From positions 24,118,001-24,182,000 of the forward strand of contig JBHGNT010000002.1 of NCBI GenBank assembly GCA_043228905.1: DNA of 64,000 nt. Reading direction: 5' to 3'. The stretch is from Azolla caroliniana. Lineage: Eukaryota; Plantae; Polypodiophyta. Shown here one piece after another: positions 1 to 64,000 of the stretch (position 1 is the stretch's first letter; each line of letters opens with the position of its first letter). The notes beneath the pieces are model-generated. The model ran no database searches, was not told where the DNA came from, and worked only from the letters and a program-made list of their open reading frames with translations. The translations under genes and the position numbers were made by a program.

Positions 1-3000
1 GGAGGCCTGGCGTCCAAGTTCGGAGCGTTCCGGACTGCGGTGTGTACAAGGGAGAATACCCCCTCATTCTTCGACTTACAATCGATGCTCCTTGTAGAGG
101 AGAACCACGCCGGTGCATCTACCAGTGCATCCCCGGACAGCCGAATGATGTACACGGTAACGAATCGGCACTGTGGGCGTGGTGGAAGAGGTGGGTCGGC
201 ACGCAATGGAGGCGGCCGGCAAGAGCAGGAACGGAGGCACTATGAGTGTGCCGACAACAGTTCCGGGACTTCCTCAAGCAGGGGGAGTCAAGGCGGTGCC
301 GGAGGCCGGCAAGACAAATCCGCTACGAAATGCTGGTACTATGGCAGAAAAGGCCACAGGGAAAGCGAGTGCTGGAGAAAGCATGCCGATTCGGACAAAT
401 CCGGATCCGGCAAGACCGGTAAGGATGGCCGGCAAAACTCACACTACGCAAACGGATCAGGAGGATTCGGAACCGGAAAGGCCGGTAAGGGGCCAGCCTT
501 GGTGATGAATCACAAGGCAAACTCAATGAAGAAGACCACTTCCAAAACGGAGGAAGTGTGGTATGTTGATTCCGGCGCGTCGAACCACATGACGAGCCAC
601 AAAGAGTGGTTCTCCTTTCTGGAGAGACCGGATCAACCAGGAGTAGTCGAAACCGGAGACGACACTCCTCACCCAATCGTGCATGTCGGAGAAGTCCCTC
701 TAAGCCACGTAGGACAGAAAGGGAAGCTGATGAACGTGTTACACGTTCCGACGATCACGAAGAACCTGGTGTCCGTCGGTCAGATTGTCGACCAGGGGAT
801 GCAGGTGCGGTTTACGTACATCGAGTGCTTCATTGAGGATGAGGGCGAAGTCATTGCGCAAGGGCGCAGAGACGGGAGGATGTTTATCCTCGATACCAAT
901 GACTTTGGCACCGCTCTGTTCGCGAAACGACAGAAGGTCGAGTCGGACATCGACCTGTGGCACAAGCGGATAGGCCACGTCAACTACCGGAGGCTTAAAG
1001 ATCTGCAAACGAAACAAGTCGTTTTCGGTTTGCCGAAGTTCAGCGGCCGGAGAGCCGAAATTTGTGAAGCCTGCCAACTTGGGAAGCAACACCGGCTTCC
1101 ATTCCCCACCGAACGGAACCGGAGCCGTAACAAGCTCGATCTCATCCATTTGGATGTGTGGGGACCGGCACAAAGTGTAAGCCTTGGCGGGAGCCGATAC
1201 TTCGTCTCCTTCATCGACGACTATACTCGGCATACTTGGATCTACCTCATTGAGCGGAAGAGCGAAGTCTTCGACTGTTTCTGGAGCCTCCAAAAGATGG
1301 TGGAACGGGAATCAGAGAGGAAGATCAAATGCCTTCGGTCGGATGGCGGAAAGGAATATTTTTCCGGCCAATTCACTCGTTATCTGTAGCAGAAGGGAAT
1401 TCGGCGAGAGTTCAGCTGTAGATACACATCGGAGCAAAACGGTGTGGCCAAAAGGAAGAACCGGACACTCGTTGAAGCGGCAAGGGCAATGCTGGAGGAA
1501 AAGATCATGCCCCGGTTCTACTAGGCGGAGGCGGTCCAGACGGCCGTCTACATACAAAACCGCATCGGTGACAAGGTGTCAGCTCATGAGCTGTATTTCG
1601 GGCGCAAGCCAAACTTGAGACACCTTCGGATATTCAACAGCATAGCATATGTGCATGTGCCGGATCAGAAGCGGAGAAAGCTGGATGCAAAATCGGAAAA
1701 ATGCATCCTAGTCGGCTATGCTCAAGAGCAAAAGGGGTATAAGTGCTATAACCCCCGGACGAAGGAAGTCCGAGTTAGCCGGGATGTCGAGTTCGATGAA
1801 TCGGCATCCTGGTATTCCGTACCCACTCCGACTTCCGATCCCGACCCAATGCCGGAAGATCAGGCCAGTGAGCCTGAATCAGCCCTAGCAGAGGATGATG
1901 AAGCCGGGACTCAAGATGAGAGTCCGGAATCGTTTCGGTTGAGTGGACTGAACGAGCGACTGAGTCGGTTAGACCAGTCGGATGAAGAGACGGCAAGTGG
2001 TGGAGACTCTGCCGTGCTCTCCCCGCGCAAGGAACCGAGGAAACGGTTCACGCGCAAAGAGAAAGGGAAGAGGAAGATGCCGGAATTCGAAACCGGCAAC
2101 GATGAGTCGGATCGGTGCGTATCCGACTCCGGAAAAGAAAAAAGGCGGATCCTCGGCAACGAAGACCGAACTGGCCAAGAAGGGACTCAAATCAGGTGAC
2201 GGTGCGTTACGCCGATCAACCCGCCAGAAGGATCCCGTCATGCGGTACGGGTACAATGAATACATGGCGCATCATTATGCGTACATGACTAAGGTGACAG
2301 AAGTGCGTGAGCCGGAGAGCTACGTAGAAGCGGCAAAGGAGGCAAATTGGCGTGCTGCTATGGACGAAGAAATGCGAGCACTCGATGCCAACGAAACTTG
2401 GGACCTAGTTGATCCTCCCCGTCACTGTAAACCGATCGGATGCAAGTGGGTGTACAAGGTCAAGTACAACGCCGACGGTTCTGTTAACCGATACAAAGCC
2501 CGGTTAGTAGCGAAGGGATACGCGTAGACCCACGGAATCGACTACGATGAGACCTTCGCTCCTGTGGTGAAGATGACGACGGTTCGTGTGGGCCTATTGA
2601 GCACACATGCCGACCGAGAGGGTCGAGGCGCGCAGAACCAAAGGGGTCGCGGCAAACGGGACGGGACCGGACAAGGAGCGCGAGCAAGGCGGAGTGATGC
2701 CAGGAGAAGTCGGTTGAAAGAACCGACTGCCACAGAGGTCGACACTACGACCCCACCTCAGGTTGAGCTTGAGGGGGAGTGTTGAGCGGCAAGCTCAACC
2801 GGAGCCGGATCGGCTGAATAAGCCGGAGCCGGTAAGCGAGACGGATCGGGCGAAACGGATCGGTATGACGGTGAGCAACCGAACCGGCAAGCAGTGGAGG
2901 CCGGGTGCAATCCGTAACCGGCAGTCCAATCGGAAGCCTAGAATAGGATAGACTACTAGGTATCTATAGTCTCGTAGTAAGTGTCAGATGCTCATGTGAG

Positions 3001-3170
3001 CATTGAAGTACATGGTACTTCTGTCAGTCCCAAGAGGACTTGTATAAATCGTGCTACTTAGCACAGTGTGTATAAGTAGAGTCTTGATATAATTTTGAAA
3101 TTACGTTATGCTCTCTCTCTCTCTTTGTGTTGTTCTCTGTTTTACGCTTCCGCAAACACTTACGTTTACA
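1..3170 (+). mobile_element. Ty1/copia LTR retrotransposon (5' end outside window), defective, inserted into a gypsy pol
   Basis: Gag zinc-knuckle remnant, protease WYVDSGASNHMT, GAG-pre-integrase LWHKRIGH, integrase (CLRSDGGKEY), RT start (CKWVYKVK...YKARLVAKG). In-frame TAG stops at 1387, ~1522 and 2525. Most of RT/RNaseH is deleted at ~2590. PPT GAGGGGGAG at 2771-2779. Confidence 0.95.
2780..3170 (+). repeat. 3' LTR of copia element (391 bp, TGTTG...TTACA)
   Basis: Starts right after the PPT; same TGTTGAG..CAAGCTCAAC start as the LTRs at 22729 and 53981; gypsy coding sequence resumes at 3171. Confidence 0.85.
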
Positions 3171-6100
3171 ATAGTCTTATACCTCGTGTCTACATGGGCC
3201 GTCCAATCCGACCCGACTTTCTCCCCGAAGTCCGCAACGAGTTCGTACATTTCCATGGAACTGATCGCAATCACCCGGTCTTCTCTTATGCCTTTCTCGA
3301 CTACCTTCTCGATCTCTCCAAGGGTGTCGTCGAAAGAGACCGGCTACACGATGCCACTAATTTCATCGTTGAAGCTAAGGGCACCGCACGCCCTTAAACG
3401 CTCTTCTACTTTCTTCTTTTCCCGGCCGTTGACGCCGGTTATAGTACAACCTCCGCTATCGGAGAACCAAAATTTCCTACCTATGGCACATGTGTGGGGT
3501 TTCTCCGGGGTGTCTGGACTATTGCAACCCCACGCCTTGATTGCCCTCTCTAAAAATCCTCTCAGCTATCACTGCCGAGAGACTCGCAGTTATGCTCGTG
3601 GTTAGGTTGTACGGTCAGAAATGGAACGGAGTGACGCCCGTCCTGGCTCTTCACCCACGCGTACGCCGAACCGTTGTCCATCACTTTGGTCTCCATACAG
3701 GTTGCCATAATGTAGGGCTCATCGAGAATTATCGGGTGAGAGGACGTCTCTTGCACGAAAAAGTGCTGGTCTATCTCGACATCGCCAACCTTTACGCGTA
3801 CAATCGGGCACCCTCCATGTAGTTCCTCCGTAACGCGCGTATCTTCCACTTGTGCTTTGTGTTGATCGACCATTTCCCCTTTTTGTAGAAGTCCATGGAC
3901 ATCAGCTTGATTTCGGATCCATGGTGTATCAACGCCACCACTGGTTCCTGAACGCTCCCAATCCGAACAGGAATTTCCGTCGTTGCCCTTGCCCAATGTG
4001 GCTTCGAGTAGTGGCTTTCCACCAATTCGTCCTCTACAGTTGCGTCTTCCACGTACACCGTTCGCATTTCTATGGGCCTTTCCAGTTCCGGCTCTGTCGT
4101 GAGCCTCTTACGCTTCACTAAGTCTATGATTGAGTCGTGGAACTCCTTCTTGGCAATTCCTAGGCTTCCTTAACGTCATCTCCACCCAACTGTTGAGAAC
4201 CCACTCTTCGAGGACTTTGCACAAGTCTGTAGCCCTCTCTATTTCTGTGCCCAGCCAATAACCAGCCTGCTTTGTTCTGTCTTGTATGCCAGAATTCCCG
4301 GCGTCATTCTTCTTCGGTACGCTTCGCATTTCGTATCAGCTGGAGGGTCCGGCTCCTCCGCCTTTTCTCGCTTGTTTGTCTTCTACTAGAACTTCGTAGT
4401 TCTAGCACACCGCTTCCACGAAACTAGTCTTCTCCTTGACCGGATCGGTCCACCCTGTAACTTCCCGGATCTACTTCTCCACACGGTTTGCTTCCTCCTT
4501 CCTTAGTCACACTCTGGAGAGGCCTTCTAGCATGAGGGGCCAGAATCTGGAGTCCTTCGTCTTCTAGCCGCCATTGCTTCCGACCCGGATCCCAGTTGAC
4601 GCCGAATAATGGATGGCTTCGGCATGTCGCGTCGTGGCTTCTTCCATCAACCTCTTCATTCCGCCGCGCCCGGTATTCAACTCTAGGGCTTTCTGGATTT
4701 CACTTGCATGCACCCACCCATTCCAGAGGTACACTACATTGCTCCTAAGCGCCTCTGCAAAATCCACACACTCTTTCCAAACGTGACTGACCGCGTCGTA
4801 CCACATACATTGTTGGTCGACCGGAGGCTTCTAGTCCCGCGGATGTTCTCCGTTATCCCTCCGGGCGTGTGCAATCTGGAGATCGTGCACCATCTGCGTT
4901 AGTTCTTCTAGAGCTGCTCCCTTGGATGGGCCTTTGATTGCGCCGGTCGGGGCCGTGCCCGACTGAAGCCAACTTCGAGTCTCTTCCTTTCATGCTAGTA
5001 TCGACTCTTGAAGCTTCCTCCCCGTTGCCGGTCCTGCTGTCGACGAACCTTCGTCGCTCCACTCGCGCCGTTTGTCGAAACGGCTGCATACCCTCTTTAC
5101 CATGGCCCAATCAGTCGTGAGCCCATCGTCCGTCTCTAGTAGGAGACCCACCTTCTCCCGATCCTACACGTCCATAGTCTTGATCAACAACAATACACGA
5201 CTCGTGTCGAGCACGGTCCTGTCCAATGCCGAGAGCCGAGAAAACTGTTTCTCGAACTCCTAGAGGAGCACCGATGTGTTCCTCCCCTTTCTAGGGCTTT
5301 CGACCCATTCCATGAACTCCCGCTTCGACAGGTGGAGCGAGTCGTTGAACCCGTACCTCTCGAGAAGCTATCCCTCCAACTTCCCCCAAGTCGGGCAACC
5401 AGCCTGCACCTCGACCACCTCCGCGTGCATGCTCAATGTCACCACCCGAGGGAGTCCGGATAGTCGTCTGTCCTCCGGGATGTCTCTCATTATCTTTTCG
5501 GCCCGATAGGCCTCCAGATAGCTCATTGCATTGTCCAAACCGGCCTATCGTGACGATGATCGCTTCGATGGCCCTATCAAGGGCACCCATGCCCTCACGA
5601 GCGCTCACTAGCCAATCAACGGCTACCGCCATGGCTCTAGCAAGCTCACTTCCCCTCATCCTCCAGACTCCTCTGCCGCATGTTCACGTCGGCTTCACCA
5701 AATATGTCGCGATATTCCGCATACGTGTGTGAAGCTAGGCGGGACTACGGGGGCCTCGGACCGAAGAGCTTAAGAAGAAGAGGTGAGTTAGGAGAGACGG
5801 AGGGGTCCGTAAGGTGTGTGGTATCAAGGTGTACGGGGTACAACCGCTCTACCGTGATTGAGACAACATACCAGACGATCGACAAACAAAAACCAATAAT
5901 TGATTAAGTGATGCAGGAATTACAACCGGCACAGCCGGGGTTGAGCTACGAGCTCAGCGAACAACGCACACACTCACACACCAAGATACAACAAGCAGCT
6001 TCTGACGGGAGCACACAGGCTTCTTATGTTAGCAGAGGTGTCTGTGCTAACAAAACGAAGCAGAAGGCAGAGACCGGATGCTCAGTTCCCAGTCAAACAT

Positions 6101-6380
6101 CACTTCCTTCTCCCCTGAACGAGTGATCGTCATTTCATCGTACTCTTCCCCCTTTTATAGGTCAAGGAGGGAAGCCCGTCACATCACATAGTTACATCAT
6201 GCTTTATTCTCTGCCACTTCGGACAGAGATTCGTTTGATTAGACTACATATTTAACTCGCCTATATTAAACTTCTTCCATCACACCAACCTAGCCTAGTC
6301 TTAGATTATGTACAAGTTTAAATACAATGCACGCGTATCCGTGCACGCGGCCGTGCACACGCCCACGTCCCCGTTTCACA
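3171..6380 (-). mobile_element. Ty3/gypsy (tRNA-Trp-primed group) copy A: 5' LTR, decayed gag-protease, start of pol
   Basis: Colinear homology to the element at 30160-37159 (HYSKPHWARATTE, HGSEIKLMS, TRYKT); many stops; LTR ~5705-6380; PBS 5683-5700. Confidence 0.9.
5683..5700 (-). promoter_or_regulatory. Primer binding site complementary to tRNA-Trp 3' end
   Basis: TGGTGAAGCCGACGTGAA, 4 nt from the LTR end; the consensus of the copies is TGGTGAACCCGACGTGAA, the complement of the plant tRNA-Trp(CCA) 3' 18 nt as recalled. Confidence 0.8.
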
Positions 6381-8053
6381 TTTGATATGGATTTTAACAT
6401 TTTTGCATACTAAGAAATGTTGCTCGATCTGACATTGTTTTAAGAACATTGCAATGTGTGGTGGATCATATACATCCAACCTTCTAAAGTGAGTATACTA
6501 GTCTAAGACCAAGTATAACAAAGCACTGGAAAGAGAAAAGAGAATTATAGAAAAGGGTTATTCAATCAATAAGAGAAAATTGTATTTTGTATTAAAGAGG
6601 AAATATTACGTTGGGGGCGTCCCCCTAATTTCCAGAAACTAGCCCCTTCTTCTCTGTGCACACAACATACTTAAATACCCATGGACTCAACTATTTCACC
6701 ACCAATTTCTCTACCTACTTGACCACTAATTCCTCTAGCTACTTGACCGCTAATTTCTCTAGTTACTCCCAACCAATCTTCCCCTAATTTCTCTAATTCT
6801 AACTACTCCATAGTTACATAACACTCTCCCACGAGGCGAAGAGTTTCGTCCTCGAAACTAAAACACTAGTACAATAACATGACCTGCTAAATCCATAAGT
6901 AAATGAAAAAACGGAAAGAAGGACAATGGAAAATGTGGTTTTACCATACTAATATAGTAGGCAATGTCTAAACCCTTGCCATTGTAGCACTAATTAGAGC
7001 TAGGGTACCCGTACAAGAATGAGGGATCCGAACGAAACAAACTTTCTTCAGAGATCCATGTGGCTTCTGTAAGTTGTCGCCCTTTCCATTTGATCAAAAA
7101 TTTCGTGTTCCATTGCGCACTTGTTGTTTTAAGATTGCTTCAGGTTCTTCCGCTTCCTCACTTAGGTTAGTCTTCCAACTCCAGTGTTTATTTGCATGAA
7201 ATCTCTTCAGCAAACTTACACGAAATGTATCATGCACCTATGTTGACGGAACTAGGTAATTGTCGGTTGTAAGTATCTCCATTAAAACTTTGTTGAACTT
7301 CATTGTTATCCATGGGACAAAAGGGATATAGTGTGAAATTAATCTAAGGATACGGGGAGGAAAAGTAGGTGGAGAACGACAACCGGGAAGGAGGAAGGTA
7401 ACGAAATACGAGCAATCGAGAATGAAGGTTGAGAAGAAAGGAGTAACTGAAGCGCGCCAAACAGGAAGGGAAACTATATAACAAGAAGGAGAATCAGAAG
7501 GAAGAGGGGGGAGAATGCAAAGAAGATATACCTTGTCTAGCGAGATTTATTGTTTTCTTGAGTATATGAGAATAGAACTCCGGTTGTGAGCCGTGTAACT
7601 CTTGTACCTGAATACATTTATATAACTTGTGGGCCTAATCTGTTTGCACAATCTATCTGTGTTATTCGAACTAGCTATCATAATTCTTTGGTGCAATTTA
7701 CTAGGCCAATTGTGGCTTACAGTTTTTTTTCCGTAATTAACTATCCGCGCAAGCTAAGGGATTCCTGTCCACCACTACGTACCACAACCTCTTGACCCGA
7801 TTAGCTTAAGAATAATCGGAGGTGTTATCTCGAAGTAGAGACAACACAATTCAGCTTAGGCAACACAATGAACAATGTAGGTGGAAACCCCAGCCGCCAT
7901 TACGACGCCCAATTGCACCACATGTTTTCTCGGCTACCTTCCCGCCGCGTCGAGCGAGTTGAGGAAACTGCCGACTCCGCGCTGACACAACAATCATTGT
8001 CGGAGCCCCAGGAGTCGCACTACTCGCAAATAGCGCCCCCTGACACACAATCG
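6378..8053 (+). repeat. ~1.7 kb segmental duplicate, inverted relative to 14116-15786
   Basis: Continuous reverse-complement match, e.g. 6386 TATGGATTTTAACATTTTTGCATAC vs 15755-15779. Confidence 0.93.
6560..7303 (-). mobile_element. Chromovirus 3' remnant (integrase tail, chromodomain, 3' LTR piece)
   Basis: Reverse copy of 14888-15600; VHDTFRVSLLKRF...EPEAIL...FLIKWKG...EATW; TTTCGAGGACGAAA hairpin typical of chromovirus 3' ends. Boundaries approximate. Confidence 0.7.
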
Positions 8054-10430
8054 CACATAGGCTTTGAACCTCCGAGCCTTCCCGAAGTTACCCAAGCCGA
8101 GTTCAACCCCTTTCCGGCAGTTAGCAGAAGACCCGGACTTTGACACTATGTCGTACCCGTATCCCCGATATACGGATGACCCAGACATGGAGTCTCACAT
8201 CCGCTCTTTTGTGTCTACTTGAAAAGCCAACCATTTGACGTTGCGTCTCACCGCTGTGGAGGTCGATGCCTCCAAGATCGTTGAATTCACACTGTCCCTT
8301 GACGGACCCGTGGCGCAGTGTCGTGCCTTTTGGTGCCGGATGGTTGCGTGAGTCGGGTGAGAACCGCTGGGGTTTTGGACTAGGAGTACGAAGAATTTGA
8401 GACGAGTTTAGTTTTGAATATGAATAGATTATAAGAAAGAAAGATATGAAACTCGTGAATCCACGAGTATAGTGTATTAATTAATGTTTAGGAAAGAATA
8501 TGAATTTAGATTGCAAGAGAGAAATAGATGGCAAATTCGTGAATCCCATAAATATAATATATTAGTCAACCCTTATAAAAAATCAACAACCATATACATC
8601 TTTCTCTCTTCCTTATATAGTCATGAAAGAGGCTAAACCTAGCATAATGCTTTTCTAAAGTGTTCATGCACACTAGATGTCCCTGAATAGCTTTTTCTAC
8701 CATGATTTTAATTACTAAATATAGTGTTCATGCACTCTGGATGTGCATCATGATGAGTAACTTTTTCTTTGTTTGCGTTTTTCTTATAAATAAAGTTTTT
8801 ACGCACTCTAAATGTGCATGGGTTGTTTTCTATAAAAATAGGTGTAAATATAACTCTTATACCTATTAAATCTATATTTAGATTGCTTATAATCCGTTAG
8901 TACAATGGTAAGGTTTGGGGTTTGCATATATGAAGGTACATGGTTCGAAACTTGCCCTATGCATGTAATATATATTTTAATATTTTCTTTTGTTTCTTTA
9001 TGCATACTTAATCAAATGTCTCTTACATATTTCACATAGTGTGTGAATTACACTACGACAACGGTGGTACTCCCACTGTGAGTGTGGGGAATTTGCGACG
9101 TTTCAGGACGTCCGCACACAATTCCTCAAACTTTTTCACCAACAAGTACTGAAGCGGGAACTGTTGCGCCAATTCTACACATGAGACGGTTTCTCAGTTC
9201 ACAATCCGATTCAAGGATCTCTATCGGCAACTCGCGCAGGACGTCTCTGCGAATCATTTAAAACACACGTTCCTTGCCGACCTCCGGGGGCCGCTCCCCA
9301 CCACTCTCGCCTTGCACGATTTTGCTCAACAAACCATTGAGCAAATAGTCGCTCGCGTTCTCGCGGTAGATAGAACCCAACATAACACTTCTTTTTGGAT
9401 GGGGCCACTCCAATAGGCCTTGACGCCCCACGAAGAGATTCAGTTTCAGCAGGCCCTATATTGCACGACGTGAACGCAATCCGGCCACTCAGCTGTGGAT
9501 TGTCCGCTTCACCCACACTGCCCAATCTACCATTCTCGGGTGGATACGGCCGACCAATGTGAGTACAATATGATTAATCGCACAACCTCTGCCCCCTGTA
9601 CGACAGATCGAGCCCTGCCATGATTGTCCTCCATAGGACGATCGCCCCCCCACCATGGAATAGGGACGCGACGAAGCCCTGGTATGGTGATCAACATCCC
9701 CAGAACGATGGCTACCTACCCAAGATGGATGATTATCACTGCGACAACCAATACTAGTCAGAGGAGCCGCGTTATTGCCAAGATAATCGATCGTGACTCG
9801 AGGACGATCGCTACCGATAACGTGATGACCGCTATCGTCCGAACGACGACTATTACTGCTATGATTACTACCGAGAGGATTGTAACAAACCGAGGTATCC
9901 ACGGCACGACCGGCAACCTCCTTATAATAATTGCGGTCACCGACCCGCAGGCAAAAATCGACACCCCTTTGACAACCACCGCCAAGACCCTCTACGCACC
10001 GATAATAGAAGACACTCCTAGCCGAAGTCTCGGGACAACGCTCCTTGTGCCCCCACCTATACCTCGCCAGCCCAAGACGTTCAATCCCCAAAAATCAAAT
10101 AGCCCGAGCACGGGGAATGTAGCAGCTCGGCACCAGTCACATGCTTTAACTATAGCCAACTAGGGCATTACTGCACGTAGTTCCCGACCAACGATCGAGG
10201 TAAAGCACCTGCCGTAAACATCATTATGGCAGACATTCAACAGGTCACGACCCGAAGCAAGGCCAATAAAACACAATGGGATATTCAGGACGAAGTCCGG
10301 CAGGCCGCTAAAAAATGGATCCACAGGGCTAATTAGGCGAATACCGAGCGAATGCAAACCGAGATGAACGATATCACTATCGGTCCCTCACCCTCCTCTC
10401 AACCTTGTGTGGCAAGCTCTCACAAGCTAC
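7304..10430 (+). mobile_element. Older non-chromovirus gypsy: 5' LTR (7304-7846) plus decayed gag
   Basis: LTR TGTTATC...AGACAACA with TATA near 7477; gag remnant (YPRYTDDPDMESHIRSFVST..ANH, SKIVEFTLSLDGP, QCEYNMINR) homologous to gag of 42745-52597; right boundary approximate. Confidence 0.8.
8319..9060. mobile_element. Solo LTR (742 bp, TGTCGT...ACGACA)
   Basis: Interrupts the gag remnant, which is continuous in the copy at ~25070; termini match the Trp-group LTRs; flanks GCAG/ACGG, each one G>A change from GCGG. Confidence 0.8.
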
Positions 10431-11282
10431 CAAATCACCATGCCCTTACACAAACTACTCCAATTGCTTCCTTGATTCCAAAAAAGGGTATTTTGCATTA
10501 AAGAGGAAGTATTACATTAGGAGCATCCCTGTAATTTCCACGCGGTCCTATTTTGTATTAAAGAAGAAGTATTACATTGGGGGAAGAATCTAAGGGATGA
10601 AAACATGCGTTCGTTAATTCATATTTATTTAATTAATAACATGGTAAGGACAAAAAAGAAACGGAAAAAGAAAATAAAAAGAAGAAGGAGAAGGAAAAGG
10701 AAGAGAAAAAGGAAACCAGAATTTAATGTAGGTTGTGCCAAACCAGTTTAAGGATTGGTTTGGTTCGGTCAAGGCTTAACCGGTTTGGCTTGGATAAGGC
10801 CACAAAATGTGCACCTCTTCATGTGAAGGGATAGGAAGGCGTACATTTATTTTCCTAAAACCAAAATACTAAAAAAATATCATACTAATATGTTTTCTAC
10901 ATTAACATTATTCTAACAAATCAGTTATTGGGATCACATAGGTCAATTGCAGATATATCTTCTTTTTTGATTAATCCAATCATGATGAAATGTAACCAAA
11001 TATAAAAAATGCATTAAAGAAGTGGAGGAAATATTTCAAATGAACATGGATCGGTGTGGTTCACATAATAAATAAAGCCTTTGAATGTATTAGCTATGTT
11101 TCTTAATCCAAGGTTTCATGTATTAACCAAATATTAAGTAACAAAGCCCGTTTCCAATTGTCATATCAGCACATCACACATGTGCTCTTTGTCGTGCTAC
11201 ACATATTTTGTTTCAAAAGTTTAGTCCATTCTTGTAGTTGGGTGTCGAGTGAGTTTGTGAAGATAGTATATGTATGTTCTTG

Positions 11283-11776
11283 ACATTCATGTTCATTTCC
11301 TTTGATGTAACTTACTAAACTTGTGTTTGAATCCATCTTCATGGATCTTTTGGATGAATGTTCTTGATGTTGTACTTTAATATACCATAACTATATGACA
11401 GTTTGAATTGATCATAAACAAGTAGTAATGCGGTAACGATTGATGGGACATTTATAGGTTGGAGTTGTACTCATTGGAAAGTTTGTACAGTGAACAAACA
11501 AAACTCCCATGAAATATAATTAAAAGCATATAGGAAATTATTTTGACTCCAATATTTTGGGTATTTAAAATTTGGAGATCTGTACATTTAGATTATTGAG
11601 AATGGGATACATGGTTGGATCAAACCAAAAGAAAAAAACAATGACACAATGTATACAAATTATATCATCGGCCATGCCTGTGCCTGTGCCTGTGCCTATC
11701 CTTGTCGGCAATAAGCGAAACAAATGTGAAGTTTTTAAAATCGGGGAGTATGCCATTACAAAACAAAAAGGACTAT
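11283..11776 (-). repeat. Duplicated 3' flank of PPO (matches 29359-29865)
   Basis: Reverse-complement match, including the GGCACA repeats and AAACACAAGTTTAGTAAGTTACATC. Confidence 0.9.
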
Positions 11777-13105
11777 CTACACTTCATAGTTGATCCGGAG
11801 GCCTTGGATGGTCACTCTCTCGGTGCCCTTCACGATGATCGTGATCACGACCTCGTCGTCCTTCTTGATTCCCACACGTTTCAAGTTATCTCCGATCTCG
11901 AACTTTAGGTTGGTCATGAGCCACCGATGTTGGCTCGCCAATGGCACCACATTGAATGTCCCCATATACTCGGCACTGCTCGTGAGTGTCGTGTTGGTCG
12001 CACCGGGGAGATTAACGAACACTAGCAATTGCACGAAACTGTCTCTCACCACGTCCATCCCTTGGATCGTCAGCACCTCCTCCGAGTGCTCCGGCCTTTT
12101 CGCACCTATAGTGGATGGCGGTTGCACGCGTGCCACGAGCTTCTTGCCTAGCTCAATCGTCCCATTGAGAGGCGACAGACCGACGAACGGCACGCCCGAA
12201 GCTATGGCCGCCTGTAGGGCGCTCCCGTTTGAGACTGGGACCGGGGAGAATTGAATCCACAACTTGTCGGAGCTCACCCTCTTGTATTTGAGCCAAGCTT
12301 GCTTATGTCGAGCACATCTCACACCTTTATCTTCGCCATGTTTGCATATTCGTCGAAGAAAGGGAACTCGGCGTCGAGGAAGTTGGTTACATTAAAATCG
12401 TGGCGCTTGCCATCGGGGAGGTGGAATCGCCACATGTCCCACAGCCGGTCTAGTAATGGATGCCATTGTGGATCGCGTTCTCGATGTTGCTGCCCAACGG
12501 AGCAGAGATGACAGTGGAATTGGTGAGGTCGGACCCGAGAACGTAAGGGCCACCTAGGAAGAGCTCCGGGGTGCGGGCCGTCACCATGGCTTGATACATG
12601 GAATTGAGTTTCTCCAAGGTGATGAGGGTGGTGTTGCTGGTGCTACTGGTCGGGGAGAGACGGATGAGGGTGGAGCCCGAGAGCACGGAGGTGCTGCGGT
12701 TGGTGTCGAAGAGGGCGGTGCCATTGCGTGCGAACATGGGGGGCAACACGTTGCCGCGATCACGTTGGTCGTCCGAGTTCCAATAGACAAGTGTGAATGA
12801 TGGATTGCCGATGAGACTACCGAGGATGCGTTCGTGGAAGTAGAGGTACATACGGTGCCATGGGAGGAACAACCACGAGAAGTGGACCTAGAGAGGTTTA
12901 TCGGCAGCGGCGCCGCCTTGCTTGTAGGCACCGTTGCAAAAGGCACAATGGAGATCGGCCTGGACCTTGAAACTACGGGGATCGGTGTCGTGGAGGGCTT
13001 TCATGAGTGCGTATGCCTTGTTGTACTTGGCGATGTACTCTTCGCTCACACGGTGGGCGGGGTGCTGGACACAGGTCTTGGGGGACTTGTAGGCATCCAA
13101 GGAGA
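11777..13105 (-). pseudogene. PPO: Polyphenol oxidase pseudogene, 5'-truncated paralog of 27727-29358
   Basis: High identity to the intact copy; first ~70 codons missing; CAG>TAG at 12888; 94-bp deletion at ~12450 removing the third CuB His (YAHH); 1-bp deletion near 12290. Confidence 0.95.
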
Positions 13106-14115
13106 CCCAATGTGACAACTAACGTCTCCCAGCTATCCGGGAGGGAACCGAACAAGAGCAATGCGAGTACCTCATCGGCGAGAGGTAATTCCAAGGAGCT
13201 TGCTTGATGTATTAGCCCTTGGAAGGCATTCATGTGCTCCACCATACTAGAGCCGTTTTGGTACTGGAGGTTCACTAGCTTCCGGAATACCGAAACCCGA
13301 TTAACAACATTCTTGTTCTCGAACATGATGCCGATCCTTCTCCCAGAGTTCATGAGCCCTGCTCTCTTCATTGAAGTTTTTGTACAGACTCATTTCGATG
13401 AAGCACCAGATGTATGTCATAGTCTTTATGTTCATCACCTCCCACACCATTGCGTCGATCTTATCCGGTCTCTTGTCCCCGAACTGAACCGGCAACCAAA
13501 GATCCTTAACCACCAACATATCCCTTATATTCAACTTCCACACTCAGTAGTTGGAGCCGGTGAGCTTGAACATACGCCGAACGATTTTTCCATTTCCTGT
13601 GTTATTCGCTTTGATACCAGATTGTAGAGTAAAGCATGGAATATTGCTCTGCCATAACCGAGTCTTGAATCACTATTAGAGAATGAAACACAGAAATGGG
13701 AACTAAAGAGTGAACATAGGATGTTTACGTGGAAAACCCTAATAGGGAAAAAACCATGGGAGCCCACAGATTCCAAACTATCACTATGAAGAGAAGGGGT
13801 ATAATCAGAGACTCGGAGGCAACGACCTCGAGCTTTGTTTCTTCGCCTAGTAGCGGATACAACAGAATATAGCTTTGTATCTCTCTCTCCCTCTCTCTCT
13901 TTCGCTCTCTATACAATAGTTACAACAATGCACAACAACACCTAAAGCGATTGCCCTAAGTCATATTTATACTTATATGAACTTAGGGCTATTTACAATT
14001 ATAGCATAAATAGGCTCACTCAAGACATATTTACAAGTATGTCTTCTCTTCCGGTTCTCACCGGGTTTTCTCTATTCATAACCAGATCTCATCTGGAGGG
14101 AACGATTTCCCAACA
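13106..14115 (-). mobile_element. Ty1/copia 5' half: LTR (13623-14115), tRNA-iMet PBS, decayed gag
   Basis: TGTTGG...TCTACA LTR; TGGTATCAAAGC at 13608-13619; gag motif ALLLFGSLPDSWETLVVTL; same LTR family as 23347-24799. Confidence 0.9.
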
Positions 14116-14887
14116 CGACTGTGTGTTAGGGGGGTGCTATTTGCGAGTGGTGCGACTCCTGGGGCTCTGACAGTGATTGTTGTGTCAGCGCGGAGTCGGC
14201 AGTTTCCTCGATTGGCTCGGGGCGTCGGGAAGGTAGCCGAGAGAACGCATGGTGCAATTGGGCGCCGAAATGGCGGCTGGGGTTTCCACCTACATCGTTC
14301 GTTGTGTTTCCCAACGTGAACTGGGCGTGCCAAATTGTGTTGTCTCTACTTCGAGAAAACACCTTCGATTATTCTTAAGCTAATCGGGTCAAGAGGTTGT
14401 GGTACGTAGTGGTGGACAGGAATCCCCGAGCTTGTACGGATAGTTACTTACGGAAATAAAAACCGTAAGCCACAATCAACCTAGTAAATTGCACTAAAGA
14501 TCTGTGATAGCTAGTTCCAATAACACATATAGATTGTGCGAACAGATTAGGCCCACAAGGAAAAGTTATATTAATGTATTCAGGTACAAGAGCTACACAG
14601 CTCACGACCGGAGTTCTATTCTCATATACTCAGGAAAACAGTAAATCTCACTAGAGAAGGTATATCTTCTACGCATTCTCCCCCCTCTTCCTTCTGATTC
14701 TCCTTCTTGTTATATAGCTTCCCTTCCTATTCGGCGTGCTTCAGCTACTCCTTTATTCTCGGCCTTCATTCTCCGTTGCTCGTATTTCGTTACCTTTCTC
14801 CTTCCCGGTTGTCGTTCTCCACCTACTTTTCCTCCCCGTATCCTTAGATTAATTTCACACTATATCCCTTTTGTCCCACGGATAACA
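14116..14887 (-). mobile_element. Second copy of the older gypsy 5' LTR (14338-14887) with tRNA-Arg PBS (14321-14332) and gag 5' part
   Basis: Reverse copy of 7304-8053; retains TGGCACGCCCAG 5 nt after the LTR. Confidence 0.82.
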
Positions 14888-15600
14888 ATGAAGTCCAACA
14901 AAGTTTTAATGGAGATACTTACAACCGACAATTACCTAGTTCCGTCAACATAGGTGCATGATACATTTCGTGTAAGTTTGCTGAAGAGATTTCATGCAAA
15001 TAAACATTGGAGCCGGAAGACTAACCTAAGTGAGGAAGCGGAAGAACCTGAAGCAATCTTAAAACAAAAAGTGCGCAATGGAACACGGAATTTTTTATCA
15101 AATGGAAATGGTGACCACTTTCAGAAGCCACATGGATCTCTGAAGAAAGTTTGTTTCGTTCGGATCCCTCATTCTTGTACGGGTACCCTAGCTCTAATTA
15201 GTGCTACAATGGCAAGGGTTTAGACATTGCCTACTATATTAGTATGGTAAAACCACATTTTCCATTGTCCTTCTTTCCCTTTTTTCATTTACTTATGGAC
15301 TTAGCAGGTCATGTTATTGTACTAGTGTTTTAGTTTCGAGGACGAAACTCTTCACCTCGTGGGACAGTGTTATGTTATGGAGTGTTCAGAATTAGAGAAA
15401 TTAGGGGAAGATTGGTTGGGAGTAACTAGAGGAATTAGTGGTCAAGTAGCTAGAGAAATTGGTGGTGAAGTAGTTGAGTCCATGGGTATTTAAGTATGTT
15501 GTGTGCATAGAGAAGAGGGGGCTAGTTTCTGGAAATTAGGGGGGTGCCCCCAATGTAATACTTCCTCTTTAATACAAAATACCCTTTTCTCTTATTGATT
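14888..15600 (+). mobile_element. Chromovirus 3' remnant with chromodomain
   Basis: ORF 14954 HDTFRVSLLKRF...EPEAILK, then frameshifted FLIKWK..PLSEATWISEESL. Confidence 0.72.
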
Positions 15601-16160
15601 GAATACTCCTTTTCTATAATTCTCTTTTCTCTTTCTAGTGCTTTGTTATACTTGGTCTTAGCCTAGTATACTCACTTTAGAAGGTTGGATGTATATGATC
15701 CACCACACATTGCAATGTTCTTAAAACAATGTCAGATCGAGCAACATTTCTTAGTATGCAAAAATGTTAAAATCCATAGCAAATGTTGATCCTTGAGGGT
15801 AACCGCTATCACAACATATGTTGTCTTCACTTGTAGACAAGCATTGAATCGCTATATTGTGAGTTGAGATAGTCCAAGAAAAACACACAAATATGTATGA
15901 GAACAAAGATACAGGATGCCCAACTATGAGAATTGACACATGGATTCAATTGAAGTAGAAATATAAAAAAATTATATGTTGAATGGATAACATTTGGATT
16001 TGTGAGCATGAGGCTCTTGTATCCTTTTGTACCCTCTTCCATTATGCTCCCAAAATCCAGTACCTTTTCCAACTAGCCATTGCTTCCAAAAAATAATATG
16101 CATATTAAGTCCATATATATAATTACATTGCTGCAAGTTCTAAAGGAAATTCAATTCAAA

Positions 16161-16657
16161 ACCATTGCCATTATTTGATTATTTAGGTTACCTCCATAAT
16201 GCAGATAAATAAATGTCTTGATGCATGTCATAATGCATACATTTCTAAAAACTAAAAGTACCTACTCCTAAAACAATGCTTTTGAAGATTTATGAGAGAT
16301 TGTGGCTTGAGTACTATAAAATAAACACAAAAGTTGGATTCATATTGTCTTAGATTTAGAGTAAATATATATGTCATGACGTGCAGGAAATACTAGAATA
16401 TAATAACATACCCACAAATTATAAAATTGCGTACCCGCTCTATAAATCCCTCGAATTTTGTAGAAAAGAGGGTGCAATGACATTATAAAACACCAAACTT
16501 AGATAGATCGAAAAAGAGATATATTAGATAGGACAAATCTTGCCCATTTACTGGTCAAAAGACAAAGTGGAGTGGGACACAACCTTAATTCTCAACTATC
16601 CTAGGAAGAAAGTTCACTCGATGGGACGAGGAAAAAATATACCTTACAACCAAACAC
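16161..16657 (+). repeat. Copy of PPO upstream region (matches 26633-27144)
   Basis: Direct match from ACCATTGCCA to CCTTACAACCAAACAC. Confidence 0.92.
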
Positions 16658-17789
16658 CATCATCTCCAATATCCTTGGGGAGTCTTTGAAAATGCGGCAA
16701 ACAAGTTTTCTTTTGATCCATGCCATCAATAATCATACACATATACTTTTCGGGAGATTGAAACGCTTTTTGTCGGTGATGCATAGCCTTAGTACGTTCC
16801 AATGCCTGACTTTCACAATGTTCTTTTAACAGGTTCTTGTAATTCTTGATCTCTACATCTGATTTTCCACCCTTGGCCATACTTTTTAAACTCGCACATA
16901 TTGAGCAGACTCCCATTCGCACCTTTCGTGGGATAACCACGTTATTAAATTGTAACCTCCATAGTCGATTAAAATGCCTATACTGTATGTAAGGCTCAAC
17001 ATCGGAAGACATGTCGTCCTTGTACGATTGGTAAACTTCCCTTCGAGTAAAGTTATCTGACAAATGAAGTCTTCCTGTCGTTGGCATAACTTCGCACTGT
17101 TTTGAAAAATATACCTCCATCCACCTAATTGCCTATTGCCCAATTTGACCCTTACATCCAGAACCATTTTGATTGAACTGTACCCAGGAGCCCTTCACAA
17201 GTCGCTCTTGAACTCGTTGCAGCCGCATATTTCCAATGCTATGAGTGATTTTAAAAGCTGCTCGACAACACTTGGTATATAGTCCAAGGAAATATTCAAC
17301 TTGCGTTGAATTAGGCCCTGCTTTGTGATCCAATTTAAGTTGCATATGTGCAATAAGAAACGTATCTTGCTCTTCCCCATTAAGCGACAAGTATTTTTGT
17401 CGTGTTTCACGTAACCTTGACTTTCCATAAGTTGATAGACAGAGATTCGCACAACACGATTTGTTCAAGTCGCATAGAAGTTGACGATCAGAACATAAGA
17501 AATTAAATCTCTTTTCACTAACTTGTCGAGGAACTCTTTTAAATGCTAGAGGTTTAGTAATGCTATTGTTATCTATCGACGAAGAATCGTCCGCTTGTAG
17601 GCTTGCATGAAGAGGGCCATCAACAGGATCAATTGAAAACAGAGAATTTGAAGTACTAGGAGCCACACTTTTTTGTTTAAGCCGCGAATGTTTTTTGTGG
17701 TCGTACTCTTCTATTGAGAAATACGAATTATCTGTCAATGAAAAGGGGGCAATAGAAAAAAGAGATGTTCTACTTGTAGAAGAAGACAT
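16658..17789 (-). pseudogene. DDE transposase N-terminal half, Sola/DUF7869-like, truncated
   Basis: ORFs 17789-17133 and 17120-16644 are one frame with a single TAG; Cys motifs CCANLCL, CCRAAF, VCSIC; MIIDGMDQKKTCLPHF (first catalytic Asp region); cut off at 16658. Confidence 0.75.
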
Positions 17790-18076
17790 TTGAGGGAGTC
17801 TAACTGTATTCTAAAACCTTTTTTCATGAAAATTAAGGAATGCTAAAGCCTAACTATATAACTACCCGAACACTTAGATTAACTATATTATTTTCCGAAA
17901 TTTTCCTAAAAAACAAATAATTAAAATTTTTATTTTATTTTAAAAAGAATGCTAAAGTCTTCTATATAAGGAGGTTAGAAATTTCATTTTCATTATCACG
18001 TGAAAGAATCTATCGAGCTCAGAGCACAGGCCAATTTTCGAGCACATCTTGGATAGCACTACCTCCGGCACGAACC

Positions 18077-21000
18077 ATGAACAAGGGAAAGAAAATCGTC
18101 AGGTTAGTAATATTCATTACATTTTTTAAGATTCCTAAAGATTCCTTAAAGATTCCTTTCCTCAACACATAGAAATTTTATTTTATTTTGTACAACGAAC
18201 TTGGAAAGCAATTCTGAAAGCCAGGACCTTCAACCGAAATCCGGTGCAGTGCATCGGATTTTGGTTTCGGTTGAAAGGCATGATTTCGGTTGAAAGGTCC
18301 TGCCTTCAACCAAAATCCGATGCACTGCATCGGATTTTGGTTGAAAAATATGTTGTTCTTGCGATAAAAAACTATCGCATGGGACCATAAATTTGACGTA
18401 ATTTATATGATAATTTGCGTGATTTAGATGAAATTGTACGTTGTTTCTATGTTTTCACCAACGTTTTTAATTTCAGTGAACCTAGACAAAAAGTTCCTTC
18501 ATTTAGATTGAAGATTCGATCTCCGACAAAACGAGATTCTGGCTCCTTCATGAAGGACACGAGTAAAAAGAATTTATTTGACTCAACGGGGGAAGGAGGA
18601 TCCAAGTCATCTGTGGCTACTACCAAAATCAACAAAGGTAGTACGCAAGAGGAGAAAACGGTTGACGTGAAATATAAGGATTACCCCGAACTTGAATGGT
18701 GTCTCTCTTATGTCGAGGAGGATGGGGTGCTGTTATTGATAACGGCAAAATCGGACAGGGAAGGGAAACTTCAGCTTGGAAAAACATTTAATTACGGGCA
18801 TGTAACCAAGCTAGAGTACGAAGACATTGATTCTACATGTATTTTAATCGACGTCTCGAGCTCAGTTGGCGACAGGCGATTGCGACTTGATGAGGGAAAC
18901 CTAGTACCCGAATCTTGCAATCCCAAGGCTTTGCGTAAAGACCTACAAACGAAAAATAACTTGTTGGTAGCTCTTCGGTCGTACGTGACAGGAGAGATGA
19001 TGACCGGTGAAGCAGAAACTCCACCGAAAAAGTCTAGGAAGACAAATCCTGTTCAAAAGAAATATACTAAACGACCATGACCCGAAGAAGAAGAAGAAGA
19101 AATATTAGAGTTCGTGGAAGAAGAAGACGACCAACAAGTCGACGTCGTGGCTCCAGGCGGACAACTATCTTCTGGTGTCCTGACGTCAGAACAAAATAAA
19201 ATAAGAGAAAATATTGTGAAGACTAAACTTGTGCGCAGGGGCCAGCTATTTCATTTGCCCATTACTTCTATCCAAAGGCCCCCCATTGACCCCGTGACTG
19301 GAAGACGTCCCTTGGAAATTAGGGAGCCGCACTCCGTCCATGTCCAAAACCTGAAAAGCAAAATGAAAATCAATCCTCACGCTACTGTGGTGCCATTTTT
19401 GGTAATGGTTGATCAAGAATAATGCCCAACAGTAGCAGATTTCAAGTATAGCTCTGCAGACGATTACACATACTATGTAATCGGAGGATCACATTCGGCC
19501 GAAGCTCGACGACAGCTTGTCAAAGAATATCTTCTCACGCCGTTCTTCAAATACGCCGAATGTAAGGTATATGCAGGACTAACTCACGAGGAGGCGAAGC
19601 TGCTCGCATGGGACCATAACAATGACAACGATTATAGGCAAAAGATGTCATGTATAGAGAGGATAAGATTTTTTCATCATGAATACCTCGATGCCTTGAA
19701 TCGTTTTGGTCCAAGATTGTGGCCTGGATTGCGACGCCAGTGTTTATTGGAAGTAGGGATTGCAGTGGATGAGAGTACGAAATCCGAAGGTCTCCGAAAA
19801 TATGATTCTTGGTTTCAACTAGCTTTTCGGACCGGAGAGGTGTGGGATCTCCAAGACAAAATATTCTCTATGTGGGAGCGGAAAGAAGTCAAGGGGCAAA
19901 GATCAAAAAAGGGAAGAATTGATCCACAAGTTGAGATGAAATCAAAGACCAAGGGAAAAAGCGACTTGGTAATCGAGGAGTTACCAGAGGACATGAAACT
20001 TTTACCTTGGAGATCATTACAAGGTATCAAAGATGATAGATTGTTAATATCCGTGCTATCTCGAGTGGTCGCCAAGGAATTTAGTTTGGACGAGATGGTA
20101 ACAGACTTGCAAAAGTAAGTGTTTATAGTATACCTTTTCATGAAAGTCTTCAATTATTTTGAATATCTTATTTCTAATTTCATATTGATTGTGCAGTCAC
20201 AAGGTATACATGAAGATTCAGGAGTTGATGATGCAAAAACTGAGTTTACCGACATGGGAAGAAGTTGAACAAGCCTGCCCGATAACTTCTTCCTACAAGG
20301 CATTGGAAGAATATTTTATTGTATTTAGAGAATGGGTATGTGTCTTTTGAATGTTGATATGTTAGAAAGTAATGTTCCCTGCTAACAACAATGACACTTG
20401 CAAAAACCATCAAAATCGAAAAAGAACAACGACAATAATGACGGTATTCCAGCGGCCTTCATCACGCACTTAGAACGTGCGAAATATGAGAAGAGAATGA
20501 CCAAAGGGAAGGAAATGGAACTGCCCGAGGATTCGGAGACTGTAAAGAGTTTTTTGCATAGGTCCGATCCTTTCAAACAGCTTCATTATAGTGTTTTCAA
20601 TGGCGAAGTATCCCAGATGCTCGAACTGTTACCGAGAAGGCACTACACTTTGCTGATAGCTGACATACCATATGGTTTCCGTATTGCGGGATCAACATAT
20701 GATGATGTGCCTTTCAAGTACCCTCAGATCGAGAAAATGGTAAAGGATTTCGCAGAACTGACATTGGCCCCCTTGTGGAGGATAGTCATATTTCATAGCA
20801 TGGGGCAATCACTGTCAGTCACAACAGCTTTGAAGTCCCGTTGTCATGCCACTGAACACATGCATTGGTGCGTTATAGTTCGCTTTTACTCATTACAGTA
20901 CTTCTTATTATATGTACACATTTACACCTCTAATACTTGATTTTCTTTCTCTATAGGATCAAAACAAATATTACACGTAGCCTTGGCGATCGAATGGTTA

Positions 21001-21684
21001 GTGCGGTCGAACATTTTTGTGTGGGCTACTATGATTCAATTACAAAGAAGAAGGCTAGAGCACATGTCAATGAGCGTAAGGTGGTTAACTACATCATGTG
21101 CCCAGTCGTAACCAAAAAATTAAGACGTGTAAGGGGATAAAAGTATGGTGAACCCTTATCAAAAACCTCAAAGATTGATCAACCGCCTCATAGAGCTCTT
21201 CTTGAATCCAGATGATTGGGTCCTAGACTTGTTCTCTAGCACAGGTATAATGTATATATTTAATTTCAATCTTGTCTATCAAGTTTAAGACGTTACTTCT
21301 TATATATACTTGTTTGTGTTCATGCGACCATTAGGTACAACGATAGCTTGTGCATTGAAGATGTTTAGAAACTGTGTTGCATTGGAGAAGGACCCTGCTC
21401 AAGTTAACTTCATCAAAATCAAGATCACAGGAATCTGGGACTGTCCAGATCAGGATCAAGAAGTCGGAGCAAAACACATCAACGAGACAGAGATGTTCCA
21501 GATGACTTCACGAGAACCAATGGAACCAATTGATGAAGAAGCAGGGGAGCTGGTGGACTTGGAAGATGTAGCACAGTTTGACCATACATCAGATTCGGGA
21601 GAGCTTGGAGATGACACGAATGAAAACAGTCTAGAACAATCAACGCCAGAGGAGCCTGCTCTGCCTGATTTGCTTATAGATTGA
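18077..21684 (+). pseudogene. Six-exon gene: ParB/Srx-like domain + beta-class N6A/N4C DNA methyltransferase (~967 aa reconstructed)
   Basis: Exons 18077-18102, 18477-20114, 20197-20335, 20404-20867, 20957-21244, 21335-21684 with consistent phases. Motifs YYVIGGSHSAEA, LLIADIPYG, WIKTN, NPYQKP..LI..LIE, WVLDLFSSTGTT, RNCVALEKD. Stops at 19078 and 19420, acceptor CAG>CAA at 20403, +1 frameshift ~21135. Confidence 0.85.
18222..18345. repeat. Nested palindromes in intron 1; perfect 20-bp stem with 1-nt loop at 18305-18345
   Basis: TTCAACCAAAATCCGATGCA-C-TGCATCGGATTTTGGTTGAA; imperfect twin at 18229-18266; outer CAGGACCTT...AAGGTCCTG. Confidence 0.9.
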
Positions 21685-22439
21685 TGTAGATGGCGTAATG
21701 TAAAAATTGAGGATTTTGAGGCATAATGTTCACCATCACTTCATATTATATTTGTATATGAGAACATATGTAATTGTTTATCGTTTAATTAAATTCACCT
21801 GTTCATAATTTCCCTTTTAAATCATTATTGGAACCGTTGTTTGTATTTACATATAATTGGTCACCATGCTCTTCTTCAGTTTGAGATATTAACATGATAT
21901 TGTAATTTCTCATTTCCGTTAGCATGACTGTATATGAAAAGGCGAATGTTTTTGATAATAAGAGGTTTTTAGTTACCTACGGTTCAAGTCTACTAGTTCC
22001 ACATAGTATAAATGAATGTCGTACGTAATTGTTACTCTTACCAATTACATTGTCATGAACTATATGACATTATACAATGAAACTATCGATATACCCCTCC
22101 AACAAGTGGGGTACTACTTTATTCCTAAACCCAAAACCACATATTTATAATTACGGTTTATGTAGTTTTACTCTACAATTTGAATATGGATACCAATTTT
22201 AGAACTTTATATTGAACCAAGTCTTCAATTGTGCTCCATGATATGCAAATTGACACGAATGTGGACACATATACAATTTAGTAATTGCTAGGTTTTTTTT
22301 GTTCTATATTTAACCATCAAGTCGCAAAAGGGGTACGCATGCATCATATATTTTCGATATCAGGCTAAAATAGGGTACTTTTCTACATCTGGCCAACTAT
22401 GCCAAAAGAGAATACGACATATTACCTGTTTCAAATGAC

Positions 22440-23125
22440 CCGGTGTTAGTTGGAGACAACCAACTCGAATGAGAGCAAAAACCGATCGGAGGAAGCCGAG
22501 TCGGTTCGGATGTTTGATTCGGATACGCTGAATCAACCAAGGGACAAGCAGAAGAGAAGGCAGCAAAAGAGGCACCAACAACGCAACAACGAGGAAGTTG
22601 AGAAGGGTTGTCTAAGCAGACAAGCTGACCGGAAGGGTCGAGGAGCGCGAGCCAGGCGTGAAGCCAGAAGGAACCGGAGCGTAGATCCGGCGGAGCAGGT
22701 GGAACCTCAAGTTGAGCTTGAGGGGGAGTGTTGAGAGACAAGCTCAACATTTGTGCGTAATATGATGCGTAACCCAGTGCGTAGATTGGGTGTGTAAATC
22801 GGTACGCATAACATGGCCGTATCGGTGCGTAAACCGGAAGGCCGTTAGTATGATATTCCTCGTAAGAAATAATTTTGGGAGTTAGTGTAGAGCTCACTTA
22901 TGAGCATTGAAGTACGTGTCAGTACTTCTGTCAGTCCGTATGGACTTGTATAAAAGTGCTCACTGAGCACATCCTATGTACAGATTGAGTATTATTTTGA
23001 ATCGAGTTTTTCTGTGTGTTCTCTCTCTCAGTCTCTCCCGTGTATTGTGCATATACAAGCTCTCCATTAAACCTGCGTATTTTCCGTGTTCGGTTTCATA
23101 TTGCTTCCGCATGCTCTTCTTTACA
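22440..23125 (+). mobile_element. Ty1/copia 3' end: pol tail (..PQVELEGEC), PPT and 3' LTR 22729-23125
   Basis: Same PPT/LTR junction as 2762-2799; LTR ends CTTTACA at the YxDD codons of another copia RT. Confidence 0.85.
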
Positions 23126-24799
23126 TGGATGATATGCTGATCGTTGGACGAGACCAAGTCAAGATACGGATGCTAAAGAAGGCTCTGATCCGGGCCTTCT
23201 CAATGAAAAACTTGGGTCCGGCAAGACAAATATTGGGAATGCACATTATCCTAGACCGGTCGAAGAAGCTATTGTGGTTGTCACAGGAGAAGTACGTGAC
23301 AAAGGTACTCCAAAGGTTCAACATGTCGGAGGCGAAACCGGTTGGAAGAGATCTAGAAACCGGATTGGTGGACCCGGTGAGAATCGGAAGAGAAAACATA
23401 CTTGTAAATATGTCTTGAGTGAGCCTATTGAGGCTATATTTGTAAATAGCCCTAAGTTCATACAAGTATAAATATGACTTAGGGCAATCACTTTAGGTGG
23501 TGTTGTGCATTGTTGTAACTATTGTATAGAGAGCGACAGAGAGAGAGGGAGAGAGAGATACAGAGCGATACTCTTTTGTAACCACCGTTGGGCGAAGAAA
23601 CAGACCTCAAGATCGTTGCCTCCGAGTCTCTGATTGTACCCCTACCTCCCCTTAGGTACAACCACACGATTGATAACACTTTAATCTCTCATGAGGACCT
23701 CAATAAAGTAATACGCCAAGAAATATGGCAAATTTACACTCGGTATAAATGGATCACCCCACGAGAGCCACTCCCATCTAAAATGTTGTACTATAAGGAA
23801 CACTTCATGCACTTCTTTGAGTTAGGTTTTATCACGCGGCCAAAATATCTAGATGTATTCTTACCACATGCACTAAGGGTTGCCATTGGACAACTTAGAA
23901 TATCATCTCACCAACTTGAGATTGAGAATGGTCGTACTAATGGAGTCCCTAGGGAGGAAAGGATATGTAGGTTATGTCACATAGAGATAGAGGATGAGTA
24001 TCACTTTACATGCAAGTGCCCAATCTACGTCGAGATAAGGGCAAAATACCAAGACATACTTGGTTCCTCTCCCACCCTCCCCAAACTATTAGATACTCTA
24101 GATATAAAGAAATTAGGCACATACATTCTAGAGCTAAAACAACACAGAGAGAATAATTACAAAATGTTGACAATAATGTTGCTAATGTTCACCAACATGT
24201 AACAAATGAAGTTTTTCAGGAATAGGGGGAGCCAACAAATGTCGACACACTTGCACCACTAGGCCTTTCCCTTGATGAGGCAGAAAACAAAAGAAGAACC
24301 AGACGTCCTCGGGTGCCGGGTTTCAAAGCAACTCGACGTGGTGTGGAAGCAATAATGAAAATAAGGGAACGTGAGCTACACCGCCTAGAAGCCATGGCTA
24401 GGGCACTCTCTACATTGGAACCACGGGTCACACCCACATCAAAACCCTTTGACCCCCAACTTCTTTTCGAGAGGCTTGGGTGGAAATAAAATTCGGATGA
24501 GTGTAAAGTCACTTCCTTTATCGAGTATACCACGTATTATACACTACTAGAACTCCTTTAGCTTAAGTTCTATGTTTACTTTATTTTATTTTAGTTATGA
24601 TGACTGGATAAATACTCATTTTGTTGTAAATCAATTGTCTCATGGGCCAAATTTGGCCTTAGAATACGTTAATATATATTTCTTTCTTTCTTTTTCTTAA
24701 TAGTGATAGATTGGAGTTTGTGGGTTACCGTAGTTTTATTCTCTAATACGGATTCAAGACCTGGTTGTGGCCAAGCAATATTCCGCGCTTTCCTTTACA
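23126..24799 (+). mobile_element. Ty1/copia RT fragment plus 3' LTR (LTR split by a LINE)
   Basis: DDMLIVG...MKNLGPARQILGM...LSQEKYVTKVLQRFNM; LTR pieces ~23347-23645 and ~24690-24799 match the reverse complement of 13623-14090. Confidence 0.88.
23646..24690 (+). mobile_element. 5'-truncated LINE, RTE-X-like ORF2 C-terminus and 3' UTR
   Basis: LRISSHQLEIENGR...REERICRLC...EDEYHFTCKCPIY; ends in a (TTTC)n tail; interrupts a copia LTR. Boundaries +/-10 bp. Confidence 0.8.
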
Positions 24800-25465
24800 A
24801 CTCACACATAGGCTGTGATCTCTCCACACCTCTGAGCCCTCCCGAAGTTACCCAAGCCGAGTTCAACCCCTTCCTGGCGTTACTAGAAGACCCGGACTTT
24901 GACACGATGGCGTACCCGTATCCCCATTATATGGATGACCTAGACGCGGAGTCTCACATCCACTCTTTTGTGTCTACTTGGCAAGCCAACCATTCGACGT
25001 AGCATCTCACCGTTGCAGAGGTCGATGCCTCCAAGATCGCTGAATTCACACTGTCCCTCGACGGACCCACGATGCAGTGGTACTCCAACCGTGAGCCTAG
25101 GGAATTTGCGACATTTCAAGACATTCACACACAATTCCTCGAACTTTTTCACCGACAAGTACTGAAGCAGGAACTGCTCTACGAGTTCTATGCTATAATG
25201 CAGAAATCGCATGAGACGGTTTCTTAGTTCACGATCCGATTCCAAGATCTCTATCGGCAACTCGCGCAGGACATCTCTGCGAATCATTTAAAACACACGT
25301 TCCTTGCCGGCCTCCAGGAGCCATCCGCACCACTCTCGCCTTGCACGAGTTTTCTCAACAAACCATCGAGCAAGTAGTCGCCCGCGTCCTTGCGATAGAT
25401 AGAACCCAACATAGCACTTCTTTTTCAATGGGGCCACTCCAATAGGCCTGGCCACCCCAGAAAGA
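24800..25465 (+). mobile_element. Older gypsy gag remnant (continuation of 14116 side; paralog of 8054-9435)
   Basis: Colinear with 8054-8318 plus 9061-9435, without the solo LTR. Confidence 0.85.
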
Positions 25466-26057
25466 GACTCACTTTGTTGTTTCACAGAGTTTTGACTTTG
25501 TCATTCATTTTAAATGGAACATTTGCGTTTTTATTTATTATTCTTGTTTCTATTTATTATGGTGTGGGGGACTACATTGCTCCAAAGGATTAACATTTTC
25601 ACCAACAAACAACTCCTTAATATTAGCCCCCAAGTTCTCTTCCTTGATTTCACTCCCAATTTTACTAGAAGATTTTACCATGAAAATAGCTGGAGATTTC
25701 AAGTCGTCAAAGACATTGACATATATCTTATCTTCATTCATAGAACGTTAGGGTGCATATATGCACATATAAGACAATGTTTGGTTGTAAGGTATATTTT
25801 TTCCTCGTCCCATCTAGTGGACTTTCTTCCTAGGATAGTTGAGAATTAAGGTTGTGTCCCACTCCACTTTGTCTTTTGACTAGTAAAAGGGAAAGATTTG
25901 TCCTATCTAATACATCTCTTTTTCGATCTATCTAAGTTTGGCGTTTTATAATGTCGTTGCACCCTCTTTTCTACAAAATATAAGGGATTTACATATTGGG
26001 TACACAATTTTATAATATGTGGGTATGTTATTATATATTCTAGTATTTCCTGTGCGT
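25466..26057 (-). repeat. Inverted copy of PPO upstream region (matches ~26865-27220) with a 225-bp insert
   Basis: Reverse-complement match; insert 25509-25733 flanked by TCATTCAT duplicates. Confidence 0.88.
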
Positions 26058-26412
26058 GGAGAGTAGAGACATCACGATGATGCGAACCCCTCTCGGCCTA
26101 ATGTGGATGTGTGCCCTACCGCAAGGTGGAACCAATTTGGTTGCGCACATGGTGAATGCGATGAACAAGGTGATGAGGGATTGCATCCCAGACATCACCT
26201 TGCCAGTTTTGGACGACATCCCGATCAAGGGATGTCCGGAGGACGCGAAGGACGAGTTGGGGACGGACAGATGCTAGGGATTTGTCGTGGACCACATCTT
26301 CGACTGCAAGAAGATATTGCAGAGGCTTGAGGGCACTCAACTTACCTTCTTCGGGGAGAAGTCGGCTTTCGGACAATCGGAGATCTTGGTAGTTAGTTAC
26401 CTGTGTAGGCCA
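26056..26412 (+). mobile_element. Isolated RT fragment of the Trp-primed gypsy group
   Basis: ESRDITMMRTPLGL..LPQGGTN...VLDDIPIKG matches pol of 30878-34237. Confidence 0.88.
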
Positions 26413-27726
26413 AGTGCTGAATCCTTAGTCCTTCGGGGTTCGGCTTATGGGTGTTGTGGTAAGGAATGGGAGAGTATGTCATAACCGTATTACGGGTGAC
26501 TATACATTGAGCTCGTAACTGTGAACTTAATCGTGGAGAGTGTGGAGATTAGGAGGATGGCTACAACCGACCTCTTACGCAATAGCATACGCAGCAACGT
26601 ATATGACTCGCCACAGAAAATGAACTCGACTCACCATTGCCATGATTTGATTATTTAGGTTACCTCCATAATGCAAATAAATAAATGTCTTGATGCATGT
26701 CATAATGCATACATTTCTAAAAACTAAAAGTATGTCAACCTAAACTACCTACTCCTGAAACAATGCTTTTGAAGATTTATGAGAGATTGTGGCTTGAGTA
26801 CTATAAAATAAACACAAAAGTTGGATTCATATTGTCTTAGATTTAGAGTAAATATATATGTCATGACGTGCTGGAAATACTAGAATATAATAACATACCC
26901 ACAAATTATAAAATTGCGTACCCGCTCTATAAATCACTTGTATTTTGTAGAAAAGAGGGTGCAACGACATTATAAAACGCCAAACGTAGATAGATCGAAA
27001 AAGAGATATATTAGATAGGACAAATCTTGCCTTTTTACTGGTCAAAAGACAAAGTGGAGTGGGAGAGAACATTAATTCTCAACTATGCTAGGAAGAAAGT
27101 CCACTAGATGGGACGAGGAAAAAATATACCTTACAACCAAACACGGTCTTATATGTGCATATATGCACCCTACCGTTCTATGAATGAAGTCAAAACTCTG
27201 TGCAACAACAAAAAGTGAGTGAATATGCGTTCGATTTAATGAAGAGTAATGGAAGCTCTTCCACAATATTTCATTTACACATACAGACAGACAGACATAC
27301 ATACGTTGACGCTGTAAATTTACATATTTTTCTATTATAAGCAACATGATATATTTGCTGCCGATTATGTTGACGTTTTCCAAATCTAGTATGTGATATA
27401 GGAATTATGTTGACATTTTCCGTAGGTAGGATGGATATCTGGGATTCAACGAAATTTCTTGACATTTTAGGGATTAATGGGTAGAAGACCATTCAAATTC
27501 ATTGATTTTCTATCTTATTATTACAAAATATATAGAGGTTATCTCCATCACAAATAGAGGTACCAATTGACATTATATAAAGAGACATACCAGTTGACAT
27601 TATACATACATATATAGGTTACATACACCATCCATCAAAGAACATTCATAATAGTAGCACCCTGCGTATACTAATAATCTCGATCTACTCCATAGACAGC
27701 AGAGAGCATTCATAGATTTGCTTCCT

Positions 27727-29358
27727 ATGGCCTCCAATAACCTTCATCACCTTGTGTTGGTGCTAGCCCTGTTCCTGTCATTGTTCTCTTTCGTGGCCGC
27801 GGATCCCGTTACCGTCCCCGATTTGTCCCAATGTCAGCTTGCCGTCGACAGGCCTGCTGCTGGCCCCAATGCCAAGAACACCTATCTCTTCAATTGTTGC
27901 ATCCCCATCGTCCCCGCCCACAAGGTTGTCCGCTTCTCCTTGGATGCCTACAAGTCCCCCAAGACCCGTGTCCGGCAACCCGCCCACCGTGTGAGCGAAG
28001 AGTACATCGCCAAGTACAATAAGGCATACGCGCTCATGAAAGCCCTCCCCGACACTGATCCCCGTAGCTTCAAGGTCCAGGCCGATCTCCATTGTGCCTT
28101 TTGCAATGGTGCCTACAAGCAAGGCGGAGCCGCTGCCGATAAACCTCTCCAGGTCCACTTCTCGTGGTTGTTCCTCCCGTGGCACCGTATGTACCTCTAC
28201 TTCCACGAGCGCATCCTCGGTAGTCTCATCGACGATCCGTCGTTCGCACTTGTCTATTGGAACTGGGACGACCAACGTGATGGCGGCAATGTGTTGCCCC
28301 CCATGTTCGCACACAATGGCACCGCCCTGTTCGACGCCAACCGCAGCACCTCCGCGCTCTCGGGCTCCACCCTCATCCGTCTCTCCCCAGCCAGTAGCAC
28401 CAGCAACACCACCCTCATCGCCTTGGAGAATCTCAATTCCATGTATCAAGCCATGGTGACGGCCCGCACCCCGGAGCTCTTCCTAGGCGGCCCTTACGTT
28501 CTAGGGTCCGACCTCACCAATTCCACTGTCATCTCTGCTCCGTTGGGCGGCAGCATCGAGAACACGATCCACAATGGTATCCATTACTGGACCGGCAACA
28601 GGAACAACACCCTCGGGGAAGATATGGGCACCTTCACCTCGGCCGCTCGCGATCCCGTGTTCTACGCCCATCACAGCAATGTTGACCGGCTCTGGGACAT
28701 GTGGCGATTCCACCTCCCCGATGGCGAGCGCCACGATTTCAACGTAACCGACTTCCTCGACGCCGAGTTCCCTTTCTTCGACGAATATGCAAACATGGTA
28801 AAGTTAAAGGTGCGAGATGTGCTCGACATAAGCAAGCTTGGCTACAAATACAAGAGGGTGAGCTCCGACAAGTTGTGGATTCGATTCTCCCCGGTCCCAG
28901 TCTCGAACGGGAGCGCCCTACAGGCGGCCATAGCTTCGGGCGTGCCGTTCGTCGGTCCCTCGCCTCTCAACGGGACGATTGAGCTAGGCAAGAAGCTCGT
29001 GGCACGCGTGCAACGGCCGTCCGCTTTAGGTGCGAAAAGGCCGGAGCACTCGGAGGAGGTGCTGACAATCGAGGGGATGGACGTGATGAGAGACAGTTTC
29101 GTGCAACTGGTGGTGTTCGTGAATCTCCCCGGTGCGACCAACACGACACTCACGAGCAGCGCCGAGTATGTGGGGACATTCAACGTGGTGCCATCGGCGA
29201 GCCAACATCGGCGGCTCATGACCAACCTAAAGTTCGAGATCGGAGATAACTTGAAGCATGTGGGAATCAAGAAGGACGACGAGATCGTGATCACGATCAT
29301 CGTGAAGGGTACCGAGAGAGTGACCATCCAAGGCCTTCGAATTAACTATGAAGTGTAG
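27727..29358 (+). CDS. PPO: Polyphenol oxidase (type-3 copper), intronless, 543 aa, predicted secretory signal peptide
   Basis: ATG at 27727 (the ORF track starts at an upstream TTG); CuA HCAFC...QVHFSWLFLPWHRMYLYFHERILG; CuB HNGIH...DMGTF...DPVFYAHHSNVDRLW; DFL (DWL-type) and LGYKY motifs; EYVGTF C-terminal domain. Confidence 0.96.
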   Translation: MASNNLHHLVLVLALFLSLFSFVAADPVTVPDLSQCQLAVDRPAAGPNAKNTYLFNCCIPIVPAHKVVRFSLDAYKSPKTRVRQPAHRVSEEYIAKYNKAYALMKALPDTDPRSFKVQADLHCAFCNGAYKQGGAAADKPLQVHFSWLFLPWHRMYLYFHERILGSLIDDPSFALVYWNWDDQRDGGNVLPPMFAHNGTALFDANRSTSALSGSTLIRLSPASSTSNTTLIALENLNSMYQAMVTARTPELFLGGPYVLGSDLTNSTVISAPLGGSIENTIHNGIHYWTGNRNNTLGEDMGTFTSAARDPVFYAHHSNVDRLWDMWRFHLPDGERHDFNVTDFLDAEFPFFDEYANMVKLKVRDVLDISKLGYKYKRVSSDKLWIRFSPVPVSNGSALQAAIASGVPFVGPSPLNGTIELGKKLVARVQRPSALGAKRPEHSEEVLTIEGMDVMRDSFVQLVVFVNLPGATNTTLTSSAEYVGTFNVVPSASQHRRLMTNLKFEIGDNLKHVGIKKDDEIVITIIVKGTERVTIQGLRINYEV

Positions 29359-29869
29359 CTAGTCCTTTTTGTTTCGTAATGGCATACTCCCCATTTATAA
29401 AACTTCACATTCATTTCGCTCGTTGCCGAAAGGCATAGGCACAGGCACAGGCACGACCGATGATATTGCACACATTGTGTCATTGTTTATTTCTTTTGGT
29501 TTGATCCAACCATGTATCCCATTCTCAATAATCTAAATATACATTGCTCCAAATTTTAAATGCCCAAAATATTGGAGTTAAAATAATTTCCTATATGCTT
29601 TTAATTATATTTCATGTGAGTTTTGTTTGTTCATTGTACAAACATTCCAATGAGTACAACTTGAAACTATAAATGTCCCATTAATCATTACCACATTACT
29701 ACTTGTTTATGATCCATTCAAACTCTCTCTCTATATAGTTATGGTATATTAGAGGTTCCCATGAGGAATTAAAGTACAACATCAAGAACATTCATCCAGA
29801 AGATCCATGGAAATGGATTCAAACACAAGTTTAGTAAGTTACATCAAAAGAAATGAACATCAATGTGTT

Positions 29870-30159
29870 GCGACCGGATAACTAATGACGGTCGGGTGAT
29901 TGTCAAGTTATTAGGCTTCCGATTATTTGTCGGAACCGTTTCTCATCGCATGCCGATCTGGAGTTGGGACGGACCTTCTGGTTCCGGTCCAAGGGTGTAA
30001 AGACTGGTCGGCATTCCGTCATGTTGAACTTGTACAACATTTCAACACATAGTGTCGTTGTGAGAGCAATATGTCGTCAGGGGTAGGGATCACCTCGATC
30101 CCAAGAAAATAATCAAGGTCCCCCACGTCCATCTCAAATGCGTCCGACAGTTGGGCCGT
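29870..30159 (-). mobile_element. Ty1/copia RT fragment (host of the gypsy at 30160-37159), downstream part
   Basis: QLSDAFEM...YFLGIEV...LSQRHY...YKFNMTEC...RQIIGSL..LTITRP. Confidence 0.85.
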
Positions 30160-30804
30160 TGTCGAGGTATTCCTCGCGGATGCGTGGAATGAGGCGGGAC
30201 CTCGGGGGTCCTGTACCAAAGAGTAAGAGAGAAAGAGAAGAGACCCACTACGTGCGAGCATAGATTCACAGGGACACGGCCCTTCGACGTAAAGACGCGA
30301 ATGGGACAGCGACACAGAAAGACACGAAAGTATGTATGTATTGACAAGACAAACAACAAGAACACGAAGACAACAAACACGAAGTCGGTTACAACCGAAC
30401 AGGCCGGCGAACAGATGCTGATACCTGCTCGTAAACGCACAGAGGGGAAAGAGTAGGTTGGAGGTGCTGCCGGAAGCACTCGGGCATTCCTCAGAGCAGC
30501 GCGAGCCTCCCGAAACCTGCACTTAAGGAAGCTATGGCATTTGCAACCAGAAAGAGAGAGAGAGAGAGAGAAGCCTTCGCACGTAACCCGACAGCACTTC
30601 ATCCTCGACTCTCCGCGATCCCCTCCTCTTTCGCGTCTCCCTCCTTTTATAGGCAGGGAAGGAGCCGTTTTCCCCTTTACTTCCTACCTACCGAATCTGC
30701 CCGCCTAGGATCTCCTATGTACAACATAAGGCGCACGTGCATGAAGAGCCGGTTCCTACGCTCTGGTGCACCGATTCCGCTTGTGGACGGTTTTCTTCAC
30801 GACA
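30160..30804 (-). repeat. 3' LTR of copy B
   Basis: Near-identical to 36513-37159. Confidence 0.95.
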
Positions 30805-30877
30805 TCCACCCCCACCTAACCGCGCATCCACCAGCATGCGCCAAATCGAGTTGGGACGGAGAAAACCGGTCCAGCCT

Positions 30878-33800
30878 TTATTCCCCACTCGTCGATTCTT
30901 CTTCGGTTTCGGATCGTTCGTCGTCCCGGTCCAGGTTAACTGGATCCGGCTCGTTGTCGTGACGCTTCTTGAACGCTTTGACCCGCTTCCCTGCTACCGG
31001 TATCACCATTCGCGTACCGTCGAGCTCCGTCAGATGGTACGTCCCGTTTTCGTTGGCGCTTTGTACCACGTAAGGCCCGAACCACCTTCTTGCGAATTTC
31101 CGTGTCGCTCGGTGCTGGTTGTCAAGGCTGCTGTCGTAGACTAGCACCCAGTCGCCTTCCTCGATCTTCTTCGGTCGGAGCCGGTGCGTCCGGTCGAACC
31201 GGGCTTTGTTCCTTGTCCTGGCCACCCGAAGCTTTTCCGCAGCCTGCTCCACGTCCTCCGGTCTCCGCTCGAGCTGTCGTATGCGCGCCGTCAACAGTTC
31301 CTCCCGGCTCATCTCGTCTCTCCAGTCCACGGTTGCCCATGAGGAGACCGTACATTCGATCGGCATGATCGGCTTCTGCCCAAACATGAGCTCTGCCGAA
31401 GTGAATCCAGTTACCGAACTGTGCGTAGTCCGGTCAGCCCACAACGCGTAAGGCAGTAGCCGCGGCCAGTTCCCGACTTGACCTCCGCATGCCCAAACTA
31501 ATGCCTTGACGATCGGTCCGTGTCCGCGCTCCACCTTCCCATTTGCCTCTGGATTGTACGCAGTGGTAAGCGAGAGCTTGACCCCTAACCGGTCGAACAA
31601 CTCCTCGGCCTCCTCGGCGTCCAACTCCCCGCGATCAGCCACAATCTTCCCGACGCACCCGTACCGGCATATTACGTCCTCGAGCAGGAACCGACATACG
31701 GCCGCAGTCGTTTTGTTCTGAAGGGCCCGGCCTTCCACCTGGTTCGTTAGATCTTCCCGAGCCAGGACCAGATACCGCATCTGTCCTACTCCTATTGGCA
31801 TCGTTACCAGGTCTACCATCCATTTGAAGTGGATGATCGGAGGGTACGTAGGGTGAAGTTCGTCCCGGTGTCGGACTATGGAGTGCATCTGACAGCTCTC
31901 GCAAGTTGTCACGAATCGATGCACGTCCCGGTATAGTCCCGGCCACCAGTACTTCCCCTTTATCTTCTCGAACGTGGCCCAGGTTCCACGGTGTCCGGCC
32001 CAAGGGCTGTCGTGGTAGGCCGTCAGCAGCTCCTCCTGTTCTTCCTTCATCGCCACCACTCGGAGCGGAGCGCCGTCCCTCTTCTTCGGGTGCTTCCATA
32101 AGTATCCGTCCTGGAGAAAGAATCGGTAAGCTTTCTTCCGGATCCGGTTGGCCTCGTCCTTCGTCCATGACGCATCCGGCGTCATTGTCCTCAAGAATCC
32201 ACCGATCTGGAGCCACTCGCCATCGTACTTGCTCTCGTCGAAGTCGTTAACTGCCGGAGTGCTCGTCCCATCGGTCGTCACGTACGCCGCCTTGAAGAAG
32301 TCCACGCCGACTTCTTCGTCCTCCGAAACCATGCCGCCCTCGTCATCAAACCTCGCCCTCGAAAGCATGTCGGCCATAGCGTTGTCCTTTCCGGAAATGT
32401 GTCGTATCTCCGGGTCCAGGGACTTGATGTACGCTATCCACCTGAGCATCGCCAGGTCCGGTGTCGCGCATCCGGAAACCATGCCGAGAATCGGCAGGCA
32501 ATCCGTCTCGATAATCACTTCTGTCCCGATCAGGTAGTCTTTGTCCGTCTTTACCGCCGAAACGATACCCCAGAGCTCGCGTTTAACCTGGGTGTACCCT
32601 CGCTTTCGCTCACTGAGGACCTTAGCGCCGAATCGGATCGGGAACCGGGTGCCGTCCTCGTCTTCTTGGTTGACGACCCATCCGATCCCGGTCGGGCTCG
32701 TATCCACCGTTATGTATACCGGGGTACCCTTCTCGTAGACAGCCTTCCGGAGCGCCGGTGCTGCCGTAAGAGCCTCCTTCAGCTTCCGGACCGACCCCGT
32801 GTGCTCGTCTCGCCACTTGAATCTTTGCCCCTTCTTCAGCAACCCGTATAGTGGCTCCGCAACGTGGGCGTAATGCGGGATCCATATGTGGTAGAACGCG
32901 CATGCCCCCAGGAACCTCCGAACTTCCGTAACCGAGCTACAGTCGGTCTTCATCGCAGAGATGGCTTCTACCTTTGCCGGAGACGGCTTCTGGCCATATG
33001 GTCCACATAGATGCCCGACCACCAGGATTTCTGATTGCCCGAAGGCCGATTTCTCCTCGGAGAAGGTGAGCCTCGCATCCTCTAGCCTTTGTAGCACCTT
33101 CTCGCAGTCGTCGATGTGTGTTGCTACGAATCGCCGGCATCCGTCCGGCCCGAGTGTCTCGTCCTTCTCCTCCACCAGGCACCCCTTTATGGGGATGTCG
33201 TCTAGAAATGGCATGGTGATGTCTGGGATGCAATCCCTCAGTACTTTGTTCATCGCATTCACCATGTGGGCCACCGAGTTGGTCCCTCCTTGTGGCAGGG
33301 TACACATTCGCACTAGGCCGAGGGGAGTTCGCATTGTCGTAATGTCTCTGCTCTCCACGGCTAGCTGGAACTGGTCGTACCCCGAGTACAGATCACCGAC
33401 CGAGTAAATCGACCTTCCGGCGAAGGCCTCCGCGAACTCGTCTATGGTCGGTCCGATTCCTGCGTTCCGGATGGTCACTCTGTTGACCGGCTGCAAATCC
33501 TGAATGAAGCGCAATGTTCCGTTTTTCTTTGGTACGGTAAACCATCGGTTCGAGTATGGCGCGCTCGACGGTTCGAGAATACCCATATCGACTTTCTGCC
33601 TCAATAGCTCCATCAACTTCGGGATGTGAGCTCTCGGTACTGGAATCGGCTTGAGATTCCACGGTACATGTGGTACCGTGAATATCACCATCGGCTCCAC
33701 GATCGTCGGGTCTACGCACCCGATCTCTTCCAGTGAGAATGCAAAGGCTTTCCCGTGCCTTCTGAGCATTCTCCGAAACCAGTCTTCCTCCGCCGGCAGT

Positions 33801-34237
33801 AGGAACCCGCCCCCACCGATTTTGAGCTCCCGGAGCGTTCCGTCAGTGAAGGTGTGTCCTACGCAGGTTGGATCTCGTAAACTGGGGTCCGACGCCACCC
33901 CTCTGATTCGGGACTCGCTGCCCTCCAGCAAGGGTGCCGCGACTGGCCTTACCTTCCGGTCCACGGTCTTGTACCTAGTGCCAACCCGGGCCGTCCGATC
34001 CGACCCGAGCCCCCGATTGAAGTTCGCAATGACTTCGTACATCTCTTCGGAACATACTGGTATCGTCCGGTCTTCGTTAAGGTCTTCTCCGGCTACCTTC
34101 CTCAGCATTCCCAAGGTGTCATCGAAGGAGACCGCCTCCACGGCTCCGCTGATTTCCTCGTCCGAGTCGAGAACTCCGCACGCTCGAAGTCGCACTTCCG
34201 CCCTTGTCTTTTCTCGGCCAACGGTGCCGACTATCAT
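30878..34237 (-). CDS. pol: pol: RT (FLDD), RNase H, integrase; open 1119 codons
   Basis: RFIQDLQPVN, DLYSGYDQ, PFLDDIPI, VDTSPTGIG, HHCC zinc finger (H..AGH...CESC), ADRG, NGKVERG, GPY. Confidence 0.93.
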   Translation of the reverse strand: MIVGTVGREKTRAEVRLRACGVLDSDEEISGAVEAVSFDDTLGMLRKVAGEDLNEDRTIPVCSEEMYEVIANFNRGLGSDRTARVGTRYKTVDRKVRPVAAPLLEGSESRIRGVASDPSLRDPTCVGHTFTDGTLRELKIGGGGFLLPAEEDWFRRMLRRHGKAFAFSLEEIGCVDPTIVEPMVIFTVPHVPWNLKPIPVPRAHIPKLMELLRQKVDMGILEPSSAPYSNRWFTVPKKNGTLRFIQDLQPVNRVTIRNAGIGPTIDEFAEAFAGRSIYSVGDLYSGYDQFQLAVESRDITTMRTPLGLVRMCTLPQGGTNSVAHMVNAMNKVLRDCIPDITMPFLDDIPIKGCLVEEKDETLGPDGCRRFVATHIDDCEKVLQRLEDARLTFSEEKSAFGQSEILVVGHLCGPYGQKPSPAKVEAISAMKTDCSSVTEVRRFLGACAFYHIWIPHYAHVAEPLYGLLKKGQRFKWRDEHTGSVRKLKEALTAAPALRKAVYEKGTPVYITVDTSPTGIGWVVNQEDEDGTRFPIRFGAKVLSERKRGYTQVKRELWGIVSAVKTDKDYLIGTEVIIETDCLPILGMVSGCATPDLAMLRWIAYIKSLDPEIRHISGKDNAMADMLSRARFDDEGGMVSEDEEVGVDFFKAAYVTTDGTSTPAVNDFDESKYDGEWLQIGGFLRTMTPDASWTKDEANRIRKKAYRFFLQDGYLWKHPKKRDGAPLRVVAMKEEQEELLTAYHDSPWAGHRGTWATFEKIKGKYWWPGLYRDVHRFVTTCESCQMHSIVRHRDELHPTYPPIIHFKWMVDLVTMPIGVGQMRYLVLAREDLTNQVEGRALQNKTTAAVCRFLLEDVICRYGCVGKIVADRGELDAEEAEELFDRLGVKLSLTTAYNPEANGKVERGHGPIVKALVWACGGQVGNWPRLLPYALWADRTTHSSVTGFTSAELMFGQKPIMPIECTVSSWATVDWRDEMSREELLTARIRQLERRPEDVEQAAEKLRVARTRNKARFDRTHRLRPKKIEEGDWVLVYDSSLDNQHRATRKFARRWFGPYVVQSANENGTYHLTELDGTRMVIPVAGKRVKAFKKRHDNEPDPVNLDRDDERSETEEESTSGE

Positions 34238-34338
34238 ACACCCTCCATTGTCGGAGAAGCAAAATCCCCTACCTATCGTACAGTCGTGGGGTCTTTTCCG
34301 AGTGTCCGGGCTGTCTCGGCCCCACGCCTTGGCAGCCC

Positions 34339-36555
34339 TCTCTCAAAATCCTCCCGGCTCTCGCCACCGAGGGATTCGCGGTTTCTCTCGTGGTTCGGCC
34401 GCATCGTCAGAAATTGCACCGAATGGCGCCCGTCCTAGCTTTTGACCCTCGCGTAGGCCAAACCGTTGTCCAGCACCTTGGTTTCCATTCTCGCCGCCGT
34501 GATGTATGGTTCCCCTAATATGACCGGATGCGAGGACGTCTCTTGTACGAAGAAGTGCTGGTCAATCTCGACGTCGCCGATCTTCACTCGCACATTCAGG
34601 CAGGCCCCGTGCAGTTCCTCGGTGGCGCGCGTCGCCGCCCGTATCTTCCACCCGTGCCTGGTGTTGATCGGCCACTTTCCCTTCTTATAGAAGTCCATGG
34701 ACATTAGGTTTATTTCCGAACCGTGGTCCACCAATGCCACCACCGGTTCCTGAACACCTCTGATTTTTACCGGGGTCTCCGTGGTCGCTCGGGCCCAATG
34801 TGGCCTCGAATAATGGCTCTCCGCCCACTCATCTTCCAGCGCCGAGTCGTCGATGTGCATCGTCCGCACCTCCACCGGTCTTTCCGGTTCCGTCTCCGTC
34901 GACAGTCTCTTCCGTTTCACCAAGTCTACAATGGAGTCGTGGAACTCCTTCTTGGCGATCCCTAGCACCTCCCGTAATGATAGCTCCACTTTGCTGTCGA
35001 GGATCCGTTCTTCTAGGACCTTTCGTAGGTCCGTAGTCCTTTCTATTTCTGTCCCCAGTCGGTACCCGCCCTGCCTGGGGTTATCTTGCGGGCCAGGCCC
35101 ACCGGCATCGTTCCGTCGTTGCCCGAATCGGGTCTCGTACCGTTGTGAGGGCTTGGCCGCTCCGGCTTTCCCCACTCGTTTTTCTTCTACCAGAGCCTCG
35201 TAGTTCCGGCAAGCGGCTTCTACGAAGCCCGTCTTCTCCTCGACCAGATCGCTCCACCCGGTTATTTCCCGGACCCGTCTCTCAGCGCGGTCCGTTTCAT
35301 CTTTCCTCAGCCGCACGCCGGCGAGGCCTTCCAGTATTGCCGACCAGAAACCGTCTTTACTCTCCTTTCGGGCCTCGCTGCCCCCGACCTGAATACCGGC
35401 TGACGCCGAGTAGTGGATGGCCTCCACGTATCGGGCCGCTGCCTCTTCCATCAGTCTCTTCATACCTCCTCGCCCGTCGTTTCGGCTCAGGGCCCTCCTG
35501 GTGTCGCCAGCGTGCACCCGACCTTCCCACAGGTACACCACCCGGTTTCTCAACGCCTTTGCGAAATCGCCGCAGTCCTTCCGAATGTGGTCGACCTCGT
35601 CGCACCACATGCACCTGTTCCCCGCTGCCGGCCGTCGGTCACGAGCCGGTTCGCCGCCTTCCCTTCGAGTTTGGGCGATCTGGAGATCCTTTATCGCCCG
35701 CGTCAACTCCTCTAGTGCTGCTCCTCCGGACGAGCCATTGACCATGCTGGTCGAAGCCGGACCGGTTTCGAGCCATTCCCGGGTTTCTTCCCTTCGCACT
35801 TGCGGTGCCGGTTCAAGCCTCCTTGTTGTAACAGAGCCCGCACCGGCCGCCCCGTTGTCAGCCCATTCTCGCCGTTTGTCGAAACGGCCACAGACTCTCT
35901 TAACCGCAGCCCAGTCGGTTGTCAGCCCGTCTTCAGTTTCCAGCAAGGAGCCGACTTGATCCCGGTCCCGCTCGTTCACCGACTTGACGAACAGTAGGAT
36001 CCGGCTCGTACCCAGAATGGTTCGGTCAAGCGCCGAAAGGCGCGCAAAGCGTTCTTCGAACTCCCGGAGGAGTGCCGACGCGTTTCTTCCTTTGCCGGGG
36101 GACTCCACCCATTCCAAGAAGTCCCGTTTCGAAAGCCAGAGCGCGTCGTCCAGCCCATATTTCTCTAGGAGTCGGCCTTCCAACTCCTCCCAGGTACGGC
36201 TCTCCGCCCGTACCTCGAGCACCTCCGCATGGATGCTCGGCATCGCCACTCGAGGGAACCCGGCAAGACGCCTCTCTTCCGGAATGTCCCACATCAGCAT
36301 TTCCGCCCCGTAGGACGCCAAATACTTCGTAGCATCCCTTCCGCTGAAACGGCCGATCATACCGACGACCGCCTCAATGGCTCTGTCGGGAGCACCGGTG
36401 CCCTCGCGTGTGCTCAATATCCGATCCACGGCCGAAGCCATGGCCTCTGCAAGATCCGACCCCCTCATCTTCTGCTCTTCTGCCGCCTCTTTCACGTTGG
36501 GTTCACCAAATATGTCGAGGTATTCCTCGCGGATGCGTGGAATGAGGCGGGACAT
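34339..36555 (-). pseudogene. gag: gag-protease ORF of copy B, premature TAG at 34435
   Basis: CMWCDEVDHIRKDC knuckle; protease ALVDHGSEINLM...VILGEP; paralogs continue to ..EDF*. Confidence 0.88.
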
Positions 36556-37159
36556 CGGGGGTCCTGTACCGAAGAGTAAGAGAGAAAGAGAAGAGACCCA
36601 CTACGTGCGAGCATAGATTCACAGGGACACGGCCCTGCGACGTAAAGACGCGAATGGGACATCGACACAGAAAGACACAAAAGTATGTATGTATTGACAA
36701 GACAAACAACAAGAACACGAAGACAACAAACACGAAGTCGGTTACAACCGAACAGGCCGGCGAACAGATGCCGATACTTGCTCGTAAACGCACAGAGGGG
36801 AAAGAGTAGGTTGGAGGTGCTGCCGGAAGCACTCGGGCATTCCTCAGAGCAGAGAGAGCCTCCCGAAACCTGCACTTAAGGAAGCTATGGTGTTTGCAAC
36901 CAGAAAGAGAGAGAGATAGAGAGAGAAGCCTTCGCACGTAACCCGACAGCACTTCGTCCTCGACTCTCCGCGATCCCCTCCTCTTTCGCGTCTCCCTCCT
37001 TTTATAGGCAGGGAAGGAGCCATTTTCCCCTTTACTTCCTACCTACCGAATCTGCCCGCCTAGGATCTCCTATGTACAACATAAGGCGCACGTGCATGAA
37101 GAGCCGGTTCCTACGCTCTGGTGCACCGATTCCGCTTGTGGACGGTTTTTTTCACGACA
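36513..37159 (-). repeat. 5' LTR of copy B
   Basis: Followed on the minus strand by TATT-TGGTGAACCCAACGTGAA. Confidence 0.95.
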
Positions 37160-37370
37160 CCGTGACACGACCAATTTCATCAAGTTTGGGTCCGGTGATG
37201 ACTAAATCATCTACATAAAGTAAGATGCAAACCATACCATCCGGACCTTGCCGGATGAACAACGATGAGTCGGATTTAGAGGTCACAAACCCCATCTTAC
37301 GCAACCGGTGCATGATCTTCGCATTCCAAGCTTCGGGGGCTTGTTTCAAACCGTAAAACAACTTCTTAAG
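37160..37370 (-). mobile_element. Ty1/copia RT fragment, upstream part
   Basis: LKKLFYGLKQAP...DSSLFI...LLYVDDLVITG; joins 30159 across the TSD. Confidence 0.9.
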
Positions 37371-37380
37371 ATTCTTAAGA

Positions 37381-40300
37381 TCCCTCTCTTTCTCCCTCTC
37401 TTTCTCTCTCTCGTTCGGTTGCTTCCGGAACGCGCCCGAAATCGTCTTCTCGGCTTCCCTTCTTCCCTAGTTCGAGACCCCCGTGGTCCCGCCCTTCTAC
37501 ACGCACGCGCGAGGGAACCCGACGTGAAGGGCGGCAAGGGAGAATGGAGTCGGAAGACGAAGACCTCGCAGCGATGGTGGCCGAAGTGGTGTTGGAGTCG
37601 GCATGAGTGGTGATGAGGCGAGAAGCAGCGGAACAAGCGGTTGAGCGAGTGGTCGAAAGAGTCGGCCATTTGAACGGGGACAAAGTCCCATCTTACTTGG
37701 AAGCCTACAACGCGGAGATGGAGGAGCGAGATGTGGACGAAGCGTTGAGGCTCCGACAAGCTCATAGTTCGTGGGAGGCCTTTGAAGAGGCGCTCCTGCA
37801 GGCATATGGAGGACGGCGGAAGAGCCGAGGACGACACGACTTCGACCAGTGGGTCGCATCGGCAAAGACCCACCGGGGCGCAACGAAGGCGTTCCGAGAG
37901 TTCGAGTGACGACTTGCTCGGCTCCCGGAGCGGGAACAAGGTTTGGTGGGGGCGGACAAAGTCCTATTGTTCGTCAGGTCGATCGACCGAGCTCGAAGAC
38001 GATGACGGAGCGAATGGGCTTATGGAGGACTGGTCGAAGGTCAGAAAAGTGTGCCAACGGCTAGACAACGAGCGAGCCGAGAAGGCTAAGAGGAAGGGGC
38101 GCAACGGCGTGCCATCACAGCGGGAAGAGGCCGAACGGCAAAGAGAGTTGGCAAGGGTCGGCGTTGGGGCCAGGATTGCAGAGGCGTACGCAGCTCTCGA
38201 GGTGATGCTCGAGGAAGAGGAAAGATCGAGGCCGCAAGCCGAGACTGAGGAGACGGACCTGCCCCACACGATGACGGAAGATCGGTACCACGGTACCACG
38301 GGAGAGGGTGCGGAACAAAACGCCCTCTCGACTTGCGGAGATACAATCGCCAAGGACGAGGCCGAGATACCGATCGCGGGATCAGAACGTTGGAACCAGA
38401 GGTGTCGGGCGTGTCAGCCCGAAACCCCGGTCATTGGAGAAGCAAGCCCAGACAGGGCTTTCGCGATCGGTAAGGAGAGGACCGCCGACCACGAAGAGCC
38501 GGTGGCTACGGACAAGGGTGTAAAACGGATGGGCGATTCTTCGTGTCTTCCCACACTTGCTCCCGAGACAATGGCTGTCGGGCCTGAGTGCCCACGTGAG
38601 TCCCAAGAGGAGGAAGGCGGCGGTGAGAGACCGAGAATCACAGGCGAGACGATACGGGGAAGGAGCGGACGAAAGCCCTCGAACCCAATTCCGGAGAACT
38701 CGACGTTTGGGCCCTTACGCCCAAGTGAGACCGAGGAGATGGATTATGGTATCGAGGAGTCCTGGCACGATGCCAGCGAAGATGGATGGGAGATGGCCCG
38801 CGAAAAGGTCAACGAAGAGACCAAGGAACAACCGGACCGGGGACCGAACCACGCAACGCTCCGATACGGGTGGAGCATAATCCGGTCATGGATTGTTCGA
38901 TCGGGGTCGGATTCGGCATAAAGGCGCCGATACGAAAGAGGGTGTGGGACGAGCCGCCCTCTTTTACATGGGGAGAAAGACCGACTGGGCGAAGGTCGGG
39001 AATTGGAAGGAGGGTGATCAAAGGTTCGGAACGAGTCTGGCAAGGTCGACATCGGAGCCGAAACTCCAGACATTGGAGAATCAAGCTCAGGCGGGGCTTG
39101 ATTGATCACAGAGAGGATGTTATCCACCAACACCACTAAAAGGGGCGGTGGCCCTGAAGAGTTGTCGAAAGACGTTGCGAAATCGATTACGCCACATCCT
39201 ATCCGGAGGCTACGGTTGTTCGGCCGTCGGGGCAATGTAAGACCGAAAGAGATGGAAGATAGAGGCGGGAACGCAGCAAGGAGACCAACGACGAGTTCGG
39301 GAGAAGTATAGGAGAATGAAAGATGGTCCTATGGAGTTCCTTACACCGACCCGGCGGTCGGCCCGAGAGCCGGCGTGAGTCCTATAGGAGAGATCGGTGT
39401 CAACAGGAGAACGGGACCCGGCAATCCAGAGAATGACGGACGGACCCGGACGAGAACCGGGCGGAGCGGACTTCCGGAAAACCATTCCGGGAGGGAGGAA
39501 GAGAGTAGGCCTACGAAGAGGCCGGGAACATGGTACGTTGGTACCACAGGAGAGGGTGTGGAGCGAGCCACCCTCTCGACTTGCGAAAGAAGGAGCCCAA
39601 GGAGGATCCTTCACACTGGATCTAGAGACTTCGGCAGTTGGCAACACGGTCAACGTAAGACCAAGATACTAACGGTGGCGGCAAGGGGACAACGTCAGAA
39701 ACGGCGAAAGAGGGAGTCCCACGAAGACACTCACACCGATCCGGAGACTCCGGCGGCAGGCTAGCAAGAGCCGGCGTGAGACCTAGGGAGATGGACGGTG
39801 GCGGCAGGAGAACGTGATCAGACGACAGAGGCGACGAATGGCAAGGAGGTATGAGGCCGGCAAGGCGGCTACGGACCATGTCAAACCTTCCGGCAAGGTC
39901 AGTGGGCATAAGGAAGTCCGGTCCTACGGGATCCCCACACCTAACCAGAGACTCTGGCATTTCGGCCAACGTGGCAACATGAGACCGAGAGAGAAGGTTG
40001 GTGGCAGCGGGAAATGGGACCCAACTATGCGGAAGACACGAGGAGAGTCCAAGAGGGACTCGAACAAAAGACCCGAATTTCGGCAAGCAACGAAACGAAG
40101 ACTGGTCCTATGGGATCTTCACACCCGTTCCGGAGACTTCAGCTGTTCGGCCAACGTGGCAACGTAAAACCGAGGGAGAAGGAAGTTGGCGGTAAGGAAC
40201 GGGACCTGGCATCGACAAAGGTCGGTAAGACGGGGTGGACGAAGTGCGAAGTGCAAAACCCTCACTGGCCGGTTACGGTTTCGGAAGGAGCCGGTAGGGG

Positions 40301-42100
40301 CAAACACGTGGAGGTGTCTCAGGCTGGAAAGGCACACCTGGGACGGAACAAGAGTCTCGCAAGTGGCCATCGCGGGCCGGATCGAAGCGTGACTACGGGA
40401 CGGTGTTCAGCACGGGCGGTGTCGAACAAAGGAAGCGGAAGACGGCACAAGGGAGGTGCCGGGTGCATAGTGGACTACACAGGGTCGGAGTCATGGGATG
40501 GCAAGAGAGGCCGGAGGAGGACCCTCCACACTCGCTTCGTAGATCTCGGTAGCTTCGTCGAAGTAGCGAAGACTAACACGGCAAGCCCGGGGTGACAAGC
40601 TGGTGGGGGCGAGGGGATGACGGCAAGCGGAAGACTCAGGACCTGTTGCAGCAGCACGAAAACGGGTAGGGCCAAGCAGGCTAGTACGGGGTGTTCCTTG
40701 GATGCGGAGGACATCGGTATGCGAGTGAGTGGCGATGCACGATCTGGCCGGGAAAGGGGCCAACAAGGCGTGCAATGAACCGGAGTACGACACAGGCAGT
40801 GCCAAACAAAGGACGAGTGTATGCGGCACACGGAGGTGCCAGAGCGAAAAGGCGAGCGCGAAGATGGATTGCGCGGTTCGGAGGTAGCGCGTAGAAGGCC
40901 AGAAAAGGATCTTCCACACCGCTCCGGAGACCATGGCGGTTCGAGCCGACATGGCGACGTTAGACCATGGAGAAGGAAGGTGGCGACGACAAGACGAAGG
41001 CAACGTGAAACAACATGGGACGGCAATCGGGACAACACGAAGGGTCGACGGAGGCCAAGCGGGCCACTACGGGCGTTCCTCAAGCGGAGGACATTGGGCA
41101 TACGGCAGGGAGCGGGGCGTGCATATGGTCGAACAAGGGCCAGCGGAAGTATGCGTACTACAGAGATCGCGGCAAAGGACCCATCGACGGGTCGAACGAG
41201 CCTACGGGGAGGTAAGCGCGAAGGAAGAACCGAAGCCGACGGTTCAAACCGGCAGCGAGCCGGGATGCGGATTACGGAAGACCGGTTTCTCACCGGCCGA
41301 AATCTCTCACCCTTCACCGGACTTGGCACGTACCGGTGGACATGCGGTTAGGTGGGGGCAGATGTCGTGAAGAATTTCGGCCAAAGGCGGAAACCGGGAA
41401 ATATTGGCTACATCGGCGGGGTGCACCATGTGCACCCACCCTCGTGTAATTGTGTGAATAATAAGAGTTAAGTCGGGACGAAGAATCCCATGTAAATTGG
41501 GATTTATCCCACATTGTAACGCATCCCTCTCCTTCTTCTATAAAAGGATGGGATGGTCCCTTGTAGAAGGGTTGCCCATTTTGTATTAGTAGGGTATACC
41601 GTTAGATGGAGAGACGTTCTCTCTTCCTCTTTCTCTCTTGTTTTAGGGTTTCTTTTTCTTCCTCTTCTTCTTTGCGGTGTCGGTCGACGGTTGAGGGCTG
41701 TTTCACCTCGGTGTCCTGTGCAAGACCCCGCTCTGCGTGACGAGCCCGAGAGCTCCCCGGACGACGGCTTGGCTGCAGACTGCTGTTGTAACCTACCCTA
41801 GCTTGGTTCGGCTCGAAGCCGAGGTTGTATTCTTTACCTTGTAATACATACATTTGCGTCTGTATATGTATATTCGTGTCTCTGTTGGTGTCGGGTGCTT
41901 CCCCTTTTCCAGCGTTTCCTGTACATAAGGGTGTGAGTCGGTGTCAAGCGCGCGCTCCCTCTCTTTCTCCCTCTCTTTCTCTCTCTCGTTCGGTTGCTTC
42001 CGGAACGCGCCCGAAATCGTCTTCTCGGCTTCCCTTCTTCCCTAGTCTGAGACCCTCGTGGTCCCGCCCTTCTACACGCACGCGCGTAACAAACGCGACA
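37381..42100 (+). mobile_element. Non-autonomous Trp-group element: partial 5' LTR, gag-like start, no pol, 3' LTR 41363-42100
   Basis: 37381-37511 matches 41956-42086; PBS remnant GAACCCGACGTGAA 37515-37528; PPT GGTTAGGTGGGGGCAGA; right flank CCGT. Confidence 0.85.
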
Positions 42101-42744
42101 CCGTGGTATGGCTTTAGTCGAAATCCGTTCACCCATGCCTGTACGACTTCCCCTGTTAAGGTGCCGAGCTGGAACGTTCTGTTGAATTCATCAATAATCC
42201 GGAAGGGTGCCGTCCACCAAAAACGAAGTTTCAAGGGCTTCGAACCAAGCCGAGCTTGTATCGGTGCATGGAGGGTCTCGGCGGTGGTTGTCAAAGGGGC
42301 GTCGATTATTGCCCGAGGGTCGGTGACCACAATTATTATAAGGAGGTTGTCAGTCATGCCGTGGATACCTCGGTTCGTAGAAATCCTCTTGGTCATTATC
42401 ATTGCGGTAATAGTCGTTGTCCGGACGATAGCGCTCGTCTCGGTATCGGTAGCAATCGTCCTTGGGTCACCGTAGATTATCTTGGCGATAGTGTGACTCC
42501 TCTGATCGGTATTGGTTGTCATGGTGATAACGATTCGGCTTTGGTAGGTAGCCGTCGTCCTGGGATGCTGATCGTCGTACCAAGGCCTCATCGCGTCTCT
42601 ATTTTGTGGTGAGGGGCGATCGTCCTGAGGAGGGCGATTGTGGCGGGGCTCGATCTATCGTATACGGGCAGAGGTTGTGCGATTAAGCATATTGTACTCA
42701 CATTGGTCGGTCATATGCACCCGAGAATGGCAGATTGGGCAGTG
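42101..42744 (-). mobile_element. Older gypsy remnant: gag 3' part fused to integrase tail
   Basis: 42260-42744 matches the reverse of ~9510-10000; 42101-42260 encodes ..AWVNGFRLKPYHG and is duplicated at 53381-53540. Confidence 0.82.
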
Positions 42745-43163
42745 TGTTATTCTCTAGCCGGACAAGGCCTAACACAAGGTGTCACGGAGACACTTCACCA
42801 AAGGGTGATTACGGCATAGGATTAAGATTCAACGATTACACCGACTTACATAGGTTACACGATTAGAATGCTTCGGTTAATTACACGCGTAAGATATAAC
42901 AGTAATTACAGAACGGAAATCAAGACAGAAGTATAAACAACATAAGCTCTATTAATTATCCGCTGCGATTACAATGGGGTCCGGGCCTTTAAATAGGTTT
43001 CCGGCCCGTAGTACAAAACGGTGCCTCTCGCACCTATTCGGGATCCGTCCGGATCTGGAACGGCATACCGTTTCCAGTCCGTCCGTCCACACTATGCTCA
43101 TTTACAACCATATCTAATTAATTCCTTCACTCCGTATTTTGGACTCCTTGCCGGCCGGTAACA
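42745..43163 (-). repeat. 3' LTR
   Basis: TGTTA...TAACA; TATA-like CCTATTTAAAGG on the minus strand. Confidence 0.95.
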
Positions 43164-43165
43164 CA

Positions 43166-43203
43166 TGGCACGCCCGTGGGACAGTACCTTGTACGTCGAA
43201 CCC
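43166..43203 (-). other. tRNA-Arg 3'-end-like sequence at the PPT position
   Basis: GGGTTCGA-cgtacaaggtact-GTCCCACGGGCGTGCCA-tg-LTR; homolog at 53136-53175. Confidence 0.75.
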
Positions 43204-43215
43204 TTCTCGGCCCCT

Positions 43216-46215
43216 TCATTGTTCACCCAAATTGTCCAAATTACTTTGTTCAAGAATTTCCACTTGTTCTTCCGGTTGTGGTTGTTGCGGCTGTGCTTGC
43301 TGCTGCTGCTGTGGTTGCGGTTGGGACTGAGGCTGCTCCGGCTGCTCTGCTTGCTGCTGCTGCTCTGTTTGTTTCGCTGACTCCGGCTGCTCCGTTTGTC
43401 TCTCTGGCTCCGGCATCTCCGTTTGACTGCTTCCGGTCCGGTCTCCTTCCACTAAGGGTTCCTCATCACTGAGGTTGACCGTAACTGGTTATCGTTCTTT
43501 CTCTCCCCGGATCCGGGACCTCTCGTAGCTTTCAAACTGGATCTGCGCCTCCAGCCTGTCGTCGTCCAGCTGAGCTACAAGTTGCCGGACTTGCTCTAGT
43601 TGGTCCTTTGCCAAGGCTTGAAAGTCTTCGGCCAGCTCATCTCTTATGCCGGTGAAATCTTCAGAATTCAGCATATAGCAATCATCTCCCTCCTTCCGCC
43701 GGTTCTCTACGTCGGCCCGGAGCAATTGGAGTTCCGCCGCGTTCGTGGCCCACTTGGTCCACCATTTGACGGAACCGTTGTCAATCAAGCTCTTGGTCTG
43801 GTTCAACCAGGCCCGCATTATATCCTGGATGCGACTTGCTCCCATTTGCGCTCTGCTTTCCACCACTTGTCGCTCCTCCTTCAACTGCTTGATGAGGTTT
43901 GCCGTATCCTCCGCCTGCTCTCTGTAGCGCGTCAGCTGCCCTTGATATGTCGTTTGCAGCCTCTGCAGTACCTCCGCCGCTCTTTCTTTTTCCGCCTGCT
44001 GTTGCCTGAGGAGCTCTGTCCGAACCTTCTCCGCCTCTTCCAACCGTCTTCTGTTTTCCGCTTGTTCCTTGGCGAATGCGGTTGCGGTCCGATCAACTGC
44101 TTGCCGGAGCTCATCCGTCCGTTCCTTGTGCTCCGTTTGCAACCGTTTATACTCCCGGTGCAATTGCTCAAATTCCTCCGTTTTTTGTTTGAGCTTGCCG
44201 TTGATCTGGCGATGGTTCCGGTCCTCCCGGTCCTTTACCTGCCGGAGTTCCTCTTTCAGGCGCTCTACTTCTGTTTCGGCGTTCCTCCGGAGCCTCTCCT
44301 TCTCTTGCAGCATTTTCTCCTTCTCCTCCTTGAGCCGGTCGTACGCTTGGTGGCCTTTCCGTAAGCTCTCCTCGGCCCGGCGTAGATTCTCAGCAGTCTT
44401 TTTGAGTTCTGCCTCCGCTGCCGTCTTCAATTCTCTTTCGCGGCTCCTCAGCGCTTCTTGGGCAGCTAGCTCATCCTTTAAATCCGCAAGCTCTTGGGCT
44501 TGTGCCGCATTTCTCTCCGGAACGGTTTCCGTTGCCGGGGTCTGATTGCTATGTGCAGGTTGATTTGACACTTTATTCTGTACATTGCCCGGAGTCACCG
44601 GTGCTTGGACTTGTGTTGTCAAAGCGAATTGAGCCATTTCCCTTGTGACCCTGTCCAAGTCTTGTTCAAGGCTCCGGATTCTGGACCGGGCCGTCTCTAG
44701 ATCTACGGTTGTGACGAGCAACCGTTCCTGGTGCGCTCTCTCTTCCGCCTCTATATACTCGACCGCTCCGGCGATTTGCTCGCCTACCCACCGTAGCCAC
44801 ATGCTACTGGTGCCTTGTTGCTGTACTGGTCGGGTCGGCTCATTCCCTGTGGAATTGTCTGGCCTGAGTGCCTGCATATGCCGTTCTGGTTCTACTCCTT
44901 GGCCGCCGTGTGCTCTGGCTGGGCTCGCCGGCTGTTGAGTTCCGGTTCTCGCCGTCTCCGGAGCCGTTGGACTGACTTCTTCTATAGAAGTCAACAAGAC
45001 CGGTTCCCTACGCACCGGTTCCGGTTCTTCCCTTGTGGTTTGCTCAGGTTGAGTTGGGGGCGTTTCTGCCTCTCGCGGCTACGACCGTTCCCCTCCTGTC
45101 TCGGCGGCCCTACTTCTTGACCGTCGTTGGAGGTGCTCTTCTGGCTCCTCCGTTTCCTCTTCCTGTGTCACGGCATGTTTCTGTGCCGTCAAGGGTTCTG
45201 GTTCCTTCTGTCCCGGTCTCCGTAAGGTTATCTTGACGGGTCGGACCGGTGACACCTCCTCCGGTTCTGGGACCCGTTTCTTCCCTTTCGTCGCCTTCGA
45301 CGCCAGCAGCTGCTGTCGTTTGGACGCCGGCTTCGAGGTGCTTCCTTCCGATACTCTTGGCCGCTTCTTTGGCTGAACGGTCTCGACCGGCGGCACGAGC
45401 AATGTTATCCACTGAGCGACGGCATGCCACAGCTTCCGGCCCTCCTTGCCGTCCTTTCCTCGTACCATGTCGATTGCCACGCACAAACCGTCTGCAATCA
45501 ACACCGGCCAATCCACCTTGGTCCCTTCATAGGTGGCTATGATCATCCCTGCCCGATTTTTTGGCATGACAGGGGGTCGGGGGTACACGTGGCCGTACTC
45601 ATGGAGCACTCGAGCTATCTCCCTGAACAGCGGATCTTCGCCGCCCTGCGTTCGATAGCCTTTGCCGGCAACAGAGTACTCACCGAAATATCGGGTGAGT
45701 TGCTCCGAGGTTGGATTATCAATCTGAAAAATTCCTCCCTCCGGAAGGCCTGTTAGCGCACGGATCGCTTCCTCGGTGATGACTTCCTTGTCGAGCTCCT
45801 TGATGACCTGGTCGGCTTCTCTGTGCGGTGGTGCTTCCATGATGGCCAAGAAGCCCTCCAGTCCGTGTTGCCTGAACCATTTCCTGGCCGCTTCCGACAG
45901 CGTTTGTGGTTCCATGTCTGCTTCGAGGTCGAGGAAAGATGGCGAGGTAGAGTGGTGATGAGAGTGAGGACGAGAGAGAGAGCGTTCTGAACGTGGGGGT
46001 TCTCTGCGTGCAGGTTCACGTTTGCTCAGCTTCCACTGTCTTGGTGCTTCTGTGCTTCTTGGCTCGCGAAATGAAAAGGTCTCCATGCGTTCTGCTTCTT
46101 CTTTGTGCGTTTTGGCGCCTTTTTCGAGCATGCACACGTCGTGTACCAATTTAGTATTAAGTAGCGTGGCGGCTCTTAAATGCCCACTACGTACCTTTTC
46201 GCGCCTTGCTTTCAC
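43216..46215 (-). pseudogene. Extra sense ORF downstream of pol (~999 codons, two internal stops), coiled-coil protein of unknown function
   Basis: ORFs 46215-45079, 45015-43489 and 43452-43216 share one frame, split only by TAG (45079) and TAA (43489). True start codon uncertain. Confidence 0.82.
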
Positions 46216-46238
46216 ACCCGTTCATACCTCGATTTTTA

Positions 46239-46242
<4 letters not shown>

Positions 46243-46279
<37 letters not shown>
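46243..46279 (-). repeat. A37 tract between pol and the extra ORF
   Basis: 37 T on the plus strand. Confidence 0.95.
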
Positions 46280-46280
<1 letters not shown>

Positions 46281-46300
46281 TTTAATGACGGTGTGTGACC

Positions 46301-49300
46301 TTACACATCCGTAGGTCCCCTCGGACCCTTACCGTTTTCCTTACGGGTTGCCGTGTCTTCCTTCGCCTCTGCTACTGGTTCCCCGTCGTCTTTTTCTTCC
46401 GGACCGATACGTACCGATCCCGGTGTAGTGCCGGTGAGCTGCATAAACGGGTTCTTTGGCATCGGTCCTTTATAGGGTTTTAGTCGAAATCCGTTTACCC
46501 ACTTGCCTAGTACTTCACCGGCAAGTGTCCCTATCTGATAGGACCCGTTGTATTCCCGTGTCAGCCAATACGGGCCTGTCCATCTGAACCGGAGTTTACC
46601 CGGCATCTTGCCCATCCTCGTTTGGAATACTAGCACCGGCTTTCCGATTTCGAACATCTTCTCATTACCTTTTCGGTGACGGTCAACGAACGCTTTCCAT
46701 CGTCGTTGCTCCAGTTCCATGTGTAGGATGCTGGCCAACCGTTGCTCCTCCAGTTCGCATAGTGCTGCTAGCCGCATTTCCTCCGACTTCTTTTCATTCA
46801 GCCGTTCCCGTAGTTGGATCCGTAAGCTTGGTACCTGAAATTCCACCGGCATGACCGCTTCTAAGTCGAATGCTAACCGGAACGGCGTTGTCCGGATACT
46901 TGTTTTGTATGCCGTTTTGTACGCCCATAGCGCACTATGGAGCTTTGTGTCCCAGTCCGTCTGGTTTTCATTGACAATTTTGCGGAGAATGTTCTGCAGC
47001 GTTTTGTTGGTGGACTCTGCTAACCCGTTCGCCTATGGGTAGTACGGTGTGCTTCGTTTATGGACCACGGCATAGAACGTTGTTAAGCTTTCCACTACCT
47101 GGCCAAGGAAGTGGCCTCCTTGGTCGCTGATTAATTCAATCGGACATCCATACCGGCACCAAATGTTTTCGTACAGGAATTTTGCTGTGGATGACGCGGT
47201 GTTGTCTCTCAGGGCCTTAGCTTCCACCCATTTCGTGCAATAATCCGTTGCCACGATGACATAACGATTACCTGTTCTCATTGCCGGTGGCTTGAACGGT
47301 CCGACAAAATCCAACCCCCACTTCTGGAATGGCTCTAGTGGAAGTACCGGTTGGTGTGGCATTCGTGCTTGCTCCGTAGGCTGGCCCATTCGTTGGCATA
47401 GGTCACATTCCTTAGCATACTTGACGGCGTCTTTTAACGTCGTGGGCCACCATAAGCCGCTCTGCCATACTTTCCTCGCCGTCGCTTCCCCGACATAGTG
47501 TCCTCCGGCAACCCCACAGTGTGCTTCCCGTAAGATTACTTCTTTCTCGTTACTACGGACTGCCCGTCTCCATATTCCATCTGCTCCTTTGTGGTAGAGA
47601 GTGTCCCGTAACAGACAGAAATTGCGGCTCTGCACCGCCAGTCGTTTCCTCTCGTCCCGGTTCATTTCCTCCGGTGGCAGGCCCGTGCTTAGGAACTGGT
47701 GCATGTTTGTCAGCCATTTATCTTCTGATGCCACCGTGTCGTCCGCTGCCGTTTCCGGGGTGATACGGAATAACTCCGCGTCCGGGAATTCATCCGCTAC
47801 TCCGTCGCCTGGTTCTCCGGACTCTAACCGGCTCAGGTAGTCTGCTACGGCATGCTGGATACCGGGCCGGTGGAAAATCTCGAATTCGAACTCCTGCAAC
47901 AGCAAGGTCCAACGGGCCAACTTACCGGTCAAGGACGCCTTGGAAACTAAGTAGAGGAGCGCCGAGTGATCCACATGGAAGGAGAACTTCCTTCCCAATA
48001 GGTAGTGACGAAACTTTGTTACACTGTAGATCATGCCCAGGGCCTCCCGTTCCGTCGTTGAATAGTTCTTCTCCGCTTGGGACAGCTTCCGGCTGGCGTA
48101 ATATACCGGCCGGTACCATTTAGGCTCCGTAAGTTGCATTAAGGCGCTGCCAATAGCAATGTTGGAAGCGTCCACGAACACATGAAATTCCTTGCTCCAA
48201 TCCGGAGGCTGCACAACGGGTGCTTGCGATAAAAGTACCTTCAGGGCATTGTATGCCTTATCCTCCGTATCCGTCCATTGGAACGGTGTCCGATGTACCG
48301 CGGTGTGTAATGGTGTAGCCAAATCAGCCAAGTGACGGAGCATCCGGCTGTGCCACCGGATCTGTCCTAAGAATCGGCTTAGTGCTTTGGCCGTTTTCGG
48401 CGCCGGTGCCCCTAGTATGGCGTTTACTTTGTCCGGGTCGACCGCAATGCCCTCCTTACTTACAATGTGTCCCAGCAATATTCCACTTGAAACCCCAAAG
48501 ATGCATTTTGCTGGGTTTAAGCTTAGCCGGTATAACCTACACTTTTCAAGGCATAACCGTAGGTGCTGCAAATGGTCTTTTCCCCGGCTATAGACTGCAA
48601 AATCATCCAGGAAAACTTGCATGAAGGCAGGAATGTATTCGCCGAAGATCACCATGATGATTCGCTGGAAAGTTGCTGGTGCTGTTTTTAGGCCGAACAT
48701 CATGACTTCGGCCACAAACACCCCCCATTCGGTGACGAACGCTGTCTTCTCCTGGTCGTCGGGGTGCATCCGGATTTGATTGTATCCGCTGAAGCCGTCT
48801 AAAAAGCTATAAACGTCATGGCCGGCGACGGCATCCAGTACTCCATCCGTGAACGGAAGAGGGAATGCATCCGTAATTGTGGCGGCATTTAGTTTCCTGT
48901 AATCTACACACACACGGATTTTACCGTTCTTCTTTGGGACGACGACGATGGGGCTCAGCCACGTCGCTTTCTTTACCGGCCGGATGAAGCCCACTCTTAG
49001 GAGTTTGTCGATTTCCTCCTTCACATTGGCGGCGTAGTTGGGGTTCATTCGGTATCGTCTTTGCGCCACTGGTTTCGCGTCCTTGCCTAAGTGGATCTGA
49101 TGCTCATATAATTGAGGGTCCAGCCCTCGCATGTCTTCGTATGACCAGGCGAATACGTCGCGAAACTCCGTGAGAAGTTTGATCATCGCCGCTTTATCTT
49201 CCGGCTTCATTTCTTTGGCGATGTGTACCGGCTTTGATTCGTCCTTGCTTCCTAGGTTCACTTCGTCGAGCTGGGATGCTTTTACCCATTGGGAAACGGC

Positions 49301-52127
49301 CATTTCCCGTTCCAACGCTTCCTGTGCTTGCCGTAATTCCCGAATCGCATCTTTGTCTGGTTCGGCTTCGATGTCGTCCCGCTGCGGCAAGTATGCGGCT
49401 ACGGCTTCAGCTACGTCAATCTCGAAGAGTGGTACGATCTTCGGGTGTTCCTCCAAGTACTGGGCTTCTTCGTCATCTGCCAATCCTTCAAGCATGTTCA
49501 CACATTCCGCATACAGCGGTGTGCATTCCTTACCGTTGCTTGTCCGTGGTTGTGTCGGTACCCGGACCTTGGCTTTTCCGCGCCGGAAGGTAATCATATT
49601 TTTTCGCCAATTTTGCTTGATGTGTGCTGTTTTCAACCATGGTCTGCCCAGCAATAGTGGGTACGCGCCTTGCGCCTGTAGCTGCAGCACGACAGCCGAG
49701 ATGTGAAATGTGTGGCCTCCTATGGTGACTTCCAATTTCCGTATTAAGCCCGTCGGCCGTACAGAGCTCGTATCCGCCATCCGTAGCCAGAACGGGCATG
49801 GCTCCCATTCATGTATTCCCAAGGCATCACACGTACGGAGGCTTATTACGTTCACCCCGGAACCTCCATCGATTACGGTGCCGGGAAGTTCGTGCCCTTT
49901 GACAATAGCTGTAATCGCCGGACTACTAGCGTCCACCACCGTCGGTCCCTCCTCCGGATTCGAGAAGAGGACTGGTGCCGGTGGGGCTATACCGTGTGTC
50001 ATGACCGTTTTTAGTCCTTTTGTGAATCGCGGCACGAGCTGCAAGAGTCTTCCTAATGGTAACGTGATCTGACATTCTTGCAGTGCTTGCCATGTCTCGT
50101 TTTCTGGGTGGCTACCGTCGGCACTCCCTATGGTATTCGCCTTTTGCCGTTCCGCGTCCGCGACGTTCCTTTCATTGGCTTCCTTCACCCATTCCGTCAC
50201 CTGTTTTCGTATGGCCTCTTGTGTTTCCCATTCTTTGGCCATGCCTTTCGACCGTGTGGTTACTTGCTGTAAATCCGCCACTTCCGGAACCACCACATTA
50301 ACTGCTGGTCGTTTCTCGTAGCTCTTTACCGGGCACTGGTTACTGTAGTGGCCTTCCTGCCTGCAGTAGTAGCAGTACTCTTTACGGGTATTGCTGGATT
50401 CAGCATTGCTGGTAGCCGGAGTTGGTCCCGTAGTGAGTGGTGCGTTCTGTGCCAGTTGGCTCCTTGGGGTTCCCTGTTCCGGGTCCCTAGTGTGACCACC
50501 TTTCTTGAAATTACGTTTCTTATTATTCTTATTTTTATTTCGGTAGTCCGGTCGTGGTAGATCGTAAAATCGGCCGTAGTCCTCCTGGTGCCTTCGGTAA
50601 CCCGGGGAATGGTCTCTGTCATATTGCTCGTGTCGTCTGTTGGGCTCCCGATAACGGTCCGATCGCTCATACCGGTCGTAGTTATCACGCTGATTCCCGT
50701 ACCGGCCATCATTCTCTTGCCTGTCCCCGTACCGGACATCCTGTGCCGGTGGGTACCAGTTCATTCTTTGCCAACGATCGTCATCTTCGTCTCGGCTGCT
50801 TCTTGGCTCGATCCATCGGACGGGTGGTGCTTGTCGATTTAACAGGTTGTACTCGCACCGGTCCGTTGTATGACTCTTGGATTGACAAATCACACACTGA
50901 GTGCGCATGGTGCACTCTACTGCCGAGTGTCCGGCATTCAAGCAGATTGTGCATTGAATTGCCTGCCGGAACCGGAGATCTTCCTCGGTGGGTAACGCCC
51001 GTTGCAGTGTTCCCAGCGTAAGCCATGAGCTTGTCTTTTCCATTTCTCTGACCCGGTCAATGACCTGGTCGATGGTGCATCCTCGAAAGTCGATTACCGT
51101 ACACACCGTGCGTAACGGTTCCCGGAGTGCGTTTAAAAATATCCTCCGGGGGTGCACGGGCAAGCTGGCTATGCATTCGTTGGAAACGGATGATGAATTG
51201 GGGAATGCTTTCCCCTGCCTCCTGCCGGATCGTATAAAACAGGCCCACCATTGTCGTCTGGTAGACCTCCTTGTGGAAAAAATGCAAGAATTTTGCTTTT
51301 AATTCTGCAAAGGTTGTGATGGTCGCCGGGTCCTGCGTGCGCCGCCATCGTGTCGCCGGTCCCTCCAACGTGACTCCGAATTCCGCTATCTTCGAGCGTT
51401 CTTCTTCCTCCGGTGTCATTCGCTGGGACGTGTGATTTGCTTCCCATGTCTGCTCGAAGTCATGAACATGCGCTTCCGCGTCCGGGTCATCGCGATACTT
51501 TGAGTATTGGAACGGCATGTCGTCGTCCAGTATTAGGCCGCGGTTTAGTGGCGTTTGTTGATATCTTTCCGGTTCTTTTTCCGGTTCTTTTGCCGGTGCT
51601 TTTTCCGGTTCTTTTTCCGGCTCTTCTTCCGGTACCTTTGCCGGCTCTTTCGTTGGTGTTGGTGGCTTTGCTTCTTCCACTTCCGGTGTTGGTGGGTTGA
51701 CGGCTTCCGTTTGCGGTTCCGGATAGCCCTGGTTGAGCGGTTCCGGTTCTGGAGTCGGCACGATATCCGACCCGTCGTCTTCCGGGCCGCCGGGGGTATC
51801 GTTGCTGCTCCGGTAGTTCGTGTGCACGCTGTATCCCCCTTCGGAATCCGATTCGTAGGCTGAAAAGGCTTCTGCCTCGTTTTCTCCGCTTGCCAGCGCC
51901 TCCAGGAGGCGTTCGGTTTCTCGGAGACTACTTAGACTGCTTCCGTCGTCCTGGTCGCGAGTTTGCCGTAACCGGAGAGATTCCTCCGCGACTCTCCGGA
52001 TCTCGTTGGAGAACGAACGATCCGAGCGAATTTCCTGCGCTGCTTGCTGGAAAGTCTCACGCCGTCTTTGCCGTTCGGCGAGGCGTCGAGCTCGGTCTGT
52101 AACCAAGTCGTGCGTTGGTCTAGTCAT
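46301..52127 (-). pseudogene. gag-pol polyprotein (gag, PR, RT, RH, IN); frameshift ~51140, TAG at 47033
   Basis: CYYCRQEGHYSNQC, IDGGSGVN, RVCVDYRKLN, FLDGFSGYNQI, VFLDDF, VDASNIAIG, WGLDFVGP, YYP*ANG, RWTGPY. Confidence 0.93.
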
Positions 52128-52178
52128 CCATTACCATCGTTCGCTGCGAGAAAGCAGGAATCGTGGTCGCCAAAACTG

Positions 52179-52597
52179 TGTTATTCTCTAGCCGGACAAG
52201 GCCTAACACAAGGTGTCACGGAGACACTTCACCAAAGGGTGATTACGGCATAGGATTAAGATTCAACGATTACACCGACTTACATAGGTTACACGATTAG
52301 AATGCTTCGGTTAATTACACGCGTAAGATATAACAGTAATTACAGAACGGAAATCAAGACAGAAGTATAAACAACATAAGCTCTATTAATTATCCGCTGC
52401 GATTACAATGGGGTCCGGGCCTTTAAATAGGTTTCCGGCCCGTAGTACAAAACGGTGCCTCTCGCACCTATTCGGGATCCGTCCGGATCTGGAACGGCAT
52501 ACCGTTTCCAGTCCGTCCGTCCACACTATGCTCATTTACAACCATATCTAATTAATTCCTCCACTCCGTATTTTGGACTCCTTGCCGGCCGGTAACA
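52179..52597 (-). repeat. 5' LTR
   Basis: Matches 42745-43163. Confidence 0.95.
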
Positions 52598-53553
52598 CAG
52601 TGTGGGCAAAGGGGACAATCCATAGCTGAGTGGCTAGATTGCGTTCATGTCGTGCAATGCAAGGCCTACCGAAACTGAGCCTCTTCGTGAGGCGGCAAGG
52701 CATGTTGGAGTGGCTCACGGTGGGCTTACCACCGTACCGCGGGACAATGTGAATTCAATGATCTTGGAGATATCGACCTTCGCAGCGGTGAGACGCTACA
52801 TCGAATGGTTGGCTTGCCAAGTAAACACAAAAGAGCGGATGTGAGACTCCGCATCTAGATCATCCGTATAACAGGGATACGGCTACGGCATAGTGTCAAA
52901 GTCCGGGTCTTCTAGTAACACCAGAAAGGGGTTGAACTCGGCTTGGGTAACTTTGGGAGGGCTCAAAGGTGTGGCAAGGTCACAGCTTATGTGCGACTAT
53001 GTCAGAGGGTGCTATTTGAGAGTGGTGCAATTCCTGGGGCTCCGACAATGATTGTTGTGTGAGCAAGGAGTCAGCAGTTTCCTCGATTGGCTCGGCGTGG
53101 TGGGAAGGTATCCCTTTTGTCCCACAGATAACACTTGGCACGCTCGTGGGATAGTGCCTTCGCACATCGAACCCAAAACTCGCAAATAAATCGGAAACGA
53201 ACAGGCTGTGTTACAGTCATTTATCATCCAAAATGCCGAGGATGTCCTCGAGAGGTGGCTGTGTCGGTGCTTGAAGTGTCTCTTCTCTTGTACGCTCGGT
53301 GTTGTGCAACTTGGCTGGTGTTTCTAGCGGTTGGTTTTGGGTCTTTGTCATGGACTCCGAAATTGTTACCTTCCTCCTCCCCGTGGTATGGCTTTAGTCG
53401 AAATCCGTTCACCCATGCCTTTACGACTGCCCCTGCTAAGGTGCCGAGCTGAAATGTTCTGTTGAATTCATTGATAATCCGGAAGGCTCCCGTCCACCGA
53501 AAACAAAGTTTCAAGGGCTTCGAACCGACCCGAGCTTGTAACACGAGGACCGG
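52598..53553 (-). mobile_element. Older gypsy remnants: integrase tail, 3' UTR, tRNA-like tail, 25-bp LTR stub, gag 5' part
   Basis: 53109-53133 matches the LTR terminus at 14863-14887; 52600-53110 matches the gag remnants. Confidence 0.8.
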
Positions 53554-53980
53554 TGTCGCGTAGTTACGCGCGTGCGTGGAGAACGAGGCGGGACCACGGG
53601 GGCCTTGGACCGAGAAATAACCGAATGAGAAGAGGGGAAGGAAACTACCAATGTACTTCACACGCGCACAGACACACAGATTCACAGGACCAAGGAGTTA
53701 CAACCGGCAAGTCGGCGTGTGATAGGCTCCGACGCCTGCACACACACACACACACACACACACAGAACGCGAGATGGAGACTCTGCTGGAAGCACTCAGG
53801 CGTTCAACGGAGCAGAGTCAGCCTCCCGAAACCCTGCATAGAACGACTATGGAGAAGACAGAGGAGAAGAGCTCGGTTCCAGTCCGGCAGCACTTCGTCC
53901 TCCACAAAAACGCCCCCCTCTTTCCATACCTCTCCCTCTCCTTTAGAGCCTATGGAGAGAGGCCATTACCATCCGTCACA
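53554..53980 (-). mobile_element. Partial LTR of the Trp group, interrupted by copia
   Basis: TGTCGCGTAGTTACGCGCGTGCG resembles the reverse of 42070-42100; left flank CCGG; contains (CA)n. Confidence 0.75.
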
Positions 53981-55391
53981 TGTTGAGAATCAAGCTCAAC
54001 TTGGTCTAGTGTGTGAACTCACCTTGAGAGTGAATAGACACTCCAACGGTCAAGAGTCACCATTAAGTCACCTCCTTGTATTATAGCATTTAGTATGAGT
54101 CATAGAATCATATTCTATGACACATAAATGATGAGCTTTCACATTCCCCATGCTCCATGAACCTTGTACTTAATGAAGAGAGAGGGTGACTATATAAAGC
54201 ACCCTCCTCCCACCTTGTATTGCGTTGAGTCTTTCTCCTTTGTTAATATACTTTTAACCTTGCATATACTCTGTGTGTGTCTCTCTCTCTCTCTATCTCA
54301 CACACACACACACTTCACACCTATTCCGCTTCACAAGAATCCATCTCTTGATTCTTTACATGGTATCAGAGTGATTTGGTAGCTCGATCTAGCCCATTCG
54401 CCTCATCGTGATCGTGTGTTGTGCTCCACGCCGACGACCAAGAACTGGCTCATCGCTATCGTAGCTTCGACACATAGCACGCATTCGAAGAGAGAAGAAG
54501 AAGAAGAAGAACCGACATAATTAATACTCAAATGGGGACCGCTCTCCCTACTGAGAAGTTGGATCGAAACAACTTCGCATCTTGGGAGTACAAGATGCAC
54601 CAATACCTTGTCGGACAAGGCTATTGGAGCTACATCAAAGGAGCACATGAAGACTGACCCGTCGAAGCGGCTCCCGGATACGCGACATGGGAGCAAGCCG
54701 CAAGCTGCGTGATGTATTGTTTGGCGACATGTGTTCACGACCACATGCTCGGTTACATTCGAGAAGCGGAGACGCCGAAGGAAGCGTGGGAAAATCTACG
54801 AAAGATTTTCGCCGCCAACACGACCGTGAGGAACCTTCAACTCTGCCAAGAGTTGAACAACATTCAACAAAGGGACATGTCCATCACGACATACACCTCA
54901 AAGATCAAGGAGCTTTGCGATTCGCTCGGCTCAATAAGCGTAAATATCGATGATGATGAGATGGTTCAAATATGCCTCGGCGGCCTCGCACCACGGTTTA
55001 GCGCGATGCGAACCGTCGTTCTAGCACGGGAGAAATCTCCCTCCTTCTTCGAGCTCCAATCAATGCTATTGGTCGAAGAAAACCACGTGTGTACAATGAG
55101 CAATGAGTCTGAAGGCCACATGCTCTACACGCAATCGAACGGAGGAAGAGGACGCGGACGAGCGAGAGGCCGATTCGGCCAAGGACAAGGCGGACGAGGT
55201 CCGACCTACGACAACAACTCCCAATTTCGGCCGCAAAACGGAAGCCAACGAGGAACCTTTGCAAGAAGGGGGAGCTTCCATTCCGGCCCGAGCCGCCAAA
55301 ACGCAACCGAATGTGGATATTGCGGAAAGCTCGGCCACCACGAAGAAGATGCGTGAATCGACTTCCACAAGCCGACAACTCACGAATTACG

Positions 55392-55528
55392 CGCACAATT
55401 CCGACTACGAAGATCGTGGCGGAATGTATGCACACAACTCCGACTGTGGCAGAATGTACAGGCACAACTCCGACTACGAAGATCGTAGCGGAATGTATGC
55501 ACACAACTTCGACCGTGGCGGAATGTTC
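55392..55528 (+). repeat. In-frame 39/30-nt tandem repeats in copia gag-PR linker
   Basis: (G)CACAA(T/C)TCCGAC...CGTGGCGGAATGT four times (AHNSDYEDRGGMY-type units). Confidence 0.85.
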
Positions 55529-56066
55529 ATGATGAAACATAGAGCAAACTCTATGTCGACCGCTACCTCAAGTAGTGCCTCCAGTTCGGAGGACGTATGG
55601 TTTGTTGAATCCAGAGCCTCAAACCATATAAAAATCCCATAAAGAATGGTTTCTCGAACTTCGAGAGCCGGAGCGACCCGGCTATGTCGAAACCGGAGAT
55701 AACACTACGCACCCGATCCGGTGTTGTGTGGTTTTTCACACACGATATGAAAACTAGTAAAATAATTATTTACGATTAGCTTAATATATGGATATGGAAA
55801 GATAGATGTGTTCAAGAGCTTCATAGCGTATTTTACTACCCATAAAACGGATAAACAAGTATCAAATTATGTGAGTGTGAAGTTTGAAGAAAAGAAAAGA
55901 AAAGACAAAACTTTGAGATATCCCACATAGATAGGACAACATTGGAACCTAGAATATATAAGGGAAACCAAAACATATTCATTTTATCAATGTGTGGAGC
56001 ATAGAATGTTCAAGGTGACTTGGGCTACATTATGTGGTGTGCACGCTTCGAGCGTACGTGCGTGTG

Positions 56067-56580
56067 CATGGCCGCGTCGACGTTTTCGAACGTACGCACG
56101 CATGGACATATTCAGATGTACGCGCGTGTGCAAGTTTCGGGCGTACGCGTGGACGTTTCAGAGGGACGCGTATGTGCGGACGAGTGCGCGGATGCGTGTG
56201 TGCGCACGCGCGCATGCGTGCACTACGGCGCGGTCGAGACTTTTGCGCATGGCCGCGTCGACGTTTTCGGACGTACGCATGCATGGACGTATTCGGATGT
56301 ATGCGCGTGTGCAAGTTTCTGGCGTACACGTGGACGTTTCAGACGGACGCGTATGTGCGGACGAGTGCGCGGATGCGTGTGTGCGCACGCGCGCATGCGT
56401 GCACTACGGCGCGGTCGAGACTCCTGCGCGTGGATGCGTACACGGTGCGGGTTGGACGCGCGCGCGTGTGGATGCGTACACTACGGCGCAGTCGGGACGC
56501 GCGCGTGCATGGATGCATACACTACTATGCGGTTGGGACTTTTGTGCGCGGACGCGTCTACGGTTTGGTTACGACGCACG
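56067..56580 (+). repeat. CpG-dense 181-bp tandem repeat and sub-repeats inside the 5' LTR
   Basis: CATGGCCGCGTCGACGTTTTCG at 56067 and 56248; long alternating purine-pyrimidine runs. Confidence 0.88.
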
Positions 56581-59356
56581 TACGGATTGTGCACGGGCTA
56601 AACTTTATGGATGATTGTGTCATTTGGTCGAATTATACGGACAATCGCATGCAACCAAAAGCCAAGGCCATGCAACTAAAAATAGAGGCCATCCAACTAA
56701 AAGTGGGCATGAAAAGTAACATTGGGGAGAAGGATCAACGAGGAGCTCGATATATGTCCCATTTTTTCCCTCCTAGTTTTTATTTTTTTCCTTCTTTCTT
56801 CTTCCCTCTCGGATTCGAGAAACAAATTATCTCACATATTGATATCAAACTCCTAGCTTTGTTTACTAGATCTTTCTGGTCAAAAATTATCTCTCGTATT
56901 CATATCGGACCACTCCTTGCATGGTTGTTGGCTCCTTTCTTTGGAAAATTAATCTCTCATTTCCATACCCAACCCATTGTAACACGATATTGAAATTATA
57001 AAGAATCGATTTTCTTTTGCAATAAACTAATGATTTGGCTCTCCCACTTGTCTTATGCTTAAAACTTGCTTTTGTTGTACATGTTGCTCTAAATCCTTCT
57101 AGTCCAGAACACCGGCGGTTCCGTCTCACGATCCGCACATAGTGACGGATTTTCACGACATAATTAAGTGGTGAACCCGACATGAAAGAGGCGGTAGGAA
57201 GGATATCAAGTGCAACAATGGCTTCAACAAGCGGAACTCAAGGAGAGGAGTTAACAAAAGGTATGGTGTCCGTAGTGGAATACATGCTGAAGGTGAGAGA
57301 TCGAGAAGCTTTAATCGACAAAATTGTTGATCGTACGATTGAGATAGCTGGACGATTTGGTGGCAAGAACATCATGGATTTTCTTGCTACCTATCGGAAC
57401 GAGATGCAACAAAGGGACGTCAACGATCTCAAACAAATTTCTAGCTTCAAACGTGTGGTGGAACCGCGGATCCACGAGCGCATCATGGAGATCCAAAGCG
57501 AGCATGCAACTTGGGCCGAGTTCGAAAAGGCGCTTCTCGCCGAATACATGCTTGAAGACACATCGCGGATGACTTGACATACGCTAATGTCTTGGATCGA
57601 GAAGAAAGGGAAGAATATGTGTGCATCTGGAGTATATGCCGAATTCGACCAGAAGTATAACCGACTTCCGAGTGTTGATCAACGAGTTCTCGATGGAGAT
57701 AAAGTCCTACTATTCCTGAAGGCAGTGGATGCGAAAGATCGGCGTGAATTGGGTAACTTTTTGGAGGATGCAACACAACCAAATGGCTTGGTAGCGGACT
57801 GGGCGGCGGTGAAGAAGGCTTGTAGCCGTCTTGATAAGCGTTGACAATGGCAAGAGGAAACTGATATGGAGAATCCACAGTTGTGGAGGAGGAAGGCACC
57901 TATAACGATTGAGTCTAACAAGCCGATCAACAATTTCGACAAGAAAGCGATGGAGGAATCTATAATCGAAGAGCTCTCCAAGAAGTTTGAAGCGGTATCG
58001 CTGGCCAACTTAGGTCGACGCGGGCCGAAGGGAAAAGAAGCGTATAGATGTGTGTAGTGCGATAGTTTCAAACACTCGCGAAGGGAGTGCACTGACTTGC
58101 AAGACACGATTCGCAAGAATGTCGTCTATTTGGACGGCAACATGATCCACTCGAGTGAGACCCGAAAGCCACTACGAGTGAACTTCGGAAGAGGCGGGCT
58201 GAAAAAGATCGTGGAAGAGGAAGATGCAAGGCATGTGGAAGCCATGCACTACGCCGCATCGGCAGGAATACGAGTCGGAAGAGAGAATCTAAAGACGATC
58301 AAGCCGGGAGTTGGGTTTTGGCCAATGGTATTCGAGTGTGAAAAGAAAGGAAAAATAGATTTGGAGGATCTCAAACATGTTGATCGGAATGTGCGACGAG
58401 TAACCGGATGGTCTGATCCAGTCGACGATAACACAAGCTTTACGGAGGTTGTGTGTGACAACTATGAGGCTCTTATCAAAGAGAAGAGGAAAAAAACCGG
58501 TGAAGAAGATGGCACCTCAAAGCATCACAATACAAGGAATGCAGGGAAAGAAGGACAATCCCAACCTATGCCACGAAAAGAGATAGGAGAAACAAGCATG
58601 AAGCTCGGTGGATCGAGCCAACCTTCTCAGATGGAAGTCGATGAATCTGTGAAGAAAGGAAAGGAACGAGTGGCGCCGACTTACAAGCTAAGGTCGGACA
58701 TAGAACAAACAACCAACTTGCAGAAGGTCCTTGAGGAGAAGGTTTTAGACAGTCATGTCGACCTTATTTTGAGAGAGCTACTTGGGATCGCTAAGAAGGA
58801 GTTCCACGATACTATCGTGGACTTGATTAAGTGGAACAAGTGCCATAACCATGGCAAGATCCGAAGAGGAGGAGGAAGAAGAAGCGATGGCGGACAACCA
58901 TTACTCTCGGCCTCATTGGGCAAGAGAGACAATGGAGACGCCGGTGAAGATCGGAGAGAAGGAGACCGTGGTAGCCTTGATTGACCATGGTTCAGAGATC
59001 AACCTCATGTCGACTGAATTCTACAAGAAAGGAAGATGGTCGATCAACACAAACCACGGATGGAAGATACGAGCGGCAACGAAGGTCACGAAAGACTTGT
59101 ACGGAGCTTGCCCCAATGTTAAAGTCACAATCGGAGATGTGGAGATGGATCAACACTTCTTCGTGCAAGACTCGGCTTCACATCCCGTCATCCTAGGACA
59201 ACCATATATCACGTCGTCCCGGATGGAGACTAAGGTGTTCGATAATGGAGCGGCCTTCGCGCGAGTCAAGAGCCTTGACAATCAAAGATCTATTCAATTC
59301 CTTACGGTGCGGGCTAATCACGAAAGGAACCGAGATAGCCTTGGAGGCGAGTCCTC

Positions 59357-59421
59357 GGATTTTTAGAGCGGACTATTGAAGCGTAGGGCACAAATAGTCT
59401 GAGCAATCATAAGTCCCCACG
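59357..59421 (+). promoter_or_regulatory. Predicted -1 ribosomal frameshift signal (G GAU UUU + H-type pseudoknot)
   Basis: Conserved at 3494-3559 (-) and 34285-34351 (-); pol is in the -1 frame. Confidence 0.75.
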
Positions 59422-62400
59422 AGGAAGTGAAATAAGTGGATCGCAAGGAGAAGCAACATGTGTGACACCTAGTGGCGCATGTAAACTAACACTACTCAAC
59501 AAGAAGGACAAGCGTCAGATACAAGACTTCGAGAAGATGATGAAAGAAGAAAGCATAATCGAAGAAGAAGAATTCGTGTCTCATATTCTAGAGGAAGCCT
59601 CATTTAACGACACCATCGGTGAAATCGAGGAAGTCGTGGAATTGAGCTACCCTCACGATCAAAATGTGATTTCGGTTAACTCCGTTAACATGTACGCTAT
59701 CATCGATGAATATCATCGAGGCATCTTGATGGAGGAAGCTGAAGTCAACACAAAATATAAAACGGTGGATAAGAAGATCAAGCCAGTTGAGGATCCGCTA
59801 CCGGAAGATAGCTGGCAGAAGATGAAAGAAGTTGCCAATGATCCGAGCTTAAGGGATCCAAAGGCAATAGGTCATGTCTTCACCAAAGAGACGAAAGGAA
59901 AGCTACAAGTTGGAAGGGAAGATTTCCTTCTCCCCGAAGAGGAGAGAATGTTCCGCGGAATGCTTGAGAGACATGGGAAAGCCTTTGCCTTCTCTCCACA
60001 AGAGATCGGATGTGCCGACCCGAAGATGATAGAGCCGATGGGGATTTTTACGGTGCCGCATGTACCTTGGAACCTCAAGCCGATACCTGTTCCAAGAGCT
60101 CACATTCCAAAGTTGATTGAGCTTCTAAAGGAAAAGGTTACGATGGGAATTCTTGAGCCATCCAATGCTCCCTACTCTAATAGATGGTTTACGGTGCTGA
60201 AGAAGAACGGGTCCTTACGCTTTATACAAGATCTCCAACCCGTCAACAAGGTGACGATCCAAAATGCCAGAATTGGTCCAAGCGTGGATGAATTTGCCAA
60301 AACCTTCACGGGAAGATCGATCTATTCCATTGGTGATCTCTACTCGGGTTATGATCAATTTCAATTGTCCGTCGATAGTAGAGATATAACGACAATGAGG
60401 ACGCCGATCGGGTTGGTAAGGATGTGCACCTTACCCCAAGGTGCGACAAATTCCGTAGTCCACATGGTGAATGCCATGAACAAAGTGTTGAGGGATTGTA
60501 TCCCTGATATCACAATGCCCTTCTTAGACGACATTCCAATCAAAGGATGCTTGGTGGAAGAAAAAGGATGCTTGGTGGAAGATTCGTCATCGATCATATA
60601 AAGGATAGCGAGAAGGTGTTGCAAAAACTTGAGGATGCGAATCTCACGTTTTCGGGAGAGAAGTCTGCATTCGGTCAACCAGAAATATTGGTAGTAGGAC
60701 ACTTATGTGGGTCTTATGGCCGGAAGCCATCTCCATCCAAGGTGAATGCTATTCAAGAGATGAAAGAAGAATGTGTGTCTCAAACGGAGGTGCGAAGATT
60801 CTTGGGAGCATGTGCATTCTATCACATATGGATTCCACATTATGCCCATATCGCTGAACCATTGTATGGACTATTAAAGAAAAGGAAGAAGTTCGAATGG
60901 GAAGATGAGCATACCTAGGCGATTCGAAAGCTAAAGAAACTATTATTGGAAGCTCCAGCACTGCGCAAAGCCGACTACACCATGGTACCCCGATATATGT
61001 GACGGTGGATACGAGCCCAACCGGAATTGGATGGGTGATAAACCAAGAAGACAAAGAAAAGAATCGGTATGCAATCCGATTCGGTGCGAAGGTGTTAACC
61101 GAAAGACAAAGGAAGTATGCTCAAGTAAAGAGAGAGCTATGGGGAATAGTATCCGCGGTTAAAACCGACCGTGACTACCTTATAGGAACAGAGGTCATAA
61201 TCGAAACCGACTGTCTACCTATTCTCGGAATGATATCCGGTTGTGCTACATCGGATATTGCTATGCTACGATGGATTGCCTATATCAAGTCCCTCAACCC
61301 CGAGATTCGGCATATAAATGGGAAGCATAATGTGGTGGCCGATATGTTGTCAAGGGCAAGGTATCAGGGTGAAGAAGATTTGCACTCCGACGAAGAGGAT
61401 GTTGGCCTAAACTTCTTTACGGTTTCTTGTGCTTGGGTGCTAACAGTGTTCAAAGAAGAAGATTATGAGGGTGAATTCATCGAAATTGGCAAATACTTAA
61501 CCTCTCTTACAAAAGATGAATCATCGTCAAAGGAAGACTTCTACCGAATTAGGAAGAAGGCCTACAAGTTCTTCCTCAAAGAAGGACATCTATGGAAGTT
61601 TCCGAAGAAGAAGAATGGAACTCCACTTCGAGTGGTGTGCAAGAAACAGGATCAACAAACACTAATTGCTGAATTTCATGATAGTGTGTGGGGCAGGTCA
61701 TCATGGTATATGGGCAACATTTGCAAAGCTCAAGGAGAAGTATTGGTGGTCGGGTGTTTACAAAGATGTAGCAAGCTATGTTGAAACATGTGAGCAATGC
61801 CAATTATACTCGAATATTCAACATAGGGATGAACTTCATCCAACATATCCATTATCAATGCACTATAAGTGGTTGGTAGATATAGTGGTTATGCCAATGG
61901 GATTGGGGCAAATGAAATATCTCGTGCTATCAAGAGAGGATCTCACCAACCAAGTAGAAGGACGGGCACTAAGGAATAAAACAACTTCGGCAGTTTGTAG
62001 GTTTCTCCTTGAAGATGTTATTTGTCGATACGGATGTGTCGGCAAAATAGTGGCCGATAGAGGAGAATTAGATGCGAATGAAGCTAAAGAGTTCTTTTCA
62101 AGAATAGGCGTCAAATTATCGCTCACCATGGCATACAACCCGGACGCAAATGGGAAGGTAGAACGAGGACATAGTCCAATTGTAAAAGCTTTAGCAAAGT
62201 CTTGCGATGGCAAAATGGGAAATTGGCCACGATTACTACCTTATGCATTGTGGGCAGATAGAACTACACATAGCACGACTACGGGATATATGCCCGCCGA
62301 ACTCATATTAGGACAAAAACCAATAATGCCTATTAAGCAAAGTGTTGCTTCATGGACGTCTTTGCCATTGCAAGAGGAAATGAGTCAGGAAGACTTGCTA

Positions 62401-64000
62401 GCCACGAGGATTCAACAATTAGAACGAAGGTCCGAAGATGTCGAGTTGGCAATAGAATGGTTGTGCCAAGCTCGATTGAAGAACAAGGAGAATTTTGATA
62501 GAAAGCATCGTCTTCGACAAAGAAAAATTGAAGAAGGAGATTGGGTTCTTGTCTATGATAGTAATCTCGATAATCAATATAGCACTACTCGAAAGTTTGC
62601 AAAACGATGTTTTGGCCCGTATATGGTCAAGAAAATAGAAAGCAATGCAACCTATTTTTTAGCGAAGTTAGATGGAACTCGACTTGCTTTGCCAATAGCA
62701 GGGAAGAGGATCAAGATCTTTAAGAGAAGAGAAGCCCCAAATCTTGAGATCAAAGATCTAGATGATGTATCCTCGAACATCGAGGTTGAAGAAGAGTAAT
62801 TAAAAAAGAGGAACCTCACCACAATTGGTACATACCGGTGGATGTGCAGGTTTGGTGGGGGTGAATGTCGTGTGGTTTTTCACACACGATATGAAAACTA
62901 GTAAAATAATTATTTACAGTTAGCTTAATATATGGATATGGAAAGATAGATGTGTTCAAGAGTTTCATAGAGTATTTTACTACGCATAAAACAGATAAAC
63001 AAGTATCAAGTTATGTGAGTGTGAAGTTTGAAGAAAAGAAAAGAAAAGACAAAACTGTGAGATATCCCACATAGATAGGACAACATTGGAACCCAGAATA
63101 TATAAGGGAAACCAAAACATATTCACTCTATCAATGTGTGGAGCATAGAATGTTCAAGGTGACTTGGGCTACATTATGTGGTCTGCACGCTTTAGGCATA
63201 CGCGCGTGTGCATGGCCGCATCGACGTTTTCGGACGTACGCGCGGACAGACGTCTTCGGATATACGCGCACGTGCAAGTTTTAGGCGTACGCGTGGACGT
63301 TTTGGACGGACGCGTGTGTGCGCACGCGTGGATGCGTACACTACTACGCTGTTGGGACTTTTGCGCGCGGACGCATCTACGGTTTGGTTGCAACGCACAT
63401 ACGAATTGCGCACGGGCTAAACTTTATGGATGAGTGTGTCATTTGGCCGAATTATACGGACAATCACATGCAACCAAAAGCCAAGGCCATGCAAGTAAAA
63501 ATAGAGGCCATCCAACTAAAAGTGGGCATGAAAAGTAACATTGGGGAGGAGGATCAACGAGGAGCTCGATATATGTCCCATTTTTTCCCTCCTAGTTTTT
63601 TTTTTCCCTTCTTTCTTCTTCCCTCTCGGATTCGAGAAACAAATTATCTCACATATTGATATCAAACTCCTGCAATGTTCACGACACCGGCAATGTTCCG
63701 TTCGGTGAAAGAGGTAAGCAAACATACATTAAAAATGTCTTGCATGTTCCCACCATCACGAAGAATTTGGTCTCGGTCAGCCAAATGGTTGAGCAAGGGA
63801 TGCAAGTACGATTCGACCAAGAAGGGTGCTTTATCGAAAAGGAAGGCCGAATCATCGCACGCGGAAGAAGAGAGAGCCGGATGTTTATTCTCGATTCACA
63901 CGAGATGAAATCCGCCATGTTCGCAAAAAGCACGAAAGCCGACTCCAACATAGAGCTATGGCATAAGCGAATCGGCCACATCAATCTCAACAAAATCAAA

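What the first reader, a model, noticed from the sequence alone, without database searches (positions are those of the whole stretch)
53109..53175. Independent older family has the same tRNA-like tail with a covarying hairpin
Seen: next to a 25-bp stub of a different LTR (TGTTATC.., family of 7304-7846) the minus strand reads TGGGTTCGA-tGTGCgaagGCACt-ATCCCACGAGCGTGCCA-AG-[TGTTATC]. It has the same 2-nt spacing to the LTR, and the inserted stem changes GTAC/GTAC to GTGC/GCAC. The LTRs and neighbouring 3' regions of the two families are otherwise not alignable by eye, so the motif looks selected. In this family the PBS (TGGCACGCCCAG, 14321-14332) is partly complementary to the tail, so self-priming or RNA circularisation is an alternative.
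Basis: partly seen in the sequence, partly recalled or inferred. Interest (0 to 1): 0.75.

Follow-up and report, generated by a model that had tools for sequence, protein, structure and literature searches.

The report
tRNA-tail hairpin replaces retrotransposon polypurine tract
A lineage of fern jumping genes lacks the purine-rich stretch that normally starts the second DNA strand and carries at that spot a conserved copy of an arginine tRNA's tail with a small inserted hairpin, which likely lets a host tRNA start the second strand as well as the first.

Summary
The motif at 53136-53177 (minus strand) is the 3' end of an older, non-autonomous gypsy family: integrase remnant, about 75 nt, motif, 2 nt, LTR stub. 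A young relative has it at 43166-43205, before its 3' LTR. A metagenome scan gave 63 more matches in 62 loci; 61 of all 65 are followed by 2 nt and TG, none has a polypurine tract, and their LTR starts fall into 12 unalignable groups. The motif matches a real tRNA-Arg(UCU) 3' end in three blocks. The inserted hairpin covaries (4 of 6 pairs, at least 5 separate double changes). The 5' primer site changes (two types) while the tail does not, so self-pairing is not its general role. The two families are related, not independent. Best reading, untested: it replaces the polypurine tract, most likely as a site on minus-strand DNA where host tRNA-Arg primes the plus strand (0.45); a cis RNA mimic as primer is the main rival (0.3). 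Host is probably a fern. Ten paper searches found no description. The scan noted this twice before in the same genome.

The parts
53136..53177 (-). tRNA-Arg(UCU)-like 3' tail of the older family (tRNA positions about 48-76; nt 66 missing, nt 59 replaced by a hairpin), in the place of the polypurine tract
   Evidence: 25 of 27 letters match phage tRNA-Arg(TCT) L140 in three blocks
53152..53166 (-). inserted hairpin: outer pair, stem GTGC/GCAC, loop GAAG, bulged T
   Evidence: the commoner alleles at 53152 and 53166 in sequencing contigs give C-G for the outer pair
53134..53135 (-). 2-nt spacer between CCA and the LTR start
   Evidence: 61 of 65 copies have 2 nt then TG
53109..53133 (-). 25-nt stub of the older family's LTR, cut by a deletion that joins it to the leader behind the PBS (middle LTR of a likely tandem pair)
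53251..53553 (-). integrase C-terminal remnant of the older family, ending about 75 nt before the tail
   Evidence: tblastn with P0002 residues 1800-1896, 47.5% identity; second partial copy at 42261-42100
52598..53108 (-). leader and gag remnant of the older family, interrupted by the young element (target duplication cactg at 52602-52598 and 42744-42740)
43166..43205 (-). same tail in the young element (stem GTAC/GTAC), 2 nt before its 3' LTR
42745..43163 (-). 3' LTR of the young element (99.8% to its 5' LTR)
52179..52597 (-). 5' LTR of the young element; no tail before it
52162..52172 (-). PBS of the young element, TGGCGACCACG, 6 nt behind the LTR; not complementary to the tail
   Evidence: assignment to tRNA-Arg(UCG) is recalled, from no call
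46304..52130 (-). gag and pol of the young element (gag, CCHC knuckle, RT, RNase H, integrase; in-frame stop within the integrase; no second RNase H hit)
43492..46221 (-). sense extra ORF between pol and the tail (internal stop), no known family
7304..7846 (+). full 5' LTR of the older family, copy A (PBS decayed, no tail before it)
14338..14887 (-). full 5' LTR of the older family, copy B
14321..14332 (-). PBS of the older family, TGGCACGCCCAG, 5 nt behind the LTR

Best explanation
The motif is a conserved three-block copy of a tRNA-Arg(UCU) 3' end with an inserted, covarying hairpin that sits where the polypurine tract should be, and it likely works as a second primer binding site on the minus-strand DNA, so that a host tRNA-Arg would prime the plus strand. 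Shown: position, absence of a purine tract, conservation across unalignable LTR families, match to a real tRNA, covariation of the insert, independence from the 5' PBS. Inferred: after RNase H clears the RNA, the single-stranded minus DNA folds the hairpin and leaves TGGCACGCCC free next to the LTR end; tRNA-Arg(UCU) anneals by its last 10 nt and may extend into the T-arm blocks with the hairpin looped out beside position 58; RT extends from CCA; RNase H removes the tRNA; the 2-nt spacer would be the overhang that integrase trims.
For: 61 of 65 copies have CCA + 2 nt + TG; purine share of the last 15 nt is 0.53-0.60 in all 65, while two unrelated gypsy elements in the window have G-rich tracts there. 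Tail blocks match tRNA-Arg(TCT) L140 at 27/27 (L080), 25/27 and 24/27 (window copies) although eORF proteins of tail-bearing families fall to 25% identity and 43 LTR starts form 12 unalignable groups. The unpaired 10-nt end has no partner in coding elements: longest complement in the young element's RNA is 7-8 nt. The letter at tRNA position 48, outside the T-stem, is T or C in 60 of 64 copies (two large families weigh on this). Folded as DNA, L080 and L082 leave exactly the 10 nt free. Forming both hairpins out of an intact RNA:DNA hybrid costs a computed 27-40 kcal/mol in 5 of 5 tails, so the hairpin more likely acts in a free strand; the tRNA 3' part pairs with the minus strand at -49 to -57 kcal/mol with the hairpin looped out (RNA parameters as proxy).
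Against: No cDNA end, primer or RNA was observed. The tRNA used for comparison is a phage tRNA, not the host's. All copies lack tRNA nt 66, which would bulge the duplex. The outer insert pair covaries (C-G to A-T) through the letter at tRNA position 59, which therefore does not track the tRNA. The two letters at positions 49-50 depart from the tRNA in 11 of 65 and 6 of 64 copies. The search pattern fixed the tRNA-like blocks, so their invariance among the 63 matches is partly built in. Isolated tails fold no better than shuffles (z -1.23 to +1.44), and 5 of the 7 DNA folds do not leave all 10 nt free. Polypurine tracts are themselves conserved in sequence (established knowledge), so conservation alone does not prove pairing with a tRNA.
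Confidence: 0.45

Rival explanations
1. The element's own RNA tail is the plus-strand primer: a cis tRNA mimic (T-arm-like hairpin plus a 10-nt end in CCA) that survives RNase H, is cut after CCA as a tRNA primer junction would be, and is extended like a polypurine tract.
For: Sense orientation and position equal those of a PPT. PBS matches in this lineage are short, about 10-12 nt, so hairpin plus 10 nt resembles the minus-strand initiation complex. It needs no second tRNA, tolerates the missing nt 66, and explains covariation through position 59. RNA folds of L080, L082, L077 and the window copy give the T-stem plus insert.
Against: Refolding the RNA hairpin out of the RNA:DNA hybrid costs a computed 27-40 kcal/mol. 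Coding families use a different acceptor end for the minus strand, so a shape mimic need not keep the Arg(UCU) letters. Outer T-stem pairs break without compensation in 10 and 5 of 36 rows (the 3' side was fixed by the pattern). 3 of 7 RNA folds miss the structure.
Confidence: 0.3
2. The tail acts at the RNA level in another step (packaging, binding of RT or arginyl-tRNA synthetase, an RT pause, strand transfer) and plus-strand priming uses a cryptic site nearby.
For: The hairpin can form freely in genomic RNA. HIV-1 has a tRNA-related sequence in U3-R that promotes minus-strand transfer (title seen in the reference list of PMC6468702).
Against: Fixed 2-nt distance of CCA from the LTR in 61 of 65 is what a primer end predicts. 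No conserved purine run lies within 60 nt (longest 3-8 nt); non-coding families are T-rich upstream.
Confidence: 0.13
3. The tail pairs with the element's own PBS, for self-priming of the minus strand or RNA circularisation.
For: The older family and one non-autonomous family (7 junctions in 6 loci) have a PBS complementary to the last 10 nt (-21 to -23 kcal/mol).
Against: 4 loci and the young element have the same tail with PBS TGGCGACCACG, pairing at only -9.4 to -11.2 kcal/mol in the three computed. The older family's PBS runs on as ...CCCAGT, fitting a tRNA that has nt 66, which the tail lacks.
Confidence: 0.05
4. The motif is a neutral relic (captured tRNA piece or inverted PBS) spread by recombination between a few copies.
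For: All 62 loci come from one series of assemblies, probably close kin of the host; short shared motifs can spread by template switching.
Against: At least 5 separate double changes keep the hairpin while the loop varies; identity ends sharply on both sides of the motif (loose ends at 43203 and 43160, agreement about 0.5).
Confidence: 0.04

Closest known systems
PPT-primed Ty3/gypsy elements (yeast Ty3; PMC5371799, passages)
   Same: LTR-gag-pol-LTR layout, tRNA-type PBS, a signal just before the 3' LTR that would set the plus-strand start
   Different: The signal is not purine-rich; it is a structured tRNA-Arg 3' copy ending in CCA
Bipartite or extended PBS of Ty1 and Ty3 (PMC5371799, passages)
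   Same: Separate blocks that match the acceptor end and the T arm of one tRNA, split by a loop
   Different: Those are complementary to tRNA on the genomic RNA and prime the minus strand; here the RNA has the tRNA's own sense, so only the minus-strand DNA can bind tRNA
Athila / OTA non-chromoviruses, Phygy, Selgy (Neumann et al. 2019, PMC6317226: passages and supplement 5)
   Same: Non-chromovirus RT, no added RNase H hit, 5-bp TSD, extra ORF after pol, as in Athila
   Different: PBS is not of the Asp/Asn/Ala types listed for Athila (Arg assignment partly recalled); RT groups apart from the seed-plant rows in a quick tree; the word 'fern' does not occur in that paper's main text
tRNA-related sequence in HIV-1 U3-R (Piekna-Przybylska et al. 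2010; title only, in the references of PMC6468702)
   Same: tRNA-related sequence near the 3' end of an LTR retroelement
   Different: It lies inside the LTR, aids minus-strand transfer, and HIV-1 keeps its PPT (recalled)
Self-priming Tf1/Tcn1/TAR elements (PMC6317226, passages)
   Same: A standard primer is replaced by another source
   Different: They replace the minus-strand tRNA with LTR RNA; here the plus-strand signal is replaced and the tail does not track the PBS

Membership tests
Ty3/gypsy LTR retrotransposon | LTRs with TG...CA, TSD, domain order gag-RT-RH-INT | tested here: met
   Young element:
Ty3/gypsy LTR retrotransposon | Polypurine tract before the 3' LTR | tested here: not met
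   Purine share 0.53-0.60 in the last 15 nt of 65 of 65 copies; copies were selected for carrying the tail
Athila (OTA) | No archaeal-type RNase H; 5-bp TSD; extra ORF after pol | tested here: met
   No second RNase H family in Pfam scan; TSD cactg; eORF
Athila (OTA) | RT inside the Athila clade | tested here: inconclusive
   Quick tree, unfinished careful search: window RT in an 8-row group (95) apart from Pinus and angiosperm rows; no named reference elements in the set
Athila (OTA) | PBS for tRNA-Asp, Asn or Ala | tested here: inconclusive
   PBS TGGCGACCACG or TGGCACGCCC; the second matches tRNA-Arg(TCT) L140, the first is assigned to Arg(UCG) only from recall
Tat (TatI-III, Ogre, Retand) | Added archaeal-type RNase H domain | tested here: not met
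   about 110 residues between RNase H and integrase zinc domain, no hit
Phygy / Selgy | 4-bp TSD, no extra ORF, Trp or Ala PBS | tested here: not met
   5-bp TSD and long eORF
tRNA gene or Rfam family | Full cloverleaf or Rfam match | tested here: not met
   ARAGORN 0 genes in the window and in 60 of the 62 loci scanned; Rfam only a chance snoRNA match, E 4.7
Self-priming LTR elements | PBS complementary to the element's own RNA in all families | tested here: not met
Plus-strand primer signal | Plus-strand DNA starts at the site | not testable with these tools
   Needs cDNA-end mapping or an in vitro assay

The most novel reading that the evidence does not exclude
An abundant fern lineage of Athila-related LTR retrotransposons has abandoned the polypurine tract and primes both DNA strands with host tRNAs (two arginine isoacceptors in coding families, one in some non-autonomous ones), using a hairpin-split second primer binding site that exists only on the minus-strand DNA.
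Probability: 0.45. Interest if true: 0.85.

Novelty: new variant of a known kind. Interest (0 to 1): 0.72.

Why it matters
The polypurine tract is treated as the universal plus-strand primer of LTR retroelements and retroviruses, and annotation tools filter on it. A successful natural lineage with a tRNA-derived signal in its place would show a second route to plus-strand initiation, by a host tRNA or by a cis tRNA mimic. Either route bears on how RNase H chooses primers and on how priming signals evolve. The two routes make opposite, simple predictions about the RNA at the 5' end of plus-strand DNA, so the question is directly testable.

Tried and rejected
No whole genome was held, so no genome-wide census of 3' ends, with or without the tail, was possible. 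Viral contigs: no strict tail, no relative of the RT or integrase; loose patterns gave 66 prokaryote and 10 viral matches that are chance or tRNA genes, with no pol hit. A viral scan for a tRNA fitting the young PBS gave many matches that I did not analyse. Sequencing runs: no RNA holder listed. The second read-laying run gave no per-position variants, so block conservation could not be measured free of the search pattern. A relaxed search of the 62 loci found only decayed or cut copies, no new tail type. The covariance model found no third copy in the window (next hit 14 bits). One-sided changes do not tell which strand folds: they are C-to-T or G-to-A at the CTG/CAG site, likely methylation decay; the T-A outer pair of the window copy may be such decay too and was not counted as compensation. 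I first took 53544-53212 for an LTR; it is an integrase remnant. RNAalifold's alternative outer pairing (mostly G-U) has no two-sided change. Papers: ten searches (listings and abstract starts) and passages of PMC6317226, PMC11963269, PMC5371799, PMC6890710, PMC6468702 gave no description; only 40 of 82 hits were listed; the library lacks most subscription papers; Neumann's per-element table and sequence file were too large to read and may bear on PBS types and range.

Full report
Observation. The minus strand at 53175-53109 reads as reported. A second copy lies at 43203-43166. A loose pattern finds these two and nothing in 100 shuffles. No tRNA gene or Rfam family explains them.

Anatomy. The young element is a gypsy on the minus strand: 5' LTR 52597-52179, PBS TGGCGACCACG 6 nt behind it, gag, pol (RT, RNase H, integrase with an in-frame stop, no added RNase H hit), a long sense extra ORF, the tail, 2 nt, and 3' LTR 43163-42745, with a 5-bp target duplication. 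It is inserted in the older family. Upstream of the finding, 53553-53251 matches the last hundred residues of an intact relative's polyprotein, so the finding's tail lies about 75 nt behind an integrase end and before an LTR start: it is the older family's own 3' end. The upstream stretch and LTR start also align at 71-74% with tail-bearing loci L095 and L091. The 25-nt stub is joined by a deletion to the leader and gag remnant, and a second integrase piece follows at 42261-42100, so this is probably a tandem pair with a shared, damaged middle LTR (inference). The family's full 5' LTRs at 7304 and 14887 have no tail before them. The two families are homologous but their LTRs do not align. The polyphenol oxidase gene in the window has fern proteins as nearest named relatives, 55-59%, so the host is probably a fern. 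Nearest named pol relatives include Riccia and Pinus; a quick RT tree keeps the window's group apart from seed-plant rows and is not decisive.

Spread. A strict pattern found 63 matches in 62 metagenome loci, all from one series of assemblies. With the two window copies, 61 of 65 are followed by 2 nt and TG; two others have a 5-nt spacer and two a changed TG. 34 of the 62 loci carry the extra ORF's end within 900 nt upstream, in sense. The 43 LTR starts of 100 nt or more form 12 groups that do not align, and eORF identity falls to 25%. In contigs of runs that hold the window, summed depth rises to 8111 at the tail-LTR junction against 317 just upstream and about 49 for a single-copy contig; 757 contigs of one run fit the 66-nt young tail, and loose ends begin at both edges of the motif with agreement near 0.5. 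These depths are not copy numbers, but the motif is clearly an island shared by many unlike flanks. No purine tract is present, whereas two unrelated gypsy elements in the window have G-rich tracts before their 3' LTRs.

Covariation. On 36 distinct rows (2 window copies, 31 distinct strings among the matches with enough flank, 3 decayed copies), 4 of 6 pairs of the inserted helix change on both sides, 96.8% of its cells pair, and the covariation score exceeds 500 of 500 shuffles; the two measures that count pairs or types are weaker (24 and 31 of 500), and these controls ignore kinship. On an eORF tree of 35 rows four events separate: T-A to G-C, G-C to A-T at two different pairs, and C-G to A-T at the outer pair; L094/L124, not on the tree, add a fifth. 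Against this: one C-C mismatch (L091), one G-G (L090), and several one-sided changes at a likely methylation site. The T-stem shows no compensation, but the pattern fixed most of it. Isolated tails fold no better than shuffles.

Which tRNA, and the PBS. A natural tRNA-Arg(TCT) from a phage contig (L140) matches the three blocks at 27/27, 25/27 and 24/27 letters; the tail lacks nt 66 and has the hairpin at nt 59. The other match of that scan was a tRNA-Glu, so the blocks are not unique to Arg; the host's tRNA was not available. Of 32 tail-LTR junctions with 300 nt or more downstream, 11 reach a PBS: 7 (6 loci, one non-autonomous family) read TGGCACGCCC or one letter off, like the older family; 4 read TGGCGACCACG or one letter off, like the young element; 21 show none. 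These junctions come from short-read assemblies and may be collapsed LTRs, so they give family-level pairs. The tail stays the same while the PBS changes, which removes self-pairing as the general role.

Mechanism. The fixed distance of CCA from the LTR and the lack of a tract make this the likely plus-strand priming signal (about 0.75 for the two priming models together; inference). The RNA has the tRNA's own sense, so a tRNA can bind only the minus-strand DNA. I favour tRNA priming on that DNA (0.45): the free 10-nt end keeps tRNA letters with no partner in the element, position 48 stays a pyrimidine, and hairpins are costly to form inside the RNA:DNA hybrid. The cis-mimic model (0.3) needs no second tRNA and fits the missing nt 66 and the covariation through nt 59 better. 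Sequence alone does not separate them.

Known comparisons. Ty3 uses a purine tract for the plus strand and a bipartite PBS for the minus strand (PMC5371799, passages). The plant survey of Neumann et al. lists tRNA, half-tRNA and self primers for the minus strand, mentions the tract only generically, and does not mention ferns (PMC6317226, passages and supplement 5). Ten searches found no description of a tRNA-like signal in place of the tract. Two earlier AI notes on other parts of this genome reach a similar reading; they are unchecked, were read after my own tests, and are not counted as support.

Verdict. Real, selected, structured, and apparently undescribed: a new variant of the LTR priming apparatus. 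The function is inferred. Interest 0.72.

Noticed in passing
window 43492-46221 (-): Sense extra ORF of about 900 codons with an internal stop between pol and the tail; its end is present in 34 of 62 loci, down to 25% identity; no Pfam family, Atlas hits under 0.9.
   Followed up: partly
L096 (whole), window 53553-42100: Tandem units sharing an LTR: a 2,523-bp non-autonomous unit in L096, and the likely tandem pair of the older family in the window.
   Followed up: partly
L105, L108: 5-nt spacer between CCA and the LTR, whose reverse complement (CAATA) resembles the LTR-PBS spacer of the older family (CAATT): the two LTR ends look like mirror images.
   Followed up: no
window 14332-14295 (-): Behind the older family's PBS lie TGGGA and CGAAC, which could be further tRNA-complementary blocks (an extended PBS); may be chance.
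   Followed up: no
window 30160-37159 (-) and 55722-63680 (+): Two gypsy elements with a weak DUF4100 hit and G-rich tracts before the 3' LTR; the first has PBS TGGTGAACCCAACG (tRNA-Trp-like, recalled).
   Followed up: partly
window 27658-29358 (+) and 11283-13105: Polyphenol oxidase gene with an inverted second copy at 91-95%; nearest named relatives are fern proteins.
   Followed up: partly
window 6378-8053 and 14116-15786: Inverted duplication at 91% that includes the older family's LTR together with about 900 bp of flank.
   Followed up: no
L092 about 1550-1639: Short tandem duplication of the tail's 3' half plus LTR start.
   Followed up: no
window 53545-53640: Start of a very high-depth repeat (TGTCGCG... 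LTR-like; summed depth up to 470,000), also inserted at 42100.
   Followed up: no
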